Shown here one piece after another: positions 1 through 64,000 of a stretch of DNA of 64,000 nt. How positions within the stretch are numbered: position 1 is the stretch's first letter; every line of letters starts with the position of its first letter. The DNA is from Myxococcota bacterium (GTDB taxonomy: Bacteria > Myxococcota_A > UBA9160 > UBA4427), in assembly GCA_041389445.1 (NCBI GenBank), contig JAWKRW010000005.1, positions 242,243 to 306,242 of the forward strand. Direction: 5' to 3'. A program made the translations under genes and the position numbers. A model generated the notes under the pieces. It was not told the origin of the DNA. It did not search any database and saw only the letters and a list, made by a program, of their open reading frames with translations.

Positions 1-540
1 ATCCGGGCGAGCGGGCCCGCGCGATCCGCGCGGCGCGACCGACCCGACGACCGGCCCGAACGGCCCGCCCGGGCGAAGCGAGCCGGGAAGGCGGGCGACT
101 GGACGACAGGACCGACGGAAGCGGCGGCCGAGCGTGGGCGAGCGCGGGGCGGACGACCACCGCGCCCGTCGGTCGGCCAGATCGCGGCGCGCGTGCTCGA
201 GCGGCATGCCGCCGCGCGGACGGCCGGGCCCGCGGTCGGCGGTCCGAAGGCGCGGGTCAAGCGCAAGCCGATCCCCGCGGCGCGGCGTGTCGACGCCACG
301 CAGGAAGCGCCCGGTCCGCGTTCCCCGGACCACGGACCCCACGCGCGCGGGCGCGCCGCGGACGCCGCGCGCCGACCGAGCCCGAAGCACGCGCGGAAGG
401 ACGGGCCGAAGGGCCGACCCGCCGGTGGCCCGCGCGCCGGATCGCCCGCTCCCGCTTCGCGCAAGAGGCGGTAGAGTCGCGACCGACCCGGTCGGCCTTC
501 CTCCGTCCGGGTCCCCCATGCGACGAAGGAGGCAGGCGGG

Positions 541-1140
541 ATGGCCAGTGCAGGACGACCGGGAACGAACCCCTCGCTGACGAAGAAGGCCATGGGCATC
601 GCTCCGGGCTGGCCCCTCGAGGTCGAGGACGAGAGCCCGCGGTCGCTGCGCAAGGCGATCCAGATGCTGATGGACATCGAGGCGATCCGCCGCGTCAAGC
701 ACGCCTACTTCCGCTGCATCGACACGGGCAACTTCGAGGAGCTCGAGACGCTCTTCCATCCCGACGTCCAGGTCCATTTCCTCGGCGGGACCTACGAGTG
801 GAAGCTCCAGGGGCGCGAGGACTACCTCGCCGCGATCCAGCAGTCGTTCCATACCCGCTCCGTCGGACACCACAACGGCCACCACCCCGAGATCGAGATC
901 CTCTCCGCCGACGAGGCGACGGGCGTGTGGTATCTGGCCGACAACATGTGGATCATGAACCAGAAGAACTTCGCGACCGGGACGGCGATCTACTGGGATC
1001 GCTACAAGAAGGTCGACGGTCGCTGGCTCATCCACGACACGAAGTACGAGCGCATCTACGAGATGAACGAGCGCATTCGCGAAGAGCCGAAGTTCGACTA
1101 CCACTATCTGGCGAAGTACGGACAGAGGCTCCACGAATGA
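541..1140 (+). CDS. SnoaL-like / NTF2-fold family protein
   Basis: The ORF translation shows the SnoaL_4-like pattern (IEAIRRVKHAYFRCIDTGNFEELETLFHPDV ... GRWLIHDTKYE). A GAAGGAGG sits about 8 nt upstream of ATG 541. ATG 592 is an alternative start. Confidence 0.75.
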   Translation: MASAGRPGTNPSLTKKAMGIAPGWPLEVEDESPRSLRKAIQMLMDIEAIRRVKHAYFRCIDTGNFEELETLFHPDVQVHFLGGTYEWKLQGREDYLAAIQQSFHTRSVGHHNGHHPEIEILSADEATGVWYLADNMWIMNQKNFATGTAIYWDRYKKVDGRWLIHDTKYERIYEMNERIREEPKFDYHYLAKYGQRLHE

Positions 1141-1397
1141 TCCGAGGGGGCGATCCCTGGTGATCGGGCGCACGCTCGGGGTCGAGCGCCTCGATTCTGT
1201 TAGTCCGATCCCGATCGGGAATCGGCTCGACTGGCCCGGAACGCGCTGAGCGCGTATCCTGAGACAGTGCACGGTGGCTCGCGCCTTCCCCCAGGCCGCG
1301 CAGGACCTCGACTCGGGGCTCGCTCCGTCGCTCGCTGGCACGAGGACGGTTCGCGCTTCGAGGACGTCCATCCAGGCCGCGAGGGAATCCCGACGTC

Positions 1398-3170
1398 ATG
1401 AGCCTGCGATTTCGTCTCAATCTGATCATGTCCGTCCTGATCGTGCTGTCGTCCTTCGTCACGGCGAAGATCATCCTCGACGATGCGCGTCATTCGATCC
1501 GCGAAGAGATGGAGGCCGGGACGCGGATCACGCATCAGCTCCTCGCGTCGCTCCTGACCGATCGATCCTTTCTCGCGCGCAACGAAGAGCCGAGCGTCAC
1601 GATGTACGAGTTGCTCCGCGGCGTTCGACGCGTGGGCGTCACCGGCATCCGGCTGTTCCGTGAGGACGGAACCCTCGTCTACGCGTCGCCCGTGCCGGAG
1701 CCGGTGCGGGCCCATTCCGTGCCCGACTGGTTCGCTTCGCTCGTCGCGCCCGAGCTCGCGACCGAGGCGTTCGCGGTCCCGGGTGGGCGGGTCGAGCTCG
1801 TGCCCGATCCGACGAGCGCCTTGTTCGAGGAGTGGGACGATCTGCACAAGCTGATCCGCCTGCTGCTCGGATTCCTCGTGCTGGTCAACCTCGTCGCGTT
1901 CTGGCTGCTCGGTCGGGCCTTGAGTCCGATCGCGAAGATCCTCGGTGGCCTGTCGGAAATGGAGCGCGGCCGCCTCGAGACACGTCTCCCCCGATTCGGA
2001 TCGCCCGAGTTCGACGCCATCGGCCAGACGTTCAACCAGATGGCGGCGGCCCTCGAACGAGGCCACGCCGAGAATGCCCGCCTCGCGCTGATCGCGAAGC
2101 AATCCTCGGACGCCATCCTGATCCACGATCTCGACGGCCGGGTGTCGTTCTGGAATCCCGCCGCGGAACGCCTGTTCGGCTACCGAGCCGACGAGATCGT
2201 GGGGCGGTCGGCGGATCTGCTCCTGCCCGGGCCGGGCGATGCGCTCGATCCCGAGCGTCCCGCGGCGCCCGGGACCGATGCGGGGGGCTCCGAAGACTGC
2301 GAGACGCAGCGGCGCACGCGCGAGGGTCGCATCGTTCACGTGGCCCTTTCAGTGGCCCCGCTCGTGGATCCGACGAGCGGGGCGGTCCTCGGCGAGATCT
2401 GTCGCGTCCGCGACATCACCGCGAGAAAGCTCGCCGAGGCGACCGAGCGGGAGCTCGTCGAGAATCGACGCTTCACCCAGCGGATGCAGACGCGCCTCGA
2501 AGAGGAGCGGCGCAGCATCGCCCGGGAGCTCCACGACGAGCTCGGTCAGTACGTCACGGCGATCAAGACGATCGGAACCGCCATCGCGAACCGGACGGCA
2601 GACGACGTCCCGGACGTCCACCGCAGCGCGCAGGCGATCGTCCAGGCCGCGAGCCACATCTATGACGGCGTCCACGGAATCATCCGACAGCTGCGGCCCG
2701 GCACGCTCGACCATTTCGGCCTGCCGGCGGCGATCGAGGAGCTGGTCAAGAGCTGGAGCAATCGCAATCCCGAGGTCGAATGCACGCTCGAGATGGCGGG
2801 CGACGTCGGAGCGCTCGGCGAGCCCGTCAGCATCGGGGTCTACCGCCTGGTCCAGGAGTCCCTGACGAACGTGGCTCGCCATGCCGGAGCGAGGCGTGTC
2901 CGCGTCGAGATCCGTCGCCTGGGGCAGCGTCTGACGGTCGACGTCGCCGACGACGGCCGGGGTCTTCCGAGCGGCGAGCCGGACGGACGGGCACGGCTCG
3001 GCGTGGTCGGCATGCGCGAGCGGGTCCAGGCGCTCGGGGGCGAATTCCGTCTGGATTCGGAGCGAGGGGTCGGGGTCCGAATCCACGCGTCGATCCCGGT
3101 TCCGACGGATCTGGCCGACGCGACCGAAGGCACGTCGAGCGACATGGGAGGCTGGGGCGGGTCGACATGA
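1398..3170 (+). CDS. Sensor histidine kinase (HAMP-PAS-HisKA_3-HATPase, NarX/LiaS type)
   Basis: It has an N-terminal TM helix (LNLIMSVLIVLSSFV), a second TM helix followed by a HAMP-like segment (LSPIAKILGGLSEMERG...FNQMAAALE) and a PAS-like segment. The HisKA_3 H-box is ARELHDELGQYVTAIK. The ATPase motifs are ESLTNVARHA, DDGRGL and GVVGMRERV. Confidence 0.9.
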   Translation: MSLRFRLNLIMSVLIVLSSFVTAKIILDDARHSIREEMEAGTRITHQLLASLLTDRSFLARNEEPSVTMYELLRGVRRVGVTGIRLFREDGTLVYASPVPEPVRAHSVPDWFASLVAPELATEAFAVPGGRVELVPDPTSALFEEWDDLHKLIRLLLGFLVLVNLVAFWLLGRALSPIAKILGGLSEMERGRLETRLPRFGSPEFDAIGQTFNQMAAALERGHAENARLALIAKQSSDAILIHDLDGRVSFWNPAAERLFGYRADEIVGRSADLLLPGPGDALDPERPAAPGTDAGGSEDCETQRRTREGRIVHVALSVAPLVDPTSGAVLGEICRVRDITARKLAEATERELVENRRFTQRMQTRLEEERRSIARELHDELGQYVTAIKTIGTAIANRTADDVPDVHRSAQAIVQAASHIYDGVHGIIRQLRPGTLDHFGLPAAIEELVKSWSNRNPEVECTLEMAGDVGALGEPVSIGVYRLVQESLTNVARHAGARRVRVEIRRLGQRLTVDVADDGRGLPSGEPDGRARLGVVGMRERVQALGGEFRLDSERGVGVRIHASIPVPTDLADATEGTSSDMGGWGGST

Positions 3171-3619
3171 AGAAGTCCGGGATTCGCGTGATGCTCGTCG
3201 ACGATCACGCCGTGGTCCGAATGGGGTTTCGGCTCCTGCTGGACGGCACGGACGACATCACGGTCGTGGCGGAGGCGGAGAGCGGGGAGGAGGCCGTCCG
3301 CCGGCATGCCGAGGTCGCACCCGACGTCGTCGTGATGGACATCTCCATGCCCGGGATCGGCGGGCTCGCGGCGACCGAACGCATTCGAGCGCAGTCTTCA
3401 GTCGCCCGCATCCTCGTCCTGTCCGCCCACGAGGACGTGACGTACGCGAAGCGGGCGCTCGAGGTCGGTGCATCCGGGTACCTGACGAAGCGAAGCGCTG
3501 CGGAGGAGCTGATCGAGGCGATCCGAAGCGTCGCCGACGATCGGGTCTATCTCGAGCCCGAGATCCACCGGGAGCTGCTGGCGCAGTTCCCGATGGCGTT
3601 CGCGTCGACCCGGGCCTAG
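3167..3619 (+). CDS. Response regulator, receiver (REC) domain only (NarL/FixJ-type receiver without LuxR HTH)
   Basis: ATG 3167 overlaps the kinase stop as ATGA. Receiver motifs are present (MLVDDH, VVVMDISMPGIGGL, LVLSAHED, GASGYLTKRS). The ORF stops about 25 aa after the receiver domain with no HTH. Confidence 0.85.
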   Translation: MKKSGIRVMLVDDHAVVRMGFRLLLDGTDDITVVAEAESGEEAVRRHAEVAPDVVVMDISMPGIGGLAATERIRAQSSVARILVLSAHEDVTYAKRALEVGASGYLTKRSAAEELIEAIRSVADDRVYLEPEIHRELLAQFPMAFASTRA

Positions 3620-3718
3620 CACGCAGCCAATCCGCGCCCGCCTCCCACGGCGACGGACCGCGAGATCCGACCGTGCCGTCGGCGAGTCGGTGGATCGACA
3701 GCGCTGGTCCGTCCCCCT

Positions 3719-6178
3719 ATGCTGGCCGACCCATTCGAAGGACCGATCGTGGCCACGACGTCGACCCGGCTCCGCGAGCGCATGGAAGACGCCTTCGGAG
3801 TCTGGGCGGGGACCGTCTCGCGCCACGCAGGCTGGATCGTGCTCGGCATGCTCGCCCTGACGGCGGGGCTCGCGACGCGCATCCCGGACCTCCAGGTCAA
3901 GACCGCGACCGAGGACTTCCTCTTCGAGAACGATCCGATCCGGGCGACGTACGACGCCTTCAAGGTCGACTTCGGACAGGATCAGATCGCGCTCGTGACG
4001 ATCGAGCCGCCGGAGGTCTTCGACCGCCGCTTCCTCGAGCGCCTCGTCGCGTTCCACCGCGAGCTCGAGGAGGAGCTCCCCTACCTCGAGGAGATCACGA
4101 GCCTCTGGAACGTACGCTCCGTCCGCGGACGCGGCGACGAGCTCGTCGTCGAGGACCTGCTCGAGCAGATGCCCTCGACCGACGAGGAGATGGCGGCGCT
4201 GCGCGAGCGCGTCCGCTCGACGCCTTCGTATCGGACCCGAGGACTCATCTCGGACGACGGACGTGCGACCTCGATCCTGCTCGAGGTCGCGACCTACTCC
4301 GCGGCCGGCGACGGGGGATCGGCGGTCGACACGGACGTCGACGACGAGCTGCTCGGGGGCTTCGAGGAGTCGGGCGTAGCGGGGACCCGACGGCCCTTCC
4401 TGACGGGGCCCGAGAACGACGCCTTCATCGGCGCGCTCAAGCGCGTGATCGCGCGCTACGACGCGCCGGACTTCCGCATCCGGCCGACCGGCGGCACGCT
4501 CTTCACCCACGAGCTCACGATGACGATGGCCGAGGACGTGCCCCGCTTCTTCGGCGGCGGGCTGCTGGCGATCGTCGTCTTCCTGGCGGTCCTCTTCCGC
4601 CGCGCGTCGCCCGTCCTGCTCTGCGTCGTGGTCGTGCTGCCCGCCGTCCTCTCGACCTTCGGGCTGGCCGCCGTCCTCGGCATTCCCTTCAGCGTCACGT
4701 CCCAGCTGATCCCCTCCTTCCTGCTGGCCGTCGGCGTCGGCTACACGGTCCACCTCGTCACGATCTTCCTGCGCGAGCTCTCTCCTTCGGGATCGCGCGC
4801 GGCCGCCCTCGAAGCCGCGCTGCGCCACTCCGGCCTTCCGATCGCGATGACGGCGGTCACGACCATCACCGGCATGCTCTCCTTTCTCGCGGCGCAGATG
4901 AAGCCGATCATGGAGATGGGGCTGCTCGCGGCGCTGGGAGCGGCCGTCTCGCTCGTCTTCGCCTTGACGCTGCTGCCGGGCCTGCTCGTGCTGATGCCGA
5001 TCACGCCGCGCCCGGAGCGGGAGTCGTTGCTCGTCCGATCGCTGCTCGGTCGTCTCGCCGCCTTCTCCGCGCGTCATGCCTGGCCGATCGTCGGCGCCAC
5101 GGCCGCGCTGACCCTTCTGTCGATCGTGCTGATGGGCTGGCTGCGGGTCTCGTCGAATCCGACCTCGTGGCTTCCGCCGGAGCATCCCTATCGCGTCGCC
5201 ACGGACTTCGCCGAGGCGCGCTTCGGCGGCGCGATGACCTACGAGCTCCTGATCGACACGGGTCGGCCCGACGGCGTGAAGGATCCCGCCGTCCTGAACG
5301 CGCTGGCATCGCTCGACCAGGTCGTGGCGGATCATCGCGATCGTGGCGCGCGCATCACGCACACGAGCTCGATCGTCGAGATCGTGAAGGAGAGCCATCA
5401 GGCCCTGAACGGGGACGACCCGACCTACTATGCCTTGCCGCAGGATGCGCCGCTGGTGGCGCAGGAGCTCCTGCTCTTCGAGAACGGGGGACAGGACGAT
5501 CTCGAGAAGGTCGTCGATTCCTTCTATGCGAAGACGCATCTGACGCTCAAGACGACCTGGCGAGACGGCGTCCAGCTGGCGCAGTTCATCCGCGAATCCC
5601 AGGCCGACTTCGCGGCCAAGCTGGCGGGTCTCGCCGACCTCGAGATCACGGGCATGAGCGCCGTCGTGTCGCGCACGGTCGACGCCACGACCGAGAGCAT
5701 GCTGCGCAGCTATGCCCTCGCCCTCGCGCTGATCACGCCGCTCCTGATGCTCCTGATCGGGAGCCTGCGGGCGGGGCTCGTCAGCATGGTGCCGAACCTC
5801 GTGCCGATCGTGATGACGCTCGGGTTGATGGCGGTGCTCGACATTCCGATCGACATGTTCACGCTGCTCGCTGGCTGCATCGCGATCGGTCTCGCCGTCG
5901 ACGACACGATCCACTTCATCGCCGGCTTCCGGCGCTACCTCGCCCAGGGCCACGACGCCGTCCGCGCCGTCGAGCTCACGATGCAGTCGACGGGGCGCGC
6001 GCTGCTCTTCACGTCGATCGTGTTGACGTCGGGCTTCCTCGTCCTGACGCTCTCGTCGCTGCTGAACCTGCGGCAGGTCGGGATCCTGACCTCGTTCGCG
6101 ATCGCCTCGGCCTTCGTCCTCGACGTGACCGTCACGCCGGCGCTGCTGGTATTGACCCACCGGAGACGCGCGGCCTGA
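3719..6178 (+). CDS. MMPL / RND-superfamily exporter (COG1033-like)
   Basis: 819 aa. It shows two blocks of about 5-6 TM helices, each preceded by a large soluble loop. The sequence style is typical of MMPL/SSD proteins (FLAVLFRRASPVLLCVVVVLPAVLSTFGL ... AIGLAVDDTIHF). Confidence 0.9.
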   Translation: MLADPFEGPIVATTSTRLRERMEDAFGVWAGTVSRHAGWIVLGMLALTAGLATRIPDLQVKTATEDFLFENDPIRATYDAFKVDFGQDQIALVTIEPPEVFDRRFLERLVAFHRELEEELPYLEEITSLWNVRSVRGRGDELVVEDLLEQMPSTDEEMAALRERVRSTPSYRTRGLISDDGRATSILLEVATYSAAGDGGSAVDTDVDDELLGGFEESGVAGTRRPFLTGPENDAFIGALKRVIARYDAPDFRIRPTGGTLFTHELTMTMAEDVPRFFGGGLLAIVVFLAVLFRRASPVLLCVVVVLPAVLSTFGLAAVLGIPFSVTSQLIPSFLLAVGVGYTVHLVTIFLRELSPSGSRAAALEAALRHSGLPIAMTAVTTITGMLSFLAAQMKPIMEMGLLAALGAAVSLVFALTLLPGLLVLMPITPRPERESLLVRSLLGRLAAFSARHAWPIVGATAALTLLSIVLMGWLRVSSNPTSWLPPEHPYRVATDFAEARFGGAMTYELLIDTGRPDGVKDPAVLNALASLDQVVADHRDRGARITHTSSIVEIVKESHQALNGDDPTYYALPQDAPLVAQELLLFENGGQDDLEKVVDSFYAKTHLTLKTTWRDGVQLAQFIRESQADFAAKLAGLADLEITGMSAVVSRTVDATTESMLRSYALALALITPLLMLLIGSLRAGLVSMVPNLVPIVMTLGLMAVLDIPIDMFTLLAGCIAIGLAVDDTIHFIAGFRRYLAQGHDAVRAVELTMQSTGRALLFTSIVLTSGFLVLTLSSLLNLRQVGILTSFAIASAFVLDVTVTPALLVLTHRRRAA

Positions 6179-6263
6179 CGCGAGGGGCGGCTCGAACGAG
6201 CAGCCTTCCGAATCCGGGTCTCGCGTCGCTCCTGCCGATCCTGCCCTTCGGGCCGGTCGCGCG

Positions 6264-6668
6264 GTGAACACGGCTTCGGCGACTCGTTCGAGCGCAGTCC
6301 ATGCGTCGCGCCAGCACGCTGCCCGTCCGACCCTCCGGTGCGTCTTCGTCCTGCTGGTTCTCGGATTCCTGCTGTCAGCCTCCGATGCCTGGAGCTACGC
6401 GTGGCGGACGGGGGCGTACGGGCAGTGCTCGCTGAGCTGCGGCGGCGGCCTGCCGACGCGGTCGGTGATCTGCGTGGACGATGTCGGGACGCCGGTGGCG
6501 GAGTCGTTCTGTGCGGGTCAGCCGAAGCCGGCGACGTCGCAGGCCTGTAACGATCAGGCGTGCGTCGCCGAGGTCCCTGCGCTCGCACCGCTCGTTCGCG
6601 CTGGCCTCGTCCTCGTCGCGACCGGTCTCGGCGGCGTGATCCGTCGACGTCGTCGGCGGCGGGGGTGA
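6264..6668 (+). CDS. Small secreted protein with one thrombospondin type-1 repeat (TSP1) and a C-terminal VPXXXP/PEP-CTERM-like sorting tail
   Basis: Signal-like segment CVFVLLVLGFLLSASDA. TSR signature WSYAWRTGAYGQCSLSCGGGLPTRSVICVDD...FCAGQPKP..QACNDQAC. Tail VPALAPLVRAGLVLVATGLGGVIRRRRRRRG. The GTG start is uncertain. Confidence 0.7.
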   Translation: MNTASATRSSAVHASRQHAARPTLRCVFVLLVLGFLLSASDAWSYAWRTGAYGQCSLSCGGGLPTRSVICVDDVGTPVAESFCAGQPKPATSQACNDQACVAEVPALAPLVRAGLVLVATGLGGVIRRRRRRRG

Positions 6669-6867
6669 GCCGTCGTCCCCTTGGGTCGGGCGGGGACCGG
6701 CGGCGAGGGCCGGGGGCTCGCGATCGGGGGGCGGGGGCTTCGCAGACGTCTGATCGGGCGCATGGGGCGTCTTGTGGCTCGTTCCGAAAGGGAGGATGCT
6801 AGGTCGGTCGGTCGGCCACCCGGGAGTCGCTCGGAATGCGCTCGGCAGGCAGTCCTGGAGGTCCGTC

Positions 6868-7914
6868 GTGCCGCTGTCTGCTCGCCCCGAGGCGGCGACC
6901 GTTTCGGATCCCGAGTCCGGCTCGCTCGGGATCGCGATCGTCGCCCTGCTGATCCTGCTCCCGCTCTCCCTCCTCGCTCCGGTCCGTTCCGCCTCGGCCG
7001 TCGGGATCGATTGGGTCGACGTCCCCGGCCCCGGCAACGCCTGCGACGAGCAGGCCACCGGCTGCTTCGGCGCCGTCGCGACGAACTATCAGATCTCGCG
7101 GACGGAGGTCACGAATGCCCAGTACGCCGAGTTCCTGAACGCGAAGGCGGCCTCCGACCCGTTCGGGCTCTACAACCCGTCGATGGCCTCGGGCCAGGGC
7201 GGGATCGTCCGCAGCGGCAGCCCGGGGAGCTACGTCTATTCGACGATCGTCGGACGGGGCGAGATGCCCGTCGTCTTCGTCTCCTTCTTCGACGCCCTTC
7301 GCTTCGCCAACTGGCTCCACAACGGCCAGGGCAACGGCGATACGGAGAGCGGCGCCTACACCCTGCTCGGCGGTACCGCGACGCCGAGCAATGGCGCGAC
7401 CGTCGTGCGCGAGCCGGGCGCGACCGTCGTCGTTCCGCTCGAGGACGAGTGGTACAAGGCCGCCTACTACGATGCCGACTCGGACCTCTACTACGACTAC
7501 CCGGCGGGCTCCGATGACGTCATGACCTGTCAGGCGGGCGGGCTCTCGCCGAACGCGGCGAACTGCCTGGGCGGGCCGGGCGGTCTGGTCGCGGTCGGGA
7601 GCTATGCCGGCAGCGCGGGTCCGAACGGAACGTTCGACCAGGGCGGCAACGTCTACGAGTGGACCGAGACCCTCGTCGCCCAGAACCGTCGGCTTCGGGG
7701 CGGCTCCTGGTCGTCTTCGGCGAGCACCACGGGCGCCGCCTCCGGGAGCTTCACGGCGCCCGCGACCGAGAGCCAGCAGACCGGCATGCGTGTGGCCACG
7801 CCGAGCGGCGGCGCGGCGGTTCCGGCATCCTCGTCCGTCGGACTCGGCTTGCTGGGCGGCGCGCTCGCGGTGCTCGGTGGGCGCCGGATCCGCCGGACGG
7901 CGACGGAACCCTGA
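6868..7914 (+). CDS. FGE-sulfatase (SUMF1/EgtB/PvdO-fold) domain protein with C-terminal sorting tail
   Basis: FGE-sulfatase motifs are present (ISRTEVTNAQYAEFLN, PVVFVSFFDALRFANWL, GNVYEWTE..RLRGGSW). Signal peptide IAIVALLILLPLSLLAPVRSASA. Tail VPASSSVGLGLLGGALAVLGGRRIRR. GTG 6868 is preceded by GGAGG. The ORF is open from 6772, and ATG 6796 is an alternative start. Confidence 0.85.
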   Translation: MPLSARPEAATVSDPESGSLGIAIVALLILLPLSLLAPVRSASAVGIDWVDVPGPGNACDEQATGCFGAVATNYQISRTEVTNAQYAEFLNAKAASDPFGLYNPSMASGQGGIVRSGSPGSYVYSTIVGRGEMPVVFVSFFDALRFANWLHNGQGNGDTESGAYTLLGGTATPSNGATVVREPGATVVVPLEDEWYKAAYYDADSDLYYDYPAGSDDVMTCQAGGLSPNAANCLGGPGGLVAVGSYAGSAGPNGTFDQGGNVYEWTETLVAQNRRLRGGSWSSSASTTGAASGSFTAPATESQQTGMRVATPSGGAAVPASSSVGLGLLGGALAVLGGRRIRRTATEP

Positions 7915-7928
7915 CGGGAGATCGGATC

Positions 7929-8966
7929 ATGGAGCTCGACATCATCGCGCACCCGAAGACGCTGCGGGAATCGCAGCGCCACGCCCAGGAGGTCGAGGCC
8001 GCGGGCTTCGGCGCGATCTGGTGGACCGACTCGGGACGTTCGGCCTATCTCGCCGCGACGGCCTCTGCGCTCGGGACCGAGCGGCTGCAGATCGGGACGG
8101 GCATCGCCGTCGCGTTTCCGCGCAGCCCGATGGTGACGGCGGGGATCGCGTGGGAGCTCGCGGCGTCGACGAACGGGCGCTTCGTCCTCGGTCTCGGCAG
8201 CCAGGTCAAGGCCCACATCGAGCGGCGCTACAGCGCGGAGTTCGTCCCGCCGGGTCCGCGGATGAAGGAGTACGTGGAGAGCGTGAAGGCGATCTTCCGC
8301 GCCTTCGCCGGGGAGGAGAAGCTCGACTATCAGGGCCGCTACTACCGGTTCTCCCTGCTTCCGCCGACGTGGAGTCCGGGGCCGATCGAAGTTCCGGCGC
8401 CGCCCGTCTACATCTCCGCCGTGCTCCCCTACATGAGCCGCCTCGTCGGCGAGGTCGCCGACGGCATCCACGTCCATCCCTTCCATTCGCCCGAGTACGT
8501 CCGCGACGTCCAGCGCGAGGCGATCGAAGAGGGGCTCGCCCGGTCGGGTCGAACGCTCGACGCGATCACGTTCTCCTGCCCGATCATGACGGCCGTCGGT
8601 GATACGGACGAGGCGCTCGAGCGGACCCGCGAGCATGCGCGCACGATGATCGCCTTCTATGGCTCGACGAGGACCTACTCCCCGGTCTTCGAACACCACG
8701 GTCATCACGGCCTCTCCGACGAGCTCCACGCGCTCCAGAGTCGCGGCGACGTCGCCGGCATGAAGGCGCTCGTCACCGACGCCGTCCTCGACCACTACGT
8801 CGTCACCTCGGATTGGAACCACCTCGCCGGGAAGCTCGTCGCGCGCTACCGCGGCCTCGCGCCGAACGTCCGCGTCACGTCCTATACCGCGGCCGACGGC
8901 TGGAAGGATCCCGCCTGGCGCGAGAAGTGGTCGCAGGTCGCGAAGGCGATGCGTACGGCGGGCTGA
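7929..8966 (+). CDS. Luciferase-like monooxygenase (LLM class), probably F420-dependent oxidoreductase
   Basis: Translation from ATG 7929 (MELDIIAHPKTLRESQRHAQEVEAAGFGAIWWTDSG...RFVLGLGSQVKAHIERRYS) matches the LLM/F420-dependent family pattern. Confidence 0.9.
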   Translation: MELDIIAHPKTLRESQRHAQEVEAAGFGAIWWTDSGRSAYLAATASALGTERLQIGTGIAVAFPRSPMVTAGIAWELAASTNGRFVLGLGSQVKAHIERRYSAEFVPPGPRMKEYVESVKAIFRAFAGEEKLDYQGRYYRFSLLPPTWSPGPIEVPAPPVYISAVLPYMSRLVGEVADGIHVHPFHSPEYVRDVQREAIEEGLARSGRTLDAITFSCPIMTAVGDTDEALERTREHARTMIAFYGSTRTYSPVFEHHGHHGLSDELHALQSRGDVAGMKALVTDAVLDHYVVTSDWNHLAGKLVARYRGLAPNVRVTSYTAADGWKDPAWREKWSQVAKAMRTAG

Positions 8967-9030
8967 TCCGAGCGAGGCCTCGATCGCGAGGGGCATCGAC
9001 GGGTCGCCGACGAGGGACGATCTCCACGCG

Positions 9031-9240
9031 ATGGTCGATCTCGGGTCGTTGCCCGCAGGAACCTGCGACGTCTCGATCCAGACCGACCGGGCCACGCTCT
9101 TCGGGGCGTCGCTCTGGGATTCCGCCCGCCTGAGCTCCACCGTCGTGCCCGAGCCCGCGACCTCCGCGTTGATCGCGATGGGCCGCGTCGGTCTCCCGGC
9201 TCGAATTCGGCCGCTGGTCCGGACTCGTCGGGGCCGCTGA
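9031..9240 (+). pseudogene. Possible remnant of a PEP-CTERM protein (C-terminal fragment only)
   Basis: The 69-aa ORF ends in a degenerate PEP-CTERM tail (STVVPEPATSALIAMGRVGLPARIRPLVRTRRGR). It has no signal peptide and no convincing RBS. Confidence 0.3.
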
Positions 9241-9360
9241 AGCGCGCGCCCACGCGATCTTGCACCTCGCCTCGCCTCGCCGGACCGGCAGGCCGGAGGC
9301 AGTTCGCGCGCGTACACGGGGTTCGGAGTCACGGGCGATGGCCGCGAGTCGATGATCTGC

Positions 9361-9411
9361 GCTGGGCCGGGCTTCGTCGGACGGGCGCTGGGCCGGGCTT
9401 CGTCGGACGGG
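9361..9411. repeat. Direct tandem duplication, 25-nt copies on a 26-nt period
   Basis: gctgggccgggcttcgtcggacggg occurs at 9361-9385 and again at 9387-9411, separated by one c. It lies in the intergenic region upstream of the 1785-aa gene. Confidence 0.85.
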
Positions 9412-9520
9412 GATGGTACGATTCGCCCCGTCGATCCGATCCGACGGCCGCTGCAGGCCTAACGCGCCGGGCGATCGCGATTCGATCCCGTGAACGAGAC
9501 GACCGGGGGTTTCCCTGCCG

Positions 9521-12500
9521 ATGCCGATCCTGCTGCTCCTCCGACTCGCCCCGGCCCTCCTGGTCCTCCTGGTCTCCTCCTCCGCCCAGGCCGCCGGTCT
9601 GCAGAGCCGGTTCCTCCACCAGGGAAGCGCTTCGCCCGCGACCCAGGGCTGGACGGCCGTCGGCGTCTATCCAGGGCAGGCGGTCGTGGACCAGGGCGTG
9701 CCCGCGTGGAACATCGCCGATACCGGCACGGCGAGCGGCAATCTCGGCTACTACCTGCAGACGCCCACCGCGGCGGACATCGCGCGGGCGCGTCGCGTCG
9801 GCTGGACGCTGCGCGTCGTCCTCCGCGAGGTTCCGCCGACGAGCGGCGGGACCGTCCTCGGTCGGGCGCCCAACTACTCGGCCATGGCGGAGGTCGCGAA
9901 CGGTGCGCGCGCCTGGTCGCTCAGCTTCGGCAACGAGGCCGGGACGGGACGCATGCAGGTCCTGCTCGGCGGGACCACGACGACCCACACGCTCTCGTCC
10001 TCCGGCTATCACCTGCTCGAGCTGACCTACGTCCCCCAGACGAACAGCGTCGAGCTCCGCGCAGACGACGTCCTGTTGACGGAGGGATGGACCGGGGCCG
10101 CTTCGACGAGCACTCGCGTGATCTTCGGGGCCGGCGCCAGCGCGACGACGAACGAGGCGAACTACAACCGCGTCGAGTGGCTCGTCGGCGTACCCGACTG
10201 CAGCGACGGTCTCGACAACGATGGCGACGGTCAGGTCGACCTCGCCGACCGCGACTGCTTCGACGGGGAGGATCCGGGCGAGGCGACGCTCCCTCCCACG
10301 ACCGGCGACATCGCGTTCCTGCAGTACCGGTTCGACGACCACGACGGGTTCGGATTCGTCGTGCTCTCGGATCTCGCGGGCGACGACCCGTCGACGCCGG
10401 GCGTCGACGAGCGCGCGAGGATCCAGTTCACCGACGAGGGCTGGAACCTCTTCGGACTGCGCTTCGACGCCGACCGCGGCAGCGACAAGACCGAGCACAC
10501 CTGGGTCTGGACCGCGCCCGCCGCCGGCGTCCGCGCCGGGACCGTCATCAACTGCCAGGTCGGCTGCACGCTCGGCACGATCCAGGCGCCGACCGGGACC
10601 GACCCCGACCCGAACGTCCCCGGCGAGCCCGAGGAGTCGACGAACGAGATCGTCAACCTCGACAACGACCTCGGCGAGCAGCTCTTCGCCTTCCGGGGGG
10701 ATCGCAATCGACCGGTTCCGCTCTACGCGCTCAACGGGCGTCCGTGGGTCCCGCTCGCCGGGGCCGTCGACAAGCACGAGTCGGAGGTCCCCGTCGGACT
10801 CGTCAACGGACAGACCGCGATCAGCCTCCAGCAGGCGGCGGGCGAGGGCGACAACGGTCGCTACGGCCCCCGGACGCTCACGGGCACGCCGGCGCAGATC
10901 CGCGCGGCGATCAGCAACCCGGCCAACTGGGTTCTCGACAACTCCTCGAGCTTCGCGTTCCAGGCACCGAGCTGGTGGGCCGTCAACGTCATTCCGGACC
11001 TCGCGCCCCGCGTCGAGCCCGGTCCGCTCGGCAGCTCGATCGTGGCCTACGCCCAGGACGCGACGAGTCCCGCCGTCTCGCCCGGCGTCGAGCTGATCCT
11101 CTCGGATCCCGACACGCCGCCGCAGCTGCTCGATGCGACCGTCTCGGTCTCGTCGCGCTTCGGCGAGACGGCGGCGACCGTCACGGGAACGGGGCCGTCC
11201 CGCTTCGTCCAGATCGAGTCGACGGACCTCGACGTCGCCGACCTGACCGTCCGCGTCAGCGACGGTCGCTTCACCCGCGAGCATCGCCTTCGCTACTACG
11301 CGCGCTCGCCCCTGAATCCGGGCGCGCTTCCGCCCCTGACGCACAACGGCATCGCCGACGCCTCCTCCGCGCTGCCCTTCCAGCTCGGCGGCGAGGACTA
11401 CATGATCGTCGCCAACGACGAGCGCAACGGCATCGTCGACGGCCTGTTCATCTACGAGCGCAACGCCTCGGGCGCGCCCCTCAAATGGGTCGACCTCTCG
11501 GTCTGGGCCGGATGGCTCTGGTTCATCGGGATCACGGACCCGCCCTGGGAGCTCGACCTCGAAGGATCGCTCAGGACGACGAATCCCGATCGGATGTGGT
11601 GGATCGGATCGTCGAGCAACAACGACGACGGGCTGTGTCGCCCCCAGCGCTTCGGCCTCTACTCGACGCAGCTCGTCTCGGGATCCGAGGGTGCGGTCGA
11701 CTTCGGCGACCTGCTCGGCTCGTCGATCGATCGCGACGTCGCCTTCTACGGCTTCCGCAACGACGTCGGCTTCCAGTTCCTCGACTGGGATCAGGCGGGC
11801 GGTCACGGCCGCGGCGCGAATCACTACGGATTCGCGGTCGGTCAGCAGTGCCGCGTCGACACGTCGATCCTGCCGGGCGGCTTTCCGGTTCCGCCGGTTC
11901 CCGCCTGGAGCCCGAAGCGCGACGACGGCTTCAACATCGAGGGATTCGCGCTGGCGCCGAGCTCGCAGACGACCGCGTTCGTCGGATTCCGTGCGCCGCT
12001 CGTGCCGCATTACAAATCGGGTGGAAGCGCGCGGAGCCGCGCGCTCCTCGTTCCGATGGTCATCGATCAGTCCTATCTGACGGACAGCCCGTTCCAGTCT
12101 CCCGGGCAGGATCTCGACTTCGGCACGCCGATCGAGCTCGATCTCGACGGTCGATCGATCCGCAGCATCGAGCGCAACGACGAGGACGAGTACGTCATCA
12201 TCGCGGGCTCGACCGGCGAGCACGGTCCGCCGCCCGACGATTTCCGCCTCTACACCTGGACCGGACGCGATCCCGACGTCACGGGCGATCCCGCGGACAT
12301 GCCGGTCATCCACTCGGCCGATCTCGCCGCGGCGCGCAACGGATTCGGGAGCTTCGAGTCGATCGTCGAGGTGCCGGACGACCTCGACGGCGCGGAGCTC
12401 CAGCTGCTGCTCGACGACGGCACGGCCTTCCTCTACGACGAGCTGATCGATGCGCTGGGTGGCGACTCGGGCCTGAGCCGGGCGCTCAAGACGCTGCCCC

Positions 12501-14878
12501 AACCCTTCCAGGAGTTCCGCAGCATGCGGGTCCGGCTCGACGCCGCGACCTGCTGGGCGAGTCACGACGGCGGGGCCACCGTCTTCGCCAGCGCCGACGC
12601 ACAGGCCGTCCAGAACGCCGTTCATCGGGCGGGGAGCGGTGCGACGGTCCGCATCGCCGGTCAATGCGAAGGTGGGAGCTATGTCGTCCTCCCGAGCGGC
12701 CTCAAGAGCGCCACGAGCGCGGCGCTCTACCTGATCGGCAAGAACCTGACGCTCGAAGGCGGCTACGCGCCCGGCTCGAACGGGACCGGACTCGCCGGCA
12801 TTCCCGACCCCGTCGCGCATCCGACCCGCCTCGCCGGCGGCGACCCGCGCTTCGCGCTCTCGCTCGACGCGTCGAACGTCACGGTCCGTGACCTCGTGCT
12901 CGGCGGCACGCCTCTCGGGCCGATCGCGCTCCTGAACGGATCGAACATCGTGTTCGACGGCGTCTCGATCGAAGGCGACGCGGATCTCGATCTCGTCGGG
13001 GACGACGTCGACAATTGTCCGAACGCCCCGAACGCGAGCCAGGCCGACCAGGATGGCGACGGCGTCGGCGACGCCTGCGATCTCTGTCCCTCGGTCTCGA
13101 ATCCCGATCAGCTCGACGCCGACGGCGACGCACGCGGCGACGCGTGCGAGGCCTGCCCCGGGATCTTCGATCCGCTCGACTTCGATCGGGGCGGCCTCGG
13201 CAGCGCCACCGTCGGCGATGGGACGCCCGACGCCTGTCAGTGTGGCGATCTGACCGGCGACGGCGGCCTGCTCGCCGGGGCGGGCCAGGACGTCGATCGG
13301 CTGCGCGACGCGCTGGCGGGTCGCGGGCTTCCGCTGGACGCGGCGGGCGCCGCGCGGTGTGCCGTCTACGACGGATCCCCGCGCTGCGACATCCGCCAGG
13401 CCGTCGTGCTCGCGCGCGCGCTCGCGACGCCGGCCGGCGGGCCCGGCGTCGGGGCGGCGTGTGGCGGCGCGAATCCGCGGCCGATCCATCAGTGGACCTT
13501 CAACGCCGGCCCGAGCGATCTCGTGGGCGGCGCGGACGGGACCCTGATGAACGGCGCTGCGGTCGTCGGTGGCGCACTCGAGCTCGACGGCATCGACGAC
13601 TACCTCGTGACGCCGCCGCTCGCGCGCAGCATCGGGCCGCGCACGCTCGTCGTCTGGCTCGAGCTCGCCTCGACGGCCCAGCGCAGCGGCGGGGCGCTGA
13701 CGCTCCAGGACGCGAACGGCACCGACGTCTTCGACGCCATCGTCTACGGCGAGAACACCGCGAACCGCTGGCTCAACGGCAGCGACTTCGCGACGCGCTC
13801 GCACCTCACGTCGCGGGGGAACGACGGCGCGCTCGAGACGGCGCTGCAGCCGCAGACGATCCAGATCGTCGTTCGCTACGAGGCGGATGGGACGATCCGG
13901 ATCTTCCGCGATGGCCAGCCCTACACGACCGCGCCCTACGCCTCGGGCGCTCCGCCGATTCGCTACGAGGCGGGTCGCGCGAACGTCCTGATGGGTCTCC
14001 GACATCAGGACGTCGCCGGAACGACCGGGAGCCTCGCCGGGAACGACCCCTATCTCGCGGGGCGCATCGATGAGGCCCGGATCTACGCGGTCGCCCTCGA
14101 CGACGCGCAGATCGAGCGGCTCTTCGTCGAGGGGCCCGTGCCCTTCGATCCGATGCCGGGGCTGCCGGCGCCGAAGCTCTGGCTCGACGCGTCGGCCTTC
14201 GACTCGATCGACGTCGCGGGCGACGGATCGGTCATCGAGTGGCGCGATCGGGCGAACGGGCTCGCGCTGCGCGCATCCGTTCCGGGCGAGCGGCCGCGAC
14301 AGCCCCTGGGCGGCGGGATGCTCGATTTCGACGGCGTCGACGACCACCTCTGCTCGAGCGATCCGATCGACCTGCGAGCGGGCGCGACGATCTTCGTCGT
14401 CGCCTCCAACGACCGGCGGAAGAGCTACCAGGGGCTCTTCAGCCAGCGCTCCTCCCGCTTCGAGAACGCGGACGTCGAGGTCTACTGGCAGGCGGGGACC
14501 GGCGGGAGCGGCAATCTCGTCTACGCCGCGAACCGCCGTCAGTCGGGCGGCAACCCCTCGTACTTCGTCTCGGCCAACGCCCCACCCAACGTCCCGACGC
14601 GCTATCTGGTGACGATCGAGGCGACCAGCGACGCCGCACCGGGCGTGCTTCGGACGAATCGTTCGACTCGTGCGAACACGCAGATCCTGGACAACCATGC
14701 GTTCTTCCCGGATCCGGTCTGGCCGGTCTGTGTCGGATACGGCGTGGGAACGACGCCGGCCGGCAACACGCTCGAGGGCGGATTGGCCGAGGTCCTCGTC
14801 TTCGAGGGCACGCTGACGCCGAGCCAACGCGACGACGTCGAGGCCCATCTGATGGACAAGTGGGAGGTGGCGCGATGA
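9521..14878 (+). CDS. Giant secreted multidomain surface protein (MopE-like metal-binding motif, TSP type-3 repeats, two LamG/concanavalin-like domains)
   Basis: 1785 aa. Signal peptide MPILLLLRLAPALLVLLVSSSAQA. A DCSDGLDNDGDGQVDLADRDC motif lies at about 10.2 kb. TSP3-like repeats lie at about 13.0-13.2 kb (DNCPNAPNASQADQDGDGVGDACDLCPSVSNPDQLDADGDARGDACEACP). Two LamG_3-like modules are present (..GALELDGIDDYLV.. and ..GMLDFDGVDDHL..). Confidence 0.9.
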   Translation: MPILLLLRLAPALLVLLVSSSAQAAGLQSRFLHQGSASPATQGWTAVGVYPGQAVVDQGVPAWNIADTGTASGNLGYYLQTPTAADIARARRVGWTLRVVLREVPPTSGGTVLGRAPNYSAMAEVANGARAWSLSFGNEAGTGRMQVLLGGTTTTHTLSSSGYHLLELTYVPQTNSVELRADDVLLTEGWTGAASTSTRVIFGAGASATTNEANYNRVEWLVGVPDCSDGLDNDGDGQVDLADRDCFDGEDPGEATLPPTTGDIAFLQYRFDDHDGFGFVVLSDLAGDDPSTPGVDERARIQFTDEGWNLFGLRFDADRGSDKTEHTWVWTAPAAGVRAGTVINCQVGCTLGTIQAPTGTDPDPNVPGEPEESTNEIVNLDNDLGEQLFAFRGDRNRPVPLYALNGRPWVPLAGAVDKHESEVPVGLVNGQTAISLQQAAGEGDNGRYGPRTLTGTPAQIRAAISNPANWVLDNSSSFAFQAPSWWAVNVIPDLAPRVEPGPLGSSIVAYAQDATSPAVSPGVELILSDPDTPPQLLDATVSVSSRFGETAATVTGTGPSRFVQIESTDLDVADLTVRVSDGRFTREHRLRYYARSPLNPGALPPLTHNGIADASSALPFQLGGEDYMIVANDERNGIVDGLFIYERNASGAPLKWVDLSVWAGWLWFIGITDPPWELDLEGSLRTTNPDRMWWIGSSSNNDDGLCRPQRFGLYSTQLVSGSEGAVDFGDLLGSSIDRDVAFYGFRNDVGFQFLDWDQAGGHGRGANHYGFAVGQQCRVDTSILPGGFPVPPVPAWSPKRDDGFNIEGFALAPSSQTTAFVGFRAPLVPHYKSGGSARSRALLVPMVIDQSYLTDSPFQSPGQDLDFGTPIELDLDGRSIRSIERNDEDEYVIIAGSTGEHGPPPDDFRLYTWTGRDPDVTGDPADMPVIHSADLAAARNGFGSFESIVEVPDDLDGAELQLLLDDGTAFLYDELIDALGGDSGLSRALKTLPQPFQEFRSMRVRLDAATCWASHDGGATVFASADAQAVQNAVHRAGSGATVRIAGQCEGGSYVVLPSGLKSATSAALYLIGKNLTLEGGYAPGSNGTGLAGIPDPVAHPTRLAGGDPRFALSLDASNVTVRDLVLGGTPLGPIALLNGSNIVFDGVSIEGDADLDLVGDDVDNCPNAPNASQADQDGDGVGDACDLCPSVSNPDQLDADGDARGDACEACPGIFDPLDFDRGGLGSATVGDGTPDACQCGDLTGDGGLLAGAGQDVDRLRDALAGRGLPLDAAGAARCAVYDGSPRCDIRQAVVLARALATPAGGPGVGAACGGANPRPIHQWTFNAGPSDLVGGADGTLMNGAAVVGGALELDGIDDYLVTPPLARSIGPRTLVVWLELASTAQRSGGALTLQDANGTDVFDAIVYGENTANRWLNGSDFATRSHLTSRGNDGALETALQPQTIQIVVRYEADGTIRIFRDGQPYTTAPYASGAPPIRYEAGRANVLMGLRHQDVAGTTGSLAGNDPYLAGRIDEARIYAVALDDAQIERLFVEGPVPFDPMPGLPAPKLWLDASAFDSIDVAGDGSVIEWRDRANGLALRASVPGERPRQPLGGGMLDFDGVDDHLCSSDPIDLRAGATIFVVASNDRRKSYQGLFSQRSSRFENADVEVYWQAGTGGSGNLVYAANRRQSGGNPSYFVSANAPPNVPTRYLVTIEATSDAAPGVLRTNRSTRANTQILDNHAFFPDPVWPVCVGYGVGTTPAGNTLEGGLAEVLVFEGTLTPSQRDDVEAHLMDKWEVAR

Positions 14879-15567
14879 AGACCCCGTCGGTCGCATCCGA
14901 ACGGGTCTGGCCCGGCGCCGCCCCCCGTGCCGGCGGGTGCCCGAGGGTGCTCGAAGCGTTCTGCAGCGCGCTCCTGGCCCTCGTCCTCGCGTCACCGGGC
15001 GCGGCGCAGGTCCTCGTCTACCACAGCCCGGGCGACGATGGCGTCGCCGCGCCGACGCCGCCGATCCTCGACGCGAGCACGCCTCAGGATCTGAATCTCT
15101 GGGTCGATCTCGCGGGAAGCTCGCCGACGCAGAACGGTGTGGTCTGCGAGAGCGGTGACGGGAGCGAGCTCTGCGGCTGGGACTTCACGTTGCGGGCGAG
15201 TCCGGGCGTCGGGCTCTACGACTTCATCCCCGAGCCCGGGGTGGTCGCGCTGCTCGAAGGCAGGCATCTGCGGGTCAACGGGCTGCACGCGTCGGGACCG
15301 TCGGTCGCGCCGGTCCGGATCGGTCGGCTGCGCGTGGTGCGGGAGACTTCGAGCGGCGGCACGGTCGCCGTGCGCGGGGTCGCGGTGGCAGCGGATCTCG
15401 CGCTCGAGGAGCTCGCGGCGACGACGGTGGCGGAGATCGCCGTGCCCGAGCCGGGGGCGGGCTGGGCCCTCGCGATGGGGGCGAGCCTGCTCGTGCGGAG
15501 CGCGAGACGTCGCATGCGATCGGGCGGTGACGCGCGGGCGCCCCGTGCGCGTGGGGCGGGGCGTTGA
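14875..15567 (+). CDS. PEP-CTERM sorting domain protein
   Basis: ATG 14875 overlaps the stop of the giant gene as ATGA. Signal peptide AFCSALLALVLASPGAAQ. C-terminus AVPEPGAGWALAMGASLLVRSARRR. Confidence 0.8.
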   Translation: MKTPSVASERVWPGAAPRAGGCPRVLEAFCSALLALVLASPGAAQVLVYHSPGDDGVAAPTPPILDASTPQDLNLWVDLAGSSPTQNGVVCESGDGSELCGWDFTLRASPGVGLYDFIPEPGVVALLEGRHLRVNGLHASGPSVAPVRIGRLRVVRETSSGGTVAVRGVAVAADLALEELAATTVAEIAVPEPGAGWALAMGASLLVRSARRRMRSGGDARAPRARGAGR

Positions 15568-15591
15568 GCCCGCCCGTCCGTTCCCGTCCGC

Positions 15592-15963
15592 TCAGTCGTC
15601 GTGCTGTCTGATCCAGGCCCGGGCCTCCTCCCGGCGTGCCGGGGGAAAGACGCGCAGCTCACCGGGCATCAGGAAGCCGAACAGGCTGACGGCATGACCG
15701 ATCCAGGGCACGTCGGTCACGACCGCGCCGCGCTCCCAGCGACGCAGGTTCTCGACGCCGACCTTGACGTCCTCGAGGACGGCGCCCGGATCGATGCCTT
15801 CGAAATCCGAAGCGACCTCGTAGTAGATCCGCATGCAGTCGTGGGTCGTGAGCGCCCGCTCGACGGCGGGGACGAGGGTGGCGAGGTAGTCGTCGCGGGT
15901 GACGTGGCCATGGCAGGAGAACGCCAGGACGTCGTCGGGAAAGCCTTCGAGTCGCTCGATCAT
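15592..15963 (-). CDS. STAS/SpoIIAA-like (DUF3478-type) protein
   Basis: 123-aa ORF. MIERLEGFPDDVLAFSCHGHVTRDDY...WERGAVVTDVPWI resembles the SpoIIAA-like family. Confidence 0.75.
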   Translation of the reverse strand: MIERLEGFPDDVLAFSCHGHVTRDDYLATLVPAVERALTTHDCMRIYYEVASDFEGIDPGAVLEDVKVGVENLRRWERGAVVTDVPWIGHAVSLFGFLMPGELRVFPPARREEARAWIRQHDD

Positions 15964-16092
15964 GTTCGGACCTCCTCATCGCTGGGATGGCGCGATCGAC
16001 GGTCGGGGCGAGCGCGGGACCGTCGGCGCCCGCCGCCTGCTCGCACGGGCGCTCCGCGAAGCGCTTCGGTTCCCTGCCGGCGCCCGCCCGCC

Positions 16093-16140
16093 CGGCCGCC
16101 CGGCCGCCCGGCCGCCCGGCCGCCCGGCCGCCCGGCCGCC
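16093..16140. repeat. Octanucleotide tandem repeat (CGGCCGCC)x6, preceded by (CGCC)x3
   Basis: Counted directly in the sequence. The 8-bp unit is not a multiple of 3. It lies in the intergenic region between the STAS gene and the 16314 ORF. Confidence 0.9.
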
Positions 16141-16313
16141 CGCACGGGCCACGGCCGCCCGACGCGACCCGGCCTGGTCGATCCGCCCGCCGGAGCCCGT
16201 CCCGCCCGATCGGACGGGGGCGAGTCCCGTGGCATGGCCATCCGACACGGTTTGGACTACTCAAGTCAGTCGATAGTTCCGATGGACACTACGCTTCGAT
16301 CGGAGAGTCCGCC

Positions 16314-16823
16314 ATGGCCTACCTCGTCCGCCGCCGCGGCGAGCGCGTCGAGATCCGGGAGAGCTGCACGACGGAGCGCGGCCCGCGCTCGCGGACCCTC
16401 GCGCGCTTCACGGGCGCCCTGACGCCCGCCGTCCTCGCGACCGCGGAAACGCGGGCGACGCGTCCCTTCGACCCGCGTGCGCTCGTCCGGCGGGCCCGCG
16501 CGCTGGGGATCCCGGTGCGCCTGCAGTCGCCGGAGCGGGAGGCTCGCGCGCTCCTCGCCCGGCTGCGCCGCGGGGATCCGGTCGACCCCGTCGTTGCGGG
16601 CCTGCTCTTTCGCGTGCTGGAGGGGGTCGAGCGTCGACCCGTGCCCGAGGCGCTCGCCGAGGTCGCGGACTGGGTGGGTGCGCCGCTCGCCGCGCGGGGT
16701 GCCGCGCTGCGCGACCTGCTCGAGACCTACGGTCGGATCGAGGCCGCCCGACCGCCTCGGCGAACGCGGGCGCGGCGCTCCTTCCCGCGCTTCTCGTCGG
16801 TCGCGAAGGCCGCCGCCTCGTGA
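16314..16823 (+). CDS. Hypothetical protein (no recognised domain), upstream partner of a nucleotidyltransferase
   Basis: ATG 16314. The 169-aa product is Arg/Ala-rich and contains no His. Its stop overlaps the next gene's GTG as GTGA. Coding status is supported mainly by that coupling. Confidence 0.5.
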   Translation: MAYLVRRRGERVEIRESCTTERGPRSRTLARFTGALTPAVLATAETRATRPFDPRALVRRARALGIPVRLQSPEREARALLARLRRGDPVDPVVAGLLFRVLEGVERRPVPEALAEVADWVGAPLAARGAALRDLLETYGRIEAARPPRRTRARRSFPRFSSVAKAAAS

Positions 16824-17380
16824 GCGAGCCGTCGCTTCCGGAGAAGATCCTCTCGATCGATGCGCGGCTCGAGGCGGCTCGTCTCCCGCATGCCTTCGGC
16901 GGGGCGCTGGCTCTCGCCTACTACGCGACGCCGCGGGCGACGGTCGACATCGACGTCAACGTCTTCGTCGACGCCGATCGCTCGGACGAGGTCTTCGACG
17001 TCCTCGCTCCGCTCGGGATCGAACGGCCGGACGCGCGCGAGGCGGAGCGGCTCCGGCGGGACGGCCAGGCGCGTGTTCACTGGGGGCGTACGCCGATCGA
17101 TCTCTTCTTCGCCTACGACCCCTTCCACGAAGCCTGCCTCGCGCGCCGTCGGGTCGTCCCCTTCGGCGAGGGCGAGACCATCCACGTCCTCTCGGCCGAA
17201 GACCTCTTCGTGTTCAAGGCGATCTTCGATCGGGACAAGGACTGGCGCGACGTCGACGAGCTGGTCTTCGCGATGAACGACGAGCTCGACGCGACCTGGA
17301 TCCTCGATTGGCTCGAGCGCATCGTCGGCCGGGATGACGCGCGTTGGACGCGCGGATCGACCGCGCTCGCGAAGCGTTGA
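16820..17380 (+). CDS. Pol-beta-superfamily nucleotidyltransferase (AbiEii/MNT-like fold)
   Basis: NTase signature FGGALALAYYATPRATVDIDVNVF (G-[GS]-x(n)-D-x-D) plus downstream acidic residues. 186 aa. Confidence 0.75.
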   Translation: MSEPSLPEKILSIDARLEAARLPHAFGGALALAYYATPRATVDIDVNVFVDADRSDEVFDVLAPLGIERPDAREAERLRRDGQARVHWGRTPIDLFFAYDPFHEACLARRRVVPFGEGETIHVLSAEDLFVFKAIFDRDKDWRDVDELVFAMNDELDATWILDWLERIVGRDDARWTRGSTALAKR

Positions 17381-17425
17381 TCGGCGCCGAGCCGCAGAGG
17401 AGACGATGGAATCGGTTCGGCGCGA

Positions 17426-18286
17426 TCATGGGGAGGACGCGTCATTCGAGGTCCGGATTCCGCGCGTCGATCCGAAGGGCACGTCGCCGGCCAGCATGAC
17501 GCGATGCATGACGCGGCGCTCGCGGTAGTCGGCCACCGCGTAGTGTTGCGTACGGCGGTTGTCCCAGAAGGCGATCGAGTCGCGACGCCAGCGGAAGCGA
17601 CACTGGAGTTCGGGCTGCTTGACGTGCTCGTAGAGGCGCCGGAGCAGGGATTCGCTCTCGGCTTCGGGCAGTCCGACGATGCGGTCGACCCAATTGGGAC
17701 TGACGAAGAGGAGCTTGCGTTTCGTCTCGGGATGCACGCGGACGATCGGGTGGACGACGGGCGGCGCGATCTGCCGGTCGCGGGCGTAGGCGTTGTCGAG
17801 GCGCTCGACGAGGGCCATCACGCGGGTCGCCGAGTGCTCGGCCGAGAGACCGTCGAGGCGCGCGCGCAGATCGGGCTCGAGCGCGTCGTAGGCCGCGGCC
17901 ATGTCGGCCCAGAGCGTGTCGCCGCCGCAGGCCGGGACGTGGACCGCTCGCAGGATCGCGCCCATGGGCGGGGTCGGCATGAAGGTGCTGTCGGCATGCC
18001 AGACGTCGGTGCCCGAGCCCTTCGGATTCGACTGATCGACGACGGTCAGGCCGGGCGTCTCGGTCGACTTGTTTTCGAAGACGGGGAGCTGGATCTCGCC
18101 GAAGTGGCGCGCGAAGCGGATCTGGTCTTCGGGCTCGATCGCCTGGTCGCGGAAGAAGAGCACGCCATGCTCGAGCCAGGCGCGGCGGACCGCTGCGACG
18201 GTCCTCGCGTCGAGGTCGGCCCGCAGGTCGATGCCCCGGATCTCGGCGCCGATCGTCGGCGTCAGGGGTCGGATGTCGAGCGTCAC
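17426..18286 (-). CDS. TauD/TfdA-family Fe(II)/2-oxoglutarate dioxygenase
   Basis: Family motifs are present: WHADSTF (the HxD iron ligands), VHPETKRKLLFV and WDNRRTQHYAV. GTG 18286 is preceded by GGGAGG. The ORF is open to 18319. Confidence 0.9.
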   Translation of the reverse strand: MTLDIRPLTPTIGAEIRGIDLRADLDARTVAAVRRAWLEHGVLFFRDQAIEPEDQIRFARHFGEIQLPVFENKSTETPGLTVVDQSNPKGSGTDVWHADSTFMPTPPMGAILRAVHVPACGGDTLWADMAAAYDALEPDLRARLDGLSAEHSATRVMALVERLDNAYARDRQIAPPVVHPIVRVHPETKRKLLFVSPNWVDRIVGLPEAESESLLRRLYEHVKQPELQCRFRWRRDSIAFWDNRRTQHYAVADYRERRVMHRVMLAGDVPFGSTRGIRTSNDASSP

Positions 18287-18332
18287 GCAGGCCTCCCACC
18301 GAGCGGGGGGCGGGACCATCCCGGCCGCGCGC

Positions 18333-20426
18333 TCAGGGCATCGGATCGGATCCGTTCCAGAGCGTGCCGAAGACGATCGGTAGCCGCTCGTCGCCCTGCT
18401 CGAAGCCGACGAGGACCTCGTCGCCGATTTCGGGCACGCGCGCGCTCCCGAGGTTCCCGATCGCCTGGGCGACCCGGACCCAGGCGCTCGAGCGCTCGTC
18501 GGTCGAGCCGCTGCGATCCCAGAGGAAGCGCACGCGGATGCGGCCGAGCGAGTCGGTGAAGACGGTCTCGCCGGCGGGGCCCGTCACGATCGCGGTCTGG
18601 ATCGCGGGGATGCTGGGCCGCGGCGTCAACGCGGGCGGGCGGTAGGTCTTCGTCGAAGGAATCGCTTCGAACGCGTTGGCGTAGCCGTAGCAGCGGCGGG
18701 TCTCGTCATAGAGGGCGACGTGGTCGACGCGGATCGCGACGAAGTTGCCGCCGAGGCCGTTGGCGGTCGCGTCGGTGGCGCGGAAGACGTGGCCACCGCG
18801 GAGTCCGGGCAGGTTGCTCGTGCCGACGGCCACGTGCGACGCGAGCTCGGCTCGGCTCGCGACGACGGTCGCGCGTGCGGCCGTCTCGGCCGAATCGGGC
18901 TCGGCGACCGCGTACTGGTAGATCTCGCCCGTCGCGCCGAGGCCGGCGCGAACGACGGTGCTCTGGACGACGATCCCGCCCGGGTCGGCGAGCGAGAAGC
19001 CACGGATCGTCGCGCGCTCGCTGTAGGAGCGGTGGAGTCGGGCCAGCGAGGTGAAGCGGTTCGACGCGACCGAAGGACCGGCGAGGTGGCCGCCGTAGGT
19101 TCCGGTCGGACCCGAGCCGTAGCCGGCCGTGGAGTCGCCGAGGACCATCTGGCCCGCCGCGTTCGCGTAGTAGTAGATGCCCTCCTCCTCGAGCAGCCGA
19201 CTGACGAAATCAAGGGCCGTCTCGTCGTACTGCATCGCGAACTCGAGCGTCGGCGGGTTGCCCGCGATGTTGGCGGCGAGGCCCGAGGCAGGCAGACCGG
19301 CGTCGTCGAAGACGAGCTGGACGAGGTCGGGCGCGTTCGAGCCCTGACGGATCGAATAGCCGGCGTGGAGTCGCAGCCGCGCGGCAGCGGGCTCGATGCG
19401 GACGAGATAGGTCGTCAGCCCCGCGTCGGACGCGACCGGACCGAACTCGGTCACGACGCCCGTGAAGGTTTCCGTCAGTCCGCCGCGCGTGATCGTCGAT
19501 GCGGCGCCCTGGTCGATGAAGCCGCTCTCCGAGAGTCCGGCGGAGGCCTGGAAGAGGACGGCACGGAACGGCATCTGGGACATCGCGTCGCGCCCCAGGA
19601 TCGCGACGACACCGGTCTGCACCTTGCCGCCGACGGCCAGCCCGACCGTCGCGCCCTCGCCCGTGAGCGAGCAGTCGCCCTGGATGGGCAGATCGAAGGG
19701 CAGCCCATCCCGCAGCTCGGGCACGCGTGCGAGATCGGCGAGGTCCTGCACCGCCGCACCGCGCGCCTCGCCCGGCAGCCCGCGATCGCCCTTCGCCCCC
19801 GTCGCACCCGGCGGTCCGGTCGGGCCTGTCGGCCCGGTCGGACCAGCAGGCCCCGCCGGACCCTGCGCCCCGGTCGCGCCAGGCGGGCCGGCCGGCCCCG
19901 CCGGTCCGATCGGGCCTTCGGGGCCCGCCACCGGATCCGCACAGATCCAGGTTCCCGCGATCTGGCGCAGGCTCTGCCCTTCGCCGCAGAGGGGCGCCAG
20001 GCGATCCGGAGCGAGGGCGCCGACCGCGACGTCGTCGGCCACTGCGGCGCGCAGCGCGTAGGCGTCGCTCGCGAGTCGCACGCGGGGCGCCAACGGATCG
20101 CCGCCGACGACGATCTCGAGCCAGCGCTCGAGCCCGTCGAGCAGATCCGGCGAGAGGGGCGTCAGGCTGCCGAGCTCGAGCGACACGAGCCCGCCCGCGA
20201 CGGGGACGGCCGCATGTGTCTCCTCCCAGAGGAAGTTGTCGCCCGTCGCGTCGTCGTAGATCCGGAACCGCAGGTCGACGGCGCCGTCGAGGAGCTGGCC
20301 GGTCGCGTCGCGAACGACCGCTTGATAGTGGAGCAACGCGGGAGTCGTCGCGCGCGTGGCCGCGGCCGGGAGGAGGAGCGCGAGCGCGAGCAGGAGCATG
20401 GGGATCGGGCGGATGCGGTCTGTCAT
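18333..20426 (-). CDS. Secreted chimeric protein: signal peptide, N-terminal domain, collagen-like GXY tract, VgrG-like gp27 plus gp5-OB module (no beta-helical spike)
   Basis: ATG 20426 gives [26 protein letters not shown]. 18 GXY triplets follow. VgrG hallmarks then appear: [40 protein letters not shown] and [52 protein letters not shown]. The start overlaps the upstream stop as ATGA. Confidence 0.85.
19765..19926 (-). repeat. Collagen-like triple-helix repeat coding tract (18 x G-X-Y)
   Basis: [54 protein letters not shown], read in the frame of the 18333..20426 CDS. Confidence 0.85.
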
Positions 20427-20953
20427 GGGTTCGGCTCCCGGGCGAGGCGGCGCCAACGGATCGGACCGGCGCGACGAAGACCGGCGGACCGTCGAAGGCA
20501 GCCGGACCGTCGAAGGCCGGCGAGCAGGGCGAGGGCGAGCGGAAGCGCATGAGCCTGCGACGGCTCGGGCACGCTCTGGGCCGCGAGCACGCCGCCGATG
20601 CCGCCGACCCAGCGCGGATGGCCTCCGGCATCGACGAGTGCCGCGGAGCCCGCGGTCTGGCCGAGACTCACGGCCTGCTGCGCGTTCGTCGAGCCGGTCC
20701 AGCTCGCTCCGCCGCCGTCGACGCCGGGCGCGATCAGCTCCTGCGCCGTCGCCGAGCCGCTCGCGAGCAGGCCGATCCCGAGTCCGATCCCGATGCCGAG
20801 GGCGAGCCCGAGCGCGCGCGCTGTGCGGATCGTGCGGCCGAGGCCGGGCGCGCACCGCTCTCGGGCGAAGAGCGATCCCCCGCGGACGGCTGCGCGAACC
20901 GGCCTGCGGCGTGCGGATCGAGCGCTGGAGCCGAGGTCGGATCGGATCGGCAT
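20423..20953 (-). CDS. Small PEP-CTERM protein with an expanded basic tail
   Basis: Signal-like segment [26 protein letters not shown], a short Gly/Ala-rich mature part, then [23 protein letters not shown]. The tail carries (GLRRSG)(CLRRSA)(GLRRAG), encoded by an 18-bp x3 repeat at 20465-20518. Confidence 0.6.
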
Positions 20954-20963
20954 AGCAGCGATC

Positions 20964-22031
20964 CTAACAGGAACCGATCGGTGGGCGGAAGCGGGAAGGC
21001 GGACGCCGCGCGCGACCCGGCGTCGCCGCGAGCAGGAGGAGCAGGCCGCCCGCGACCAGGCCGCCGCCGATGGCCGGCTCGGGGAGATAGGCCGTGACGC
21101 CGTCGACGCCGGTGCAGATCAGGCTCGCATGGGACGTCCAGTGCATCGTGCCCGTGAAGGACGCGAAGTCGGAGGCGATCGTGAGGGGGTTGTCGTTGGC
21201 GTCGAAGACCGTGAGATCGCCGCCCGACTCGCGGATGGCGAGCCCGAGGCGGATCGTCTGGCCCGAGACGCGACCGCGGATCCGGGTCTGGCCGAAGTCG
21301 ACCGGGACGGTGAACTCGACGAGCGGCCCCGACTGCTCGATCGTGACCGGAACGACGACCGGCGTCGGATCGATCGGATCGCAGGTATCGCCCGTCTGCA
21401 CGGCGGTCACCGTCCAATCGCTGCCGCTCAGGTTGCCGGGCGTGCCGGCGCCGGCGCGGCTGAAGGACCAGGTCTCGGTTCCGGCGCACGCCTCGGGCCA
21501 GTAGAACTCCCAGCCGAGCGTTCCGCTGAAGAGGTCGCCGGCGGCGTTGCGCGTGAGCGACGAGTCGGCCGGGTCGTAGAGCGTCGCCCCCCCGTCTTCG
21601 AAGACCTCGAAGCCGAGCTCGAGATCGGAGCCCGATCGCCTGCCCTCGATCGGCGTCTGACCGGGGAGACCGCCCGGTACGTCGACGGCGAAGAGACCGC
21701 CCGATTCGAGGATGTCGACCCCGTTCGCCTCGGCGGGGCCGAGCGGGTCGCCGCACGTGTTCGAGATCTCCTCGACCGTGATCTGCCAGCTGCCGGTGAG
21801 CGATTGGGCCGAGGCCAGGCTCGCGGCTCCCGCCGCGCCCACGACCAGCATGACGCCGAGGACGCCCGCGCGCGCGCCATGCCGCTTCGACCTCGTCTGC
21901 GGCGCCGCTCCGCCGTCTGCCTGCCCGGGCAGGGCCGATTCGCGATCGGGCATCCGCCGACGGCCTGGGGCGGCTTGGATCAGGGCGCGCAGATGATCCT
22001 GGGTGGATCGGGCGCGCAGGTCGGCGGCCAT
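20964..22031 (-). CDS. PEP-CTERM sorting domain protein
   Basis: Signal peptide AGVLGVMLVVGAAGAASLASAQS. C-terminus AYLPEPAIGGGLVAGGLLLLLAATPGRARR. GGAGGG lies upstream of ATG 22031. ATG 21953 is an alternative start. Confidence 0.75.
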   Translation of the reverse strand: MAADLRARSTQDHLRALIQAAPGRRRMPDRESALPGQADGGAAPQTRSKRHGARAGVLGVMLVVGAAGAASLASAQSLTGSWQITVEEISNTCGDPLGPAEANGVDILESGGLFAVDVPGGLPGQTPIEGRRSGSDLELGFEVFEDGGATLYDPADSSLTRNAAGDLFSGTLGWEFYWPEACAGTETWSFSRAGAGTPGNLSGSDWTVTAVQTGDTCDPIDPTPVVVPVTIEQSGPLVEFTVPVDFGQTRIRGRVSGQTIRLGLAIRESGGDLTVFDANDNPLTIASDFASFTGTMHWTSHASLICTGVDGVTAYLPEPAIGGGLVAGGLLLLLAATPGRARRPPSRFRPPIGSC

Positions 22032-22185
22032 GGAACCCTCCGATCTCCCCCCATGTCGCCATCATCTCCACCGCGATCGGATGCGTCAACCCGGAATCGC
22101 GCGCCTTCGCGCCCGTTCGCGCGTGACACCGGGAAGAATCGCCACGACGCCCGCGAGCGACGTCCACCCCGCCGGCTCCGGAACG

Positions 22186-23220
22186 TCACCGGGGTCGGTT
22201 CCAGCCTGGGCAGCCGCCGGATCGACGGGATCGACGGGCGGGTCCATCGGCGGCAGTCCGGCGTCGCCGGCGCAGTCCGGCCCAGTGGATCAGCAGTCCG
22301 CAGGCGGCAGATGAAGCGCAGAGGGCGTCGGGCTCGGGGAGATAGGTCTCGATGCGATCGATGCGCGCGCCGACCGAGGCCGCGGGCGCATCGTTGTTGG
22401 TCGAGGTCGTCACGAAGATGGCGTCCTCGAGGGCGTCGAGCGTGTCGAAGCTCGGATGGGTCGAAACCGGCGTCACGAAGAGCTCGTCTCCCACGCGCAG
22501 GCTGCCCTGGAGCTCGCGCACATCGAGGTCGAAGCGCAGCTCGATCTCGAAGGCGGCGCCCCCGCGAATCGCCGCATCGGCCGTCGGCGAGAGGAAGACC
22601 TGTTGATAGCCGCCGAGGATGCCCGGCCCGAGGTTGCTGATCGCGATGCGCAGCGAGCCGCTTCCGAACGAGAGCAGGTAGGCCGAGACGCCGTTGCCGA
22701 CGGTCAGATCGCGGAACGTCAGCGCGACCGTCTGGAAGGCGCCGTTGACGGGGTCGTTGGTGACGGAGTAGCCGTCGAAGCGGCCATAGAGGCCGATCGT
22801 GCCGGTCGACGGGGCGGGCCCGATCGCGAGCCGGGCCCCCGCGGACTGCAGATTCGCGGCGGAGCCGGGGGCCTCGACGACCGGGATCGAGAGGCCGCTT
22901 CCGTCGAAGGTCGGCGCGGAAGGCAGCGGATCGCCGAGCTGGAGCGCGTCGAGGCCTCCGAGGCCGTTCGAGTCGACGTCGGGGGTCGTCGGAAAGCCGG
23001 TTTCGCCCGTGAAATCCTCCACCCAGCCCGGCTCGCCGAGATCGTCGAGGAGGTCGACGGCCCGGGCGGTGGGGGCGATCGGCGCGAGGAGCAGGGCGCT
23101 GGCGAGGAGCCGTCCGAGTCGGCGTGACGTCGCGACCGAGGCGGCGAGACGGCCCACCCGATCGACGGCGCGGGGCATCGAGCTCGAGGTCGCGATCAGT
23201 CGCGGGTCAGGGTTCATCAT
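22186..23220 (-). CDS. PEP-CTERM sorting domain protein
   Basis: Signal-like segment RRLGRLLASALLLAPIAPTARA. C-terminus TYLPEPDALCASSAACGLLIHWAGLRRRRR. AAGGA lies upstream of ATG 23220. ATG 23178 is an alternative start, and the ORF is open to 23382. Confidence 0.75.
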   Translation of the reverse strand: MMNPDPRLIATSSSMPRAVDRVGRLAASVATSRRLGRLLASALLLAPIAPTARAVDLLDDLGEPGWVEDFTGETGFPTTPDVDSNGLGGLDALQLGDPLPSAPTFDGSGLSIPVVEAPGSAANLQSAGARLAIGPAPSTGTIGLYGRFDGYSVTNDPVNGAFQTVALTFRDLTVGNGVSAYLLSFGSGSLRIAISNLGPGILGGYQQVFLSPTADAAIRGGAAFEIELRFDLDVRELQGSLRVGDELFVTPVSTHPSFDTLDALEDAIFVTTSTNNDAPAASVGARIDRIETYLPEPDALCASSAACGLLIHWAGLRRRRRTAADGPARRSRRSGGCPGWNRPR

Positions 23221-23520
23221 CGACGTCCTTTCCAACTCATCGATCGGATGCATGCGTCGATCCCGGTGGATTAGTCGGACATAGCACGCGCCTCGGCGAT
23301 CGGCGATTCGGGGAGGGGATCGGGGCCCGACTCGCGGTCGACCTTCGACGCTCGGCGCCGATTCCCGAGATCCGAGCGGCATTTCGAGGACGCGAGTCGA
23401 AGCCGGTACGAGGTCGAGGGACCGATCGACCCGTCCGTCCGGCCGATTCCGTGGCGATCGGAGGCGCGCCCAGTCCGACTGCCGCTGGGCCCGGCGGGAC
23501 GGCCCCCCCGCCCCCGAATT

Positions 23521-23557
23521 GAGAATAGAATTCTCCTTTGACGAGAATCGGATTCTC
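23521..23557. promoter_or_regulatory. Two copies of a perfect 6-3-6 palindrome GAGAATnnnATTCTC (candidate repressor operators)
   Basis: gagaatagaattctc at 23521-23535 and gagaatcggattctc at 23543-23557, separated by ctttgac. They sit in a locally AT-rich patch 47 bp upstream of ATG 23604 and overlap a TTGACG hexamer. Confidence 0.6.
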
Positions 23558-23603
23558 TATTAGCGTCGGCCCTCGTCGCGCGTCGTCGCGCGGGAGGCAT
23601 CCC

Positions 23604-24791
23604 ATGCAGCTCGGCTACCGGCCCTTCGACGCGGACAACCACTACTACGAGCCCCTCGACGCCTTCACGCGTCATCAGCCGGCGAGCATGAAGCGGCGCG
23701 GTGTGCAGGTCATTCGCGAGGGCAAGCGCGCCTACGTCGTCGTCGCCGACCGGATCAGCCGCTTCATTCCGAATCCGACCTTCGACCCCGTGATCGAGCC
23801 CGGCTGCATCGAGCTGCTCTTCCGGGGCGAGATTCCGGAGGGCGTGGATCCGAGGACGCTCTACCGGATCGAGCCGATCCATCCCGAGTATCGCGATCGC
23901 GCGCGGCGACTCGAGGTGATGGACGCGCAGGGCCTCGCGGCCTCGTTGATGTTCCCGACGCTCGGCGTCGGCGTCGAGCAGGGGCTGCGCCACGATCCCG
24001 AAGCGACGATGGCCTGTCTCTCCGCCTTCAATCGCTGGCTGGAAGAGGACTGGGGCTTCGCCCATCAGGGCCGCATCTTCTCGGCGCCGCTGCTCTCGCT
24101 CGCCGATCCGGGGGCCGCGCTCGTCGAGCTCCGCTCGCTCCTCGATCGCGGTGCGCGCATCGTCCACGTCCGCCCCGCGCCCGTCCCCTCGGCGAGCGGG
24201 CCGCGCTCGCTCGGCCATCGCGAGCACGATCGCGTCTGGGGCGCGCTCGCCGAGGCGGGCGTCCCCATCGCCTTCCATCTCGGCGACAGCGGCTACCACA
24301 CGTACGCGGCGGCCTGGGGCGGGAAGGCCGACTTCGAGCCCTTCGGCGCGGCGGATCCGCTCGACGGCGTGCTGGTCGACGACCGCGCGATCTACGACAG
24401 CATGGCGTCGATGATCGTCCACGGCGTCTTCCATCGGCATCCGAACCTGCGCGTCGCGAGCGTCGAGAACGGCTCGGACTGGGTCGCGCTGCTCGTCAAG
24501 AAGCTGAAGAAGAAGGCGAACCAGATGCCCCAGGCCTTCCCCGAGGATCCGCTCGACGTGCTCCGCCGCAACGTCTGGGTCACGCCCTACTACGAAGAGG
24601 ATCTGCGAGCGCTCGCCGATCTGATCGGCGTCGAGAAGATCCTCTTCGGCTCCGACTGGCCGCACGGCGAGGGGCTCGCCGAGCCGCTTCAGTTCACGAA
24701 GGAGCTCCAGGGATTCTCGACCTCGGACGTGCGCAAGATCCTGCGCGACAACGTCCTCGAGCTGCTGGGCGACGTGAAGGTCGCCGACTGA
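23604..24791 (+). CDS. Amidohydrolase-2 family (ACMSD-like metal-dependent hydrolase/decarboxylase)
   Basis: ATG 23604 is preceded by GGGAGG. FDADNHYYEP is at the N-terminus and ..ILFGSDWPHGEG.. near the C-terminus, both typical of Amidohydro_2. Confidence 0.9.
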   Translation: MQLGYRPFDADNHYYEPLDAFTRHQPASMKRRGVQVIREGKRAYVVVADRISRFIPNPTFDPVIEPGCIELLFRGEIPEGVDPRTLYRIEPIHPEYRDRARRLEVMDAQGLAASLMFPTLGVGVEQGLRHDPEATMACLSAFNRWLEEDWGFAHQGRIFSAPLLSLADPGAALVELRSLLDRGARIVHVRPAPVPSASGPRSLGHREHDRVWGALAEAGVPIAFHLGDSGYHTYAAAWGGKADFEPFGAADPLDGVLVDDRAIYDSMASMIVHGVFHRHPNLRVASVENGSDWVALLVKKLKKKANQMPQAFPEDPLDVLRRNVWVTPYYEEDLRALADLIGVEKILFGSDWPHGEGLAEPLQFTKELQGFSTSDVRKILRDNVLELLGDVKVAD

Positions 24792-24888
24792 GCCGGTGGA
24801 CGGTCGGCCGACCTTCGCTCGACCTCCGTCCGGCCCTCGACGCCACCCGCCGCCCCCGCGCCTCGAACGATCGACGGAGAAAGCCCCG

Positions 24889-25734
24889 ATGACCTCGCCC
24901 GCGCGCGCCCATGATGGCCTCGTCAACGTCCACTTCGGCGACATGGAGCAGCCCGAGTGGATGCATCGCGTCAAGAACGAGACCTTCAAGCAGGCGGACT
25001 CGATCTTCGGCAAGTGGGAGATGGAGAGCGTCCTCGACGAGATGGACCGCAATGGCGTCGAGCGGGCGATCCTGACCGCGAGCCTGCGCGAGCCGAAGGG
25101 CTCGCCGATCCGCTTCGTCGAGGCCCGCCCGGACCGCTTCGCGCTCGCCGCCGGCGGCCTCGATCTGCTCCGGCCGATGCCGACGCTGCGCGAGCTCGAG
25201 GCCTTCGCGCGCAACCTCCCCGTCGCGACCGCCGTCGTCGGCCCCGCCTTCTGGGGAGACGGGCGCTACGACCCGAGCGACGCGGTCTACTACCCGCTCT
25301 ACACGAAGTGCTGCGAGCTCGATCTGCCGCTCTGCCTCAATACGGGATTGCCCGGCCCGCCGATCCCGGGCGAGGCGCAGAATCCGATCCATCTCGACCG
25401 GGTCTGCGTCCGCTTTCCCGAGCTCTGGCTCTGCATGATTCACGGCGCCGATCCTTGGTGGGAGATCGCGATCCGGTTGATGCTCAAGTATCCGCGGCTC
25501 CATCTCATGACCTCCGCCTGGGCGCCGAAGTACCTGCCCGAGTCGCTCCTCCACTTCATGCGCACGCGCGGCAAGCAGAAGGTCCTCTTCGCCTCGGACG
25601 CGCCGGTCCTCTCGATCACACGTACCGTCGGCGAGGCCCGCCGGCTCGCGCTCCCGCCGGAGGTTCTCGACGACTATCTCTACGGCAACGCGCAACGCTT
25701 CTTCTTCGACCGTCTCGCGCAGCGCCCGGGCTGA
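24889..25734 (+). CDS. Amidohydrolase-2 family protein
   Basis: ATG 24889 is preceded by GGAGA. Motifs are ..IHLDRVCVRFPELWLCMIHGADPW.. and ..VLFASDAP... Confidence 0.85.
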   Translation: MTSPARAHDGLVNVHFGDMEQPEWMHRVKNETFKQADSIFGKWEMESVLDEMDRNGVERAILTASLREPKGSPIRFVEARPDRFALAAGGLDLLRPMPTLRELEAFARNLPVATAVVGPAFWGDGRYDPSDAVYYPLYTKCCELDLPLCLNTGLPGPPIPGEAQNPIHLDRVCVRFPELWLCMIHGADPWWEIAIRLMLKYPRLHLMTSAWAPKYLPESLLHFMRTRGKQKVLFASDAPVLSITRTVGEARRLALPPEVLDDYLYGNAQRFFFDRLAQRPG

Positions 25735-25842
25735 AGGGCGAGCGGGTCGATCGCTCTGGTCGCGCGGCGCTGCCGACGCACGGCTTCGTCCCGAGACGGG
25801 CTTCGCCACCCCATCCCCCCATCCCCACCCGGAGAAACGCCA

Positions 25843-26640
25843 TTGGCCGACACGCTCGTCGAACGCGAGGACGGTCTCGTCACGCTGACCTTCGATCGTC
25901 CCGAAAAGAAGAACGCGATCAACGCCGAGATCTGGTCGGACCTCGATCGCGTGTTGCGCGAGGTCGCCGCGAATCCCGAGGACCGCGCCCTCGTCCTGCG
26001 TGGCGCCGGGGGCAACTTCTCGGCCGGCGCCGATCTCGGCGGCGGCCTCGCGGGCGGCGCGAAGGGGCTGACGGGCGGTCCGCCGCAGGCCGTTTTGCAC
26101 GAGATGCGGATCGTCGGAGAGCTGATCAATCGCCTCCATCGCCTGCCCAAGCCGACGCTCGCCGTCGTCGACGGCGTCGCCATCGGCGTGGCGCTCGGGC
26201 TCGTGCTGGCCTGCGACCTCGCCGTCGCGAGCGATCGCGCGCGCTTCTGCGAGGTCTTCGTCAAGCGCGGCCTCGCCCTCGACGGCGGGACGTCCTGGTC
26301 GCTCCCGCGGCTGATCGGGCTGCGCCGGGCGAAGCAGATGGCGTTCTTCGGCGACATGCTGAGCGCGCAGGAGGCGCTCTCCTTCGGCCTCGTCAATGCG
26401 GTCGTGTCCGTCGAGGAGCTCGACGGACTCGCGGAGGCCTGGGGCCGGCGGCTCGCCGACGGACCGACGACCGCCTATGGACTGATCAAGCGGATGCTCG
26501 ACGCGAGCGCGTCGCTGACCTTCGAGCAGGCGACCGAGGACGAGGCCCGCGCGCAGCACATCGCCTTCACGACGAGCGACATGCGCGAGGGCATCCAGTC
26601 GTTCCTCGAGCGCCGCGAGCCCCGGTTCAGCGGCCGATGA
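25843..26640 (+). CDS. Enoyl-CoA hydratase/isomerase (crotonase) family
   Basis: LTFDRPEKKNAIN, LRGAGGNFSAGADL and PTLAVVDGVAIGVALGL. TTG start preceded by GGAGA. Confidence 0.9.
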   Translation: MADTLVEREDGLVTLTFDRPEKKNAINAEIWSDLDRVLREVAANPEDRALVLRGAGGNFSAGADLGGGLAGGAKGLTGGPPQAVLHEMRIVGELINRLHRLPKPTLAVVDGVAIGVALGLVLACDLAVASDRARFCEVFVKRGLALDGGTSWSLPRLIGLRRAKQMAFFGDMLSAQEALSFGLVNAVVSVEELDGLAEAWGRRLADGPTTAYGLIKRMLDASASLTFEQATEDEARAQHIAFTTSDMREGIQSFLERREPRFSGR

Positions 26641-28442
26641 ATCCGCCCGATCCGGCGGCGATCCACGCCCGATTGACGGGCCCGGGCGGCGCCTTCGAGC
26701 TCGCCCGGGAGGCGGTCCGCGGCGAGCCGATGACCGTCTTCCGCGATCGCATCCGCTCGACGCGGGCGATGCTCGAGGCGACGGCGCGCTTCGGCGATCG
26801 GCTCTACCTGGTCGAAGGCGAGCGACGCATCCGATTCGACGAGCATCTCGATCTGGTCCGGCGGATCGCGTCCGGGCTCGCCGTGCAGCACGGGATCCGG
26901 CCGGGCGACCGCGTCGCGCTCTTCGCGGCGAATCGCTGGGAGTGGGTCGTCTCGTTCTGGGCGACGAGCTGGCTCGGCGCGATCCCCGTGCTGATGAACG
27001 GCTTCTGGACGGCCGAGGAGTTCGCCGATGCCGTCGCGCGCGTCGACCCCGCGCTGGTCCTCGGCGACGAACCGCGCTTCGAGCGGGTCGCGGCCGTGCT
27101 CGGGCGAGTCCAGGCCGTCTCGTTCGATGGCGGCTTCGTCGAGCGCGTGGGCGGGGACGTCTCCGTCGGCGTGGAGTCGGGATCGAGCTCGTCCTCGCCC
27201 ATCTCGTCCCGGTCGAGCGCGTCTTCGGACGCAGCCTCCGCGACGACATCGGCGAGGGCGGCCGGCGCGTCGGGCTCGGATCCCGCCGAGGACGACCCCG
27301 CCTTCCTCATCTTCACGAGCGGAACGACGGGTCGACCGAAGGCCGTCACCGTGCCGCATCGTGCGGTCTGCGGCTTCTCGCAGGTCAGTGCGTTCACGGA
27401 GTCCTCCGGCCGTGCGCTCTTCGGCCTGCCGCTGCCCGAGCCCGGCGTGCCGACGCCGCCGTCGGACGACGTCGTGCTCGTCACCTCGCCGCTCTTCCAC
27501 GTCTCGATGCTCTATGGCGCCGTCGTGATGGGCGCCGTGAAGGGCTTCCGCATGGTCCTGCTGCCCGGGCGCTTCGATCCGGAGCGGACGCTCGCGGCGA
27601 TCGAGCGCGAGCGCGTCACGCTCTGGATGGCGCTCGGAAGCGCCGCGCCGCGGGTCGCGACGCATCCGGCGCGCGCGCGCTACGACACCTCGAGCCTGCG
27701 CCAGGTCGGCATCGGCGGCGCGCCCGTCAGCCCGACGGTCCAGGAGGCGCTGCGCGAGGCCTTCCCGACGGCGTCGCGGACGCTCGGCATGGGGTACACG
27801 AGCACCGAGGCGGGCGCCGTGATCGCCTCGATCGGAGGCCCCGAGCTCGAACGACATCCGACCTCGACGGGTCGGGTCTCGTTGACGGTCGAGGTCGAGC
27901 TGCGCGACGACGCGGGTCGAGCCGTCGCGCCGGGCGAGGCGGGCGAGGTCCATGTCCGCAGCCCGTACGTCATGCTCGGCTACTGGAACGATCCCCAGGC
28001 GACGGCGGCCGTGCTGCGTCCCGGCGGCTGGCTCGCGATGGGCGACGTCGCGCGCTTCGAGGAGGGGCGGCTCTACATCGACGCGCGGGCTCGAGACATG
28101 CTGCTCGTCAGCGCGGAGAACGTGTCGCCGACCGAGATCGAGCACCGGCTGGATGCCCATCCGTGGGTGATCGAGGCGGCGGTGCTCGGCGTCGACGATC
28201 CGCTGACGGGGGACGCCGTCTGCGCGGTCGTCGTCGTGGACCCGGGCGAGCGGCCCGAGCCGCGGGAGCTCGACGCGTGGTGTCGTCAGGCGCTCGCGCA
28301 CTACAAGGTGCCGACCCGCTGGTACCTGACGGACGAAGCGCTGCCCCGCACGCCCAGCGGCAAGATCGTGAAGCCGGCGGTCCGGCGTTGGCTCGAGCGC
28401 GCGGGCGGCGCCGCGGCGCGCGCGGTCGGAGGTCAGGAATGA
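26637..28442 (+). CDS. Acyl-CoA synthetase / AMP-dependent ligase
   Basis: ATG 26637 overlaps the upstream stop as ATGA. AMP-binding motifs are FLIFTSGTTGRPKAV, GYTSTEAG and PRTPSGKIVK. A Ser/Ala-rich insert precedes the P-loop. Confidence 0.9.
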   Translation: MNPPDPAAIHARLTGPGGAFELAREAVRGEPMTVFRDRIRSTRAMLEATARFGDRLYLVEGERRIRFDEHLDLVRRIASGLAVQHGIRPGDRVALFAANRWEWVVSFWATSWLGAIPVLMNGFWTAEEFADAVARVDPALVLGDEPRFERVAAVLGRVQAVSFDGGFVERVGGDVSVGVESGSSSSSPISSRSSASSDAASATTSARAAGASGSDPAEDDPAFLIFTSGTTGRPKAVTVPHRAVCGFSQVSAFTESSGRALFGLPLPEPGVPTPPSDDVVLVTSPLFHVSMLYGAVVMGAVKGFRMVLLPGRFDPERTLAAIERERVTLWMALGSAAPRVATHPARARYDTSSLRQVGIGGAPVSPTVQEALREAFPTASRTLGMGYTSTEAGAVIASIGGPELERHPTSTGRVSLTVEVELRDDAGRAVAPGEAGEVHVRSPYVMLGYWNDPQATAAVLRPGGWLAMGDVARFEEGRLYIDARARDMLLVSAENVSPTEIEHRLDAHPWVIEAAVLGVDDPLTGDAVCAVVVVDPGERPEPRELDAWCRQALAHYKVPTRWYLTDEALPRTPSGKIVKPAVRRWLERAGGAAARAVGGQE

Positions 28443-29254
28443 TCGGGTCGACGCAGGGCGTCGGCCGCCAGCCGCTCGGCGTCGCGCTTCGAACGCGCGG
28501 CGTCGGCGTCCGACATCGTGAAGCGCGCCTCCCAGCCGATCGGCAGCCGCGCTCCGAGGCCCTGGACGCAGAAGCGGACCAGTTCGGGGATCGACGGCAC
28601 GCGCGAGCTCGAGTCGTTGCCGAGGTAGATGGCCTGGATGTAGCTCATGTGGAGGGCCATCAGGGCGAAGGCCGAGCGCTCGGGATCGCCGCGCTCGATC
28701 GCGCCCGCGACCATCGCTTCGTCGATCAGGCGCGTGAAGACGGCAGCCACCGGCCGGCGCGCGGCGCTGACGCGCTCGGGGGAGGCGAGGGACGCGCGGT
28801 GGACGTAGCGCAGAAGCGCCGCGTTGTAGTCGCGGGCGGTATGCTGGCGATCGTCGAAGGCCCAGTAGAGCGCGGCGCCGATGCGTTCGAGCGGGTCGGT
28901 GAATCGGGCGGCGCGTCGCGTCAGCAGGCGTGCCATCACGATCTGCGACTCCTCGATCAGCGCGATCAGCAGGTCGTCCTTGCCCGAGAAGTGCTGGTAG
29001 AAGGCGCGCAGGGTGAGGCCCGCTTCGGCGGCGACCTGCTGGACCGTGAAGTCATCGCCGCTCGAACGAAGGACGAGGTCGCTCGCGGCGGAGATCAATT
29101 GCTGCCCGCGCCGGACGGATTTGTCCGCCGCCGCGGCGAGGGCGCGACCGACCACGCGGCCGCGCCAGCCGGGCTCGGACTCGACGGATTCGGCGGCGTC
29201 GATGCGCAGGTCGTCCTCGGTTCGATCGGAGCGCGTACTCTTTCGCGGGCTCAT
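28433..29254 (-). CDS. TetR/AcrR-family transcriptional regulator
   Basis: TetR_N HTH (FTVQQVAAEAGLTLRAFYQHFSGKDDLL). Convergent with the acyl-CoA ligase gene and overlapping its end by 10 nt. Confidence 0.9.
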   Translation of the reverse strand: MSPRKSTRSDRTEDDLRIDAAESVESEPGWRGRVVGRALAAAADKSVRRGQQLISAASDLVLRSSGDDFTVQQVAAEAGLTLRAFYQHFSGKDDLLIALIEESQIVMARLLTRRAARFTDPLERIGAALYWAFDDRQHTARDYNAALLRYVHRASLASPERVSAARRPVAAVFTRLIDEAMVAGAIERGDPERSAFALMALHMSYIQAIYLGNDSSSRVPSIPELVRFCVQGLGARLPIGWEARFTMSDADAARSKRDAERLAADALRRPDHS

Positions 29255-29310
29255 GGCAACATGTTAGGGCGACCGGGCCTGAAGGACCATGCTCGCGCAA
29301 GCGAATCGCG

Positions 29311-30653
29311 ATGGAGGTCGCGTCCATGACCGTCGAGACCGTTCGGGGCGCTGCATCCGCTCGATCCGCTGCCGGCGACCTCGCGGAGACCGCAGGGCTC
29401 GGATTCGATCCGAACGCGCTTCGTGGTCGTCGCGAGCGACCCGCTCTCCCGCCCCAAGCTCCCGGGCAATCCCGGCATCGAGATCTTCGAAGGGCATGCG
29501 TTCCACACCAGTCGCTGGGACTACGCCTATACCGGCGGCGATACGACGGGTGGGCTCACGCGCCTCGCCGACAAGCGCGTCGGCGTCATCGGGACCGGGG
29601 CGACGGCGATCCAGCGCATCCCGCATCTCGGCGAGTGGTCCCGGCATCTCTTCGTCTTCCAGCGAACGCCCTCGTCGGTCGACGCCCGACGCAACGCCCC
29701 GACGGACCCCGATGGGTTCCGTTCTCTCCCGCCCGGCTGGCAGGCGGAGCGGATCTGGAACTTCAGCAAGACCCTCTCGGGCGGGATCCTCGACGTCGAT
29801 CTCGTGAGCGACGGTTGGACCGACGTCATGCGCAACCTGGCGGGCATGCTGGCCCGGCGCGACGGCTCGACGCGCTCGCCCGAGGCGCTCGTCCTCGAGG
29901 TCGAGCTCGCCGACTTCCGCAAGATGGAGGCGATCCGGGCGCGCGTCGATCGGATCGTGAGCGATCCGAAGACGGCCGAGGCGCTCAAGCCCTGGTATCG
30001 CCAGTTCTGCAAGCGACCGTGCTTCCACGACGCCTACCTCGAGACCTTCAATCGACCGAACGTGACGCTGGTCGATACCGACGGCCGCGGCGTCGACGCG
30101 ATCACGAAGGAGGCCGTCGTCGTCTCCGGCCGCGAGCATCCGGTCGATTGCCTCGTCTTCGTGACGGGCTTCGAGGTCGGAACGGACTACGCACGCCGCG
30201 CGGATCGCGAGATCGTCGGGCGCGGGGGCACCCCGCTGACGGACCGCTGGTCGACGGGCGTCCGGACCTTCCACGGCCTCTTCGCGCGCGTTCCCCAACT
30301 GCGTCCTGATGGGCGGCGTGCAGTCGGGGCTCACGCCGAACTTCACGGAGCTCTTCGACGAGCAGAGCCGACACGTCGCCCACGTCCTCGGTCACGCGCT
30401 CGGGGCGGGCGTCGCCCGGCTCGAGCCGACCGATCGGGCGGAGGCGGAGCGGGTCGCGGCGGTGACGCAGACGAACCCGATGCTGCTCGATTTCGCCCGG
30501 AGCTGCACGCCTGGCTACGACGACAACGAGGGCCAGCCGACGGAGGGGCCGGGCTGGTTCGGGGGGACCTTCGGCGGCGGCCCGCAGGCCTACTTCGCGT
30601 TGCTTCGCGCCTGGCGGGAGCGGGGCGACTTCGAAGGGCTCGAGCTCGGCTGA
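29311..30653 (+). pseudogene. Baeyer-Villiger (flavin) monooxygenase pseudogene: internal deletion plus frameshift
   Basis: The N-terminal piece ..GFDPNALR (frame 1) joins directly to FVVVASDPLSRPKLPG..FEGHAFHTSRWDY, which carries the BVMO fingerprint, in frame 2. The FAD GxGxxG region is missing. Near 30285 the frame shifts again. FPNCVLMGGVQSGLTPNFTELFDEQSRHVAHVL continues in a third frame to 30653. Confidence 0.7.
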
Positions 30654-30941
30654 GTCGCGGTCTTTTCGGTACGCCCGCCGAGCCAGGGGCCGAGGAGTGC
30701 GGCCGAACGCGTCGGGCGGGAGACGCCGGCCCCCGATCTCGCCGCGAGCCGGATCGCGCCGCTCGTCCGTTCGCCTCTCGAGCGGGGCGGAGACCGTGAT
30801 CCCGCCGCCGCGCCACGAGCAACTCGCCCGCATCCCGCTCGCACCTGCACTCGCGCTTCAAGTGGCTCGAACGGCTCGACGATCGCGCAATCGCGACCGA
30901 ACCGAAGCGGCCAGCGGCTTGAGCGGGGCCGGGGGGAAATC

Positions 30942-33900
30942 GTGATGCGACCGGCGCCTCGTCTGCTCGTCCTCTCTTCGATCCTGTCCATCGGCCTGAC
31001 CGCCTGCAGCGCCGGCCCTTCCGATCGGCCGGCAGCCCAGGCCGCGGTCGAAGAGTCGTTGGAGACGGTCGAGCTGGCCCTGCTCGAGCGTCCAAGGACG
31101 CCCCGGGTACGCGTCGAACGCATGCCCGATCGCATCGCGTTCCTGCCGATGCTCAACCGCGGCAGCCGACTCATCCATCCGATGCTGCTCGACGGTCCGA
31201 GTGAAACGCTCTCGGTGCTCTCCCGATTGGTCGACGGAATCGAGAGCGTCCGGCCGGACGTCCTGGCGGGGATCCTGCGCGAGTCGGGCCGATCCGATTG
31301 GTTCGAATCGCCGACTCCCTTCGTCTATGACGATTCCGTGCTCGAGATCGTCGCGGATCGGACGGGGGCGGGCACGATCGCCTGGAGCGAGATCGGTCCG
31401 GACGACGCCGTCGTGATGACGGCCCGGGCCATGACGCCGGGCGCGAACGATGGGATCTGGAAGGACATCCGCATCGAGCCGGGACCGGGACAATCCATCG
31501 ACCGGCACGTCTTCGACGTGCCGCGGAAGCTGATCCTCGCCCTCTCGTCCCGCATGGCGCTGCGTTCGACGACGCCGGTCTCTGCCGAGGAGCGTGCGCG
31601 CTTCGACGAGGCGATCGAGTCGGCACGGGAGCAGATGTGGACGGGCCAGGCGGGGCCGCTCCGACGAGCGGAGCAGGCGCTCGCGGACCTCGCCTTGCGA
31701 TACCCGGGTCGACCCGAGCCGTGGATCGAGCTCGCGTTCCTACGCGTCCTTCGGCCCATCGTTCTCGGCGAGGAGTTCCGACACGAGCTCATGCTGGATG
31801 GACCGAATCCCGCCCGTCACTTCGCGCTCCGCTTCGAGGATCTCGACGAGGCGCAGCGCGCGCGCCTCGCATTCATCGATCATGCCTACGTCGGTGAGGG
31901 AGACCGCCTGGCGGAATATCTGGCCTTCCTCGACGGGCTGCCGCCGCGGGCACCCGAGCGCGTCCTGTTGGCGTTCCTCCAGGAGCGGGAGCACAAGGAC
32001 CGGTTCCGGATCCCGGCCGGCGTCCTGCCTGGGTACCTCGGCTGGGTCCTCACCGAGCTCGCGGCCATCGAGGGGCGGAGCGAGCAACGCGCCTGGGCGT
32101 GGCAGCTGGTCCAGGATCCGAAGCATCGGCAGGCGCTCGTGCTGGTCCCGCTCGTGACGCATCACGTCCGGCGTGAAGTCGACTCGACGAGCCGCTGGTC
32201 GATGCGGTTGCCGGTCCGCCGTCCCGACCTGGCGCAGGCCGGAATCGAGGCGCTCGAGGTCTGGCGCCATGCCTGCCTATCGCTCGAGGCGGCGGACCGG
32301 CGTTCGGCCTGCGTCGAACGGGTCGCGGCCTTCGTCCGGACCTACGCGCCCGACGCCGAAGTCGATGAAACGTCGCTCCGTCAATCGGCGTCGTGGCAGC
32401 GGCTCGCGGATGGTCTCGTCGTGCCGCTGATGGAAGCGAAGCTGCCGGAGGCGGTCGCGCATTCGCTGGCGGAAGACGCCATCCAATTCAGGGATCCCGG
32501 CTTCGGCGGAATCCTCCATCTGCTCGAGCGTGTGATCGAGGAGTCGAACGCGATCGCGAGCCTGGTCGACGACGATCGCCCGATCCGGGCCTCGGTCGAG
32601 TCGGTGCTGATGACTGATGGCCGCCGGCTGCTCGGCGGAGACGTCGATTGGATTCTCGCCGCGGCCGAGCAGCCGATGCAGATCGGCCGCATGCGGGGAC
32701 GGGCGGACGAATGGGAGCCGTACCGCGATGCGCTGCAGGCCTTCTCCGATCGATACCTCTTCCGTGACTTGATGGAGATTGACGCCTGGCTCGCGCAACG
32801 CGGCCGCCGGCGGATGCCGGAAGAGCGCGAGAAGAAGCTGTTGGCCGACCACCAACCCTATGCGATGCCCTACGTCTCGGTCGCGCATCGGCAGCTCCGC
32901 AAGCGGGGCCGTCTGTCGCGTGCGCAGCAGCTCGAACGACTGGTTCCGACGATGGGCCGCCTCGTCGCCGAGGCCCATAACCTCGAGCGCAAGGCCGGCG
33001 AGCTGGGTCTGGCCTACGACGGTCTGCAGCGACAGATGGCGCGGCGGCCCGACACCTTCGCGGTCGAGATTCGTGACAAGGTGATGAAGGACCTCGGGCG
33101 TCCGAAGGACGAGCGTCTGGCGGCCCTTCTCGAAGGGGAGGCCCTCTTCGCGCTGGACCACGAGATCGAGGCGCGGATCGCGAATCTCGCCATGGAGCTC
33201 GAGCAGTATGACGTCGCTGCTGCGCGTTATTCGCACATGCGTCAGCGGAGCCTGTTCCAACGGCAGGGATGTCACGGCCTCGCGGAGATCGAGCGGAGGA
33301 AGCAGCGCCCGGATGCGCTCGAGGCGGTCATGCTGGACTGCGCCGCCTCGTCCGTCAGCAACTTCGACCGCGCGTCCGCCTGGACTGTCGTGGCCGGTCA
33401 ACGGCGCGATCAGGGCCGGCTGGTCGAAGCGCTGGAAGCGAGCCGGGCGGCGCGCGGCGTGATCGGCGACGCGAGTCACGTGCTGCTCTCGCAGGGATAC
33501 ATCCTCGAGCTGATGGGGGATCACGCGGCTGCCGAAGCGGTCTATCGGCTCAACGACGCCACTTACGACGGAGCCAGCGACGGACGCATCGCGGTGGCGA
33601 TCATGGCCCTCCGCCGCGGGCGACCGGCAGAGGCGATCGAGATCGTCCGCCACCTCGCAATGGAACCCCGCTACCACACCTACGATCTCAGCGACACCGC
33701 GCGACTCGCCTTCCTCGCCGCCGGCGATCTCGCGGGGTTCCGACCGTTCGCGCTGGGGTTGGGACAGCAGGGTCTCATCTCGCTGGCCGAGGCCGAATGG
33801 CAGGTCGATCGAAATCTCGACGAGTCCATGCGACTGCTCGACCTGGCAGCGGAGGGCGACACGGAATGTGCCTGCGTTCCGCTCAGGCGCGCTCGAATCC

Positions 33901-34466
33901 TGCGAGAGGCGGGTCGAGTCGCGGAGGCCCTCGATGCGGCGAAGGTGGCATGGACGCGACAGCAGAACTTCGTCATCGAGCACGAGCTCGTTCGGGCCAG
34001 GATCGCAGCCGGCGATCTCGCGTGGGTTCGTGACCACGTGGCGCGCTCCGATGCCTGGAATCCCGACGGTTGGCTCGCGCGGGTGATGCTCGCCGCGGCC
34101 GAGGGCGACCTCGCGGGAGCGCGCCGTCAGGTCGCCTCGTTCGCCGAGCGCATGCACCCGGTCGATTCGACGTCCAAGGTCAATTGGGCGTGGCAGCTCC
34201 GGCCATTGCTGCTCTTCGAGACGACGCTCGTCGATCGGGTCGGAACGCATGCGGACGACCAGCGTCTGCTCCGGCTGCTCGAGTTCGCGACGAACGGGCT
34301 CGCCTACGACGCACGGTTGTGGGAGGCGCTGAGTATGGTTCGGCGCAAGCTGGGGGACCAGGCGGGCGCCGTGCTGGCCGAGCGTCGCATGCTCGCGCTC
34401 TGGCCCCATCGGGACGGCGCCGCGCCCGTCGCGTCTTCGTCCGACTCGGTGGATTCCCGGACCTGA
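30942..34466 (+). CDS. Large putative lipoprotein (1174 aa), helical/TPR-like repeats toward the C-terminus
   Basis: Signal peptide plus lipobox (LLVLSSILSIGLTAC). The protein is long and alpha-helical in character, with TPR-like stretches (..AAEAVYRLNDATYDG..RGRPAEAIEIVRHL..). No specific family was recognised. Confidence 0.8.
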   Translation: MMRPAPRLLVLSSILSIGLTACSAGPSDRPAAQAAVEESLETVELALLERPRTPRVRVERMPDRIAFLPMLNRGSRLIHPMLLDGPSETLSVLSRLVDGIESVRPDVLAGILRESGRSDWFESPTPFVYDDSVLEIVADRTGAGTIAWSEIGPDDAVVMTARAMTPGANDGIWKDIRIEPGPGQSIDRHVFDVPRKLILALSSRMALRSTTPVSAEERARFDEAIESAREQMWTGQAGPLRRAEQALADLALRYPGRPEPWIELAFLRVLRPIVLGEEFRHELMLDGPNPARHFALRFEDLDEAQRARLAFIDHAYVGEGDRLAEYLAFLDGLPPRAPERVLLAFLQEREHKDRFRIPAGVLPGYLGWVLTELAAIEGRSEQRAWAWQLVQDPKHRQALVLVPLVTHHVRREVDSTSRWSMRLPVRRPDLAQAGIEALEVWRHACLSLEAADRRSACVERVAAFVRTYAPDAEVDETSLRQSASWQRLADGLVVPLMEAKLPEAVAHSLAEDAIQFRDPGFGGILHLLERVIEESNAIASLVDDDRPIRASVESVLMTDGRRLLGGDVDWILAAAEQPMQIGRMRGRADEWEPYRDALQAFSDRYLFRDLMEIDAWLAQRGRRRMPEEREKKLLADHQPYAMPYVSVAHRQLRKRGRLSRAQQLERLVPTMGRLVAEAHNLERKAGELGLAYDGLQRQMARRPDTFAVEIRDKVMKDLGRPKDERLAALLEGEALFALDHEIEARIANLAMELEQYDVAAARYSHMRQRSLFQRQGCHGLAEIERRKQRPDALEAVMLDCAASSVSNFDRASAWTVVAGQRRDQGRLVEALEASRAARGVIGDASHVLLSQGYILELMGDHAAAEAVYRLNDATYDGASDGRIAVAIMALRRGRPAEAIEIVRHLAMEPRYHTYDLSDTARLAFLAAGDLAGFRPFALGLGQQGLISLAEAEWQVDRNLDESMRLLDLAAEGDTECACVPLRRARILREAGRVAEALDAAKVAWTRQQNFVIEHELVRARIAAGDLAWVRDHVARSDAWNPDGWLARVMLAAAEGDLAGARRQVASFAERMHPVDSTSKVNWAWQLRPLLLFETTLVDRVGTHADDQRLLRLLEFATNGLAYDARLWEALSMVRRKLGDQAGAVLAERRMLALWPHRDGAAPVASSSDSVDSRT

Positions 34467-34623
34467 TGCCGGCGGCCCGTGCGGATCGAGCCCCGGAAGG
34501 TCGCGTTCGAGCCTGAAACACGAGGCGCCCAATCCGATCGACGCACTTCTCGAATCAGGGACTTTCCGTCGGCGCACGATCTTTCTTGAACCCGCCTTTC
34601 CGGATCGTCAGAATGCAGATCGC

Positions 34624-35094
34624 ATGGCACGACGTCGCCTTCGCCCGTGGCACACGGATCGGAGGGGAGGTGTCGGTGTTCCCCGATTCTCCGCGATCCG
34701 TTCGCATGCGCGCGCTCGTGCCCTGCTCGCCCTGATGGGTACGCAAGTCGTCGCCTGCGGAACGATGGTGCATGGAACCCGGCAGGAGGTCAGGCTCGAG
34801 TCCGACCCGCCTGGTGCGCAGGTCACGGTCGAGCCGTCCGGAATCGAGGTGGTGACGCCTGGCGCGGTCGAGCTGGAGCGCGAGCGCGACCAGCTCCTCA
34901 CCTTCGAGCTCGACGGCCACGGGCCGCGTGCGCGGCAGGTCAATCGTCAGATTTCGGGCATCTTCTTCCTGAATCTCTTGCTCGGCGGGCTTCCCGGCAT
35001 GGTCGTCGATCTGGCGTCGGGGGGCGCGTACGATCTGGAGCCGGCGACGACGATGACGCTCAAGCCGAAGCTGACGGCGGAAGGGGTTCGATGA
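34624..35094 (+). CDS. PEGA-domain lipoprotein
   Basis: Lipobox-like ALMGTQVVACG. PEGA-type motif VRLESDPPGAQVTV. C-terminal GGLPGMVVDLASGGAYDLEP. The start is uncertain. Confidence 0.7.
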   Translation: MARRRLRPWHTDRRGGVGVPRFSAIRSHARARALLALMGTQVVACGTMVHGTRQEVRLESDPPGAQVTVEPSGIEVVTPGAVELERERDQLLTFELDGHGPRARQVNRQISGIFFLNLLLGGLPGMVVDLASGGAYDLEPATTMTLKPKLTAEGVR

Positions 35095-35762
35095 GATCCG
35101 GATCGTACGGATCATACGGATCGGCGCGTCGCGCGGTCGCGCTCGCCGTCTGCATCGCCCTGTAGAGTGCGTCTTCGGGCTGTTATTAGCGATGGAGCAA
35201 TGCGGCAGGCGATCCCTTTCCGGTCGCGGAGTCGATCGAGACGATTCCGCTCACGGTGGGGGTCGCCCAGAGCGGGCTCGCGAACGCGCCGTCCGCCCCG
35301 TCGATCTCCCCCTCCGACGTGACGGAGCAGCTCGCAACGCGGCTCGCCGAGGATCGCGTCTTCCGGGACGTGATCCATCCCGATACGGCGCTCGCGAAAG
35401 TTCGGGTCGACGTGCTCTTCGATGTCGTCGTTCGCGTCGAGGAGGATGCCCACTGGGGCGAGGACATCTTCAAGGCGATGCTGACCGGGTTGACCTTCCT
35501 GCGGCTCGGCCCGCTCCTACCGTCCCACTTCACGGTCGTCGTCGAACTGACGGCGAACGTCGATGGCGCCGGAGGCACGGAGGTCGACCGAGACCGCTAC
35601 CGGAGCGAGTACGACGACCACAGTACGACCATGACGCCCAGCGGCGAGAAGATGGAGGAGTTCCTTTCCACCGCGAAGCGCCATGCCGTCGAGGACGTCC
35701 TCCTGCAGATCCAGCGCGATCGCCCGCGCTTCATGGCGCTCGTCGACGGCGAGGCGGGCTGA
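35091..35762 (+). pseudogene. Putative lipoprotein gene interrupted by two in-frame TAG codons
   Basis: ATG 35091 overlaps the PEGA gene stop as ATGA. The single reading frame reads MRSGSYGSYGSARRAVALAVCIAL-TAG(35163)-SASSGCY-TAG(35187)-RWSNAAGDPF... It continues into the 168-aa ORF 35256..35762. That downstream ORF alone has no signal peptide. Confidence 0.5.
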
Positions 35763-35975
35763 GCGTCGGGCCGGGAATCGAGTTCGCGTCGATTCGTTCT
35801 CGGAAGCCCTCGGCCCCGTCGACGTCGATATCGACGATCTTGTCATTGCATTGCCGCTGGATTGCTGATGCGCTGCCACGCGGCTCGAACGGCCGTAGGT
35901 TGCGCGGGTGCGCGAGGCCGATTCGATTGCGACCTTCTCGGTCTTCGCAGGCACCCATCTGCACGAGGAGGCCCC

Positions 35976-36998
35976 ATGCGATCCCCGCGACCCACCTTCG
36001 TCCTGCTCCCCGCAGCGCTCGCCGCCGCGGCGATCGCGCGCCCGGTCCCGGCGCGAGCGAGCGATGGACAGATCGAGATCAATCAGACCTGCGCCACGCT
36101 GACCGGCTGCGTCCCGGGCGACACGCCCGGCTTCCCGATCCTGGTCACCCAGCCCGGCAGCCTTCGCCTGACGAGCGACCTCGTGGTGCCCGACGAGAAC
36201 ACCGCGGCCTTCCGCGTCGGCGCGGACGACGTCCGGATCGATCTCGCTGGGTTCACGGTCTCCGGTCCGACCGTCTGCTCGGGGCTCCCGCTCGGCTGCG
36301 CCCCGACCGGCAGCGGGGTCGGCGTCGACGTCGACCTCGGCGACCCGCCGGAGCGGCTGGTCGTCCGCGGCGGCAGCGTTCGCGGCTTCGGCAATCGCGG
36401 CATTCGAACGGGGGCCTCGGCGACCCTCGAAGACCTGCGCGTGATGCACAACGGCGTGACGGGGATCGACGCCGGCGCACGGAGCGTCGTCCGGCATTGC
36501 GAGGCTTCGCTCAATGGCTTCATGGGCATCGCCGGGCCGTCGGGCGCGGTGATCGAAGAGAGCATCGTGTCGAACAACGGCAACGTCGGGATCACGGTAT
36601 CCAACTCGATCGTCGAGCGGAGCGTCATCTCGAGCAACGGATCGGCCGGTCTGGTCCTCGTGTCCGGCGGCTCGGCGATCGGCAATCTCGTGTCGGGCAA
36701 TCGGGGCGATGGCATCGTCACGACGGTCGGAACCGCGAACCTCGACGGGAACACGACGATCGACAACCGGGTCTTCGGCGCTCCGAGCGACGAGGACGGG
36801 GTCCACTGCAACTCGCCCTGCAACGTGCGCAACCACGTCTCGTCCGGAAACGACGGCTACGGCCTGAATCTCTTCTCGGGCTCGGCCTACGGCCAGAGTC
36901 TGATGAGCGGCAATGCGCTGGGCGGCGTCGCCGGAGGGACGAACGCCGGCGGCAACGCCTGCTCGGGACCCGGCGTCGGCAGCGCGAGCTGTCCGTAG
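35976..36998 (+). CDS. Secreted right-handed parallel beta-helix repeat protein
   Basis: ATG 35976 is preceded by GAGGAGG. Signal peptide FVLLPAALAAAAIARPVPARA. Repeated PbH1-like units are present (..GIRTGASATLEDLRV..NGVTGIDAG.. ..NGNVGITVSNSIVE..NGSAGLVL..). Confidence 0.8.
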   Translation: MRSPRPTFVLLPAALAAAAIARPVPARASDGQIEINQTCATLTGCVPGDTPGFPILVTQPGSLRLTSDLVVPDENTAAFRVGADDVRIDLAGFTVSGPTVCSGLPLGCAPTGSGVGVDVDLGDPPERLVVRGGSVRGFGNRGIRTGASATLEDLRVMHNGVTGIDAGARSVVRHCEASLNGFMGIAGPSGAVIEESIVSNNGNVGITVSNSIVERSVISSNGSAGLVLVSGGSAIGNLVSGNRGDGIVTTVGTANLDGNTTIDNRVFGAPSDEDGVHCNSPCNVRNHVSSGNDGYGLNLFSGSAYGQSLMSGNALGGVAGGTNAGGNACSGPGVGSASCP

Positions 36999-37866
36999 CG
37001 CCGCAGGTCAGAAGCGCGCGTCGCGCGCGGTGGATCGCCAGCAGCTTCTTGGCGCCGTTCTCGACGTCGAGGTTCGACTCGCGCGGGACGAAGCCGCGCT
37101 CGGCCAGCAGCGTCCCGACGCGGGCCATGATGAAGGCCATGCGCCAGGCGCCGAAGACGGCATGGTCGTCGAGGTCGCGGGTGGAGAGGTCGCTCGCGAC
37201 CGCCCGCTGCGCGACGGTCTCCTCGCGCGACCGGAAGCCGGGCAGGCGCGGCAGGCCGGTTCCGACCCGGAAGGAGTCGTCGAGCATCAGCCACCAGGCG
37301 AGGTCGTCGACCGGATTGCCGAGCCCGATCTCCTCCCGGTCGAGCGCCGCGACGACGCGCTCGTCGCGGAAGACGCAGTGGCCGAGCGTCTCGATGCCGG
37401 AGAGCCAATGGCGCCGCTGCGCCGCGGATTCGAGTGCATGGAGCCAGCCGCCGACGCAGTCGGGCGGATCGTCGCTCGGGACGCGACCCGCGACGCGCTC
37501 CATCAGGAAGCCCGCGCCGCGCTCCATCAGGAAGAAAGGGCCGCCCAGCCGATCCGGATCGGGCTCGAATCCGAGCAGCTTCGGGACGGGCACCGCGCTG
37601 CCCTCGAGCCGCTCCCTGACGCGGTCCTGCCGCGCGATGTCCGTCCCTGGAAAGATCGCGAGCCCGCGCGGCTGAAGGCGCAACGCCACCTCGAGCCGAG
37701 CCGTCCGCCCTGCGACCCGTCACTCGACCTCGGAGAGCAGCGTGACGTTCGATGCCTCGCCCGGCGAGCGCGCGAGCGGGCCCACGCGCACGGGCGTGCG
37801 CTCGGGGTACCGCTCGGCCAGCCAGGCGGCGAGGGCGGACGCGGCTTGATCGGGATCCTCGATCAT
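36718..37866 (-). pseudogene. Phosphotransferase (APH/choline-kinase-like) family gene with an in-frame TGA and an internal 24-bp tandem duplication
   Basis: ATG 37866 gives MIEDPDQAASALAAWLAERYPERTPVRVGPLARSPGEASNVTLLSEVE. An in-frame TGA follows (complement of 37720-37722). The same frame then continues RVAGRTARLEVALRLQPRG...GGPFFLMERGAGFLMERVAG... The last ~280 nt of the open frame, antisense to the beta-helix gene, are Arg-rich and probably not genuine coding sequence. Confidence 0.65.
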
Positions 37867-37894
37867 CCCGAGATGCCGAGCGTCGAATCCCGAA

Positions 37895-38362
37895 TCAGTA
37901 CGGCTCGCAGGCGAAGACGGGGATGTTGCGGTCGGTGCGGGCCTGATAGTCCTCGTACTCGCGGTAGTGTTGGACGCAGACCGGCCAGAGCCGCGCCTTC
38001 TCCGCGTCGTCGACCTGGCGCGCGCGCAGCTTCACCTTCTTCGAGCCGAGCTGGACGACCACGTCCGGGTTCTTCTGCAGGTTCTTGACCCAGACGGGCG
38101 ACTTCGGCGCGCCGCCCTGAGAGCCCACGACGATGACGCCGTCCTCGAGCTGCTCGCCGAGCGGAACCCACATCAGCGGGATCGTGCGGTCCTGGCCCGT
38201 CTTCGCGCCCTTCATCGTGACGAGCATGACGGGGCGGCCCATGAACTTTCCGAGGATGCGTCCGCCCGAGACCTTGTAGAGGAAGACGTTGAGGGCCGAG
38301 TAGGGCCTGATGAACTGGCGGAGCCGTTTGAACTCGACGTCGGTCATCGGATTCTGGGCCAT
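37895..38362 (-). CDS. Deazaflavin (F420H2)-dependent nitroreductase family (DDN/PF04075-like)
   Basis: ATG 38362 is preceded by AGGAGA. ..MLVTMKGAKTGQDRTIPLMWV..VVGSQGGAPKSPVWVKNL..ARLWP..Y..Y matches the family pattern. Confidence 0.9.
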   Translation of the reverse strand: MAQNPMTDVEFKRLRQFIRPYSALNVFLYKVSGGRILGKFMGRPVMLVTMKGAKTGQDRTIPLMWVPLGEQLEDGVIVVGSQGGAPKSPVWVKNLQKNPDVVVQLGSKKVKLRARQVDDAEKARLWPVCVQHYREYEDYQARTDRNIPVFACEPY

Positions 38363-38551
38363 GCGATCTCCTCTTCTCGCGCGCGAATCGCGCGCCTCGG
38401 TCGCGCCTCCATCGTGCGTCTCTCGCGTTCGCTTCCGCGTTCGTCTCCGCGCATGTCTTCGCCCTGCGTCACGCCTTGGCGGAGGACCGTCGTTCGCGGC
38501 GGATCGGGCGAGTCTAGCCGCAGCCCGGCGCATCCCGGTAGGCTCCAGGCC

Positions 38552-39643
<1,092 letters not shown>

Positions 39644-39731
39644 AAGGCTGAGGTCGATGGCGGGCTACGGCCGGGGTCGAGCCGAGCCGCTTCTCGCGGC
39701 CACCGGATGGTCTCCACCCCGGACAGGCTCG

Positions 39732-40472
39732 TCACTCGGCCGGAACGAGAGGGACCGACGGCTTGCGACCTAGGACCCCGGTCGCGCACCCGAAGAAGTA
39801 GGTCCGATACTGAACCTCGAGCCCCGCTTCGGCGAGGCATCGCGCGAAGTGTCGGCAGTCTCCGAACGCTCGAGTGTATCGACCCAGCATCCGGTAGTTG
39901 GCCGGGTTTCCGAGCATCAGCCAGCCGATGAACGGGATGACCCGATCCAGGTAGAAGAGATAGACGACGCGCAGGAACGCGATCCTCGGGACCGAGATCT
40001 CGACGAAGGAGTACGTACCGCCGTCCCGCAAGGCTTCGGCCACGCGGCGAGCGAGCGCGAGCTGTTGAACCGCGTCGAATGTCTTCAATCCGAACGAGCA
40101 GACGACGGCATCGGCCGGTGCGTTGGATGGATTCCAATCGAATACGTCGCCGATCCGGACCTCGACGCTTCCCCGGAACTTCGAGTCGCTTCGGCGTGCC
40201 ATTTCCGGAGAGAGCTCGATGCCCGAGACGTGGAGTGAATCGCCGAACCGGTCGAAGATCGATCGCCACAGCTCGCCCATGCCCGACATCAGATCGACGA
40301 ACCGCTCGGCCGGATCGGGTCGAGGGAGGCTGGCGATGCATTGTCGACGCCACCGCAATGCGAATCCGAAGGAGCAGACGAGATTGACGAGTCCGTAGGT
40401 CTCGGCCATTTCGTCGAAGAGCGTGCGGACGAAGGCGGGGTCGTGGGGCGGATTCGCAGTCGAGCGAAGCAC
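39732..40472 (-). CDS. Class I SAM-dependent methyltransferase (UbiE/MenG-like)
   Basis: VRTLFDEMAETYGLVNLVCSFG.. resembles the UbiE N-terminal motif. Motif I-like VDLMSGMGE. ..LRDGGTYSFVE... The gene looks lower in GC by eye. Confidence 0.85.
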   Translation of the reverse strand: MLRSTANPPHDPAFVRTLFDEMAETYGLVNLVCSFGFALRWRRQCIASLPRPDPAERFVDLMSGMGELWRSIFDRFGDSLHVSGIELSPEMARRSDSKFRGSVEVRIGDVFDWNPSNAPADAVVCSFGLKTFDAVQQLALARRVAEALRDGGTYSFVEISVPRIAFLRVVYLFYLDRVIPFIGWLMLGNPANYRMLGRYTRAFGDCRHFARCLAEAGLEVQYRTYFFGCATGVLGRKPSVPLVPAE

Positions 40473-40494
40473 GGTGGACGCGCGCTCCTCCCGA

Positions 40495-41454
40495 TCAGCT
40501 TCGGGCCGCGAGGCGGCGAGCGAGGATCGCGACGATCTCCTCCGCGTTCCGCTTCGAAGGTTCCGCCTCGGTCACGAAAGCCGAGCCGTGGAACGTCCCC
40601 GCGTAGCTGTGGAGCTCTACGGAGACGCCGGCCTCGAGCATCGACGCCGCATAGCGGATGCCTTCGTCGCGGAGCGGATCGAACTCCATCGTCGAGACGT
40701 AGGCGGGCGGGAGGCCTCTGAGCTGCGCGACCGTCGCGCGAGCGGGAGCGGCGTAGATCGAGGGCGTGCCCTGGTGGTTTGGGCCGAGGTAGTGCTTCCA
40801 GCTCCAGACGGCGTTCGGGCGGTTCCAGAACGGCGTGTCCTGAAAGGCCAGCATCGAGGGGGTGTCGAGGCGGTCGTCGAGCTCGGGGATCTCGAGCAGC
40901 TGGTAGACAATCGCGGGGCCGCCCTTGTCGCGCGCCATCAGGGCGAGGCCCGCCGCGAGGCCGCCGCCCGCGCTCTGGCCGGCGATGGCGAGGCGGGCGG
41001 GATCGATGCCGAGCTCGCCGGCGTGGTCCGCGGTCCAGCGCAGGCCTGCGTAGCAGTCGTCGACCCCGGCCGGGAACGGATGCTCGGGGGCGAGGCGATA
41101 GTCGACGCTGACGACGACGGCATCGAGGGCGGCGCAGATCGACTCACACCAGGGATCCATCATGTCGAGCGTGCCGAACATGAAGCCGCCGCCGTGGATC
41201 TCGTAGACGCAGGGGCGGAGCGAATTCGCGGGGGCGGACGGCGTGTAGATGCGGATCGGGACGGCGGGCTGGCTGCCCGACGCCGGGACGACGCGGTCCC
41301 GTCGGGCGACGTCGGAGCGATGCGGAGGGAGCTGCTGCGTGTCGACGCGGATCGCGCGCATCGCCTGGATCTTCTCGGCCGTCGAGTAGTCGCCGACGGT
41401 CGGAATCTGGCCGAGCGCGGGCAGGAAGTCGGGGTCGTAGGCGTATTGCGTCAT
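40495..41454 (-). CDS. Alpha/beta hydrolase, hormone-sensitive-lipase-type esterase
   Basis: HGGGF oxyanion motif (YEIHGGGFMFG) and nucleophile GQSAGG. Confidence 0.9.
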   Translation of the reverse strand: MTQYAYDPDFLPALGQIPTVGDYSTAEKIQAMRAIRVDTQQLPPHRSDVARRDRVVPASGSQPAVPIRIYTPSAPANSLRPCVYEIHGGGFMFGTLDMMDPWCESICAALDAVVVSVDYRLAPEHPFPAGVDDCYAGLRWTADHAGELGIDPARLAIAGQSAGGGLAAGLALMARDKGGPAIVYQLLEIPELDDRLDTPSMLAFQDTPFWNRPNAVWSWKHYLGPNHQGTPSIYAAPARATVAQLRGLPPAYVSTMEFDPLRDEGIRYAASMLEAGVSVELHSYAGTFHGSAFVTEAEPSKRNAEEIVAILARRLAARS

Positions 41455-41536
41455 GCGCGCGACGATAGCCGGAGGGCCTGCAGCCGCAATCGGGGTCGGC
41501 GGGGCGGCCGCTCGGGACGGGCTCGTGCGCGACGTG

Positions 41537-42742
41537 CTAGTCCCCGAGCGAGCGGTAGAAGGCGTCGATCACGGCGTAGCCCGTCTGTCCGCCCGTCAGC
41601 GCCGCGCCCATCTTGTTCATCACGAAGCCGAATCCGATGCGGCGGTCGGGATCGGCCATGCCGAGGGACCCGCCGGCGCCGGGGTGGCCGAAGGCGCGGG
41701 GCGAGGGCGAGAAGGGCATCGACTCGCTGCGCAGCATGAACCCGACGCCGTAGCGGATCGGCATGCCCGCGAGCGTCGCGTCGGGGCCGGCCGCCTGCTC
41801 CTCGGTCGCGCTCGCGATCGTATCCGGTTCGAGCAGGCGGACGCCGTCGATCGCGCCGCCACGGGCGAGGGCGCCGTAGATGCGGGCGAGGGCGCGCGCC
41901 GTGCCGTGGCCGTTCGCGGCGGGAATCTCGGCGCCGCGCCAGGCGCGCTGATTGACGCCGCCGCGCGGGATCGGCGGATTGTTGAACGCGGCGCCGACCA
42001 TCGTCGTCGGATCCGTCATGTCCTGCATGAACCGGGCGAAGGGACCCTTCAGGCGCGGCTTCGGCGTCGAAGCCTCCGGCTCGCCTTCCGCCCTCGCGGG
42101 CGCGAGTCCGCCAATCATGTCGGCGACGCGGGCGTCGTCGCGCGCGTCGAGGCCGATGTGAAAGTCGGCCTCGAGCGGCCGGGCGATCTCCTCGCGGAAC
42201 ATCCGGCCGACCGTGCGACCGTCGATGCGTCGGATGACCTCGCCGACGAGATGGCCGAAGGTGACCGGCGAATAACCGTGCTGCGTGCCCGGCGTCCACC
42301 AGGGCGCGGTCTCCGCCAGCGCGGCGACCATCGCGTCCCAGTCGTAGAGGCTCTCGGCGGGCATGGGCTTGCGGATCGCGGGCAGGCCCGCGCGATGGCT
42401 GAGGAGCCAGCGAACGGGGATGTCCTGCTTGCCCGCCTGCGCGAACTCGGGCCAGTAGCGCGCGACCGGCGCGTCGAGATCGAGGCGGCCCTGCTCGACG
42501 AGGCGGTGGGCGCAGATCGTCGTCATGCCCTTCGTCGTCGAGTAGGTATTGACGATCGTGTCGCGCTCCCAGGGCCGGGTACGCTGGCGGTCGGCGTGGC
42601 CGCCCCAGAGGTCGACGACGAGCTCGCCGTCGAGGGTGAACGCGATGGCGGCGCCGACCTCCTGCTTCGACGCGATGCGCTCGGCGAAGATCCGGCGCAC
42701 GGTTTCGAAGCGCGGATCGCAGGTGCCGTGGACGGTGGTCAT
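41537..42742 (-). CDS. Serine hydrolase (class C beta-lactamase / EstB-type esterase family)
   Basis: SxxK motif (YSTTKGMT) in an N-terminal context typical of the beta-lactamase fold. 401 aa. Confidence 0.9.
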   Translation of the reverse strand: MTTVHGTCDPRFETVRRIFAERIASKQEVGAAIAFTLDGELVVDLWGGHADRQRTRPWERDTIVNTYSTTKGMTTICAHRLVEQGRLDLDAPVARYWPEFAQAGKQDIPVRWLLSHRAGLPAIRKPMPAESLYDWDAMVAALAETAPWWTPGTQHGYSPVTFGHLVGEVIRRIDGRTVGRMFREEIARPLEADFHIGLDARDDARVADMIGGLAPARAEGEPEASTPKPRLKGPFARFMQDMTDPTTMVGAAFNNPPIPRGGVNQRAWRGAEIPAANGHGTARALARIYGALARGGAIDGVRLLEPDTIASATEEQAAGPDATLAGMPIRYGVGFMLRSESMPFSPSPRAFGHPGAGGSLGMADPDRRIGFGFVMNKMGAALTGGQTGYAVIDAFYRSLGD

Positions 42743-42846
42743 GGCGGGGCTCCTCGAGGCGACGGCCGATCAGGATGACATGCCCGGCCGATCGGGACTA
42801 GACTGGCGCGCGTTCGCCGCCCCGAAGACCGATCGCGCGACACGCA

Positions 42847-42913
42847 GGCCGATCGCAAGGCCCGATCGCAAGCCCCGATCGCAAGCCCCGATCGCAAGAA
42901 AGCCGCTCGCAAG
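42847..42913. repeat. Tandem ~13-bp repeat (CCCGATCGCAAG-type) x4-5
   Basis: GCCGATCGCAAG, GCCCGATCGCAAG, CCCCGATCGCAAG and CCCCGATCGCAAG, followed by AAAGCCGCTCGCAAG. The array sits immediately 5-prime of AAAGGAAGCGCC-ATG at 42926. Each unit contains the CGATCG palindrome. Confidence 0.85.
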
Positions 42914-42925
42914 AAAGGAAGCGCC

Positions 42926-43774
42926 ATGCCCGCCCGCGAAGAGAAGCTCGTCCTCTGCAACGCCACGCTTTACGGCGGCGCCCTCGACCTGACCCCGGAC
43001 CAGCTGAAGGCGACCCTCGACGCGACGGTCGAGGCGAAGTTCGGCGGCATCTCGCTCTGGGCGTTCCATCAGGCGTCGGTCGCCGCGGCCGGCGTCGCGC
43101 CGGAGACGGTGAAGAGCTGGCTCCAGGAGCGCAGGCTGACCGTTCCGATCGTCGAGTCGCTGATCGGCTGGGAGTCGGGTGACCGCGCGACGATCGAGGC
43201 ACAATGCGTGCCGACGCTCGACTGTGCGGTCCTGCAGGGGGCGAAGGACGTGGCGGGCGTCGTCATGGCGCCGGAATACGATCGCGCTGCGGCCCTTCGC
43301 GGACTCTCGCTGCTCGGGAAGCTCGCGGCGGACCGCGGGCTGCGGATCTGCATCGAGTGGCTGCCCTGGTCGGCGCTCAAGACGATCAAGGGCGCCTGGG
43401 AGCTGGTCCAGGACGCAGGCGGCGAGAACATCGGTCTCGTCATCGATACGTGGCACTGGCTGCGCCAGCCCGGCGGCGCCGACCTCGCGACGCTGCGAGG
43501 GATCCCGGGCAGCCGCATCCACTGCGTCCAGCTCAACGACACGACGCGCAAGGGGACGGGCGACGACATGATGATGGAGTCGATGACGAGTCGACTCCTG
43601 CCCGGCGACGGCGAGGTCGAGTGGAAGCCGCTGCTCGACGCGCTCGATGCGATCGGCGCGGATCCCGTCTGGGCGCCCGAGGTCTTCAACGTCGGATTGA
43701 TGGAGCAGGGGCCGGCCCCGATGGCGAAGAAGATCGGTCAGGCGACTCGCAAGGTGCTCGGCCTCCCGAGTTAG
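42926..43774 (+). CDS. Sugar phosphate isomerase/epimerase (xylose-isomerase-like TIM barrel)
   Basis: 282 aa. ..LRICIEWLPWS.. and ..GLVIDTWHW.. resemble AP_endonuc_2 family patterns. Confidence 0.8.
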   Translation: MPAREEKLVLCNATLYGGALDLTPDQLKATLDATVEAKFGGISLWAFHQASVAAAGVAPETVKSWLQERRLTVPIVESLIGWESGDRATIEAQCVPTLDCAVLQGAKDVAGVVMAPEYDRAAALRGLSLLGKLAADRGLRICIEWLPWSALKTIKGAWELVQDAGGENIGLVIDTWHWLRQPGGADLATLRGIPGSRIHCVQLNDTTRKGTGDDMMMESMTSRLLPGDGEVEWKPLLDALDAIGADPVWAPEVFNVGLMEQGPAPMAKKIGQATRKVLGLPS

Positions 43775-44025
43775 TCGGCGCGCTCGGCGGAAGCCTCCTC
43801 CCTTCGTTTCGTCCCGTTCTCCCGCGAGCGTCCCCGGGACGTGACGCGCTCCACTGCACCTTCCCATCGGCGCCTTCGTCGGGTCACGCATCACCGATTC
43901 GCACAAGGATCTTTTTCCCAGATCGTGATTCGCGCTACGCGCGTGCCTCCCTCCGCCACCGAAGTTTCCGGCGTCTGCACCCCATCGTGGGGCCGTCGGT
44001 CGTCGGCGGTCCGGAGGTTTCGATC

Positions 44026-45912
44026 ATGCGCATGCGATTCAAGTTGCGGGGATCGGGCGGTTGGCTCTTCGCGCTCGCTCTCCTTGGCGCGGCCGGGGCG
44101 TCGGCCTTTCCGAACTACGGAACCTCGGTCGATTCGACCTGTACCGCCAATGGCTGGGTACCGGCGCGACCGTACGCGAGCAGCGGCAGCGATTGCGGCC
44201 TGTGTCATACGAGCGCCTCGAATCCCGGCTCGAGCCTGACCCCGGCGGGCGATCAGTACCGCCGCTCCGGTCATGCGGACGTGACGCCCTTCTGCTCGGC
44301 CCCCGCCGCCAATCGCGCGCCGTCCTTCGCGCCGATTGCCGCGCAGACCGCGACCGTCGGCTCGCCCTTCGCGCTGACGGTCACGGCGACGGATCCCGAC
44401 GGCGACGCGCTGCTCCTCAGCGCGGGCAACGCGCCGAGCGGATCGAGCTTCGTCGACGACGGCAACGGGACGGGCCGCTTCAGCTGGACGCCGACCGCTG
44501 CCCAGCTCGGCGCCCATGCCGTCACGTTCCACGTCACGGATACCGGCACGCCGATGGCCGTCGCGTCCCTCGAGGTCTCGATCGCGGTCGGTCAGGCCGT
44601 GAATCGGCCGCCGGTCCTCGATCCGATCGGGAACCAGCAGCTCGACCCCGGACAGACGCTCGACTTCACGCTGTCGGCGACCGACCCCGAAGGTCAGTCG
44701 CTCGCGTTTTCGGCGACCGGACTTCCGGCGGGTGCCGCGCTGCTCGGGGCGGACTTCGCCTGGACGCCCGACGCGACCCAGATCGGACAGCACACGATCG
44801 TCTTCACCGTCACGGACACGGGCTCGCCCGCCGCTTCCGACAGCGAGACGGTCGTCTTCACCGTCGGCCGCATCAATCGCCCGCCCGTCCTCTCGGCGAT
44901 CGGCAATCGCCAGGTCCAGGTCGGCAGCGAGCTGCGCGTCGGTCTGACCGCGACGGACCCCGACGCGGATCCGATCGCACTCGACTGCACGGACCTGCCG
45001 GTCGACGCGGTCTTCACCGACTTCGACGACGGGACCGCCGAGATCGTCTGGATGCCGTCCGCCGCCGCCCGCTCCAGCGTGACGTGCACCGCGACCGATA
45101 CCGGTGCGCCGCCCGAGCAGGATGCCGAGACGTTCACGCTCTCGGCCGTCGACGCCACGAACGCCGCGCTCCCGACCCTCGAGACCGCCTCGTGGCGGAT
45201 CGCGCGCGGCGGCGGACGACTCGCGGTGCGGGGCACGCTGCCGACGACCGAGGCCGGTCCGCGCGGCGGTCGCCCGACGCTCGACGTGTTCGCGGTGCTC
45301 GGCGATGGCATGCCGGTCCTGCTGGGCAGCCGGGCGGGACAGCGGAACGGATCCTTCCGGTTCGAGCTCGATCCCTTCATCGCTCCTTGCGCCGTCGCGG
45401 TCGCGAGCGGCGGCGTCATGAGCGAGGTCGTCGACGTGATCGGCGCGCCGAGCGATTGCGACACCGACCTGCGCACCTTCGCCCGCGCGCGGAACGCCTG
45501 CGACGGATCGACGCTCGTGGTGGCGGGCGCGCGCGGACCGATCGGTGGCCGGGTCGTCGTCAGCGACGCGATCGATGGCGCGATGCTCGGCGTGTTCGAC
45601 GTCAGCGACCGCAACGGTCGCTTCGGCGGCCGGCTGAACGACGTGGGCGTGCCGGCCGAGGTCGGACTCCGGGCAGAGGTCGGCGGTCTCAGCTGGTCGC
45701 TCGCGACGCCGCTTCCAGTCTCCCGCGATCGACGCTGCAGCCGCGTCGACGAGGACGACGACGACCGCGCCGCCGCCACCGGTGACGACGAGGACGACGA
45801 CGAGTCGGACGACGACGCGAGCGAGGGCCTCGACCGCGCGCGCGTCGAGGCGCGCACGACCGGAGGATCGACGGAGGCCCGTTCGCGCCCGCGTCGAAGG
45901 GAGCGGGACTGA
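44026..45912 (+). CDS. Secreted protein with CXXCH motif, three cadherin-like/He_PIG Ig repeats and a poly-acidic C-terminal tail
   Basis: ATG 44026 is preceded by GGAGG. Signal peptide WLFALALLGAAGASA. CGLCH motif. There are three ~95-aa repeats (NRAPSFAPIAAQTATVGSPFALTVTATDPDGD.. / NRPPVLDPIGNQQLDPGQTLDFTLSATDPEGQ.. / NRPPVLSAIGNRQVQVGSELRVGLTATDPDAD..). Tail VDEDDDDRAAATGDDEDDDESDDDASE. Confidence 0.8.
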   Translation: MRMRFKLRGSGGWLFALALLGAAGASAFPNYGTSVDSTCTANGWVPARPYASSGSDCGLCHTSASNPGSSLTPAGDQYRRSGHADVTPFCSAPAANRAPSFAPIAAQTATVGSPFALTVTATDPDGDALLLSAGNAPSGSSFVDDGNGTGRFSWTPTAAQLGAHAVTFHVTDTGTPMAVASLEVSIAVGQAVNRPPVLDPIGNQQLDPGQTLDFTLSATDPEGQSLAFSATGLPAGAALLGADFAWTPDATQIGQHTIVFTVTDTGSPAASDSETVVFTVGRINRPPVLSAIGNRQVQVGSELRVGLTATDPDADPIALDCTDLPVDAVFTDFDDGTAEIVWMPSAAARSSVTCTATDTGAPPEQDAETFTLSAVDATNAALPTLETASWRIARGGGRLAVRGTLPTTEAGPRGGRPTLDVFAVLGDGMPVLLGSRAGQRNGSFRFELDPFIAPCAVAVASGGVMSEVVDVIGAPSDCDTDLRTFARARNACDGSTLVVAGARGPIGGRVVVSDAIDGAMLGVFDVSDRNGRFGGRLNDVGVPAEVGLRAEVGGLSWSLATPLPVSRDRRCSRVDEDDDDRAAATGDDEDDDESDDDASEGLDRARVEARTTGGSTEARSRPRRRERD

Positions 45913-46019
45913 CGGGTCGGGACCGCGGCCGTGATCGGACCCGGGCCGTGGGGCTCGGGTCGCACGACCGGAAAGGACGGGGTCGTCCTCGCGGACGGCC
46001 CCGTCCTTCGTCCCGATCG

Positions 46020-47036
46020 TCAGCTGCTCGTCGGTCCCAGGTAGCGGCGGAAGAACCGGACGATCACGTCGTTCGCCTCCCGCGCCTCGGGCAGCATGAA
46101 GTTGTACCAGTGGGCGTGGGGCATCGACTCGAAGACGAAGAGCTCGGCCTCGACGTCGGCGCGGCGCAGCGCGCGATGGAAGAGCGCGGTCGCGGACAGG
46201 AGCGCGTCGCGGCCGCCGGTCAGCAGCAGGCAGGGCGGCCAGCCACGGAGATCGCCGCGAATGGGCGAGACGAGCGGATCGGTCGGGTCGTGGCCCGCGA
46301 GATAGGCGCGCCGCTCGCTCGCGGGATGATCGAGCGGGAGGAGCGGCTCGCCATGGAAGCCCGAGAGGCCGAAGAGCCGGGCGCTCTCGCCGAACTCGGC
46401 GAGGTCGCCGCCCGCGGTGAAGACGCCGATCGCGGCCGGGAGCGCGACCCCTTCCCGGCGGAGTCGGGCGATGAGCTCGGCCGTGAGGAAGCCGCCCGCC
46501 GAGGCCCCGTAGACGCCGATCTGGTCGGGCCGGTGGTGGCTCAGCATCGCGCGATAGACGGCGAGGGCATCGTCGACCGCGGCCGGATACGGATGCTCGG
46601 GCGCGAGGCGATAGTCGACGGCGAGGACCGGGAGCTTCGCGTCGTGGGCGACGGGGATCGCCTCGACCAGGCAGCCCGAGCCGAGCACGAAGCCGCCGCC
46701 GTGGAGATTCATCAGCACACGACCCGCGTTCTCCGGCGCGGTCTCCTTCGGCTTGACGAGATGACAGCGGACCCCGGCGATCGAGAGCGCCTCGACCTCG
46801 ACGGGGTAGACCTGGGCTGCGGCATCGGACAGCTGCTTCATCATGACGTCGGTCGCGTCCCGCATCGCCCACATCGGCGCGTCCGCGGGCGGCGGCGCGG
46901 CGTCGCCCCACGGCGGCGTCGCGAGGAAGGCGCGCGCCTCGATGCTGACCGCGGCGGGCGGCGGCAGCACGCGCGACCCGACGCGGACGGTCCCGTCCCG
47001 CTCGATCCGGATTCCCGTCGCTGCGCTCGTCGCCAT
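46020..47036 (-). CDS. Alpha/beta hydrolase, HSL-type esterase (paralog-like of 40495..41454)
   Basis: ATG 47036 (MATSAATGIRIERDG..). HGGGF motif and nucleophile GASAGG. Confidence 0.9.
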   Translation of the reverse strand: MATSAATGIRIERDGTVRVGSRVLPPPAAVSIEARAFLATPPWGDAAPPPADAPMWAMRDATDVMMKQLSDAAAQVYPVEVEALSIAGVRCHLVKPKETAPENAGRVLMNLHGGGFVLGSGCLVEAIPVAHDAKLPVLAVDYRLAPEHPYPAAVDDALAVYRAMLSHHRPDQIGVYGASAGGFLTAELIARLRREGVALPAAIGVFTAGGDLAEFGESARLFGLSGFHGEPLLPLDHPASERRAYLAGHDPTDPLVSPIRGDLRGWPPCLLLTGGRDALLSATALFHRALRRADVEAELFVFESMPHAHWYNFMLPEAREANDVIVRFFRRYLGPTSS

Positions 47037-47092
47037 CGCTCGCCTCCGTCGCGCTCGTCCCGCCCTGCGCCAGTCGCGAGCGTACGCTGTCC

Positions 47093-47533
47093 TCAGCCCT
47101 TCATCATCTCGTCGTAGCGTCGCTGCATCTCTTCGGGCGAGACCTGCTCGATCTCGTGGCCGATGTTCCATTCATGACCGAAGGGGTCGCGGATCGTGCC
47201 GGAGCGCTCGCCGTAGAACTGGTCGGCGGCGGCGCGGACGACGGTCGCGCCCGCGTTCACGGCTCGGCGGATCAGGGCGTCGGCGTCGTCGACGTGGAGA
47301 TGGAGCGTGAAGGACGTTCCGCCGACCGAATCCGGGCCGTAGATCCCGAACTCGGGGTACTCGTCGGAGAGCATGAGCGTGGTGTTCCCGAGCGTCATCT
47401 CCGCGTGGCCGATGCGACCGCTCGGCTCGGTCAGGCGGAATTTCTCGACCGCGCCGAAGGCCTCGGCATAGAACGCGAGGGCGCGCGCGGCGTCGCGCAG
47501 TCGCAGGTAGGCGAAGACTTCGTGGATGGCCAT
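47093..47533 (-). CDS. VOC/glyoxalase-fold protein (PhnB-like)
   Basis: 146 aa. ..AFYAEAFGAVEKFRL..GRIGHAEMTLGNTTLMLSDE..YGERSGTIRDPFGHEWNI. AAGGAG RBS. Confidence 0.9.
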   Translation of the reverse strand: MAIHEVFAYLRLRDAARALAFYAEAFGAVEKFRLTEPSGRIGHAEMTLGNTTLMLSDEYPEFGIYGPDSVGGTSFTLHLHVDDADALIRRAVNAGATVVRAAADQFYGERSGTIRDPFGHEWNIGHEIEQVSPEEMQRRYDEMMKG

Positions 47534-47545
47534 GTCGCTCCTTTC

Positions 47546-47599
47546 GGTCGCGGTCGCGGTCGCGGTCGCGGTCGCGGTCGAGGTCGCGGTCGAGGTCGT
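47546..47599. repeat. Hexanucleotide microsatellite (GGTCGC)n, 9 units (5 perfect, 4 variant)
   Basis: Counted directly in the sequence. It lies 12 nt upstream (minus-strand sense) of the VOC gene start codon, adjacent to its RBS and downstream of the ndh stop. Confidence 0.9.
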
Positions 47600-47638
47600 A
47601 CCGCCGTTCCGGGCGGGCGGTCGATCGGCTTCGGCGTC

Positions 47639-48970
47639 CTACTCGGCCTTCCCCTCCGGCGCGGGCCTGGATGGGGGCGTGGTCGCCGACGGCGGCGGGG
47701 GAGCGAGGTGGGGCTCCCAGCTCCGGCCGGTGATCAGGCGCGCTCCGCGCGCGAAGGCGAAATACTGCCATGCCCAGCCGATCATGACCGCGATGCGATT
47801 GCGGAACCCGATCAGGTAGGCGATGTGGATCAGCCACCAGACGAGCCAGGCCAGGAAGCCCGTGACCTCGAGTCGTCCGATCCTTCCTACGGCCGCGGCG
47901 CGGCCGATCGTCGCGAGGGAGCCCTTGTCGACGAAGTGGAAGGGCTTCGTCTCGCGGGCGGCGGCACGCGCGAGCACGTTATGCGCCGCGGCCTCGCCGG
48001 CCTGGATCGCGGCCGGGGCGATGCCCGGAACGGGATGGCCCCCCTGCTCGATCGCCATCAGGTCGCCGGCGACGAAGACCTCGGGATGGCCGGGGACCGA
48101 GAGGTCGGGCTCGACGCGAACGCGCCCCGCGCGATCGAGCGGCGCGCCGAGCGAGCGGCCGAGCGGGGAGGCGGCGACGCCGGCGGCCCAGAGCACCGTG
48201 CGCGCCTCGATGCGTTCGTCGCCGAGCGAGACGCCCGTCTCGTCGATCCCGGTGACGTGGGCGCCGGTGCGGACCTCGACGCCGAGGCGCTCGAGCTGCG
48301 CGCGGGCGGCGGCCGAGAGCTTCTCGGAGTAGGGCGGGAGCAGGCGGGGCGCGGCCTCGATCAGGACGACGCGGAGGGTCGTCGGGTCGAAGGAGCGGAA
48401 GTCGCGGGCGACGGTATGTCGGCCGATCTCGAGCAGCGCGCCAGCGAGCTCGATGCCGGTCGGACCGCCGCCGACGATGACGAACGTCAGCATCGCCGGA
48501 AGCCGGCTCGGATCCGGCTCGCGCTCGGCCGCCTCGAAGGCCGAGAGGACGCGTCGTCGGATCTCGAGCGCGTCCTCGATGGTCTTGAGCCCCGGTGCCC
48601 AGGTCTCCCAGTCGTCGTGGCCGAAGTAGCTCTGGCCCGCGCCGGGCGCGAGGATGAGATAGTCGTAGGCGACCTCGCCATCGGCGAGCACGAGGGTCCG
48701 CCGCGCGGCGTCGACGCGCTCGGCGCGGGCGAGGATCGTGCGGGCGTTGCGCTGTCGGCGCAGTACGGAGCGGATCGGATAGGCGATGTCGCCCGGGTTC
48801 AGCGCGGCGGTCGCGACCTGGTAGAGGAGGGGCTGGAAGAGGTGGTGGTTGCGGCGATCGACGAGGGTGATGCGGACCGGGGCATCCGCGAGCGCGCGCG
48901 CGGCGGAGAGCCCGGCGAAGCCGCCTCCGACGATCACGACGTGAGGCAGCGCGAGAGGGAGCGCGGTCAT
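47639..48970 (-). CDS. ndh: Type II NADH dehydrogenase (NDH-2) / FAD-dependent pyridine nucleotide-disulfide oxidoreductase
   Basis: VVIVGGGFAGLSAARAL, RRNHHLFQPLLYQVA and a second dinucleotide-binding motif FVIVGGGPTGIELAG. Confidence 0.9.
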   Translation of the reverse strand: MTALPLALPHVVIVGGGFAGLSAARALADAPVRITLVDRRNHHLFQPLLYQVATAALNPGDIAYPIRSVLRRQRNARTILARAERVDAARRTLVLADGEVAYDYLILAPGAGQSYFGHDDWETWAPGLKTIEDALEIRRRVLSAFEAAEREPDPSRLPAMLTFVIVGGGPTGIELAGALLEIGRHTVARDFRSFDPTTLRVVLIEAAPRLLPPYSEKLSAAARAQLERLGVEVRTGAHVTGIDETGVSLGDERIEARTVLWAAGVAASPLGRSLGAPLDRAGRVRVEPDLSVPGHPEVFVAGDLMAIEQGGHPVPGIAPAAIQAGEAAAHNVLARAAARETKPFHFVDKGSLATIGRAAAVGRIGRLEVTGFLAWLVWWLIHIAYLIGFRNRIAVMIGWAWQYFAFARGARLITGRSWEPHLAPPPPSATTPPSRPAPEGKAE

Positions 48971-49074
48971 GGCACCTCGGGGCGGGCGCGGGGGGCGGAC
49001 GCGGCGAACGAACCTCAGAGGCCGATCGCCGGCGCGCGGTTCGAATCACGACGCTCGTCGGACGCCACCTCCGT

Positions 49075-49539
49075 CTACGCGTCGTCGCTGCGGCCGAAGG
49101 TCGGATAGCGGCCCGTGCAGGGATAGGTCATGAACTCGACGAGGTTGCCGTCGGGATCGCGCGTGTAGACGCTCGTCCCCATGCGCCGGCCCTTGCTCGC
49201 GCCGCCGGGTTGATCGAAGGGACCGTAGGCGATCTTCGCCCCGGCCTTCTCGATCAGCTCGACCGCCTCTTCGATCGTTCCCTCGAAGACGAAGGCGAAG
49301 TCGCCGCAGCCGGGCAACGCCGTCGGACCGCGCCCGTCGAAGGCCGGATCCTGCCAGAAGGCGGGGCCGTGGAAGTTGAGCTTCGCGTTCGGACCGATCG
49401 CGATGGCGAAGATGGGATGCGTGCCGGCACGGAACTCCGCCTCGTGGATCGTCTCGAAGCCGAGGCGCTTGTAGAACTCCATCAGCGCGTCGGGGTCGCG
49501 CGCGGGAAAGGAGACATGGTCCCAACCGACGACGGGCAT
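49075..49539 (-). CDS. VOC/glyoxalase-fold protein
   Basis: ATG 49539 is preceded by GGAG. GWDHVSFPARDPDALMEFYKRLGFE ... YTRDPDGNLVEF. Confidence 0.8.
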   Translation of the reverse strand: MPVVGWDHVSFPARDPDALMEFYKRLGFETIHEAEFRAGTHPIFAIAIGPNAKLNFHGPAFWQDPAFDGRGPTALPGCGDFAFVFEGTIEEAVELIEKAGAKIAYGPFDQPGGASKGRRMGTSVYTRDPDGNLVEFMTYPCTGRYPTFGRSDDA

Positions 49540-49750
49540 GGCAGCACTCCATTCGGGGGCTCGCGGGGCGCGAGCAGACGGGGCGGGCCGGCCGACGACC
49601 GGTCGATTCCGGCGCGGTCGGACCGCGCGGGGGAGCGGTCGCTCGGACTGCGTCCTTTTATGCCAGAATCGATCGGGTCCCGCGAGGCCCGTCTCATCGT
49701 CGACCCTTGCGCCGCGGAGACCGACCTCGGCAGGGACCAGGAGGAACGCG

Positions 49751-50248
49751 ATGAAGCTGGTCGTCACGGGCCATGACGCGAAGGGCGATTCGATCTTCAG
49801 CTACGCGGGGGCGCCGCCGCGGGTGGCGAGCCCGGGCGCCTTCGACCTCTGGTCGACGCGCGGACCGATCGTGATGCCGGACCCGACCGAGGCGAAGTCG
49901 CCCGCCGCGATCGGCTACTTCCCCAAGGAGGGCGAGAGCGCCTGGAAGATCGTCAGCGTGCCGGGACTCGCCGCGCGCGCGCAGAGGGGAACCGGCGCGA
50001 TGACGATTCCGGACGAGCTCCGTGCCCACTTCGACGCGGACGATCCGGAAATGCACACGACGGACACGATCGACTACGTCCTGATCCTCTCGGGCGCGGC
50101 CGATCTCGAGCTCGATCACGGGCGCAAGGAGTCCGTGAAGGCCGGCGACTGCATCGTGCAGCGCGGCACGCGGCACGCATGGCGCGTCACGAGTCAGGAG
50201 CCGCTCGTCATGGCGGCCGTCCTGATCGGGGCTCGGCGCGTCGGCTGA
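49751..50248 (+). CDS. Cupin domain protein
   Basis: ATG 49751 is preceded by GGAGGA. Cupin-like DYVLILSGAADLELDHGRKESVKAGDCIVQRGTRHAW. Confidence 0.75.
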   Translation: MKLVVTGHDAKGDSIFSYAGAPPRVASPGAFDLWSTRGPIVMPDPTEAKSPAAIGYFPKEGESAWKIVSVPGLAARAQRGTGAMTIPDELRAHFDADDPEMHTTDTIDYVLILSGAADLELDHGRKESVKAGDCIVQRGTRHAWRVTSQEPLVMAAVLIGARRVG

Positions 50249-50343
50249 CGCGCCGATGGCGGGCGCGAGGCGTCGCCGCCCGCGCGGATCCAGCACTCGA
50301 CCGGGCCGTTCCGGACCGGTCGACCGACGAGACACGAGGAGGC

Positions 50344-52104
50344 ATGGCCATGGACGACATCCTGATCACCGGCGGAACCATCGTCGACGGTACGGGCGCC
50401 CCGGCGCGCCGCGCGGACGTCGCCGTCCGCGATGGGCGCATCGTCGCGGTCGGCGACGTCTCGGGACCGGCTCGCGAGACGATCGACGCGACGGGCCGCA
50501 TCGTCGCGCCCGGATTCGTCGACGTGCATACCCACTACGATGCCCAGGTCTTCTGGGACCCGACGCTCTCGCCCTCGCTCTACCACGGCGTGACCACGAT
50601 CGTCGGCGGCAACTGCGGCTTCTCGATCGCGCCGCTCACCCCCGACGCAGGCGAGTACCTGATGCGCATGCTCGCGCGAGTCGAGGGCATGCCGCTCGAG
50701 AGCCTGCGCACGGGCGTCCCCTGGAGCTGGACGAGCTTCGCCGACTATCTCGCGCTGCTCGAGGGCCGCCTCGCCGTCAACGCGGGCTTCATGGTCGGCC
50801 ACTCCGCGATCCGTCGTGTCGTGATGGGCGAGCGCGCGGTCGGCCATGCGGCGACGGCGGAAGAGCTCGAGGCGATGAAGGCGCTCCTGCGTCGCTCGCT
50901 CGAGGAGGGCGGGCTCGGCTTCTCGTCGACGCGCTCCGCGGCCCACAACGACGCCGACGGCCAGCCCGTGCCCTCCCGGCATGCGACGCTCGAGGAGCTC
51001 TACGCGCTCTGCCGGGTCGCCGGCGAGTTGCCGGGGACCTCCCTCGAGATGCTGCCCGGGACGAGCACCTTCAGCCCCGAGGACAAGGAGATCCTGACGC
51101 GCATGTCGCTCGAGGCCCGGCGCGCCCTCAACTGGAACCTGGTCGCGCCGCGCTCGGACATGCCCGAGGTCGCGCTGAATCAGCTCGACGCCTCCGACTA
51201 CGCCGCCGCGCGCGGAGCGGTCGTGCTCGCGTTGACCGTGCCGCAGGAGATCCAGGGACGCGTCAACCTCCATTCGGGCTTCGCCTTCGATGCGTTGCCG
51301 CGCTGGGCGAAGGTCATGCAGCTGCCGATCCCCGAGCGCATGAAGGCGCTCGCGGACCCCGCCGTGCGCGCGGCGCTGCGCCGCGGCGCGGAGGAGCAGG
51401 GACCGGGACCGCTCAAGGCGCTGACGCGCTGGGCGCAGATTCGCATCGAGGAGACCTTCGAGCCGCCGAACGCGTCCCTGCGCGGGCGGACGCTGGGCGA
51501 GATCGCGCGCGAGCGCGGGGCGGACGCCTTCGACGTCCTGCTCGACGTCGCGCTCTCGGAGGGGCTGCGGACGTCCTTCGCGTCGCCGACGGAGGGGCAG
51601 ACCGACGCCGAGAGCTGGCGGCTGCGCGGCGAGTCGTGGACGGACCCGCGGACCATCGTCGGCGCGTCGGATGCGGGCGCCCACCTCGACATGCTCGACA
51701 CGTTCGCGTTCACGACGCAGCTGCTCGGCCGCGGCGTGCGCGAGATGGGGCTCGTCACGCTCGAGGAGGGCGTGCGGCAGCTGACCGGGATTCCGGCGCG
51801 CCTGTACGGACTGCGGGAGCGGGGTCGCCTCGAGACGGGCTGGATCGCGGACCTCGTCGTGTTCGACGCGGAGCGGATCGGGAAGGGGCCGACGTACACG
51901 CGGTCGGACCTGCCGGCCGGCGCGCCGCGGCTCTACGCCGACGCGATCGGCGTCGATCACGTGATCGTGAACGGGAAGACCGTCGTGCGCGACGGGGTCG
52001 AGACCGGGGCGCGGCCGGGGACGATCCTGCGCTCGGGGCGCGATACGCAGACGGTGCCGCTCGAGGCCTGGCTGCGCGACATCGAGGCGCGGCCGCGGGC
52101 CTGA
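50344..52104 (+). CDS. N-acyl-D-amino-acid deacylase (D-aminoacylase) family amidohydrolase
   Basis: ATG 50344 is preceded by GAGGAGG. ILITGGTIVDGTG..DVAVRDGRIVAVGD..ATGRIVAPGFVDVHTHYD. C-terminal ..GWIADLVVFD... Confidence 0.9.
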   Translation: MAMDDILITGGTIVDGTGAPARRADVAVRDGRIVAVGDVSGPARETIDATGRIVAPGFVDVHTHYDAQVFWDPTLSPSLYHGVTTIVGGNCGFSIAPLTPDAGEYLMRMLARVEGMPLESLRTGVPWSWTSFADYLALLEGRLAVNAGFMVGHSAIRRVVMGERAVGHAATAEELEAMKALLRRSLEEGGLGFSSTRSAAHNDADGQPVPSRHATLEELYALCRVAGELPGTSLEMLPGTSTFSPEDKEILTRMSLEARRALNWNLVAPRSDMPEVALNQLDASDYAAARGAVVLALTVPQEIQGRVNLHSGFAFDALPRWAKVMQLPIPERMKALADPAVRAALRRGAEEQGPGPLKALTRWAQIRIEETFEPPNASLRGRTLGEIARERGADAFDVLLDVALSEGLRTSFASPTEGQTDAESWRLRGESWTDPRTIVGASDAGAHLDMLDTFAFTTQLLGRGVREMGLVTLEEGVRQLTGIPARLYGLRERGRLETGWIADLVVFDAERIGKGPTYTRSDLPAGAPRLYADAIGVDHVIVNGKTVVRDGVETGARPGTILRSGRDTQTVPLEAWLRDIEARPRA

Positions 52105-52131
52105 GCCGTCACCTCGCGCTGATCGGTCTGC

Positions 52132-53247
52132 CTAACGCCTCTGCAGCTCGGCGAGCGGCACGATGCGGGCCTTCGTGTCCGGGATCCACTCCGCCCCGAC
52201 CCAGCGCAGCGCGAGCCCGCCGCGGGCGTGGCCCGCGGTGTCGAGCCAGTTGGGGACGCCGGGATCGCGGCGGGCGACGACGACGCGGACGCGGCCCCGC
52301 TCGTCGGCGACGGCGGTCGCTGCGTTGACGTGGGTCTCGAAGCGCATGAAGTCGAACGACTCGAGCCAGTGGTTTCCGATCTGGAGGTTCCAGTACTCGC
52401 AGGGCGGGGGCTCGAGGTCGACGACGAAGGCCTCGTCCTCGCCGATTTCCCAATAGCCGTAGAAGTAGCGGGTCTTCGGGTCGCCCTGGGCCGCCGCGGA
52501 GAGGGCCGGGTCGATCTCGCGGATCGCGTGGCGATGGGCCTGGAACGACTGGGTCCAGGCCAGGAACTGGCGCACCGTCCCCTCGAGCGTCCGGCCGACG
52601 CGGTCGAGGCCGGCCGTGAAGGCGGCGGGGTCGAGGGGCGGCGGCTTCTCGAGCGGGCCCTCGTGGACGAGCTCGAGCTCGGGCAGGCGGTCGGTCGCGC
52701 GGCGGAGCAGCGTGATGCGGGCGTTGAAGTTGTTCGTCGCGGGTCCGGTCCGCAGCCCGCGCCCCTGCGCGACGTCCGGGCCGATCGGGATCTCGAAGCG
52801 GGCCTCCGGCCCGGCGGTCGTCGCGGCGTCACGGAGCCAGTCGACGCTGTCGACGTAGTCGTCGCAGACGAGCCCCGTCGGCGTTCCGAGTCCGCCCGAG
52901 TAGACCCCGAAGCCGATCCGCGCGGCATCGCCCATGCAGCCGCGCAGGACGTAGCGCACGCCCGGCTCGATCTTCGCCCCGAAGTAGGCGTAGTCCGGGT
53001 TGTCGAGGCCGATCTTGAGCCAGTCGCCGGGAACGAAGGGGAGTCGCGGAGGCTGGGCGTCGGCGACGAGGTCCTTCAGGAAGCCGCGCGCGAGGCGCGC
53101 GACATAACGCAGGCCTTCGGCCCGATCGAAGGCATCGTCGGGAGCGGCGGCGAGGGCCGCGTGGCCGGTCGCCTTCAACCGATCGCAGAAGGCGTCCCAG
53201 ATCGCCGTCTCGTCGAGACCGTGGATCGATTGCGGCTCCTTCGGCAT
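52132..53247 (-). CDS. DUF1214-like protein (tentative family call), paralog of 57615..59027
   Basis: ATG 53247. It shares EGLRYVARL, NPDYAYF, YVLRGCMGDA, DPGVPNWLDTAGH and LRWV blocks with the 57615 gene. Confidence 0.75.
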   Translation of the reverse strand: MPKEPQSIHGLDETAIWDAFCDRLKATGHAALAAAPDDAFDRAEGLRYVARLARGFLKDLVADAQPPRLPFVPGDWLKIGLDNPDYAYFGAKIEPGVRYVLRGCMGDAARIGFGVYSGGLGTPTGLVCDDYVDSVDWLRDAATTAGPEARFEIPIGPDVAQGRGLRTGPATNNFNARITLLRRATDRLPELELVHEGPLEKPPPLDPAAFTAGLDRVGRTLEGTVRQFLAWTQSFQAHRHAIREIDPALSAAAQGDPKTRYFYGYWEIGEDEAFVVDLEPPPCEYWNLQIGNHWLESFDFMRFETHVNAATAVADERGRVRVVVARRDPGVPNWLDTAGHARGGLALRWVGAEWIPDTKARIVPLAELQRR

Positions 53248-53260
53248 CGCTCGTCCCCTC

Positions 53261-53335
53261 GTCGTCGCTCTCGCTCTCGCTCTCGCTCGCGTTCGCGTTC
53301 CCGCCCGCGTTCCGGTCCTCGTTCTCCGCTCCGAC
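53261..53335. repeat. Degenerate 6-bp periodic tract, (GCTCTC)x3 then GCTCGC/GTTCGC/GTTCCC variants
   Basis: Read directly in the sequence. On the minus strand it lies just upstream of ATG 53247. Confidence 0.6.
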
Positions 53336-53525
53336 GCCGCGCTTCGGCCCCGTCCCGATTCCGGCGTCGCCCTGGCTCGAGCTCGGGCCTCATGCCATTC
53401 TGGCCGACGGGTCGCGCTTGGCAAGCGCGTCGACGATCGGTCGCGCGCGATGGCGGGAGCCCGGAATCCGGGAAGACGCCGTCGCCTGGCGAGCCCGCGC
53501 ACCCCACGAGATCGGAGACGAGGCC

Positions 53526-54155
53526 ATGGATGCCGAGCTGGCCGGGCGGGTCGATCCCGCGCATACGACGATCCTCTCGATGGAGATGCAGCGCGGCGTC
53601 GTCGGCGACCTGTCGCGCTATCCCGCGCCCGTCGAGGCGGTCAAGGCGGCCGGGCTGATCGAGCGTTGCGCCTCGCTCTACGCGGCCGCCCGGCAGGCCG
53701 GCATGCGCGTGATCCACTGCTCCGCGGGGTTCCGCTCCGATCGCGCCGGCAGCTACCGCAACATGCCCTTCGTCAACACGCTGCTCGAGAATCCGGACCA
53801 CCTCCGCATCGACACACCGGCGGTGGATCCGATGCCGGAGCTCGTCGGCGAGGGCGACCTCGTCTCGCTCCGCCTCCACGGCATCTCCCCCTTCGCGGGC
53901 ACCGACCTCGACTCGATCCTGCGCAGCCTCGGCACGCGCACGGTCGTGGCGGCCGGCGTCTCGCTCAACCGCGGCATCATCGGGATCTCGATCGAAGCGG
54001 TGAACCACGGCTATGAGGTCGTCGTGCCGCGGGATGCGGTGATCGGGTATCCGCGGGCATACGGAGAGGACGTGCTGCGGTACACGCTGGACGGGCTGGT
54101 CACGCTCTCGGGCGTCGACGAGCTGGCGGGGATGTGGGCGGCGCGCCGCGGGTGA
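53526..54155 (+). CDS. Isochorismatase-family cysteine hydrolase
   Basis: ATG 53526. ..TTILSMEMQRG.., ..SPFAGTDLDSILRSLGTRTVVAAGVSLNRGI.. and ..AVNHGYEVVVPRDA... Confidence 0.85.
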   Translation: MDAELAGRVDPAHTTILSMEMQRGVVGDLSRYPAPVEAVKAAGLIERCASLYAAARQAGMRVIHCSAGFRSDRAGSYRNMPFVNTLLENPDHLRIDTPAVDPMPELVGEGDLVSLRLHGISPFAGTDLDSILRSLGTRTVVAAGVSLNRGIIGISIEAVNHGYEVVVPRDAVIGYPRAYGEDVLRYTLDGLVTLSGVDELAGMWAARRG

Positions 54156-54240
54156 CCAGGGCCGTCGTGCGCTCGGCCCTCGCGAGACGACACCGGCGAA
54201 GGCGGGCGCCGCGCGCTTCGATCGCCGGATCGAATCGGCC

Positions 54241-55245
54241 CTAACGATACCCTTCGACTACGGGCCGCCGCGGCAAGACCCACCACGCCTCCTCGAAGCG
54301 TCGCGCCAGCTCGCCGTCGAGCGCGAGCTCCGTCGCGGCGAGGGACGCGTCGAGCTGCTCGGGTCGGCTCGCGCCGATGATGGCCGAGCTGATGCCGGCC
54401 CGGCCGAGCACCCAGGCGATCGCAGCCGTGACGAGCGAGACGCCCCGCTCGCGGCACGCCCTCGCGAGGCCCTCGACGACCTCGAACTGCGCGTCCTGCC
54501 AGTAGCGGTCGCGGTAGATGTCGGCCGCGAAGCCGAGCGTGAAGCGCGTGCCCCTCTCGGGCTCGCCGGGTCGATGCTTGCCGGAGAGGAAGCCGCCGGC
54601 GAGCGGGTTGTAGACGAGCACGCCGAGTCCCCGGTCCCGACAGAGCGGCAGCAGCTCGGCCTCGATCTCGCGGTAGAGCAGGTTGTAGCGCGGCTGAACC
54701 GAGACGTAGCCCTCGATCCCCAGCCGCTCCGCCGCGCCGAGCGCTTCGCCGAGCCGCCAGGCGGAGTAGTTCGAGCAGCCGACGTAGCGGACCTTGCCCG
54801 TGCGGACGAGATCGTCGAAGGCGCGCAGCGTCTCCTCGATCGGGGTGCCCACGTCGAAGAAATGGCTCTGGTAGAGGTCGATCCAGTCGGTGCGCAGGCG
54901 TCGCAGGCTCTGCTCGACCGAGGTGACGATGTGGCGGCGGGAGAGGCCGTAGTGGTTCGCGCCGGGCGCGGTGGGCGCGGCGCATTTCGTCGCGAGCAGG
55001 ACGCGGTCGCGGCAGCCGCGCACCGCCATCCACTCGCCGAGGATCGCCTCCGTTCGACCCATCGTGTCGAAGAGGCCGCCGAGGGGATAGGCATCGGCCG
55101 TGTCGAGGAAGTCGAGGCCGGCGTCGAAGGCGGCGTCGAGGATCGCGAAGGAGGTCTCGCGGTCGCATTGCAGGCCGAAGGTCATGGTGCCGAGGCAGAG
55201 CTCGGGGACGGTGAGGCCGCTTCGGCCGAGCTTTCGGGTCTTCAC
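54241..55245 (-). CDS. Aldo/keto reductase
   Basis: GTG 55245 is preceded by GAGGAG and overlaps the upstream stop as GTGA. KTRKLGRSGLTVPELCLGTMTFG..LDTADAYP... Confidence 0.9.
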   Translation of the reverse strand: MKTRKLGRSGLTVPELCLGTMTFGLQCDRETSFAILDAAFDAGLDFLDTADAYPLGGLFDTMGRTEAILGEWMAVRGCRDRVLLATKCAAPTAPGANHYGLSRRHIVTSVEQSLRRLRTDWIDLYQSHFFDVGTPIEETLRAFDDLVRTGKVRYVGCSNYSAWRLGEALGAAERLGIEGYVSVQPRYNLLYREIEAELLPLCRDRGLGVLVYNPLAGGFLSGKHRPGEPERGTRFTLGFAADIYRDRYWQDAQFEVVEGLARACRERGVSLVTAAIAWVLGRAGISSAIIGASRPEQLDASLAATELALDGELARRFEEAWWVLPRRPVVEGYR

Positions 55246-56216
55246 GGGAGCTCCTCTCGTTCGGGGTCGGACGCGCGGGGAGGGTCGTCGATGCGATCGG
55301 GCACGTCGCGCGGCGTCGCGCGGCGTCGCGCCAGCAGACGGGCCGCCACGGTCAGGGCGACGAGGAAGGCGAGGGCGGCGAGGAGCCAGACGAGACTGCC
55401 GTCGAAGGCCGAGCGGCCGAGTACGATGAAGCCTGTCGCGTAGATCATCTGGATCGCGACGGAGAGCACGACGAATCGGACGAGGTCGAGCCGGGCGGCG
55501 GCGAGGATCACGTTCTGCAGGAAGTAGGGGATGCCCGGCGTCAGGCGGACGAGCAGGATGAAGAGCGCCTCGTCGAGGGGCGAATCGAAGTCGGGGATGC
55601 GGTGGCCGCGGCGCGCGGCGAGGCGCTGGAAGGCCTGGTGGAGCACGCCGCGGGAGCCGGCATGCAGCAGCAGATTGCTGATCACGAGCGCGCCCGCGAA
55701 CCAGAGGAGCGACGGGCCGACGCCGAAGGCCGCCCCTGAGGCCATGTAGAAGAGCGCGATCGGAAAGGGCAGGAGGCTCGCGACGACGAAGGCCGCGAAG
55801 AAGAGCGCGGGCGGCGAGCGCCGCAGGCGCTCGATCACCTGCTCGAGGCGCGCCGCGGCGCCTTCCGGTCCGATCGCGGACGTCTCGCCTGAGACGTCGA
55901 CGGCTCCGCTCGCGCCGTGGATCGTGGGGAGGGCGACGGCGGGGAGCGCGACGCCCGTCCCCGAACCGATCACGAGGCTCGCGAGGGCCAGCGCGACGAG
56001 GCGAGCCCGAAGCGGAGCCGACGACGGAAGGCGCCCCCCGCGCTCGGGCGGAGCCGACGACGGAAGGCGCCCCCCGCGCTCGGGCGGAGCCGACGACGGA
56101 AGGCGCCCCCCGCGCCCGGGCGGAGCCGAGGACGGAAGCCGGCCCCCGCGCCCGGGCGCGCGTCGGCGGCGGTCGCTGGAGGCCGAGTACTTCGCTTCGT
56201 GCTGCGACCCGGTCAT
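55242..56216 (-). CDS. TVP38/TMEM64 (SNARE-associated/DedA-related) membrane protein with an N-terminal 12-aa x4 repeat
   Basis: Multiple TM helices. The family-like motif is LLVRLTPGIPYFLQNVILAAARL. If translation starts at ATG 56216, the N-terminus encodes (RGGRLPSSAPPx)x4. Confidence 0.8.
   Translation of the reverse strand: MTGSQHEAKYSASSDRRRRAPGRGGRLPSSAPPGRGGRLPSSAPPERGGRLPSSAPPERGGRLPSSAPLRARLVALALASLVIGSGTGVALPAVALPTIHGASGAVDVSGETSAIGPEGAAARLEQVIERLRRSPPALFFAAFVVASLLPFPIALFYMASGAAFGVGPSLLWFAGALVISNLLLHAGSRGVLHQAFQRLAARRGHRIPDFDSPLDEALFILLVRLTPGIPYFLQNVILAAARLDLVRFVVLSVAIQMIYATGFIVLGRSAFDGSLVWLLAALAFLVALTVAARLLARRRATPRDVPDRIDDPPRASDPEREELP
56014..56157. repeat. 36-bp tandem repeat x4 (copies 1-2 identical, 3-4 diverging)
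   Basis: ggagccgacgacggaaggcgccccccgcgctcgggc at 56014, 56050 and 56086 (1 mismatch), and at 56122 (several mismatches). The repeat is in frame within the 5-prime end of the 55242..56216 ORF. Confidence 0.9.
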
Positions 56217-56416
56217 GCGCTCGGGCTCTCCACCCCTGCTTCACGCCCAGCATATCCGCTCTGGTCGCCCTTCGACGGGCATGACGCGCCGGCGGCGCAA
56301 CGTCCCCGATTGGCGCCGAGCGCAAGACCGTTCGCGCTTCGATTGCAGGCGCATCCGGGATCGAGTACCAAGATCGGCGGGTCTCCTGCCTCGTCCGCTC
56401 GCGGTCCCGGTCCCCC

Positions 56417-57547
56417 ATGTTCTTCTTCGACTTCTCGAACTACTTCAAGATGATCGGGCTGGCCTGGAACGAGAAGGTTCCGAAGGCGAGGCGCTACTAC
56501 CTCGCCGTACTGCTGATCGGGGTGCCGATCCTCGCGACCTTCCATGCGATCTGCTTCCTGCTCGATCGGCTCCTCTACCCGGACCTCGCCGGGGTCGAGG
56601 TCAAGGCGCCGATCTTCATGGTCGGCCATGCCCGCAGCGGCACGACCCTGACCCATCGCCTGCTCTCCGCGGACCGGGGTCGCTTCAGCTCCTTCCTCCT
56701 CTACGAGCTCTACTTTCCTTCGCTCATCCAGAAGAAGTTGATCCGCTGGATCGCGCGCATCGACGCGGAGAAGTGGCGCGGGCTCCTCGCCGGTCAGGTC
56801 CGTGCGTGGGAGGACTGGCGCTACGGACCGATGCGCCACATGCACGAGATGGGACTGACCGAGCCGGAGGAGGACGACATCGTCCTCTACTGGTCGATGG
56901 CCGCGGGCTTCTGGATCACGAAGATGCCCTACATGGGCGACCTCGACTTCTACTACATGAACGATTGGCCCGAGCGGAAGCGCCGGCGCTACAACGACTT
57001 CTACCGTGAGTGCGTCAAACGCCAGCTCTACCTGAACGGCCCGGACAAGATCCATCTCAGCAAGAACCCGATGTACTCGGGCCGCGTCGCCGCGCTCCAC
57101 GAGGCGTTTCCCGACGCGCGCTTCGTCGTCAACGTGCGCGATCCGAACGAGACGATCCCGAGCCTGCTCAAGCTCGTGCGCGCGGGCTGGAAGCAGCTCG
57201 GCTGGGATCCGGAGCGTCAGACGCGCTGCCTCGCGATCCTCGCCGACCAGTCCTGGCATACCTACAAGCATCCGCTCGAGTTCCTCTCGACCCATCCCGA
57301 GGTCAAGGGTGCGGTCGTCGACTATCGTGACCTGACCGCCGACCCGGCGGGCACGATCGAGAAGCTCTATCAGGATCTCGAGCTCCCGATGACGGACGAG
57401 TACCGCGCCTTCCTCGCGACCCAGGCGAAGCGCGAGCGCAAGCACGACAGGAGGCACACCTACAGCCTCGAGGAGTTCGGTCTGGAGCCCGAGGCGATCC
57501 GGACCAACCTGGCCGAGCTCTTCGAGCGCTTCGGCTGGGACGCCTAG
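56417..57547 (+). CDS. Sulfotransferase family protein
   Basis: 5-prime-PSB-like P-loop GHARSGTTLTHRLL. An N-terminal hydrophobic segment is present. The gene looks lower in GC and starts ATGTTCTTCTTCGAC. Confidence 0.85.
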   Translation: MFFFDFSNYFKMIGLAWNEKVPKARRYYLAVLLIGVPILATFHAICFLLDRLLYPDLAGVEVKAPIFMVGHARSGTTLTHRLLSADRGRFSSFLLYELYFPSLIQKKLIRWIARIDAEKWRGLLAGQVRAWEDWRYGPMRHMHEMGLTEPEEDDIVLYWSMAAGFWITKMPYMGDLDFYYMNDWPERKRRRYNDFYRECVKRQLYLNGPDKIHLSKNPMYSGRVAALHEAFPDARFVVNVRDPNETIPSLLKLVRAGWKQLGWDPERQTRCLAILADQSWHTYKHPLEFLSTHPEVKGAVVDYRDLTADPAGTIEKLYQDLELPMTDEYRAFLATQAKRERKHDRRHTYSLEEFGLEPEAIRTNLAELFERFGWDA

Positions 57548-57614
57548 CGGGGCCGTGGACGCGCCCGGGGGATTCGCGTCCGATCCGGTCCGTCACGTTC
57601 GAGGAGGAATTGCG

Positions 57615-59027
57615 ATGACGAAAACGACGGCGACGGGCGAGGCGGTCGACGCGCAGAAGGATCTGCGCGCCGCGTGGGACGAGGTCATGGCGCTCCTCGC
57701 GGACGCGCGCGACGCGATCGACGAGCCGCGGCTCATGCCCGCGCCGCCGACCGACCGCAACCTCGCCGAGGGCTACCGCTACCTGATGGGCTTCGTCCAC
57801 AACGCGATCGAGCGCGTCTTCCATCAGGACCCCGTCCGCCCCCATTTCCGCAACGCACTCTCGATCATCACGCGCAGCACGATCGACAATCCCGACGCCA
57901 TCTACTTCTCGACGCCGATCGACGGACGCAAGACCTATCGCCTGCGCGGGGAGATGGGCGACGCCCGCCATTGGACAGGCGAGCCGCCGGCTTCGACCGG
58001 GCGAAAGGCGCCGCATTACATGATCTTCGAGGCCAGCTGGGGCTGCCTCGCCGGCGACTCGGGGACGCTCCAGGAGCTGCGGCCCGGCATGAAGAGCCAG
58101 ACCGGTCGGATCGACTCCTCGTCGATCCAGGTCGATCCGGACGGTTCCTTCGAAATCGTCTTCGCCCCCGAGCGGCCGAAAGGCTGGACGGGCAACTTCG
58201 TCTCGACGCTCAAGGTCGTGAGTCAGCCGCATCCGACGATGCCCGAAACGCCCCCCGAGCGGTACGCGCAGTACATCAGCGGCCGCCAGATCTTCGAAGA
58301 CTGGGCGCGCGAGGACGCGGTCCACTTCGAGATGGTGCAGCTGGGCGCCGAGGGCACGGCGCCGCCGCCCTACGACGCGCAGCAGGCGGCGGATCAGCTG
58401 CGGCGGTTCGGGGAGACGGTGCGCAACCAGATCCACTTCTGGAACGCGTTCTGGACGATTCCGATGGGGACCTACGGTCCGCGCCCGGGCACGCTCCCGG
58501 GCATCGGCTTCCCGCGCAACGCCTTCAACCAGATCAACGCCGCGTCGGCGGCGACCGGCGGCGGCATGTCGACGAACCTCTACGCGGGCGGCGTCGGCGA
58601 GATCGGGCCGGATGAAGCGATCATCATCGAGAACCGCATCAAGAAGAAGCCGAACTACGTCGGGTTCCAGCTGGGCAACCTCTGGGGCGAGTCGCTCGAA
58701 TACGCCGATCGCTGCAGCAGCCGCAACGGGCATCAGTCGGCCGTCGATGCGGACGGCGTGATCCGGCTGGTCGTTGCCCACGAAGATCCGGGCGTCCACA
58801 ACTGGCTCGACACGACGGGCCATCCCGTCTTCTTCATGTCGCCGCGCTGGGCCTACAGCCAGACGCCCGATCCCGACGACTGGCCCTCGATCTCGATGAA
58901 GGTCGTCAAGGCGAAGGACGTGATCGCGCACCTGCCCAAGGAGACGAAGCGGGTGACGCCCGAGGAGCGGCGCGCCGAGATCGCGATCCGCCAGCGCCAC
59001 GTGACGAAGCGCTACCGCGTGTTCTGA
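57615..59027 (+). CDS. DUF1214-like protein (tentative), paralog of 52132..53247
   Basis: ATG 57615 is preceded by GAGGAGGA. EGYRYLMGF, NPDAIYF, YRLRGEMGDA, DPGVHNWLDTTGH and PRWAY. Confidence 0.8.
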   Translation: MTKTTATGEAVDAQKDLRAAWDEVMALLADARDAIDEPRLMPAPPTDRNLAEGYRYLMGFVHNAIERVFHQDPVRPHFRNALSIITRSTIDNPDAIYFSTPIDGRKTYRLRGEMGDARHWTGEPPASTGRKAPHYMIFEASWGCLAGDSGTLQELRPGMKSQTGRIDSSSIQVDPDGSFEIVFAPERPKGWTGNFVSTLKVVSQPHPTMPETPPERYAQYISGRQIFEDWAREDAVHFEMVQLGAEGTAPPPYDAQQAADQLRRFGETVRNQIHFWNAFWTIPMGTYGPRPGTLPGIGFPRNAFNQINAASAATGGGMSTNLYAGGVGEIGPDEAIIIENRIKKKPNYVGFQLGNLWGESLEYADRCSSRNGHQSAVDADGVIRLVVAHEDPGVHNWLDTTGHPVFFMSPRWAYSQTPDPDDWPSISMKVVKAKDVIAHLPKETKRVTPEERRAEIAIRQRHVTKRYRVF

Positions 59028-59067
59028 CGAGGGGAGGGGCAATGCATCGCGCGAGAGGACCGCGGTC

Positions 59068-59880
59068 TTGATCCTCGACGCGTTTCGCCTCGACGGAAAG
59101 GTCGCGATCGTGACCGGGGCGGGGCGCGGCATCGGCGCCGAGATCGCGCGCGCCTTCGCCGAGGTCGGCGCGGCCATCGTCGCCGTCGCTCGCAGTCGGG
59201 ACGAGCTGCTGCGGACGGTCGCCGCGGTCGAAGCCGTCGGCGGCCGGGCGATCGCGGTCGCGCTCGACCTCGTCGCCCCCGATTCCCCGGCGCGGGTCGT
59301 CGAGCAGGCGCTCGAGGCCTGCGGTCGCATCGACGTGCTGATCAACAACGCCGGCGGCGGCGGGCACGTCCCGACGCGCCACGCGACCGACGACCATTTC
59401 GCCGCCGCGCTCGACCTCAACTTCAAGGCGCCCTTCTACCTGACGCGTGCGGCGGCGCCGCACCTGAAGCGGGACGGCGGCGCCGTCGTGAACGTCTCGT
59501 CGGGCTTCGCGTCGGCGGCGAACGTCGGCTCGATCCCGTACGGTGGCGCGAAGGCGGCGCTCGAGCAGATGACGCGCATGCTGGCGCTCGAGTACGCACC
59601 GCGGATCCGCGTGAACGCCATCCGCGTCGGGGCCGTCGCGACCGCGAACATGCGACGGAACCTGCTCGACGCGGCGCCGGGGATCGGCGAGAAGCTCGAG
59701 GCCTGGACGCCCCTCGAGCGCCACGGCACGCCGGCCGACATCGCCCAGGCGGCCCTCTACCTCGCGTCGCCCGCCTCGAGCTACGTCACGGCGCGGGTCC
59801 TGCCCGTCGACGGCGGCGTCGTGCTCGAGCGTTCGGCGATGGAGCTGATCGCGCGGGCGGAGCGGATCGCGAAGGCTTGA
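59068..59880 (+). CDS. SDR-family oxidoreductase (FabG-like)
   Basis: VAIVTGAGRGIG, NNAG, and the YGGAK (YxxxK) catalytic motif. TTG start. Confidence 0.9.
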   Translation: MILDAFRLDGKVAIVTGAGRGIGAEIARAFAEVGAAIVAVARSRDELLRTVAAVEAVGGRAIAVALDLVAPDSPARVVEQALEACGRIDVLINNAGGGGHVPTRHATDDHFAAALDLNFKAPFYLTRAAAPHLKRDGGAVVNVSSGFASAANVGSIPYGGAKAALEQMTRMLALEYAPRIRVNAIRVGAVATANMRRNLLDAAPGIGEKLEAWTPLERHGTPADIAQAALYLASPASSYVTARVLPVDGGVVLERSAMELIARAERIAKA

Positions 59881-59905
59881 AGGGCAGGAGCCGAGTGGGG
59901 GCGGG

Positions 59906-60769
59906 ATGGCGACGGTGAAGGCGACGGTGAAGGCTCGGGGGGGAACCGGCGCAGCGCCCGGCGGTGCGCGGGCTGCGCGTTTTCGGGCGCGCTACGGGCC
60001 GGCAGCGATCGTGACGGGCGCGGCCCAGGGCATCGGGCGCGCCTTCGCCGATTCGATCGCGGCGCGCGGCCTCGCGGTCCACCTCGTCGACGTCCAGGCC
60101 GAGCCGCTCGCCCGGGCGGCGCGGGAGGTCGAGGCGCGGTTCGGCGTGCCCGCGAGCGCGGTCCCCGTCGATCTCGCCCGGCGCGATTGCCTCGACCTCG
60201 TGCGGGTCGCGGTCCCGCCCGACGAGATCGGCCTGCTCGTCTGCAATGCGGCGATCGGCCAGGAGGGCCCTTTCCTCGACGAATCGCTCGACGCGCTCCA
60301 CCGCGCCATCGACGTCAACTGCCATGCCGCCGTCGCGCTCGCCCACGGCTTCGGCGCCGAGATGGTCCGCCGCGGTCGCGGCGGCATCGTCCTGATCGCG
60401 TCGGGCACGGCACTCCAGGGCTCGCCGCGCTACGCGAACTACGCCGCGACCAAGGCCTTCAACCTCGTCCTCGGCGAGAGCCTCTGGTACGAGTTCCGCG
60501 AGCATGGCGTCGACGTCCTGTCCTTCGTCCCCGGACCGACCAACACGCCCGGGCTGCGCCGCAGCGTGCAGGGACTGAAGGAGGGCGTCGCCATCGGTCC
60601 GATCCGGCTGCCCGGGGAGACGGCCGAGCGCGCCATCGACGCTCTCGGTCGTGCGGCGAGCGCGTCGCGCAAGGCCGATCATGCGGCCCAGCTCGCCGCG
60701 CGCCGCCGGCGGGCGGACGCGAACGCGGCGCGGAACGGGAAGACGCAGAGAGGGAGCGGAAAGGCATGA
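59906..60769 (+). CDS. SDR-family oxidoreductase
   Basis: AIVTGAAQGIG, NAAIG, and the YAATK (YxxxK) motif. Confidence 0.85.
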   Translation: MATVKATVKARGGTGAAPGGARAARFRARYGPAAIVTGAAQGIGRAFADSIAARGLAVHLVDVQAEPLARAAREVEARFGVPASAVPVDLARRDCLDLVRVAVPPDEIGLLVCNAAIGQEGPFLDESLDALHRAIDVNCHAAVALAHGFGAEMVRRGRGGIVLIASGTALQGSPRYANYAATKAFNLVLGESLWYEFREHGVDVLSFVPGPTNTPGLRRSVQGLKEGVAIGPIRLPGETAERAIDALGRAASASRKADHAAQLAARRRRADANAARNGKTQRGSGKA

Positions 60770-62211
60770 GCGACGTGCGGCGGACGCGGGAGGTCGGACG
60801 ATTCGAGCGGGAGGTCGACGTCGTCGTGATGGGCCTCGGGATGGCGGGGGCGGCGGTCGCGCTCGAAGCGAAGGCGGCGGGCGCCGACGTGTTCGTCGTC
60901 GAGCGTTCGGGGGCGGGCGGTGGCGCCTCGGCGCTCTCGGGCGGGCTCGTCTACATGGGCGGCGGCACGCCCGTCCAGCAGGCGGCGGGCTTCGAGGACA
61001 GCGAAGAGAACATGTTCCGATTCCTGATGGCCGTCTCGAGCCCGGGGGCGGACGAGGAGAAGATCCGCGCCTTCTGCGCAGACAGCGTCGAGCATTTCCA
61101 CTGGTTCGAGAAGCAGGGCGTTCCGTTCAAGCGGAGCTTCTACGACGAGCCCGGCCTCGAGTCGCGGACCGACGACTGCCTCGTCTACACCTCGGGCGAG
61201 GACTGCGCGCCCTGGAACACGATCGCGACGCCCGCGCCGCGCGGCCACAAGGCTCAGGTCGTCCAGAAGGGCGGCGGTCTCCTGATGAAGGTCATGCTCG
61301 AAGCGGTCGGGCGCGAAGGCATCCCCGTCCAGAGCGACACCCGCGGCGAGGCGCTCGTCCTCGACGACGACGGCGTCGTCGCGGGCCTCGTCGTCCGGCA
61401 CGCGGGGCGCGAATCCGCGATCCGCGCGCGCCGGGGCGTCGTGTTGACGGCGGGTGGCTTCATCATGAACGAGGCGATGTGCGCCCTGCATGCGCCGATC
61501 CTGAACCGCGTCACCGACCGCAACGGGACCCCGGGCGACGACGGCACGGGCATCCGCCTCGGCCAGTCCGCCGGCGGCACCGCCATCCGCATGCATCTCG
61601 GCGAGGTCGCTCTCCCCTACACGATTCCGAACCCGCTCTCGAAGGGCGTCTACCTCAACGCGCGGGGCCAGCGATTCATCAACGAGGACACCTACCACGG
61701 CCACGTCGGCATCGCGGGCCTGTACACGCAGAACGGCGAGCTCTTCCTCCTGCTCGATGACGCGACCTTTCGCCGCGGCCTCGTCGGGCTCCAGCCCGCC
61801 TGGGTCGCCGAGACCTTCGAGGAGCTCGAGGCCGAGGCCGGCTTCCCGCCCGGCTCCCTCGTCGGAACCATGGCGCTCTACAACCGCCATGCCGCGGAAG
61901 GCCGCGATCCCGTCTTCGGCAAGCGACCGGAGCGGATCGTGCCCCTCGTGAATCCGCCCTACGCCCTCGTCGATTGCCGCGTCTCGCAGGGCGCGATCTG
62001 GTCGGGCTTCACGATCGGGGGACTGCGGACGAGCGTCGACGGCGAGGTGCTCGACGACCAGGCGCGGCCGGTGCCCGGGCTCTACGCCGCGGGGCGAACG
62101 GCGGCGATCTTCAGCGGGCATGGCTATGCGGGGAGCGGTGCTTCGCTCGCAGATGCGAGCTATTTCGGACGGCGCGCGGGCAGGGCGGTCGCGCGGGCCG
62201 CCGGTCGCTGA
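60766..62211 (+). CDS. FAD-binding flavoprotein, 3-ketosteroid-delta1-dehydrogenase / fumarate-reductase-flavoprotein family
   Basis: ATG 60766 overlaps the upstream stop as ATGA. VDVVVMGLGMAGAAVALEA, VLTAGGF and PGLYAAGR. Confidence 0.85.
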   Translation: MSDVRRTREVGRFEREVDVVVMGLGMAGAAVALEAKAAGADVFVVERSGAGGGASALSGGLVYMGGGTPVQQAAGFEDSEENMFRFLMAVSSPGADEEKIRAFCADSVEHFHWFEKQGVPFKRSFYDEPGLESRTDDCLVYTSGEDCAPWNTIATPAPRGHKAQVVQKGGGLLMKVMLEAVGREGIPVQSDTRGEALVLDDDGVVAGLVVRHAGRESAIRARRGVVLTAGGFIMNEAMCALHAPILNRVTDRNGTPGDDGTGIRLGQSAGGTAIRMHLGEVALPYTIPNPLSKGVYLNARGQRFINEDTYHGHVGIAGLYTQNGELFLLLDDATFRRGLVGLQPAWVAETFEELEAEAGFPPGSLVGTMALYNRHAAEGRDPVFGKRPERIVPLVNPPYALVDCRVSQGAIWSGFTIGGLRTSVDGEVLDDQARPVPGLYAAGRTAAIFSGHGYAGSGASLADASYFGRRAGRAVARAAGR

Positions 62212-62255
62212 TTCCGACCCGTCCCCGAGCTCGCCCGCGCGGCGCGCAGAAAGGA

Positions 62256-62639
62256 ATGGCCATGATCAAGCTCGTCTTCTGTTGTCGTCGCAAGCCGGGC
62301 ATGACCCGGGAGCAGTTCCAGGCGCGCTGGCTCGAGGTCCATGGCCCGCTCGTTCGTCGGCTCCGGGCGGAGCTGCCCATGATGAAGCGCTATGTCCAGA
62401 GCCATACGCTCGCGGGCGCCGTCGGCGACGCCGTCCAGGACGGCCTGCGGGCGTCGCGCGGCGTGAAGGAGCCCTACGACGGGATCACGGAGGTCTGGTT
62501 CGACAGCCTCGAGGCGATGGGGGGCGGGCGTGGAGAGGCCGCGCGCGCCGCGGCTCAGCGCCTGCTCGAGGACGAGGCGGAGTTCATCGATTTCGCGGGA
62601 TCGGCCGTCTTCGTGACGGAGGAGCACGAGATCTTCTAA
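62256..62639 (+). CDS. EthD-family protein
   Basis: IKLVFCCRRKPGMTREQFQARWLEVHGPL...YDGITEVWFDS... ATG 62262 is an alternative start. Confidence 0.85.
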   Translation: MAMIKLVFCCRRKPGMTREQFQARWLEVHGPLVRRLRAELPMMKRYVQSHTLAGAVGDAVQDGLRASRGVKEPYDGITEVWFDSLEAMGGGRGEAARAAAQRLLEDEAEFIDFAGSAVFVTEEHEIF

Positions 62640-62801
62640 CGCGCGAGCCGCGCGTGCGTGTTCGATCCGAAGATTCGCGGCGTCCAGGGGAAAGCGCGCC
62701 TCGACTGCCACGACTTGCGGTCCAATGCTCGCCGGTCGTGACGACCGATGGTTCGTCGTCGGGGCCGACGCGGCGGGTCGCTCGGACCCGCCCGGACGCG
62801 C

Positions 62802-63842
62802 TCACGGCACGATCACCGCTCTCCCCGTCAGCTGGCCCGCCGCGAGCTTTTCGAAGGCCTTCGCCGCGTCCGCGATGTCGAAGAGCTCGACGTCGTTGCG
62901 CAGCAGGCCCTGCTCCGCGAGCTCGATCGCAGCGCGCGTGTCCTCCGCCGTGCCGCCCACGAAGGAGCAGATCGAGGCGCCCTTGCCGGCGAGCGCACCC
63001 ATCAACGGCGCCTCGAGTCGGCCTTCGCCGGCGCCGATCACCGCATAACGACCCAGCTTCGCCAGCGCCGCGAGGCTCGTCGCGATCGTCGCCGTGGTTC
63101 CGACGAAGTCGAGCACCGCATCGGCACCGCGACCCTCGGTCTTCTCGAGGACCTGGGCCGCCACGTCGTCGAGCGAGCCGTCGACGACGTCGTCGGCGCC
63201 GAGCTCGACCGCGCGGGCGCGCTTGTCGGCGGCGATGTCGGCGACCAGGATGCGCGCCGGCGTCAAGATCTTGAGGTACTGGATCGCGAAGCTGCCCAGG
63301 CCTCCCGCGCCGATCACGAACGCGGTCCGTCCGGGGCCGAGGCGCTCGCGCACGCGCCGCACGCCGTGGAACGACGTCGAGCCGGCGTCGGTCAGCGGGC
63401 CCGCGAGCTTCGGGTCGAGGCGGTCGAGGGGCAGGAGCGATCGCGTGCTCTCGACGATCATGTAGTCGGCGATTCCGCCGTTCATGCCGTAGCCGCGACC
63501 GAGTCGGTTCCAGTCGCAGGCGTTGTCGAAGCCCTCGTCGCATTCGAGGCAATGGCCGCAGGAGCGCGTCGAGACGACTGCGACCGGCTGGCCGGGCTCG
63601 AAGCCGAGGACGCCTTCGCCGAGGGCGTCGACCCAGCCGCCGACCTCGTGGCCGAGGGTGAAGGGCATCTTCCAGCCGAGCAGCTGGCCCAGGACGGGAG
63701 GCAGATGCGGCATGTGGAGATCGCTCTGACAGACGCCGTTGCCGGCGACCCGGATGCGGACCTCGCCGGGTCCCGGCGAGGGGACGTCGATCTCGACGAG
63801 CGCCGGCGGCGTCTGCCATTCGATCATGCGAAATGCGCGCAT
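62802..63842 (-). CDS. Zinc-dependent alcohol dehydrogenase (MDR family)
   Basis: ATG 63842. GVCQSDLH, GHEVGG, the structural-zinc pattern CGHCLECDEGFDNAC, and GAGGLG. Confidence 0.9.
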   Translation of the reverse strand: MRAFRMIEWQTPPALVEIDVPSPGPGEVRIRVAGNGVCQSDLHMPHLPPVLGQLLGWKMPFTLGHEVGGWVDALGEGVLGFEPGQPVAVVSTRSCGHCLECDEGFDNACDWNRLGRGYGMNGGIADYMIVESTRSLLPLDRLDPKLAGPLTDAGSTSFHGVRRVRERLGPGRTAFVIGAGGLGSFAIQYLKILTPARILVADIAADKRARAVELGADDVVDGSLDDVAAQVLEKTEGRGADAVLDFVGTTATIATSLAALAKLGRYAVIGAGEGRLEAPLMGALAGKGASICSFVGGTAEDTRAAIELAEQGLLRNDVELFDIADAAKAFEKLAAGQLTGRAVIVP

Positions 63843-64000
63843 GGTGGCTCTCGACGTCTTCTTCGTCGTCTTTCGGGCGGACACGGCGGTGGGGAGCTCC
63901 CTTCGGTCCGGCCGGCGGACGCGGCGACCGACCCGACCGAGGCTACCGGCCCCGGCGCCTCGACGCACGCCGGCCGGCGTGGACCGCCGCGCGGGTTGCG

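Follow-up and report, generated by a model that had tools for sequence, protein, structure and literature searches.

A predicted Sec-exported, collagen-stalked protein with a needle-less VgrG module and its PEP-CTERM-like neighbour in a member of the Myxococcota

Organisation of the locus

Four co-directional genes, here termed g1 to g4, lie on the minus strand of the window, which is the whole 64-kb stretch of DNA that was analysed (Table 1). Coding in all four frames is supported by a plot of third-position GC content (GC3), and the gene calls of the initial annotation stand. The GC3 signal is clear for g4 (18333-20426), g2 and g1, and for g3 it is clear in the 5' half and Gly/Ala-biased in the 3' half. 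Additional support for g3 comes from L004, an independent metagenome contig that is colinear with window positions 20753-17434 at ~90% DNA identity. The two copies of g3 differ by no indel, their changes by codon position (12/11/22) are most numerous at the third position, and L004 retains the VPEP tail as well as the stop codon. Direct reading of the junctions confirmed the ATGA overlap between g3 and g4 and the 10-nt gap between g2 and g3, and the g1-g2 gap, previously put at ~150 nt, measures 154 nt. Within this spacer there is a putative sigma-70-like promoter match at 22089..22061 (2 sites in the promoter scan vs 0.1 expected from shuffles) and, at 22184..22089 in an alternative frame, a PEP-like tail, VPEPAGWTSLAGVVAILPGVTRERARRRA, which was recovered by a six-frame motif scan and translation.

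Table 1. Positions of the genes and features of the g1-g4 locus in the window
Feature	Position	Strand	Description
g1	22186..23220	-	344 aa, predicted secreted; LPEP, hydrophobic stretch and RRRRR, then 23 residues
g1-g2 spacer, 3' 125 nt	22061..22185	-	Predicted promoter and an extra PEP-like tail in another frame
g2	20964..22031	-	355 aa, predicted secreted; two tandem ~115-aa domains; LPEP, hydrophobic stretch and RARR
g3	20423..20953	-	176 aa; predicted signal peptide, ~60-aa Gly-rich hairpin-motif domain, VPEP, helix and Arg-rich tail
PEP tail of g3	20572..20498	-	
ATGA stop/start overlap	20423..20426	-	Couples g3 to g4; read directly; same arrangement in L004
g4 signal peptide, residues 1-26	20349..20426	-	Predicted cleavage between TRA and TTP; from sequence
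g4 N-domain, residues 27-165	19932..20348	-	Beta-sandwich with HYQAV...ERWLE signature, then Cys147/Cys162 hairpin
g4 collagen stalk, residues 168-221	19764..19925	-	18 uninterrupted Gly-X-Y triplets
g4 VgrG-type module, residues ~259-697	18336..19652	-	Phage_GPD hub (287-570) and gp5 OB fold (625-690)

The Sec-type signal peptides initially assigned to all four products were also recognised here as signal-peptide-like N-termini, by eye and with a crude hydrophobicity score. Each product has basic residues, a hydrophobic stretch of 13-19 residues and a small-x-small site, as judged by a sequence heuristic. The signal peptide of g4 is the cleanest of the four, and with the annotated ATGs g2 and g3 would have n-regions of unusual length. 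The ATG of g1, at 23220, is preceded by the Shine-Dalgarno-like sequence GGAAAGGA. At the other end of the proteins, a six-frame regular-expression search of the whole window for PEP followed by a hydrophobic stretch and a basic cluster returned four motifs, all of them on the minus strand and confined to the interval from 20.5 to 22.4 kb, a clustering that is far from a chance spread. The products of g1 to g3 do carry the PEP-helix-Arg motif, but their earlier description as canonical PEP-CTERM tails was an overstatement, as all of them fall below the TIGR02595 (PEP-CTERM) cutoff of 16 bits: g3 scores 14.4 bits, g2 scores 10.4 bits and g1 gives no match. Against PVV-CTERM, the g1 tail reaches 17.9 bits (cutoff 27). 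Modules of the g3 type exceed the TIGR02595 cutoff in the relatives P0121 (23.7/19.5 bits) and P0003 (17.0 bits).

No Pfam or NCBIfam family was matched by g1 or g2, and the tandem domains of g2 represent an internal duplication (37% identity, E 2e-15). Synteny comparison of the fetched loci found no counterpart of g1 or g2 adjoining any relative, nor was a g1 homologue present in any fetched relative locus. The four-gene operon that had been proposed is consequently not upheld as a conserved unit, with only the g3-g4 link being conserved and a promoter-like site lying between g1 and g2. By these comparisons, g1 and g2 are lineage-specific, predicted secreted neighbours with similar tails, outside the conserved unit, and they may share a sorting route with g3.

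Among the ~50 candidate ORF products of the 64-kb window there was no Pfam match to T6SS, eCIS or phage-tail genes, nor to an exosortase (Exosortase_EpsH). In addition, T6SS and eCIS genes were not found within 10 kb of the corresponding gene in the relative loci L001, L049, L052 and L054, so that the lack of T6SS context reported initially for the window holds at all five loci.

Architecture of the g4 product

The g4 product is composed, in order, of a predicted signal peptide, a 139-aa beta-sandwich, 18 collagen triplets and a VgrG module. The module matches Phage_GPD (5e-40) and Phage_base_V (8e-12) in Pfam and scores above cutoff with both NCBIfam VgrG models (TIGR03361, 254.7 bits vs 186.35; TIGR01646, 207.4 bits vs 121.8). 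It was modelled by AlphaFold2 with a pLDDT of 93-98, and the top Foldseek match of the g4 model is VgrG1 4mtk (E 1e-37, rmsd 2.7 A over 453 columns), with 7q5p and 9mlp as further top matches. The HMM and Foldseek results thus confirm the gp27 plus gp5-OB module recognised in the initial annotation, with the qualification that, of gp5, only the OB fold is present. The TIGR03361 alignment covers model positions 16-451 of 513, and the C-terminus of g4 aligns with residue 457 of the 643-aa PA0091 VgrG1. By HMM and by the VgrG1 alignment, g4 contains no beta-helix needle and no PAAR site, and it lacks PF22178 and PF06715, both of which are present in needle-bearing VgrG matches. Unlike a cytoplasmic VgrG, g4 begins with a signal-peptide-like N-terminus, by the same heuristic, and has a 258-aa extension before the module.

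The first part of this extension had been overlooked. These 139 aa correspond to a widespread domain that follows signal peptides and weakly matches the N-terminal domain of the Bdellovibrio MAT (mosaic adhesive trimer) fibres. The AlphaFold2 model of the domain has a pLDDT of 84-97, no Pfam family was matched, and no structural match with E < 1e-3 was found in PDB or BFVD. Its score against NCBIfam Bdello_MAT_N is weak (24-28 bits vs a cutoff of 60). This is the sole family matched by more than one member, with matches in 7/31 relatives, which matched no other family. The domain is carried by 43 loci from ~10 phyla and, in the loci examined, it lies only a few residues behind a signal-peptide-like N-terminus. 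Its position after the signal peptide and its weak likeness to MAT would place g4 among chimeric trimeric fibres. Alignment of the g4 family shows residues A26, P29, L31, H33, Y34 and Q35 to be invariant. Moreover, all members of the chimera family share four invariant cysteines, as would fit an oxidising extracytoplasmic location.

The collagen stalk is matched by Pfam Collagen (34 bits vs a cutoff of 27.2; 2.5e-8). The stalk of L004 differs by a 9-nt insertion, equal to one triplet, and the number of triplets in relatives ranges from 17 to 26. Between g4 and L004, substitutions by codon position number 36/33/142 with the reading frames intact, a pattern by which g4 is judged to be under purifying selection, and many lineages keep the chimera architecture, at identities as low as 41%. 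From a fold that is common to Mu gp44, T4 gp27 and the PVC/AFP spikes, g4 could be imagined as the decayed baseplate hub of a prophage or tailocin that became joined to a collagen gene by chance. However, the distribution of substitutions and the preserved architecture bring this explanation close to refutation, and no phage genes were found in the 64 kb.

Relatives of the VgrG module

With the VgrG part alone as query, 1.84 billion representative proteins were searched exhaustively by HMMER. Half of the best 148 modules (74) are N-extended, and 67 of these 74 proteins have a signal-peptide-like N-terminus. Within the N-extended set, at least five collagen triplets are present in 24/74, and 24/74 end directly after the OB fold. 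The N-domain of g4 recurs in ~40 of the best 79 tabulated, the others having IPT-, PEGA-, dockerin-like or coiled-coil N-terminal parts. Proteins with the module near residue 1 and no hydrophobic N-terminus first appear at ~193 bits in the HMMER ranking. In a word-indexed search, VgrGs with gp5 C-terminal Pfam domains scored no higher than 211 bits, at 28-36% identity, and the chimera clade was without those domains. A rough neighbour-joining tree placed 11 N-extended proteins outside the main clade. At the level of sequence, these searches establish the existence of one or more clades of VgrG-module proteins that bear predicted signal peptides.

Some relatives with both the N-domain and the VgrG module have C-terminal extensions of 100-800 aa, and their tips are interchangeable. 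The relative P0392 consists of a signal peptide, the N-domain, VgrG, Gp5_trimer_C and Peptidase_S74, the end of P0129 resembles an H-type lectin by eye, and g4 itself is collagen-stalked. The nearest relatives, being mostly signal-peptide-bearing, N-extended and fibre-like, support the core idea of the initial annotation, namely that a spike-fold module has been repurposed outside a contractile machine. The public annotation of g4 relatives is VgrG, and dozens of similar unstudied proteins carry weapon-part labels in public databases. No published description of such a protein was found.

Orphan vgrG genes and islands far from the T6SS cluster are common, which raises the question of whether g4 is an orphan spike, fired by a T6SS elsewhere on the chromosome with the N-terminal extension as cargo inside the Hcp tube. 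The two VgrG models and the VgrG1 fold would agree with such a role, as would the annotation of the relatives; Myxococcota VgrGs are among the best needle-bearing matches, and the search for T6SS genes in this genome covers only the 64-kb window of a 422.6-kb contig. Nevertheless, a T6SS spike is very unlikely in view of the predicted Sec-type signal peptide and its conserved cleavage site, placed before a domain that follows signal peptides in the loci examined, and of the missing beta-helix and PAAR platform. The T6SS-free surroundings of the five loci and the S74 or lectin-like tips of some of the mostly signal-peptide-bearing nearest relatives argue in the same direction, and the 258-aa extension would occupy the Hcp docking side.

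A further reading is that a predatory bacterium uses the exported fibre as a contact weapon or for the handling of prey, with the VgrG head binding or breaching the envelope of another cell. The gp27-gp5 module derives from cell-puncturing machines, and the N-domain and collagen part of g4 matches proteins of Polyangium and Sorangium. Moreover, MAT fibres act in prey recognition (PMC10769870). With no needle, PAAR or toxin domain in g4, and with nothing like a contracting sheath to supply the energy, such a function is nonetheless improbable.

The link between g3 and g4

In seven relatives, one reading frame contains a g3-like PEP-CTERM module, then a second signal peptide and then the fibre, which bears out the link that had been drawn between the fibre and exosortase-type proteins. 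The modules fused at the N-terminus of P0003 (tblastn 5e-6) and P0004 (1e-5) are homologues of the g3 product and were aligned with it. In the fused relatives, two membrane helices lie next to each other with an Arg-rich loop between them, and an A-x-A site directly before the N-domain persists even in these proteins.

A helical hairpin made from the PEP helix and a g4 anchor is conceivable from this arrangement, and the fibre might then stay in the envelope. The g4 "signal peptide" would be an uncleaved anchor, and a fibre of ~25-30 nm would reach from the inner membrane across the periplasm, its VgrG head turned toward the outer membrane. A stalk of 17-26 triplets, ~15-22 nm from the known collagen rise per residue, is of periplasmic scale, and the window shows no obvious route for export across the outer membrane. 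However, the small-x-small site before the N-domain is conserved in fused and unfused members alike, the tips found on relatives are of adhesin type, and the MAT fibres, whose domain is the one weakly matched, are reported to be surface-localised (PMC10769870). Retention in the envelope is accordingly considered unlikely.

Proposed function

The reading that we favour, and consider probable, is that the g4 product is not a T6SS spike but a homotrimeric fibre exported by Sec, which has a VgrG head without a needle and a small exosortase-type partner. Cleavage after Ala26 would expose the beta-sandwich N-domain, which is of a kind seen in MAT fibres and hundreds of other proteins. The 18 collagen triplets, ~15 nm long as a triple helix, would then serve as the stalk, and the VgrG module (gp27 hub and OB fold) would form the distal head and probably also set the register of the trimer. 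The VgrG module is an obligate trimer in known systems. Translation of g3 would be coupled to that of g4 through the ATGA overlap, and the g3 product would be a small secreted domain that bears a tail of PEP-CTERM type. In the fused relatives, a single polypeptide comprising the module, a membrane helix, the Arg-rich loop, the second signal peptide and the fibre would be cleaved to give these same two exported proteins. An exosortase encoded elsewhere would process the small g3 protein, and the products of g3 and g4 may act together at the cell surface or in the matrix, with g3 possibly anchoring the N-domain of the fibre. An adhesive or structural role of the fibre would be in keeping with this arrangement.

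A broader proposal, advanced only tentatively, is that there is a widespread and unrecognised class of Sec-exported trimeric fibres in which the injection-spike hub (gp27 and gp5 OB) serves as the head or for trimerisation, outside any machine. One subclade might produce the fibre together with a small exosortase-sorted protein, either within one precursor or as a translationally coupled pair, and this small protein would be the surface element bound by MAT-type N-domains, for which the cell-surface partner is still to be found (PMC10769870). The anchor idea is not general, because 42/43 non-chimera N-domain loci are without a PEP-CTERM partner.

Comparison with known systems

The T6SS VgrG/TssI proteins (PA0091 VgrG1, 4mtk) share with g4 the gp27-like hub and the gp5 OB fold, but differ from it with regard to its signal peptide, its 258-aa N-terminal fibre part, the missing needle and PAAR site, and the absence of adjoining T6SS genes. 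The products of g1 to g3 resemble substrates of PEP-CTERM/exosortase sorting (Haft et al. 2006, PMC1569441; TIGR02595) in having an N-terminal signal peptide and, near the C-terminus, PEP, a hydrophobic helix and an Arg cluster. However, the tails in the window are sub-threshold and continue for 20-25 residues beyond the basic cluster, and in the fused relatives the sorting signal lies mid-protein. The sole precedent found for this last layout is midcut-by-XrtH (NCBIfam NF033207), the title of which suggests that an exosortase-type signal is located away from the protein ends. The resemblance is one of layout only, as P0003, P0004, P0005, P0121 and P0124 gave no match to NF033207 at E <= 0.1. 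The only weak NF033207 match in the window is to an unrelated neighbour, an FGE-sulfatase protein at 6772-7914.

Collagen-like proteins of the Scl1/Scl2, Lcl and Bucl families are similar to g4 in that an uninterrupted Gly-X-Y stalk lies between globular domains of a secreted, or predicted secreted, protein. In contrast, what g4 matches in these families is confined to the collagen repeats and scores far under the family cutoffs, the mode of anchoring is different, and none of the families has a VgrG head. Bdellovibrio MAT fibres (NF053851) have a ~130-aa domain, conserved and rich in beta structure, right behind the signal peptide (PMC10769870). The g4 product differs from them in its weak N-domain match and in a stalk made of collagen and not of the MAT fibre body, and a VgrG module is absent from the tips listed in PMC10769870 or its supplement. 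The layout of g4 is nevertheless like that of MAT, with a predicted signal peptide, a domain whose position and beta-sandwich fold would fit, a stalk (predicted to be trimeric in g4) and a swappable distal module, and one relative, P0392, has Peptidase_S74 at its end, as does the MAT subfamily defined by this domain (PMC10769870).

Reading frames and coding evidence

The window's g4, the last of four co-directional minus-strand genes (g1 to g4), encodes a signal peptide, an N-terminal domain (N-domain), a collagen stretch and a VgrG module. It belongs to a larger clade that has gone unrecognised, and the simplest account of its product is a predicted exported homotrimeric fibre. The G+C content of the window is about 70%, so that open reading frames alone are little evidence of genes. 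The four frames as first read are supported by a plot of third-position GC, in which g3, encoding a small predicted secreted protein of 176 residues directly ahead of g4, gives the weakest composition signal of the four. This frame is settled by L004, an independent metagenome contig that is colinear with window positions 20753-17434 at about 90% identity. Between the two, g3 has zero indels and retains its VPEP tail and stop codon, and substitutions by codon position (12/11/22 in g3, 36/33/142 in g4) show a third-position excess. On L004 a gene is called on the opposite strand, but a reading of g3 as its artefact was rejected in view of this substitution pattern and the conserved VPEP tail. 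A longer g4 of 840 residues, starting from GTG 20855, was also rejected, because the third-position GC of that frame falls upstream of 20426 and because the extension is Arg-rich nonsense.

Direct reading bears out that g3 and g4 overlap by ATGA and that 10 nt separate g2 from g3, and the g1-g2 gap, put at about 150 nt in the initial annotation, measures 154 nt. The signal peptides ascribed to all four products hold when judged by eye, a hydrophobic stretch accompanied by basic residues and a small-x-small site being present near each N-terminus; g2 and g3 have long n-regions if the annotated ATGs are used. No RNA genes were found in the window by Rfam and tRNA scans.

Features of the window and of the g4 protein (residue numbers refer to g4, other positions to the window)
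Feature	Position	Strand	Basis or description
g1	22186-23220	-	third-position GC plot
g2	20964-22031	-	third-position GC plot
g3	20423-20953	-	third-position GC plot; L004
g4	18333-20426	-	third-position GC plot
g4 signal peptide	residues 1-26		predicted cleavage before TTP; by-eye reading
g4 beta-sandwich, then small hairpin with two invariant cysteines	residues 27-165		confident AlphaFold2 model
g4 collagen stalk	residues 168-221		18 uninterrupted Gly-X-Y triplets
g4 VgrG module	residue ~259 to end		Pfam, NCBIfam, AlphaFold2, Foldseek
Sigma-70-like promoter match	22061-22089	-	TTGACG-17-GATGAT, ~30 nt upstream of g2 start
Extra PEP-CTERM-like tail	22089-22184	-	VPEPAGWTSLAGVVAILPGVTRERARRRA then stop; other frame, just past g1 stop codon
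Secreted protein, thrombospondin type-1 domain	6264-6668	+	ends VPALAPL..RRRRRRRG, sorting-tail-like without PEP
Secreted FGE-sulfatase-domain protein	6772-7914	+	ends VPASSSVGLGLL..GGRRIRR, sorting-tail-like without PEP
Secreted repeat protein, 1785 residues	9521-14878	+	LamG and TSP3 matches
Secreted repeat protein, ~600 residues	44110-45912	+	He_PIG, Big_9, cadherin-like Ig repeats

Architecture of g4

The assignment of the C-terminal part of g4 to a gp27/gp5-OB module withstands profile searches with Pfam (Phage_GPD, 5e-40; Phage_base_V, 8e-12), and its identity as VgrG is upheld by NCBIfam, where TIGR03361 scores 254.7 bits against a cutoff of 186. AlphaFold2 models the module at a pLDDT of 93-98, and the best Foldseek match of g4 is VgrG1 of P. 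aeruginosa (E 1e-37, rmsd 2.7 A). The module extends no further than the OB fold: the TIGR03361 match stops at position 451 of 513, and the last g4 residue aligns to residue 457 of the 643-residue VgrG1. By the extent of the HMM match and the alignment to VgrG1, the beta-helix needle is absent from g4, which leaves no place for a PAAR cap. The collagen stretch of L004 differs from that of g4 by exactly one triplet. The cysteines invariant across the chimera family (n=4) are g4 residues 147, 162, 252 and 579, at window positions of about 19986, 19941, 19671 and 18690; two flank the pre-collagen hairpin, and the linker and the gp27 hub have one each.

The N-domain, a beta-sandwich with a HYQAV...ERWLE signature, belongs to no Pfam family, and its fold gave generic beta-sandwich matches only, with E values of at least 0.017 in the PDB and at least 1e-3 in BFVD. 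A genome scan with the patterns P[APS]L[IL]HYQAV and [LF]DGxERWLE located 43 further N-domain loci in Planctomycetota, Verrucomicrobiota, Krumholzibacteriota, Chloroflexota, Eisenbacteria and other phyla, in which the domain nearly always follows a signal-peptide-like N-terminus, often with collagen next. The sole curated model that it touches is NCBIfam Bdello_MAT_N, named for the mosaic adhesive trimer (MAT) fibres of Bdellovibrio, at 24-28 bits against a cutoff of 60; this model is matched by 7 of 31 family members, and no other family by more than one. These matches would suit a prey-contact device, a role for g4 that is considered improbable. An N-domain profile run against 5.8 billion proteins recovered almost only fragments of 120-190 residues without names or Pfam family; it broadened the set of matches and gave no link to Bdellovibrio sequences.

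Relatives and genomic surroundings

In word-indexed searching the full architecture of g4 is rare, the matches being P0002 at 91% identity, P0003, P0004 and P0005 at 49-57%, and P0121, P0124 and P0126 at 40-45%. The VgrG module by itself (g4 residues 225-697), searched exhaustively with HMMER against 1.84 billion representative proteins, gave 13,231 matches, of which the best 148 modules were analysed. An N-terminal extension of more than about 90 residues is carried by 74 of these 148. Among the extended proteins, 67 have a signal-peptide-like start and 24 at least five collagen triplets, while 24 stop right past the OB fold and 47 run on for at least 100 residues; a rough neighbour-joining tree places 63 of the 74 in a single clade. 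About 40 of the 79 best tabulated modules have a g4-type N-domain, the remaining N-terminal parts being IPT-like, PEGA-like or dockerin-like modules or coiled coils. The first proteins with the module near residue 1 and no hydrophobic N-terminus appear near 193 bits in the HMMER ranking, and VgrGs with gp5 C-terminal Pfam domains score at most 211 bits, at 28-36% identity (word-indexed search). The C-terminal end of P0129 is H-type lectin-like by eye, and P0392 consists of a signal peptide, an N-domain, VgrG, Gp5_trimer_C and Peptidase_S74. The gene for P0392 stands alone amid housekeeping genes on a 1.96-Mb contig, and that for P0360, in an Acidobacteriota genome bin, is likewise isolated.

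Where public sources name these proteins, they use T6SS VgrG; P0360, P0372, P0357 and P0367 are labelled 'type VI secretion system tip protein TssI/VgrG' by NCBI and JGI. Clade members with a signal peptide and N-extension pass the NCBIfam VgrG cutoffs and, given such names, can inflate T6SS calls in metagenome-assembled genomes, so that T6SS components are likely to be called falsely from this clade. The same names and scores would favour g4 as an orphan T6SS spike, a reading that is nonetheless very unlikely. The reported lack of T6SS machinery within the 64 kb (on a 422.6-kb contig) was borne out by a Pfam scan of about 50 candidate products, among which there was no Hcp, sheath, baseplate, ClpV, PAAR, phage tail or exosortase, and no T6SS genes were found near relatives in the fetched loci L001 (17.7 kb) or L049 (22 kb of a 79-kb contig). 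A phage remnant, to which the gp27/gp5 homology might point, is extremely improbable beside the same scan. Metabolic enzymes and regulators make up the remainder of the window products, together with several secreted repeat proteins, and the neighbourhoods of whole-protein relatives are unlike the window and unlike one another. Predicted surface or matrix proteins are abundant in the window. The FGE-sulfatase-domain protein weakly matches 'midcut-by-XrtH' (21.7 bits, cutoff 45) and IPTL-CTERM (16.4, cutoff 20.5).

PEP-type tails and the g3-g4 link

As to the PEP-CTERM tails described for g1, g2 and g3, the motif is present in each, and TIGR02595 scores fall below the cutoff of 16, at 14.4 for g3 and 10.4 for g2 with no match for g1. 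A six-frame scan of the 64 kb found four motifs of PEP, hydrophobic stretch and basic cluster, all on the minus strand at 20.5-22.4 kb. Three are the tails of these genes. The remaining one is in the g1-g2 spacer and read in a different frame; with an ATG 21 codons upstream it would form a 53-residue ORF, and it may represent a tiny gene, a remnant or an alternative end of g1 reached by frameshift.

Neither g1 nor g2 has any Pfam or NCBIfam match, and no homologue of either was found among 55 fetched loci. Within g2 there is a tandem duplication of a domain of about 115 residues (37% identity, E 2e-15), each repeat having one Cys near its start and one near its end. The check for four-gene synteny in related genomes, suggested in the initial annotation, came out negative: as g1 and g2 are without counterparts in the fetched loci and a promoter match lies between them, the four-gene operon is not a conserved unit. 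This match suggests that g2-g3-g4 may be transcribed without g1; no terminator-like sites were found on the minus strand at 17.3-23.8 kb.

The conserved link, as judged from the sequences compared, is that between g3 and g4, not the whole four-gene set. The N-terminal modules of P0003 and P0004 are matched by g3 (tblastn), and a g3-like part is in frame with the fibre in P0003, P0004, P0005, P0121, P0124 and P0357. This fused layout begins with a first signal peptide and a Gly-rich hairpin-motif domain (about 60 residues), continues through [VA]PEP and a hydrophobic helix into a stretch rich in Arg, and leads by way of a second helix that resembles a signal peptide and has an A-x-A site to the HYQAV N-domain. 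Internal modules of P0121 (23.7/19.5 bits) and P0003 (17.0 bits) pass the PEP-CTERM HMM at its cutoff of 16. P0417 has the same PEP-CTERM and second-signal-peptide junction, but a different N-terminal part ahead.

Similar arrangements were observed elsewhere. A single frame of L013 (Verrucomicrobiia MAG; 6874-10122, +) encodes a protein of about 290 residues with IPEP, helix and RRKR, then a second signal peptide, a FTYQGQL N-domain and a long collagen region, the VgrG module being absent; its junction is of the mid-protein PEP-CTERM type seen in fused relatives. In L054 (Acidobacteriota MAG; 3424-3948, +) a secreted protein of 174 residues, with a similar Gly-rich hairpin motif and without a PEP tail, is encoded by a gene ending 17 nt ahead of the N-domain and VgrG fibre gene P0360, and a 183-residue gene lies 8 nt upstream of P0126.

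Proposed fibre and comparison with known systems

In the predicted fibre the N-domain would lie nearest the cell, the collagen would form a stalk some 15 nm long, and the VgrG hub, lacking its needle, would act as distal head and trimer clamp, with g3 as a co-made exosortase-type partner. For the fused form, the positive-inside rule would predict that the small domain and the fibre alike lie beyond the inner membrane, and cuts by signal peptidase and exosortase (the sorting enzyme type paired with PEP-CTERM tails) would give the same two products as the window's two coupled genes. The hydrophobic helices could also suit a fibre that remains fixed to the inner membrane and extends across the periplasm; next to the cleavage-type sites that accompany them, such anchoring is unlikely.

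The gp27/gp5 spike hub is regarded as a hallmark of contractile injection systems. The parts of the proposed exported fibre are all of known kinds (spike hub, collagen, MAT-like N-domain and PEP-CTERM tails), and what appears to be new is their combination and the predicted cellular location. The initial annotation did not recognise the association as described. Within an incomplete coverage of the literature, no paper was found on Sec export of VgrG modules, on fusions of collagen with VgrG or on a link between VgrG and PEP-CTERM, and there was no prior description of VgrG with a signal peptide, collagen, PEP-CTERM or N-terminal extension. If true, a sizeable Sec-exported clade in collagen, coiled-coil or MAT-like fibres would mean that the spike fold has been put to a further use outside the cell, in a structural or adhesive role.

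The in-frame PEP-CTERM and second signal peptide offer a natural test case for non-C-terminal exosortase signals. The name of the NCBIfam family 'midcut-by-XrtH' implies a mid-protein exosortase signal, but its model is not matched by the fused relatives. The same fused layout is a concrete candidate for the cell anchor of MAT-type fibres. The MAT domain, conserved, beta-rich, about 130 residues long and placed directly behind the signal peptide, was described as without structural homologue in the PDB and as presumably binding a surface element not yet identified (PMC10769870). Among the MAT tips that the paper lists, its supplement included, are S74, TNF-like, FGE, beta-helix, collagen-like and lectin folds, and VgrG is absent from that listing (PMC10769870).

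Follow-up and report, generated by a model that had tools for sequence, protein, structure and literature searches.

A collagen stalk joined to a needle-less VgrG core in a putative Sec-exported fiber protein of an uncultured bacterium

The fiber gene described here occupies positions 18333-20426 on the minus strand of the window, i.e., the whole 64-kb stretch of DNA that was analyzed, with its ATG at 20426 and its stop codon at 18333-18335. It encodes a protein of 697 aa in which a leader is followed by a β-sandwich of ~120 aa, a Cys-flanked hairpin, 18 GXY triplets, a neck of ~40 aa, and a VgrG core without a needle; that it is a real, conserved protein of this architecture is confirmed. The arrangement lies far beyond chance because Gly occupies every third position 18 times in a row and the best profile E-value for the VgrG half is 1e-75. 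[quoted passage not shown] The parts of the fiber gene are as follows:

20349-20426, minus strand: signal-peptide-like leader (aa 1-26), with a basic n-region, an LLLALALLL core, and a TRA↓T cleavage-type motif, read from the translation.
19989-20348, minus strand: N-terminal β-sandwich (aa 27-146), putatively and distantly related to the MAT N-domain of Bdellovibrio (weak NF053851 match, AF2).
19926-19988, minus strand: Cys-flanked β-hairpin (aa 147-167; C147, C162) that adjoins the collagen tract (alignment, AF2).
19764-19925, minus strand: collagen tract of 18 uninterrupted GXY triplets (aa 168-221; translation, Pfam Collagen).
19653-19763, minus strand: neck (aa 222-258) with an amphipathic helix (219-241, AF2), the conserved motif 'GLPF.LP', and C252.
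18627-19652, minus strand: gp27-like hub region of the VgrG core (aa 259-600; Phage_GPD 287-570; C579), supported by Pfam, NCBIfam, 4mtk, and AF2/Foldseek.
18336-18626, minus strand: gp5-type OB fold (aa 601-697; Phage_base_V 625-690) and protein end, with no β-helix needle (Pfam, NCBIfam, 4mtk).

The reading frame stays open upstream to 20855/20963. A longer version of the gene starting from the GTG at 20855 was rejected, since the upstream stretch codes better, as judged by GC3, in the frame of a small gene at 20423-20953; the homology of this stretch to the fused leaders of relatives likewise rules it out.

The C-terminal part matches Phage_GPD (E = 5e-40) and Phage_base_V (E = 8e-12) in Pfam, whereas the VgrG model TIGR03361 scores 254.7 bits against a cut-off of 186.35 through its HMM positions 16-451 of 513 only, and TIGR01646 gives 207 bits. 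The alignment with VgrG1 of P. aeruginosa (4mtk; E 7e-40) spans residues 63-457 of the 643-residue chain, and its end coincides with the last residue of the fiber protein; the same structure is the top Foldseek match of the AF2 model, with E = 1e-38 and an rmsd of 2.7 Å over 454 columns. Profile searches of the fiber protein found none of Gp5_C, Gp5_trimer_C, T6SS_Vgr, and DUF2345, and the boundaries of these matches indicate that the stop of the VgrG core at the start of the β-helix needle is real. No part of the protein is more strongly conserved than the OB fold that precedes this stop (dN/dS = 0.04). An earlier note, made from the sequence alone, had stated this domain order together with the stop right after the OB fold, and Pfam, NCBIfam, and PDB sequence searches, in agreement with AF2/Foldseek, bear it out; the junctions that it placed at ~19.75 and ~19.93 kb correspond to the two ends of the collagen tract. 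It had also named an unrelated fold of the C-terminal half as a possible refutation, and both the profiles and Foldseek returned VgrG instead.

Pfam Collagen (PF01391) recognizes the tract with E = 2.5e-8 and 34 bits against a cut-off of 27.2, and Pro occupies 11 of the 18 X positions. Homologues carry 17-26 triplets, as counted by a regular expression for uninterrupted runs. The VgrG hub, a trimeric fold, starts 52 residues after the tract, and in about a dozen other lineages the collagen run precedes the first gp27 strand by a near-constant 44-67 residues, a spacing that strengthens the earlier suggestion of a trimeric stalk set coherently on a trimeric hub. gp27-like hubs and gp5 OB folds are obligate trimers, and their combination with collagen suggests that the fiber protein trimerizes. 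The AF2 model is a model of the monomer only, in which the collagen part has a pLDDT of <50.

C147 and C162 are invariant in an alignment of five members, and with AF2 strands at 152-156 and 159-163 they may close the hairpin by a disulfide. Of 71 N-extended relatives, 41 have both C252 and C579 and none has only one of the two; the pair is absent from all 48 canonical VgrGs compared. A comparable junction of helix and Cys is legible by eye in exported relatives both with and without collagen.

At the N-terminus, the 26-aa leader is followed by TTPA at the cleavage-type site, and an AxA-type motif just before 'TP.LIHYQ' is kept in all family members. According to a crude hydrophobicity heuristic, applied as the same measure to both groups, signal-peptide-like starts are present in 58 of 70 N-extended relatives compared with 0 of 58 canonical VgrGs. 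The N-domain that follows is all-β with a pLDDT of ~90 in the AF2 monomer model. It matches NF053851 (Bdello_MAT_N) with E = 3.8e-6 and 26.8 bits, below the NCBI cut-off of 60, and 46 of 54 homologues match the same model, all below the cut-off (best E = 4.9e-11). A fold search against the PDB gave no homologue at E < 0.02, and in BFVD there was one marginal match only, an unnamed protein of ~117 aa (E = 8.8e-4, TM 0.43-0.49), the rest being generic β-sandwiches. The domain is found widely, in many phyla, behind the signal peptides of collagen-like and fiber proteins. Dozens of proteins built of signal peptide, N-domain, and collagen share it, and the homologues have many different C-termini; these relatives, along with the sub-threshold MAT matches, substantiate the earlier description of the domain as fiber-like.

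The whole architecture is shared by six other full-length clusters from independent assemblies (seven clusters in total), and it is found at 49-91% identity on independent ENA, JGI, and NCBI contigs, in addition to two further 50%-identity clusters. Relative to the closest full-length relative (L004), dN/dS is 0.16 overall; it lies between 0.04 and 0.18 across the folded domains and the collagen tract (0.08 for collagen vs L004) and reaches 0.37 in the neck, values that indicate purifying selection on every domain. The recurrence on independent contigs and this selection uphold the view of the earlier note that the fusion is not an assembly artifact.

The nearest relatives of the VgrG half are dozens of N-extended proteins with signal-peptide-like starts and not canonical T6SS spikes. 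The modules found in these relatives include the MAT-like N-domain, TIG, PEGA, collagen, H-lectin, and Peptidase_S74. The last of these is C-terminal in 10 of 55 VgrG-containing relatives, while others end in H-lectin or a β-helix; the fiber protein itself has no S74 domain. In a rough NJ tree, the nearest neighbor of 68 of the 71 N-extended cores is likewise N-extended, although a single clean clade of exported proteins was not recovered. The fiber protein thereby belongs to a large and apparently undescribed set of exported, VgrG-like proteins, which resemble envelope fibers more than injected spikes. Literature searches on collagen with VgrG, on VgrG with a Sec signal, and on bacterial collagen trimerization domains with gp5 found nothing relevant, an absence that is not proof of novelty.

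The genes immediately upstream of the fiber gene share an unusual type of C-terminus:

20423-20953, minus strand: small upstream gene in another frame, encoding a signal peptide, a Gly-rich domain of ~60 aa, and VPEP with a hydrophobic helix and an Arg-rich tail (ORF, GC3, homology).
20964-22031, minus strand: upstream gene ending in LPEP, a hydrophobic helix, and a basic tail (PEP-CTERM-like), a possible operon partner (translation).
22186-23382, minus strand: second upstream gene with a PEP-CTERM-like C-terminus (YLPEP...RRRRR; translation).

The TGA of the small gene overlaps the ATG of the fiber gene (ATGA), and the independent contig L004 has the same split arrangement of small gene and fiber gene. 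In five relatives (P0003, P0004, P0005, P0236, and P0237), the homologous leader is fused in frame to the fiber, so that a PEP-CTERM-like partner is coupled or fused in 7 of 7 family clusters. The Pfam PEP-CTERM profile gives a sub-threshold match to the P0237 leader (E = 0.0034; 17.8 vs 20.7 bits) and no match to the genes of the window, where the motif is visible by eye only; NCBIfam NF038129 matches the small gene below threshold (E = 0.064). The genes at 20964-22031 and 22186-23382 belong to no Pfam or NCBIfam family, and a promoter-like site lies upstream of the former (22089-22061, minus strand). The 64-kb window showed no exosortase gene. The three genes share with PEP-CTERM/exosortase proteins an end composed of (V/L)PEP, a hydrophobic helix, and an Arg cluster, whereas the tail after the helix is ~30 aa here and the profile matches are at best sub-threshold. 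Also in contrast to those proteins, the motif is internal in the five fused relatives, where it is followed by a second signal peptide and the fiber, an arrangement that is not known to have been described.

Downstream, 13 bp away, lies a TauD gene that was considered as a source of collagen hydroxylation and rejected: its product belongs to the taurine-dioxygenase and not the prolyl-hydroxylase family, has no obvious signal peptide by eye, and is absent from other family contexts. The gene is conserved only in the closest relative, L004, and its linkage is treated as coincidental. A neighboring NDH-2 gene has matches of mixed taxonomic label, to one 'Deltaproteobacteria' MAG at 81% and to many Planctomycetota MAGs at 71-79%, and a single species-representative genome was seen to contain a full-length relative of the fiber protein.

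No T6SS, contractile injection system (CIS), or phage-tail genes were present among the scanned ORFs of the window or on the contigs of relatives (P0002-P0005, P0124, P0125, and P0127). An origin as a prophage or phage tail hub was rejected as well, as none of 50,697 phage records matches the N-domain, the window contains no phage genes, and the hub matches phage records weakly (27-31%), mostly through mislabeled bacterial fragments. The large exported VgrG-like clade, the coupled or fused PEP-CTERM-like partner, and the lack of T6SS context all go beyond the earlier note.

We infer signal-peptide cleavage, the C252-C579 disulfide, and the localization of the fiber protein, and propose the following course of assembly. 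The leader would carry the chain across the inner membrane and be cut at TRA↓T. In the oxidizing periplasm, the gp27 and OB core would fold, trimerize, and be stapled by the clade-specific C252-C579 disulfide; fixed ~50 residues past the collagen, this core may set the register and nucleate the 18-triplet triple helix, which would form a stalk of ~15 nm. The N-terminal MAT-like β-sandwich and the Cys-flanked hairpin would constitute the other end and, by analogy with the Bdellovibrio MATs, may bind an element of the producing cell's surface, for which the small, translationally coupled PEP-CTERM-like protein, or the upstream 'polyprotein' segment in relatives, is the candidate. The blunt, needle-less hub would then be the distal head. 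The role of the fiber would most likely be contact or adhesion, or simply trimerization.

A bolder version of this proposal, which we offer tentatively and regard as doubtful, envisages a new class of envelope organelle. In it, Sec-exported, disulfide-stapled VgrG-core hubs would be displayed in trimeric fibers that are made alongside a PEP-CTERM anchor of the exosortase type, or share a polyprotein with it, and are freed by signal peptidase at the internal second signal peptide. Such fibers may act in sheath-independent contact, e.g., neighbor or prey recognition as in the Bdellovibrio MATs.

The same exported trimer might instead be reversed, with the VgrG-like hub as a cell-proximal base on an envelope component and the collagen presenting the N-terminal β-sandwich outward as a binding tip. 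We consider this orientation unlikely, although the constancy of collagen, neck, and hub across the clade, against an N-terminal module that often varies (MAT-like, TIG, PEGA, coiled coil, or dockerin-like), is as compatible with a cell-proximal hub as with a distal one, if not more so, and variable ends are usually ligand-binding. What speaks for the distal hub is that many relatives add clearly distal modules (H-lectin, or a β-helix with Peptidase_S74) C-terminal to it and that beyond the OB fold there is neither a membrane anchor nor a known docking motif. Moreover, in the Bdellovibrio MAT fibers the presumed counterpart of the N-domain forms the constant end, and its proposed position is next to the cell (PMC10769870).

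Another reading keeps the trimer inside the periplasm, where it would act as an intermembrane spacer or tether or as a link to peptidoglycan, the Sec leader ensuring only the crossing of the inner membrane. The fiber protein has no recognizable outer-membrane sorting signal (no C-terminal PEP-CTERM, T9SS, or autotransporter domain), its ~15-nm stalk and two globular ends approximate the periplasmic width as estimated from textbook dimensions, and the conserved Cys pair fits any oxidizing compartment. However, proteins that begin with a homologous N-domain carry adhesin-type, lectin, and S74 tail-spike-type modules, which are typical of surface fibers, MAT proteins have been shown to be surface-localized (PMC10769870), and the neighboring genes encode PEP-CTERM-like putative surface proteins. 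A purely periplasmic trimer is distinctly unlikely.

It is very improbable that the protein serves as the working spike of a T6SS or other CIS encoded elsewhere, with the N-domain and collagen as cargo or threaded through the Hcp/tube lumen as a ruler of the tape-measure type. In favor of such a role, the TIGR03361 score exceeds the NCBI cut-off, vgrG genes frequently form orphan islands remote from the T6SS core, the Hcp lumen (~4 nm) could by textbook dimensions accommodate a collagen triple helix (~1.5 nm), and the context covered is 64 kb of a 422.6-kb contig. Nevertheless, the likeness to T6SS VgrG/TssI (4mtk; phage ancestor T4 gp27-gp5) is that of the C-terminal 440 aa, i.e., hub and OB fold. 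Unlike those spikes, the fiber protein has a 250-aa N-terminal extension and begins with a hydrophobic, signal-peptide-like leader of a kind absent from 58 of 58 canonical VgrGs examined. Its clade-specific Cys pair suggests oxidative folding, and without a β-helix it offers no platform for PAAR and no puncturing tip. No PAAR, adaptor, effector/immunity, Hcp, or Tss genes lie nearby in about eight contexts, and the N-domain is otherwise seen only in exported fiber proteins. Delivery by a contractile sheath is probably not the route of this protein.

An assembly chimera, or a decaying vgrG pseudogene that became joined to a collagen-like gene by accident, is effectively refuted as an explanation: the source is of metagenome type and very GC-rich, where long spurious ORFs are common, but seven clusters from independent assemblies share the full architecture, the ORFs are intact and the dN/dS values low, AF2 is confident for both globular parts, and the collagen-hub junction recurs in other lineages.

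The preferred reading of the protein as an exported, MAT-like fiber can be set against several known systems. According to Caulton et al. 2024 (PMC10769870), all 21 Bdellovibrio MATs contain a conserved β-rich domain of ~130 aa right after the signal peptide, one that presumably lies at the cell surface and lacks homologues in the PDB. The terms 'VgrG' and 'gp5' are absent from the main text of that paper. The fiber protein resembles the MATs of Bdellovibrio bacteriovorus in its signal-peptide-like start, directly followed by a β-rich domain that lacks a PDB homologue and is a putative relative of the MAT N-domain, in a trimeric shaft, which is predicted here, and in swappable C-terminal modules; the Peptidase_S74 chaperone of S74 MATs also occurs in its relatives. 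In contrast to the MATs, its shaft is collagen and not meandering β/coiled-coil, a phage-baseplate hub serves as its C-terminal module, the N-domain model matches weakly (26.8 vs 60 bits), and the host is an uncultured high-GC bacterium.

Bacterial collagen-like proteins, such as Scl1/Scl2 of Streptococcus, BclA of Bacillus, Lcl of Legionella, and Bucl of Burkholderia, are exported surface proteins that combine a short, Pro-rich, hydroxyproline-independent GXY tract with a globular trimeric domain. The fiber protein shares a GXY tract flanked by a domain of trimeric fold, whereas this flanking trimer is a VgrG hub and not a V-domain or C1q/TNF-like domain, and there is no LPXTG or other known anchor. 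The NCBIfam models of Scl and Lcl match its collagen repeat only, far below their cut-offs. Phage central tail hub or Tal-type proteins unite, in one trimeric polypeptide, a gp27-like N-domain and a subsequent fiber that sometimes has collagen-like repeats; in the present protein the order is reversed, with the hub preceded by the fiber module, the chain starts with a signal-peptide-like leader, and no phage genes are nearby.

To our knowledge, VgrG and gp27-gp5 hubs have been understood only as parts of contractile injection machines that are assembled in the cytoplasm. If Sec export of the fold into collagen-, lectin-, or S74-bearing fibers holds true for dozens of lineages, it would have been co-opted as a general extracytoplasmic trimerization or head module; the automated label 'type VI secretion system Vgr family protein' on these genes would then mislead surveys of T6SSs, and the concept of MAT-type fibers would reach well beyond Bdellovibrio. 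The fiber protein also offers a compact, putative natural collagen-nucleating trimer domain, along with an unusual split-or-fused PEP-CTERM arrangement. Should the organelle interpretation prove true, the spike fold of T6SSs and phages would have a second life outside contractile machines.

The target gene lies on the minus strand, from an ATG at 20426 to a stop at 18333-18335, and its translation is 697 aa long. Collagen, a gp27-like region and an OB fold had been read in this order within one ORF, and translation, Pfam and NCBIfam all recovered that order.

Features of the target protein (18333-20426, minus strand)
aa 21-92: Bdellovibrio mosaic adhesive trimer (MAT) N-domain, NF053851 (NCBIfam, weak match)
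aa 30-120: beta-sandwich, confident (AlphaFold2 monomer)
aa 152-163: hairpin (AlphaFold2 monomer)
aa 168-220: Collagen (Pfam, E = 2.5e-8)
aa 219-241: helix (AlphaFold2 monomer)
aa 259-697: core, confident, pLDDT about 95 (AlphaFold2 monomer)
aa 287-570: Phage_GPD (Pfam, E = 5e-40)
aa 625-690: Phage_base_V (Pfam, E = 8e-12)
TIGR03361 (VgrG), HMM positions 16-451 of 513 only (NCBIfam, 254.7 bits against a cut-off of 186)

The GXY tract holds exactly the 18 uninterrupted triplets counted in the earlier note (aa 168-221, nt 19764-19925), with Pro at 11 of the 18 X positions. That the core stops right after the OB fold, as also claimed there, agrees with the end of the TIGR03361 match at position 451 of 513 and with a solved-structure search, in which residues 63-457 of P. 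aeruginosa VgrG1 (4mtk, 643 residues) match aa 314-697; the last residue of the target (...LWNGSDPMP) is the end of this alignment, the point where the VgrG1 beta-helix starts. The AlphaFold2 model, built as a monomer only (mean pLDDT 81.9), leaves the collagen part unmodelled, as expected for a monomer. Queried with this model, Foldseek ranks VgrG1 first, at E = 1e-38 and an rmsd of 2.7 A across 454 columns; eCIS, PVC and AFP spikes come next, along with Mu gp44 and T4 gp27. Structure and profile both assign the C-terminal half to the VgrG fold. Sequence and structure prediction together show this composite architecture and its needle-less VgrG core.

The N-domain had been likened to modules heading bacterial fibre and collagen-like proteins, and the homologue search places it directly behind signal peptides in many such proteins from phyla including Myxococcota, Planctomycetota, Verrucomicrobiota, Eisenbacteria, Krumholzibacteriota, Chloroflexota and Bacteroidota. 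What follows at the C-terminus differs between them (S74-type or coiled-coil ends, COLFI, fibrinogen-like, among others); 46 of the 54 N-domain proteins match Bdello_MAT_N at E <= 0.01 (best 4.9e-11), and the nine with a VgrG core also match TIGR03361. [quoted passage not shown] The target N-domain likewise lacks a PDB homologue, its model (pLDDT 85) finding no PDB match below E = 0.02 and, among viral models, nothing but generic beta-sandwiches. It matches the MAT N-domain profile below threshold only.

We somewhat favour the reading of the target as a putative exported fibre built on a VgrG-derived core. The leader would take the protein through Sec and be cleaved. Two obligate-trimer folds in one chain suggest that it would homotrimerise, and the adjacent hub would nucleate and register the collagen helix, as the V-domain of Scl2, the C-terminal domain of BclA and the C-propeptides of procollagen do. 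Disulfides C252-C579 and C147/C162 are probable, and the MAT-like N-domain would attach the fibre, possibly to a PEP-CTERM-like partner; the target would work like MAT-type or collagen-like surface fibres. A reversed orientation of the exported fibre is conceivable, albeit improbable, and a role as a periplasmic spacer is rather doubtful; a small remainder of the probability goes to no named reading.

The target is very unlikely to be a true T6SS or CIS spike whose N-terminal extension is lumenal. It passes the VgrG profile test but has no needle, and it bears a signal-peptide-like leader, whereas T6SS spikes are cytoplasmic and lack a signal peptide. T6SS context is also missing: no T6SS, contractile-injection or phage-tail family was matched among the ~45 window ORFs scanned, or on the contigs of the relatives P0002-P0005, P0124, P0125 and P0127. 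Since the profile is passed while needle, cytoplasmic assembly and T6SS context fail, the target is called VgrG-derived rather than a T6SS VgrG. In the literature, which was incompletely covered, no description of collagen plus VgrG or of signal-peptide VgrG proteins was found.

Metabolic genes predominate among the window ORFs scanned: these ORFs include TauD, amidohydrolases, enoyl-CoA hydratase, luciferase-like monooxygenase and F420H2-dependent quinone reductase, besides short-chain dehydrogenases, esterases and an MMPL transporter.

Other genes of the window
9494-14878 (+): 1794-aa protein with thrombospondin type-3 repeats and a laminin-G/ConA-like domain, partly matching MtsC, a cell-cohesion protein of myxobacteria; a further large, putative surface adhesin close to the fibre gene
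15987-16823 (+) and 16820-17380 (+): ORF, then, with a 4-nt overlap, a weakly matching AbiEii/DUF6036-type nucleotidyltransferase gene; together a possible toxin-antitoxin-like pair of type IV
17426-18319 (-): TauD/TfdA-family Fe(II)/2-oxoglutarate dioxygenase, beginning 13 bp past the fibre gene stop
30654-34466 (+), 35763-36998 (+) and 52132-53640 (-): large ORFs that code well (1270, 411 and 502 aa) and match no family of Pfam or NCBIfam

The TauD gene keeps its position on L004 (91% identity), the contig of the closest relative, and not in more distant family contexts; a putative role in modifying the collagen tract seems unlikely. The contig encoding P0003 (L002) carries a second fibre-type protein ~1.5 kb downstream (4304-5302, +), with YadA-head-like NxALG repeats and final residues that by eye resemble an S74-type chaperone start, which hints that fibre genes cluster.

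An artefact can be dismissed as exceedingly improbable. The fusion is real because independent assemblies carry full-length homologues with the same order, which bears out the earlier argument against chance assembly.

Full-length homologues with the same domain order
P0002: ENA contig L004, 91% identity
P0003: JGI contig, 57% identity
P0004: NCBI assembly, 55% identity
P0005: NCBI assembly, 49% identity

The search of 1.84 billion representatives added two 50%-identity clusters (P0236 and P0237), and a rough NJ tree built from VgrG cores groups the target and these six relatives as one clade. Compared with the L004 gene, the target has an overall dN/dS of 0.158 (N-domain 0.11, collagen 0.08, gp27-like hub 0.18, OB fold 0.04). 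These comparisons show conservation and purifying selection, and effectively exclude both a chimeric assembly and a decaying pseudogene.

Directly upstream, three same-strand genes encode PEP-CTERM-like products ending in (V/L)PEP, a hydrophobic helix and an Arg cluster, with sub-threshold PEP-CTERM profile matches only. The nearest (20423-20953, -) is in another frame, its TGA overlapping the fibre gene ATG (CCCATGACA); an SD-like GGGAG precedes that ATG, and GC3 supports the small-gene frame in this stretch. Its Arg-rich tail contains an 18-bp in-frame tandem duplication (20470-20520, -; GCCTTCGACGGTCCG...) encoding 12 residues. The split arrangement with its ATGA overlap recurs on the independent contig L004, and in P0003, P0004, P0005, P0236 and P0237 the small-gene homologue is fused in frame to the fibre; sequence shows this coupled or fused partner gene. 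The fused leader runs from a signal peptide through a Gly-rich domain of ~60 aa and VPEP to a helix and RRRR, and behind it come a second hydrophobic segment and then the fibre; these are the 5' parts of the fibre genes on L001, L002 and L003, with the PEP-CTERM motif internal and a second signal peptide after it. An AxA-type site is conserved in the second hydrophobic segment, just before 'TP.LIHYQ'. In split and fused versions alike, the first signal peptide would be cleaved and the small domain would end outside, the PEP-CTERM helix would span the membrane with the Arg loop inside, and the second hydrophobic segment would act as an internal signal peptide cut at the AxA-type site, giving the same products. 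The two arrangements look like a polymorphism of gene fission and fusion, and a polyprotein design is possible. In a Verrucomicrobiia MAG, a distant N-domain fibre gene (L015, 6874-10125) likewise carries an in-frame PEP-CTERM motif (VIPEP...LLRRKR), which lies some 35 residues ahead of its N-domain; the PEP-CTERM-then-fibre order may thus recur outside the VgrG-containing family.

Searching the 1.84 billion cluster representatives with the VgrG half (aa 223-697) gave 13,226 matches at E <= 1e-3, the best of which are not ordinary VgrGs; N-extended proteins take 42 of the top 50 ranks and canonical VgrGs one.

Classes among the best 150 representatives of the 13,226 matches (signal-peptide-like starts in brackets)
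N-terminally extended, core starting at residue ~100-700: 70 (58)
'Bare' cores: 13 (8)
Canonical VgrGs: 58 (0)
Fragments: 9 (0)

The extensions include the MAT-like domain ('FTYQGRL' / 'HYQGVLRD'), IPT/TIG, PEGA, coiled coils and dockerin-like repeats. Among the 70 extended relatives, 19 contain at least 5 consecutive GXY triplets and 20 end, like the target, <=12 residues past the OB fold; in others the OB fold is followed by a short gp5 beta-helix or an H-type lectin, or the chain closes with a Peptidase_S74 intramolecular chaperone. Pfam, applied to 55 of them, found Phage_GPD in 55, Phage_base_V in 54, Gp5_trimer_C in 20, Collagen in 14 and Peptidase_S74 in 10. The database search proposed in the earlier note does recover collagen combined with Phage_GPD/Phage_base_V, e.g., in P0243 and P0242.

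Example architectures, each behind a signal peptide
P0272: MAT-like N-domain, GPD, OB, Gp5_trimer_C, ..., Peptidase_S74
P0243: TIG, collagen, GPD, OB, chain end
P0242: PEGA, collagen, GPD, OB
P0128: N-domain, GPD, OB, H-lectin

From the collagen end to the first gp27 strand, the distance is a near-constant 44-67 residues in about a dozen lineages (52 in the target), and this neck seems to consist of an amphipathic helix with a conserved Cys after it. C252 and C579 occur together in 41 of 71 N-extended cores, never singly, and in none of 48 canonical VgrGs, a pattern as expected for a disulfide gained by an exported lineage. Eight proteins of ~470-510 aa (P0142, P0331, P0342, P0350, P0361, P0365, P0374 and P0381) have a signal-peptide-like start directly joined to a VgrG core, lack fibre modules and end about 20 residues or less from the OB fold; they show the exported VgrG-like type in its minimal form. 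By sequence, the target falls in a broad clade of VgrG-like proteins that are N-extended and have signal-peptide-like starts, and this wider exported-VgrG clade would be a more interesting discovery than the target alone.
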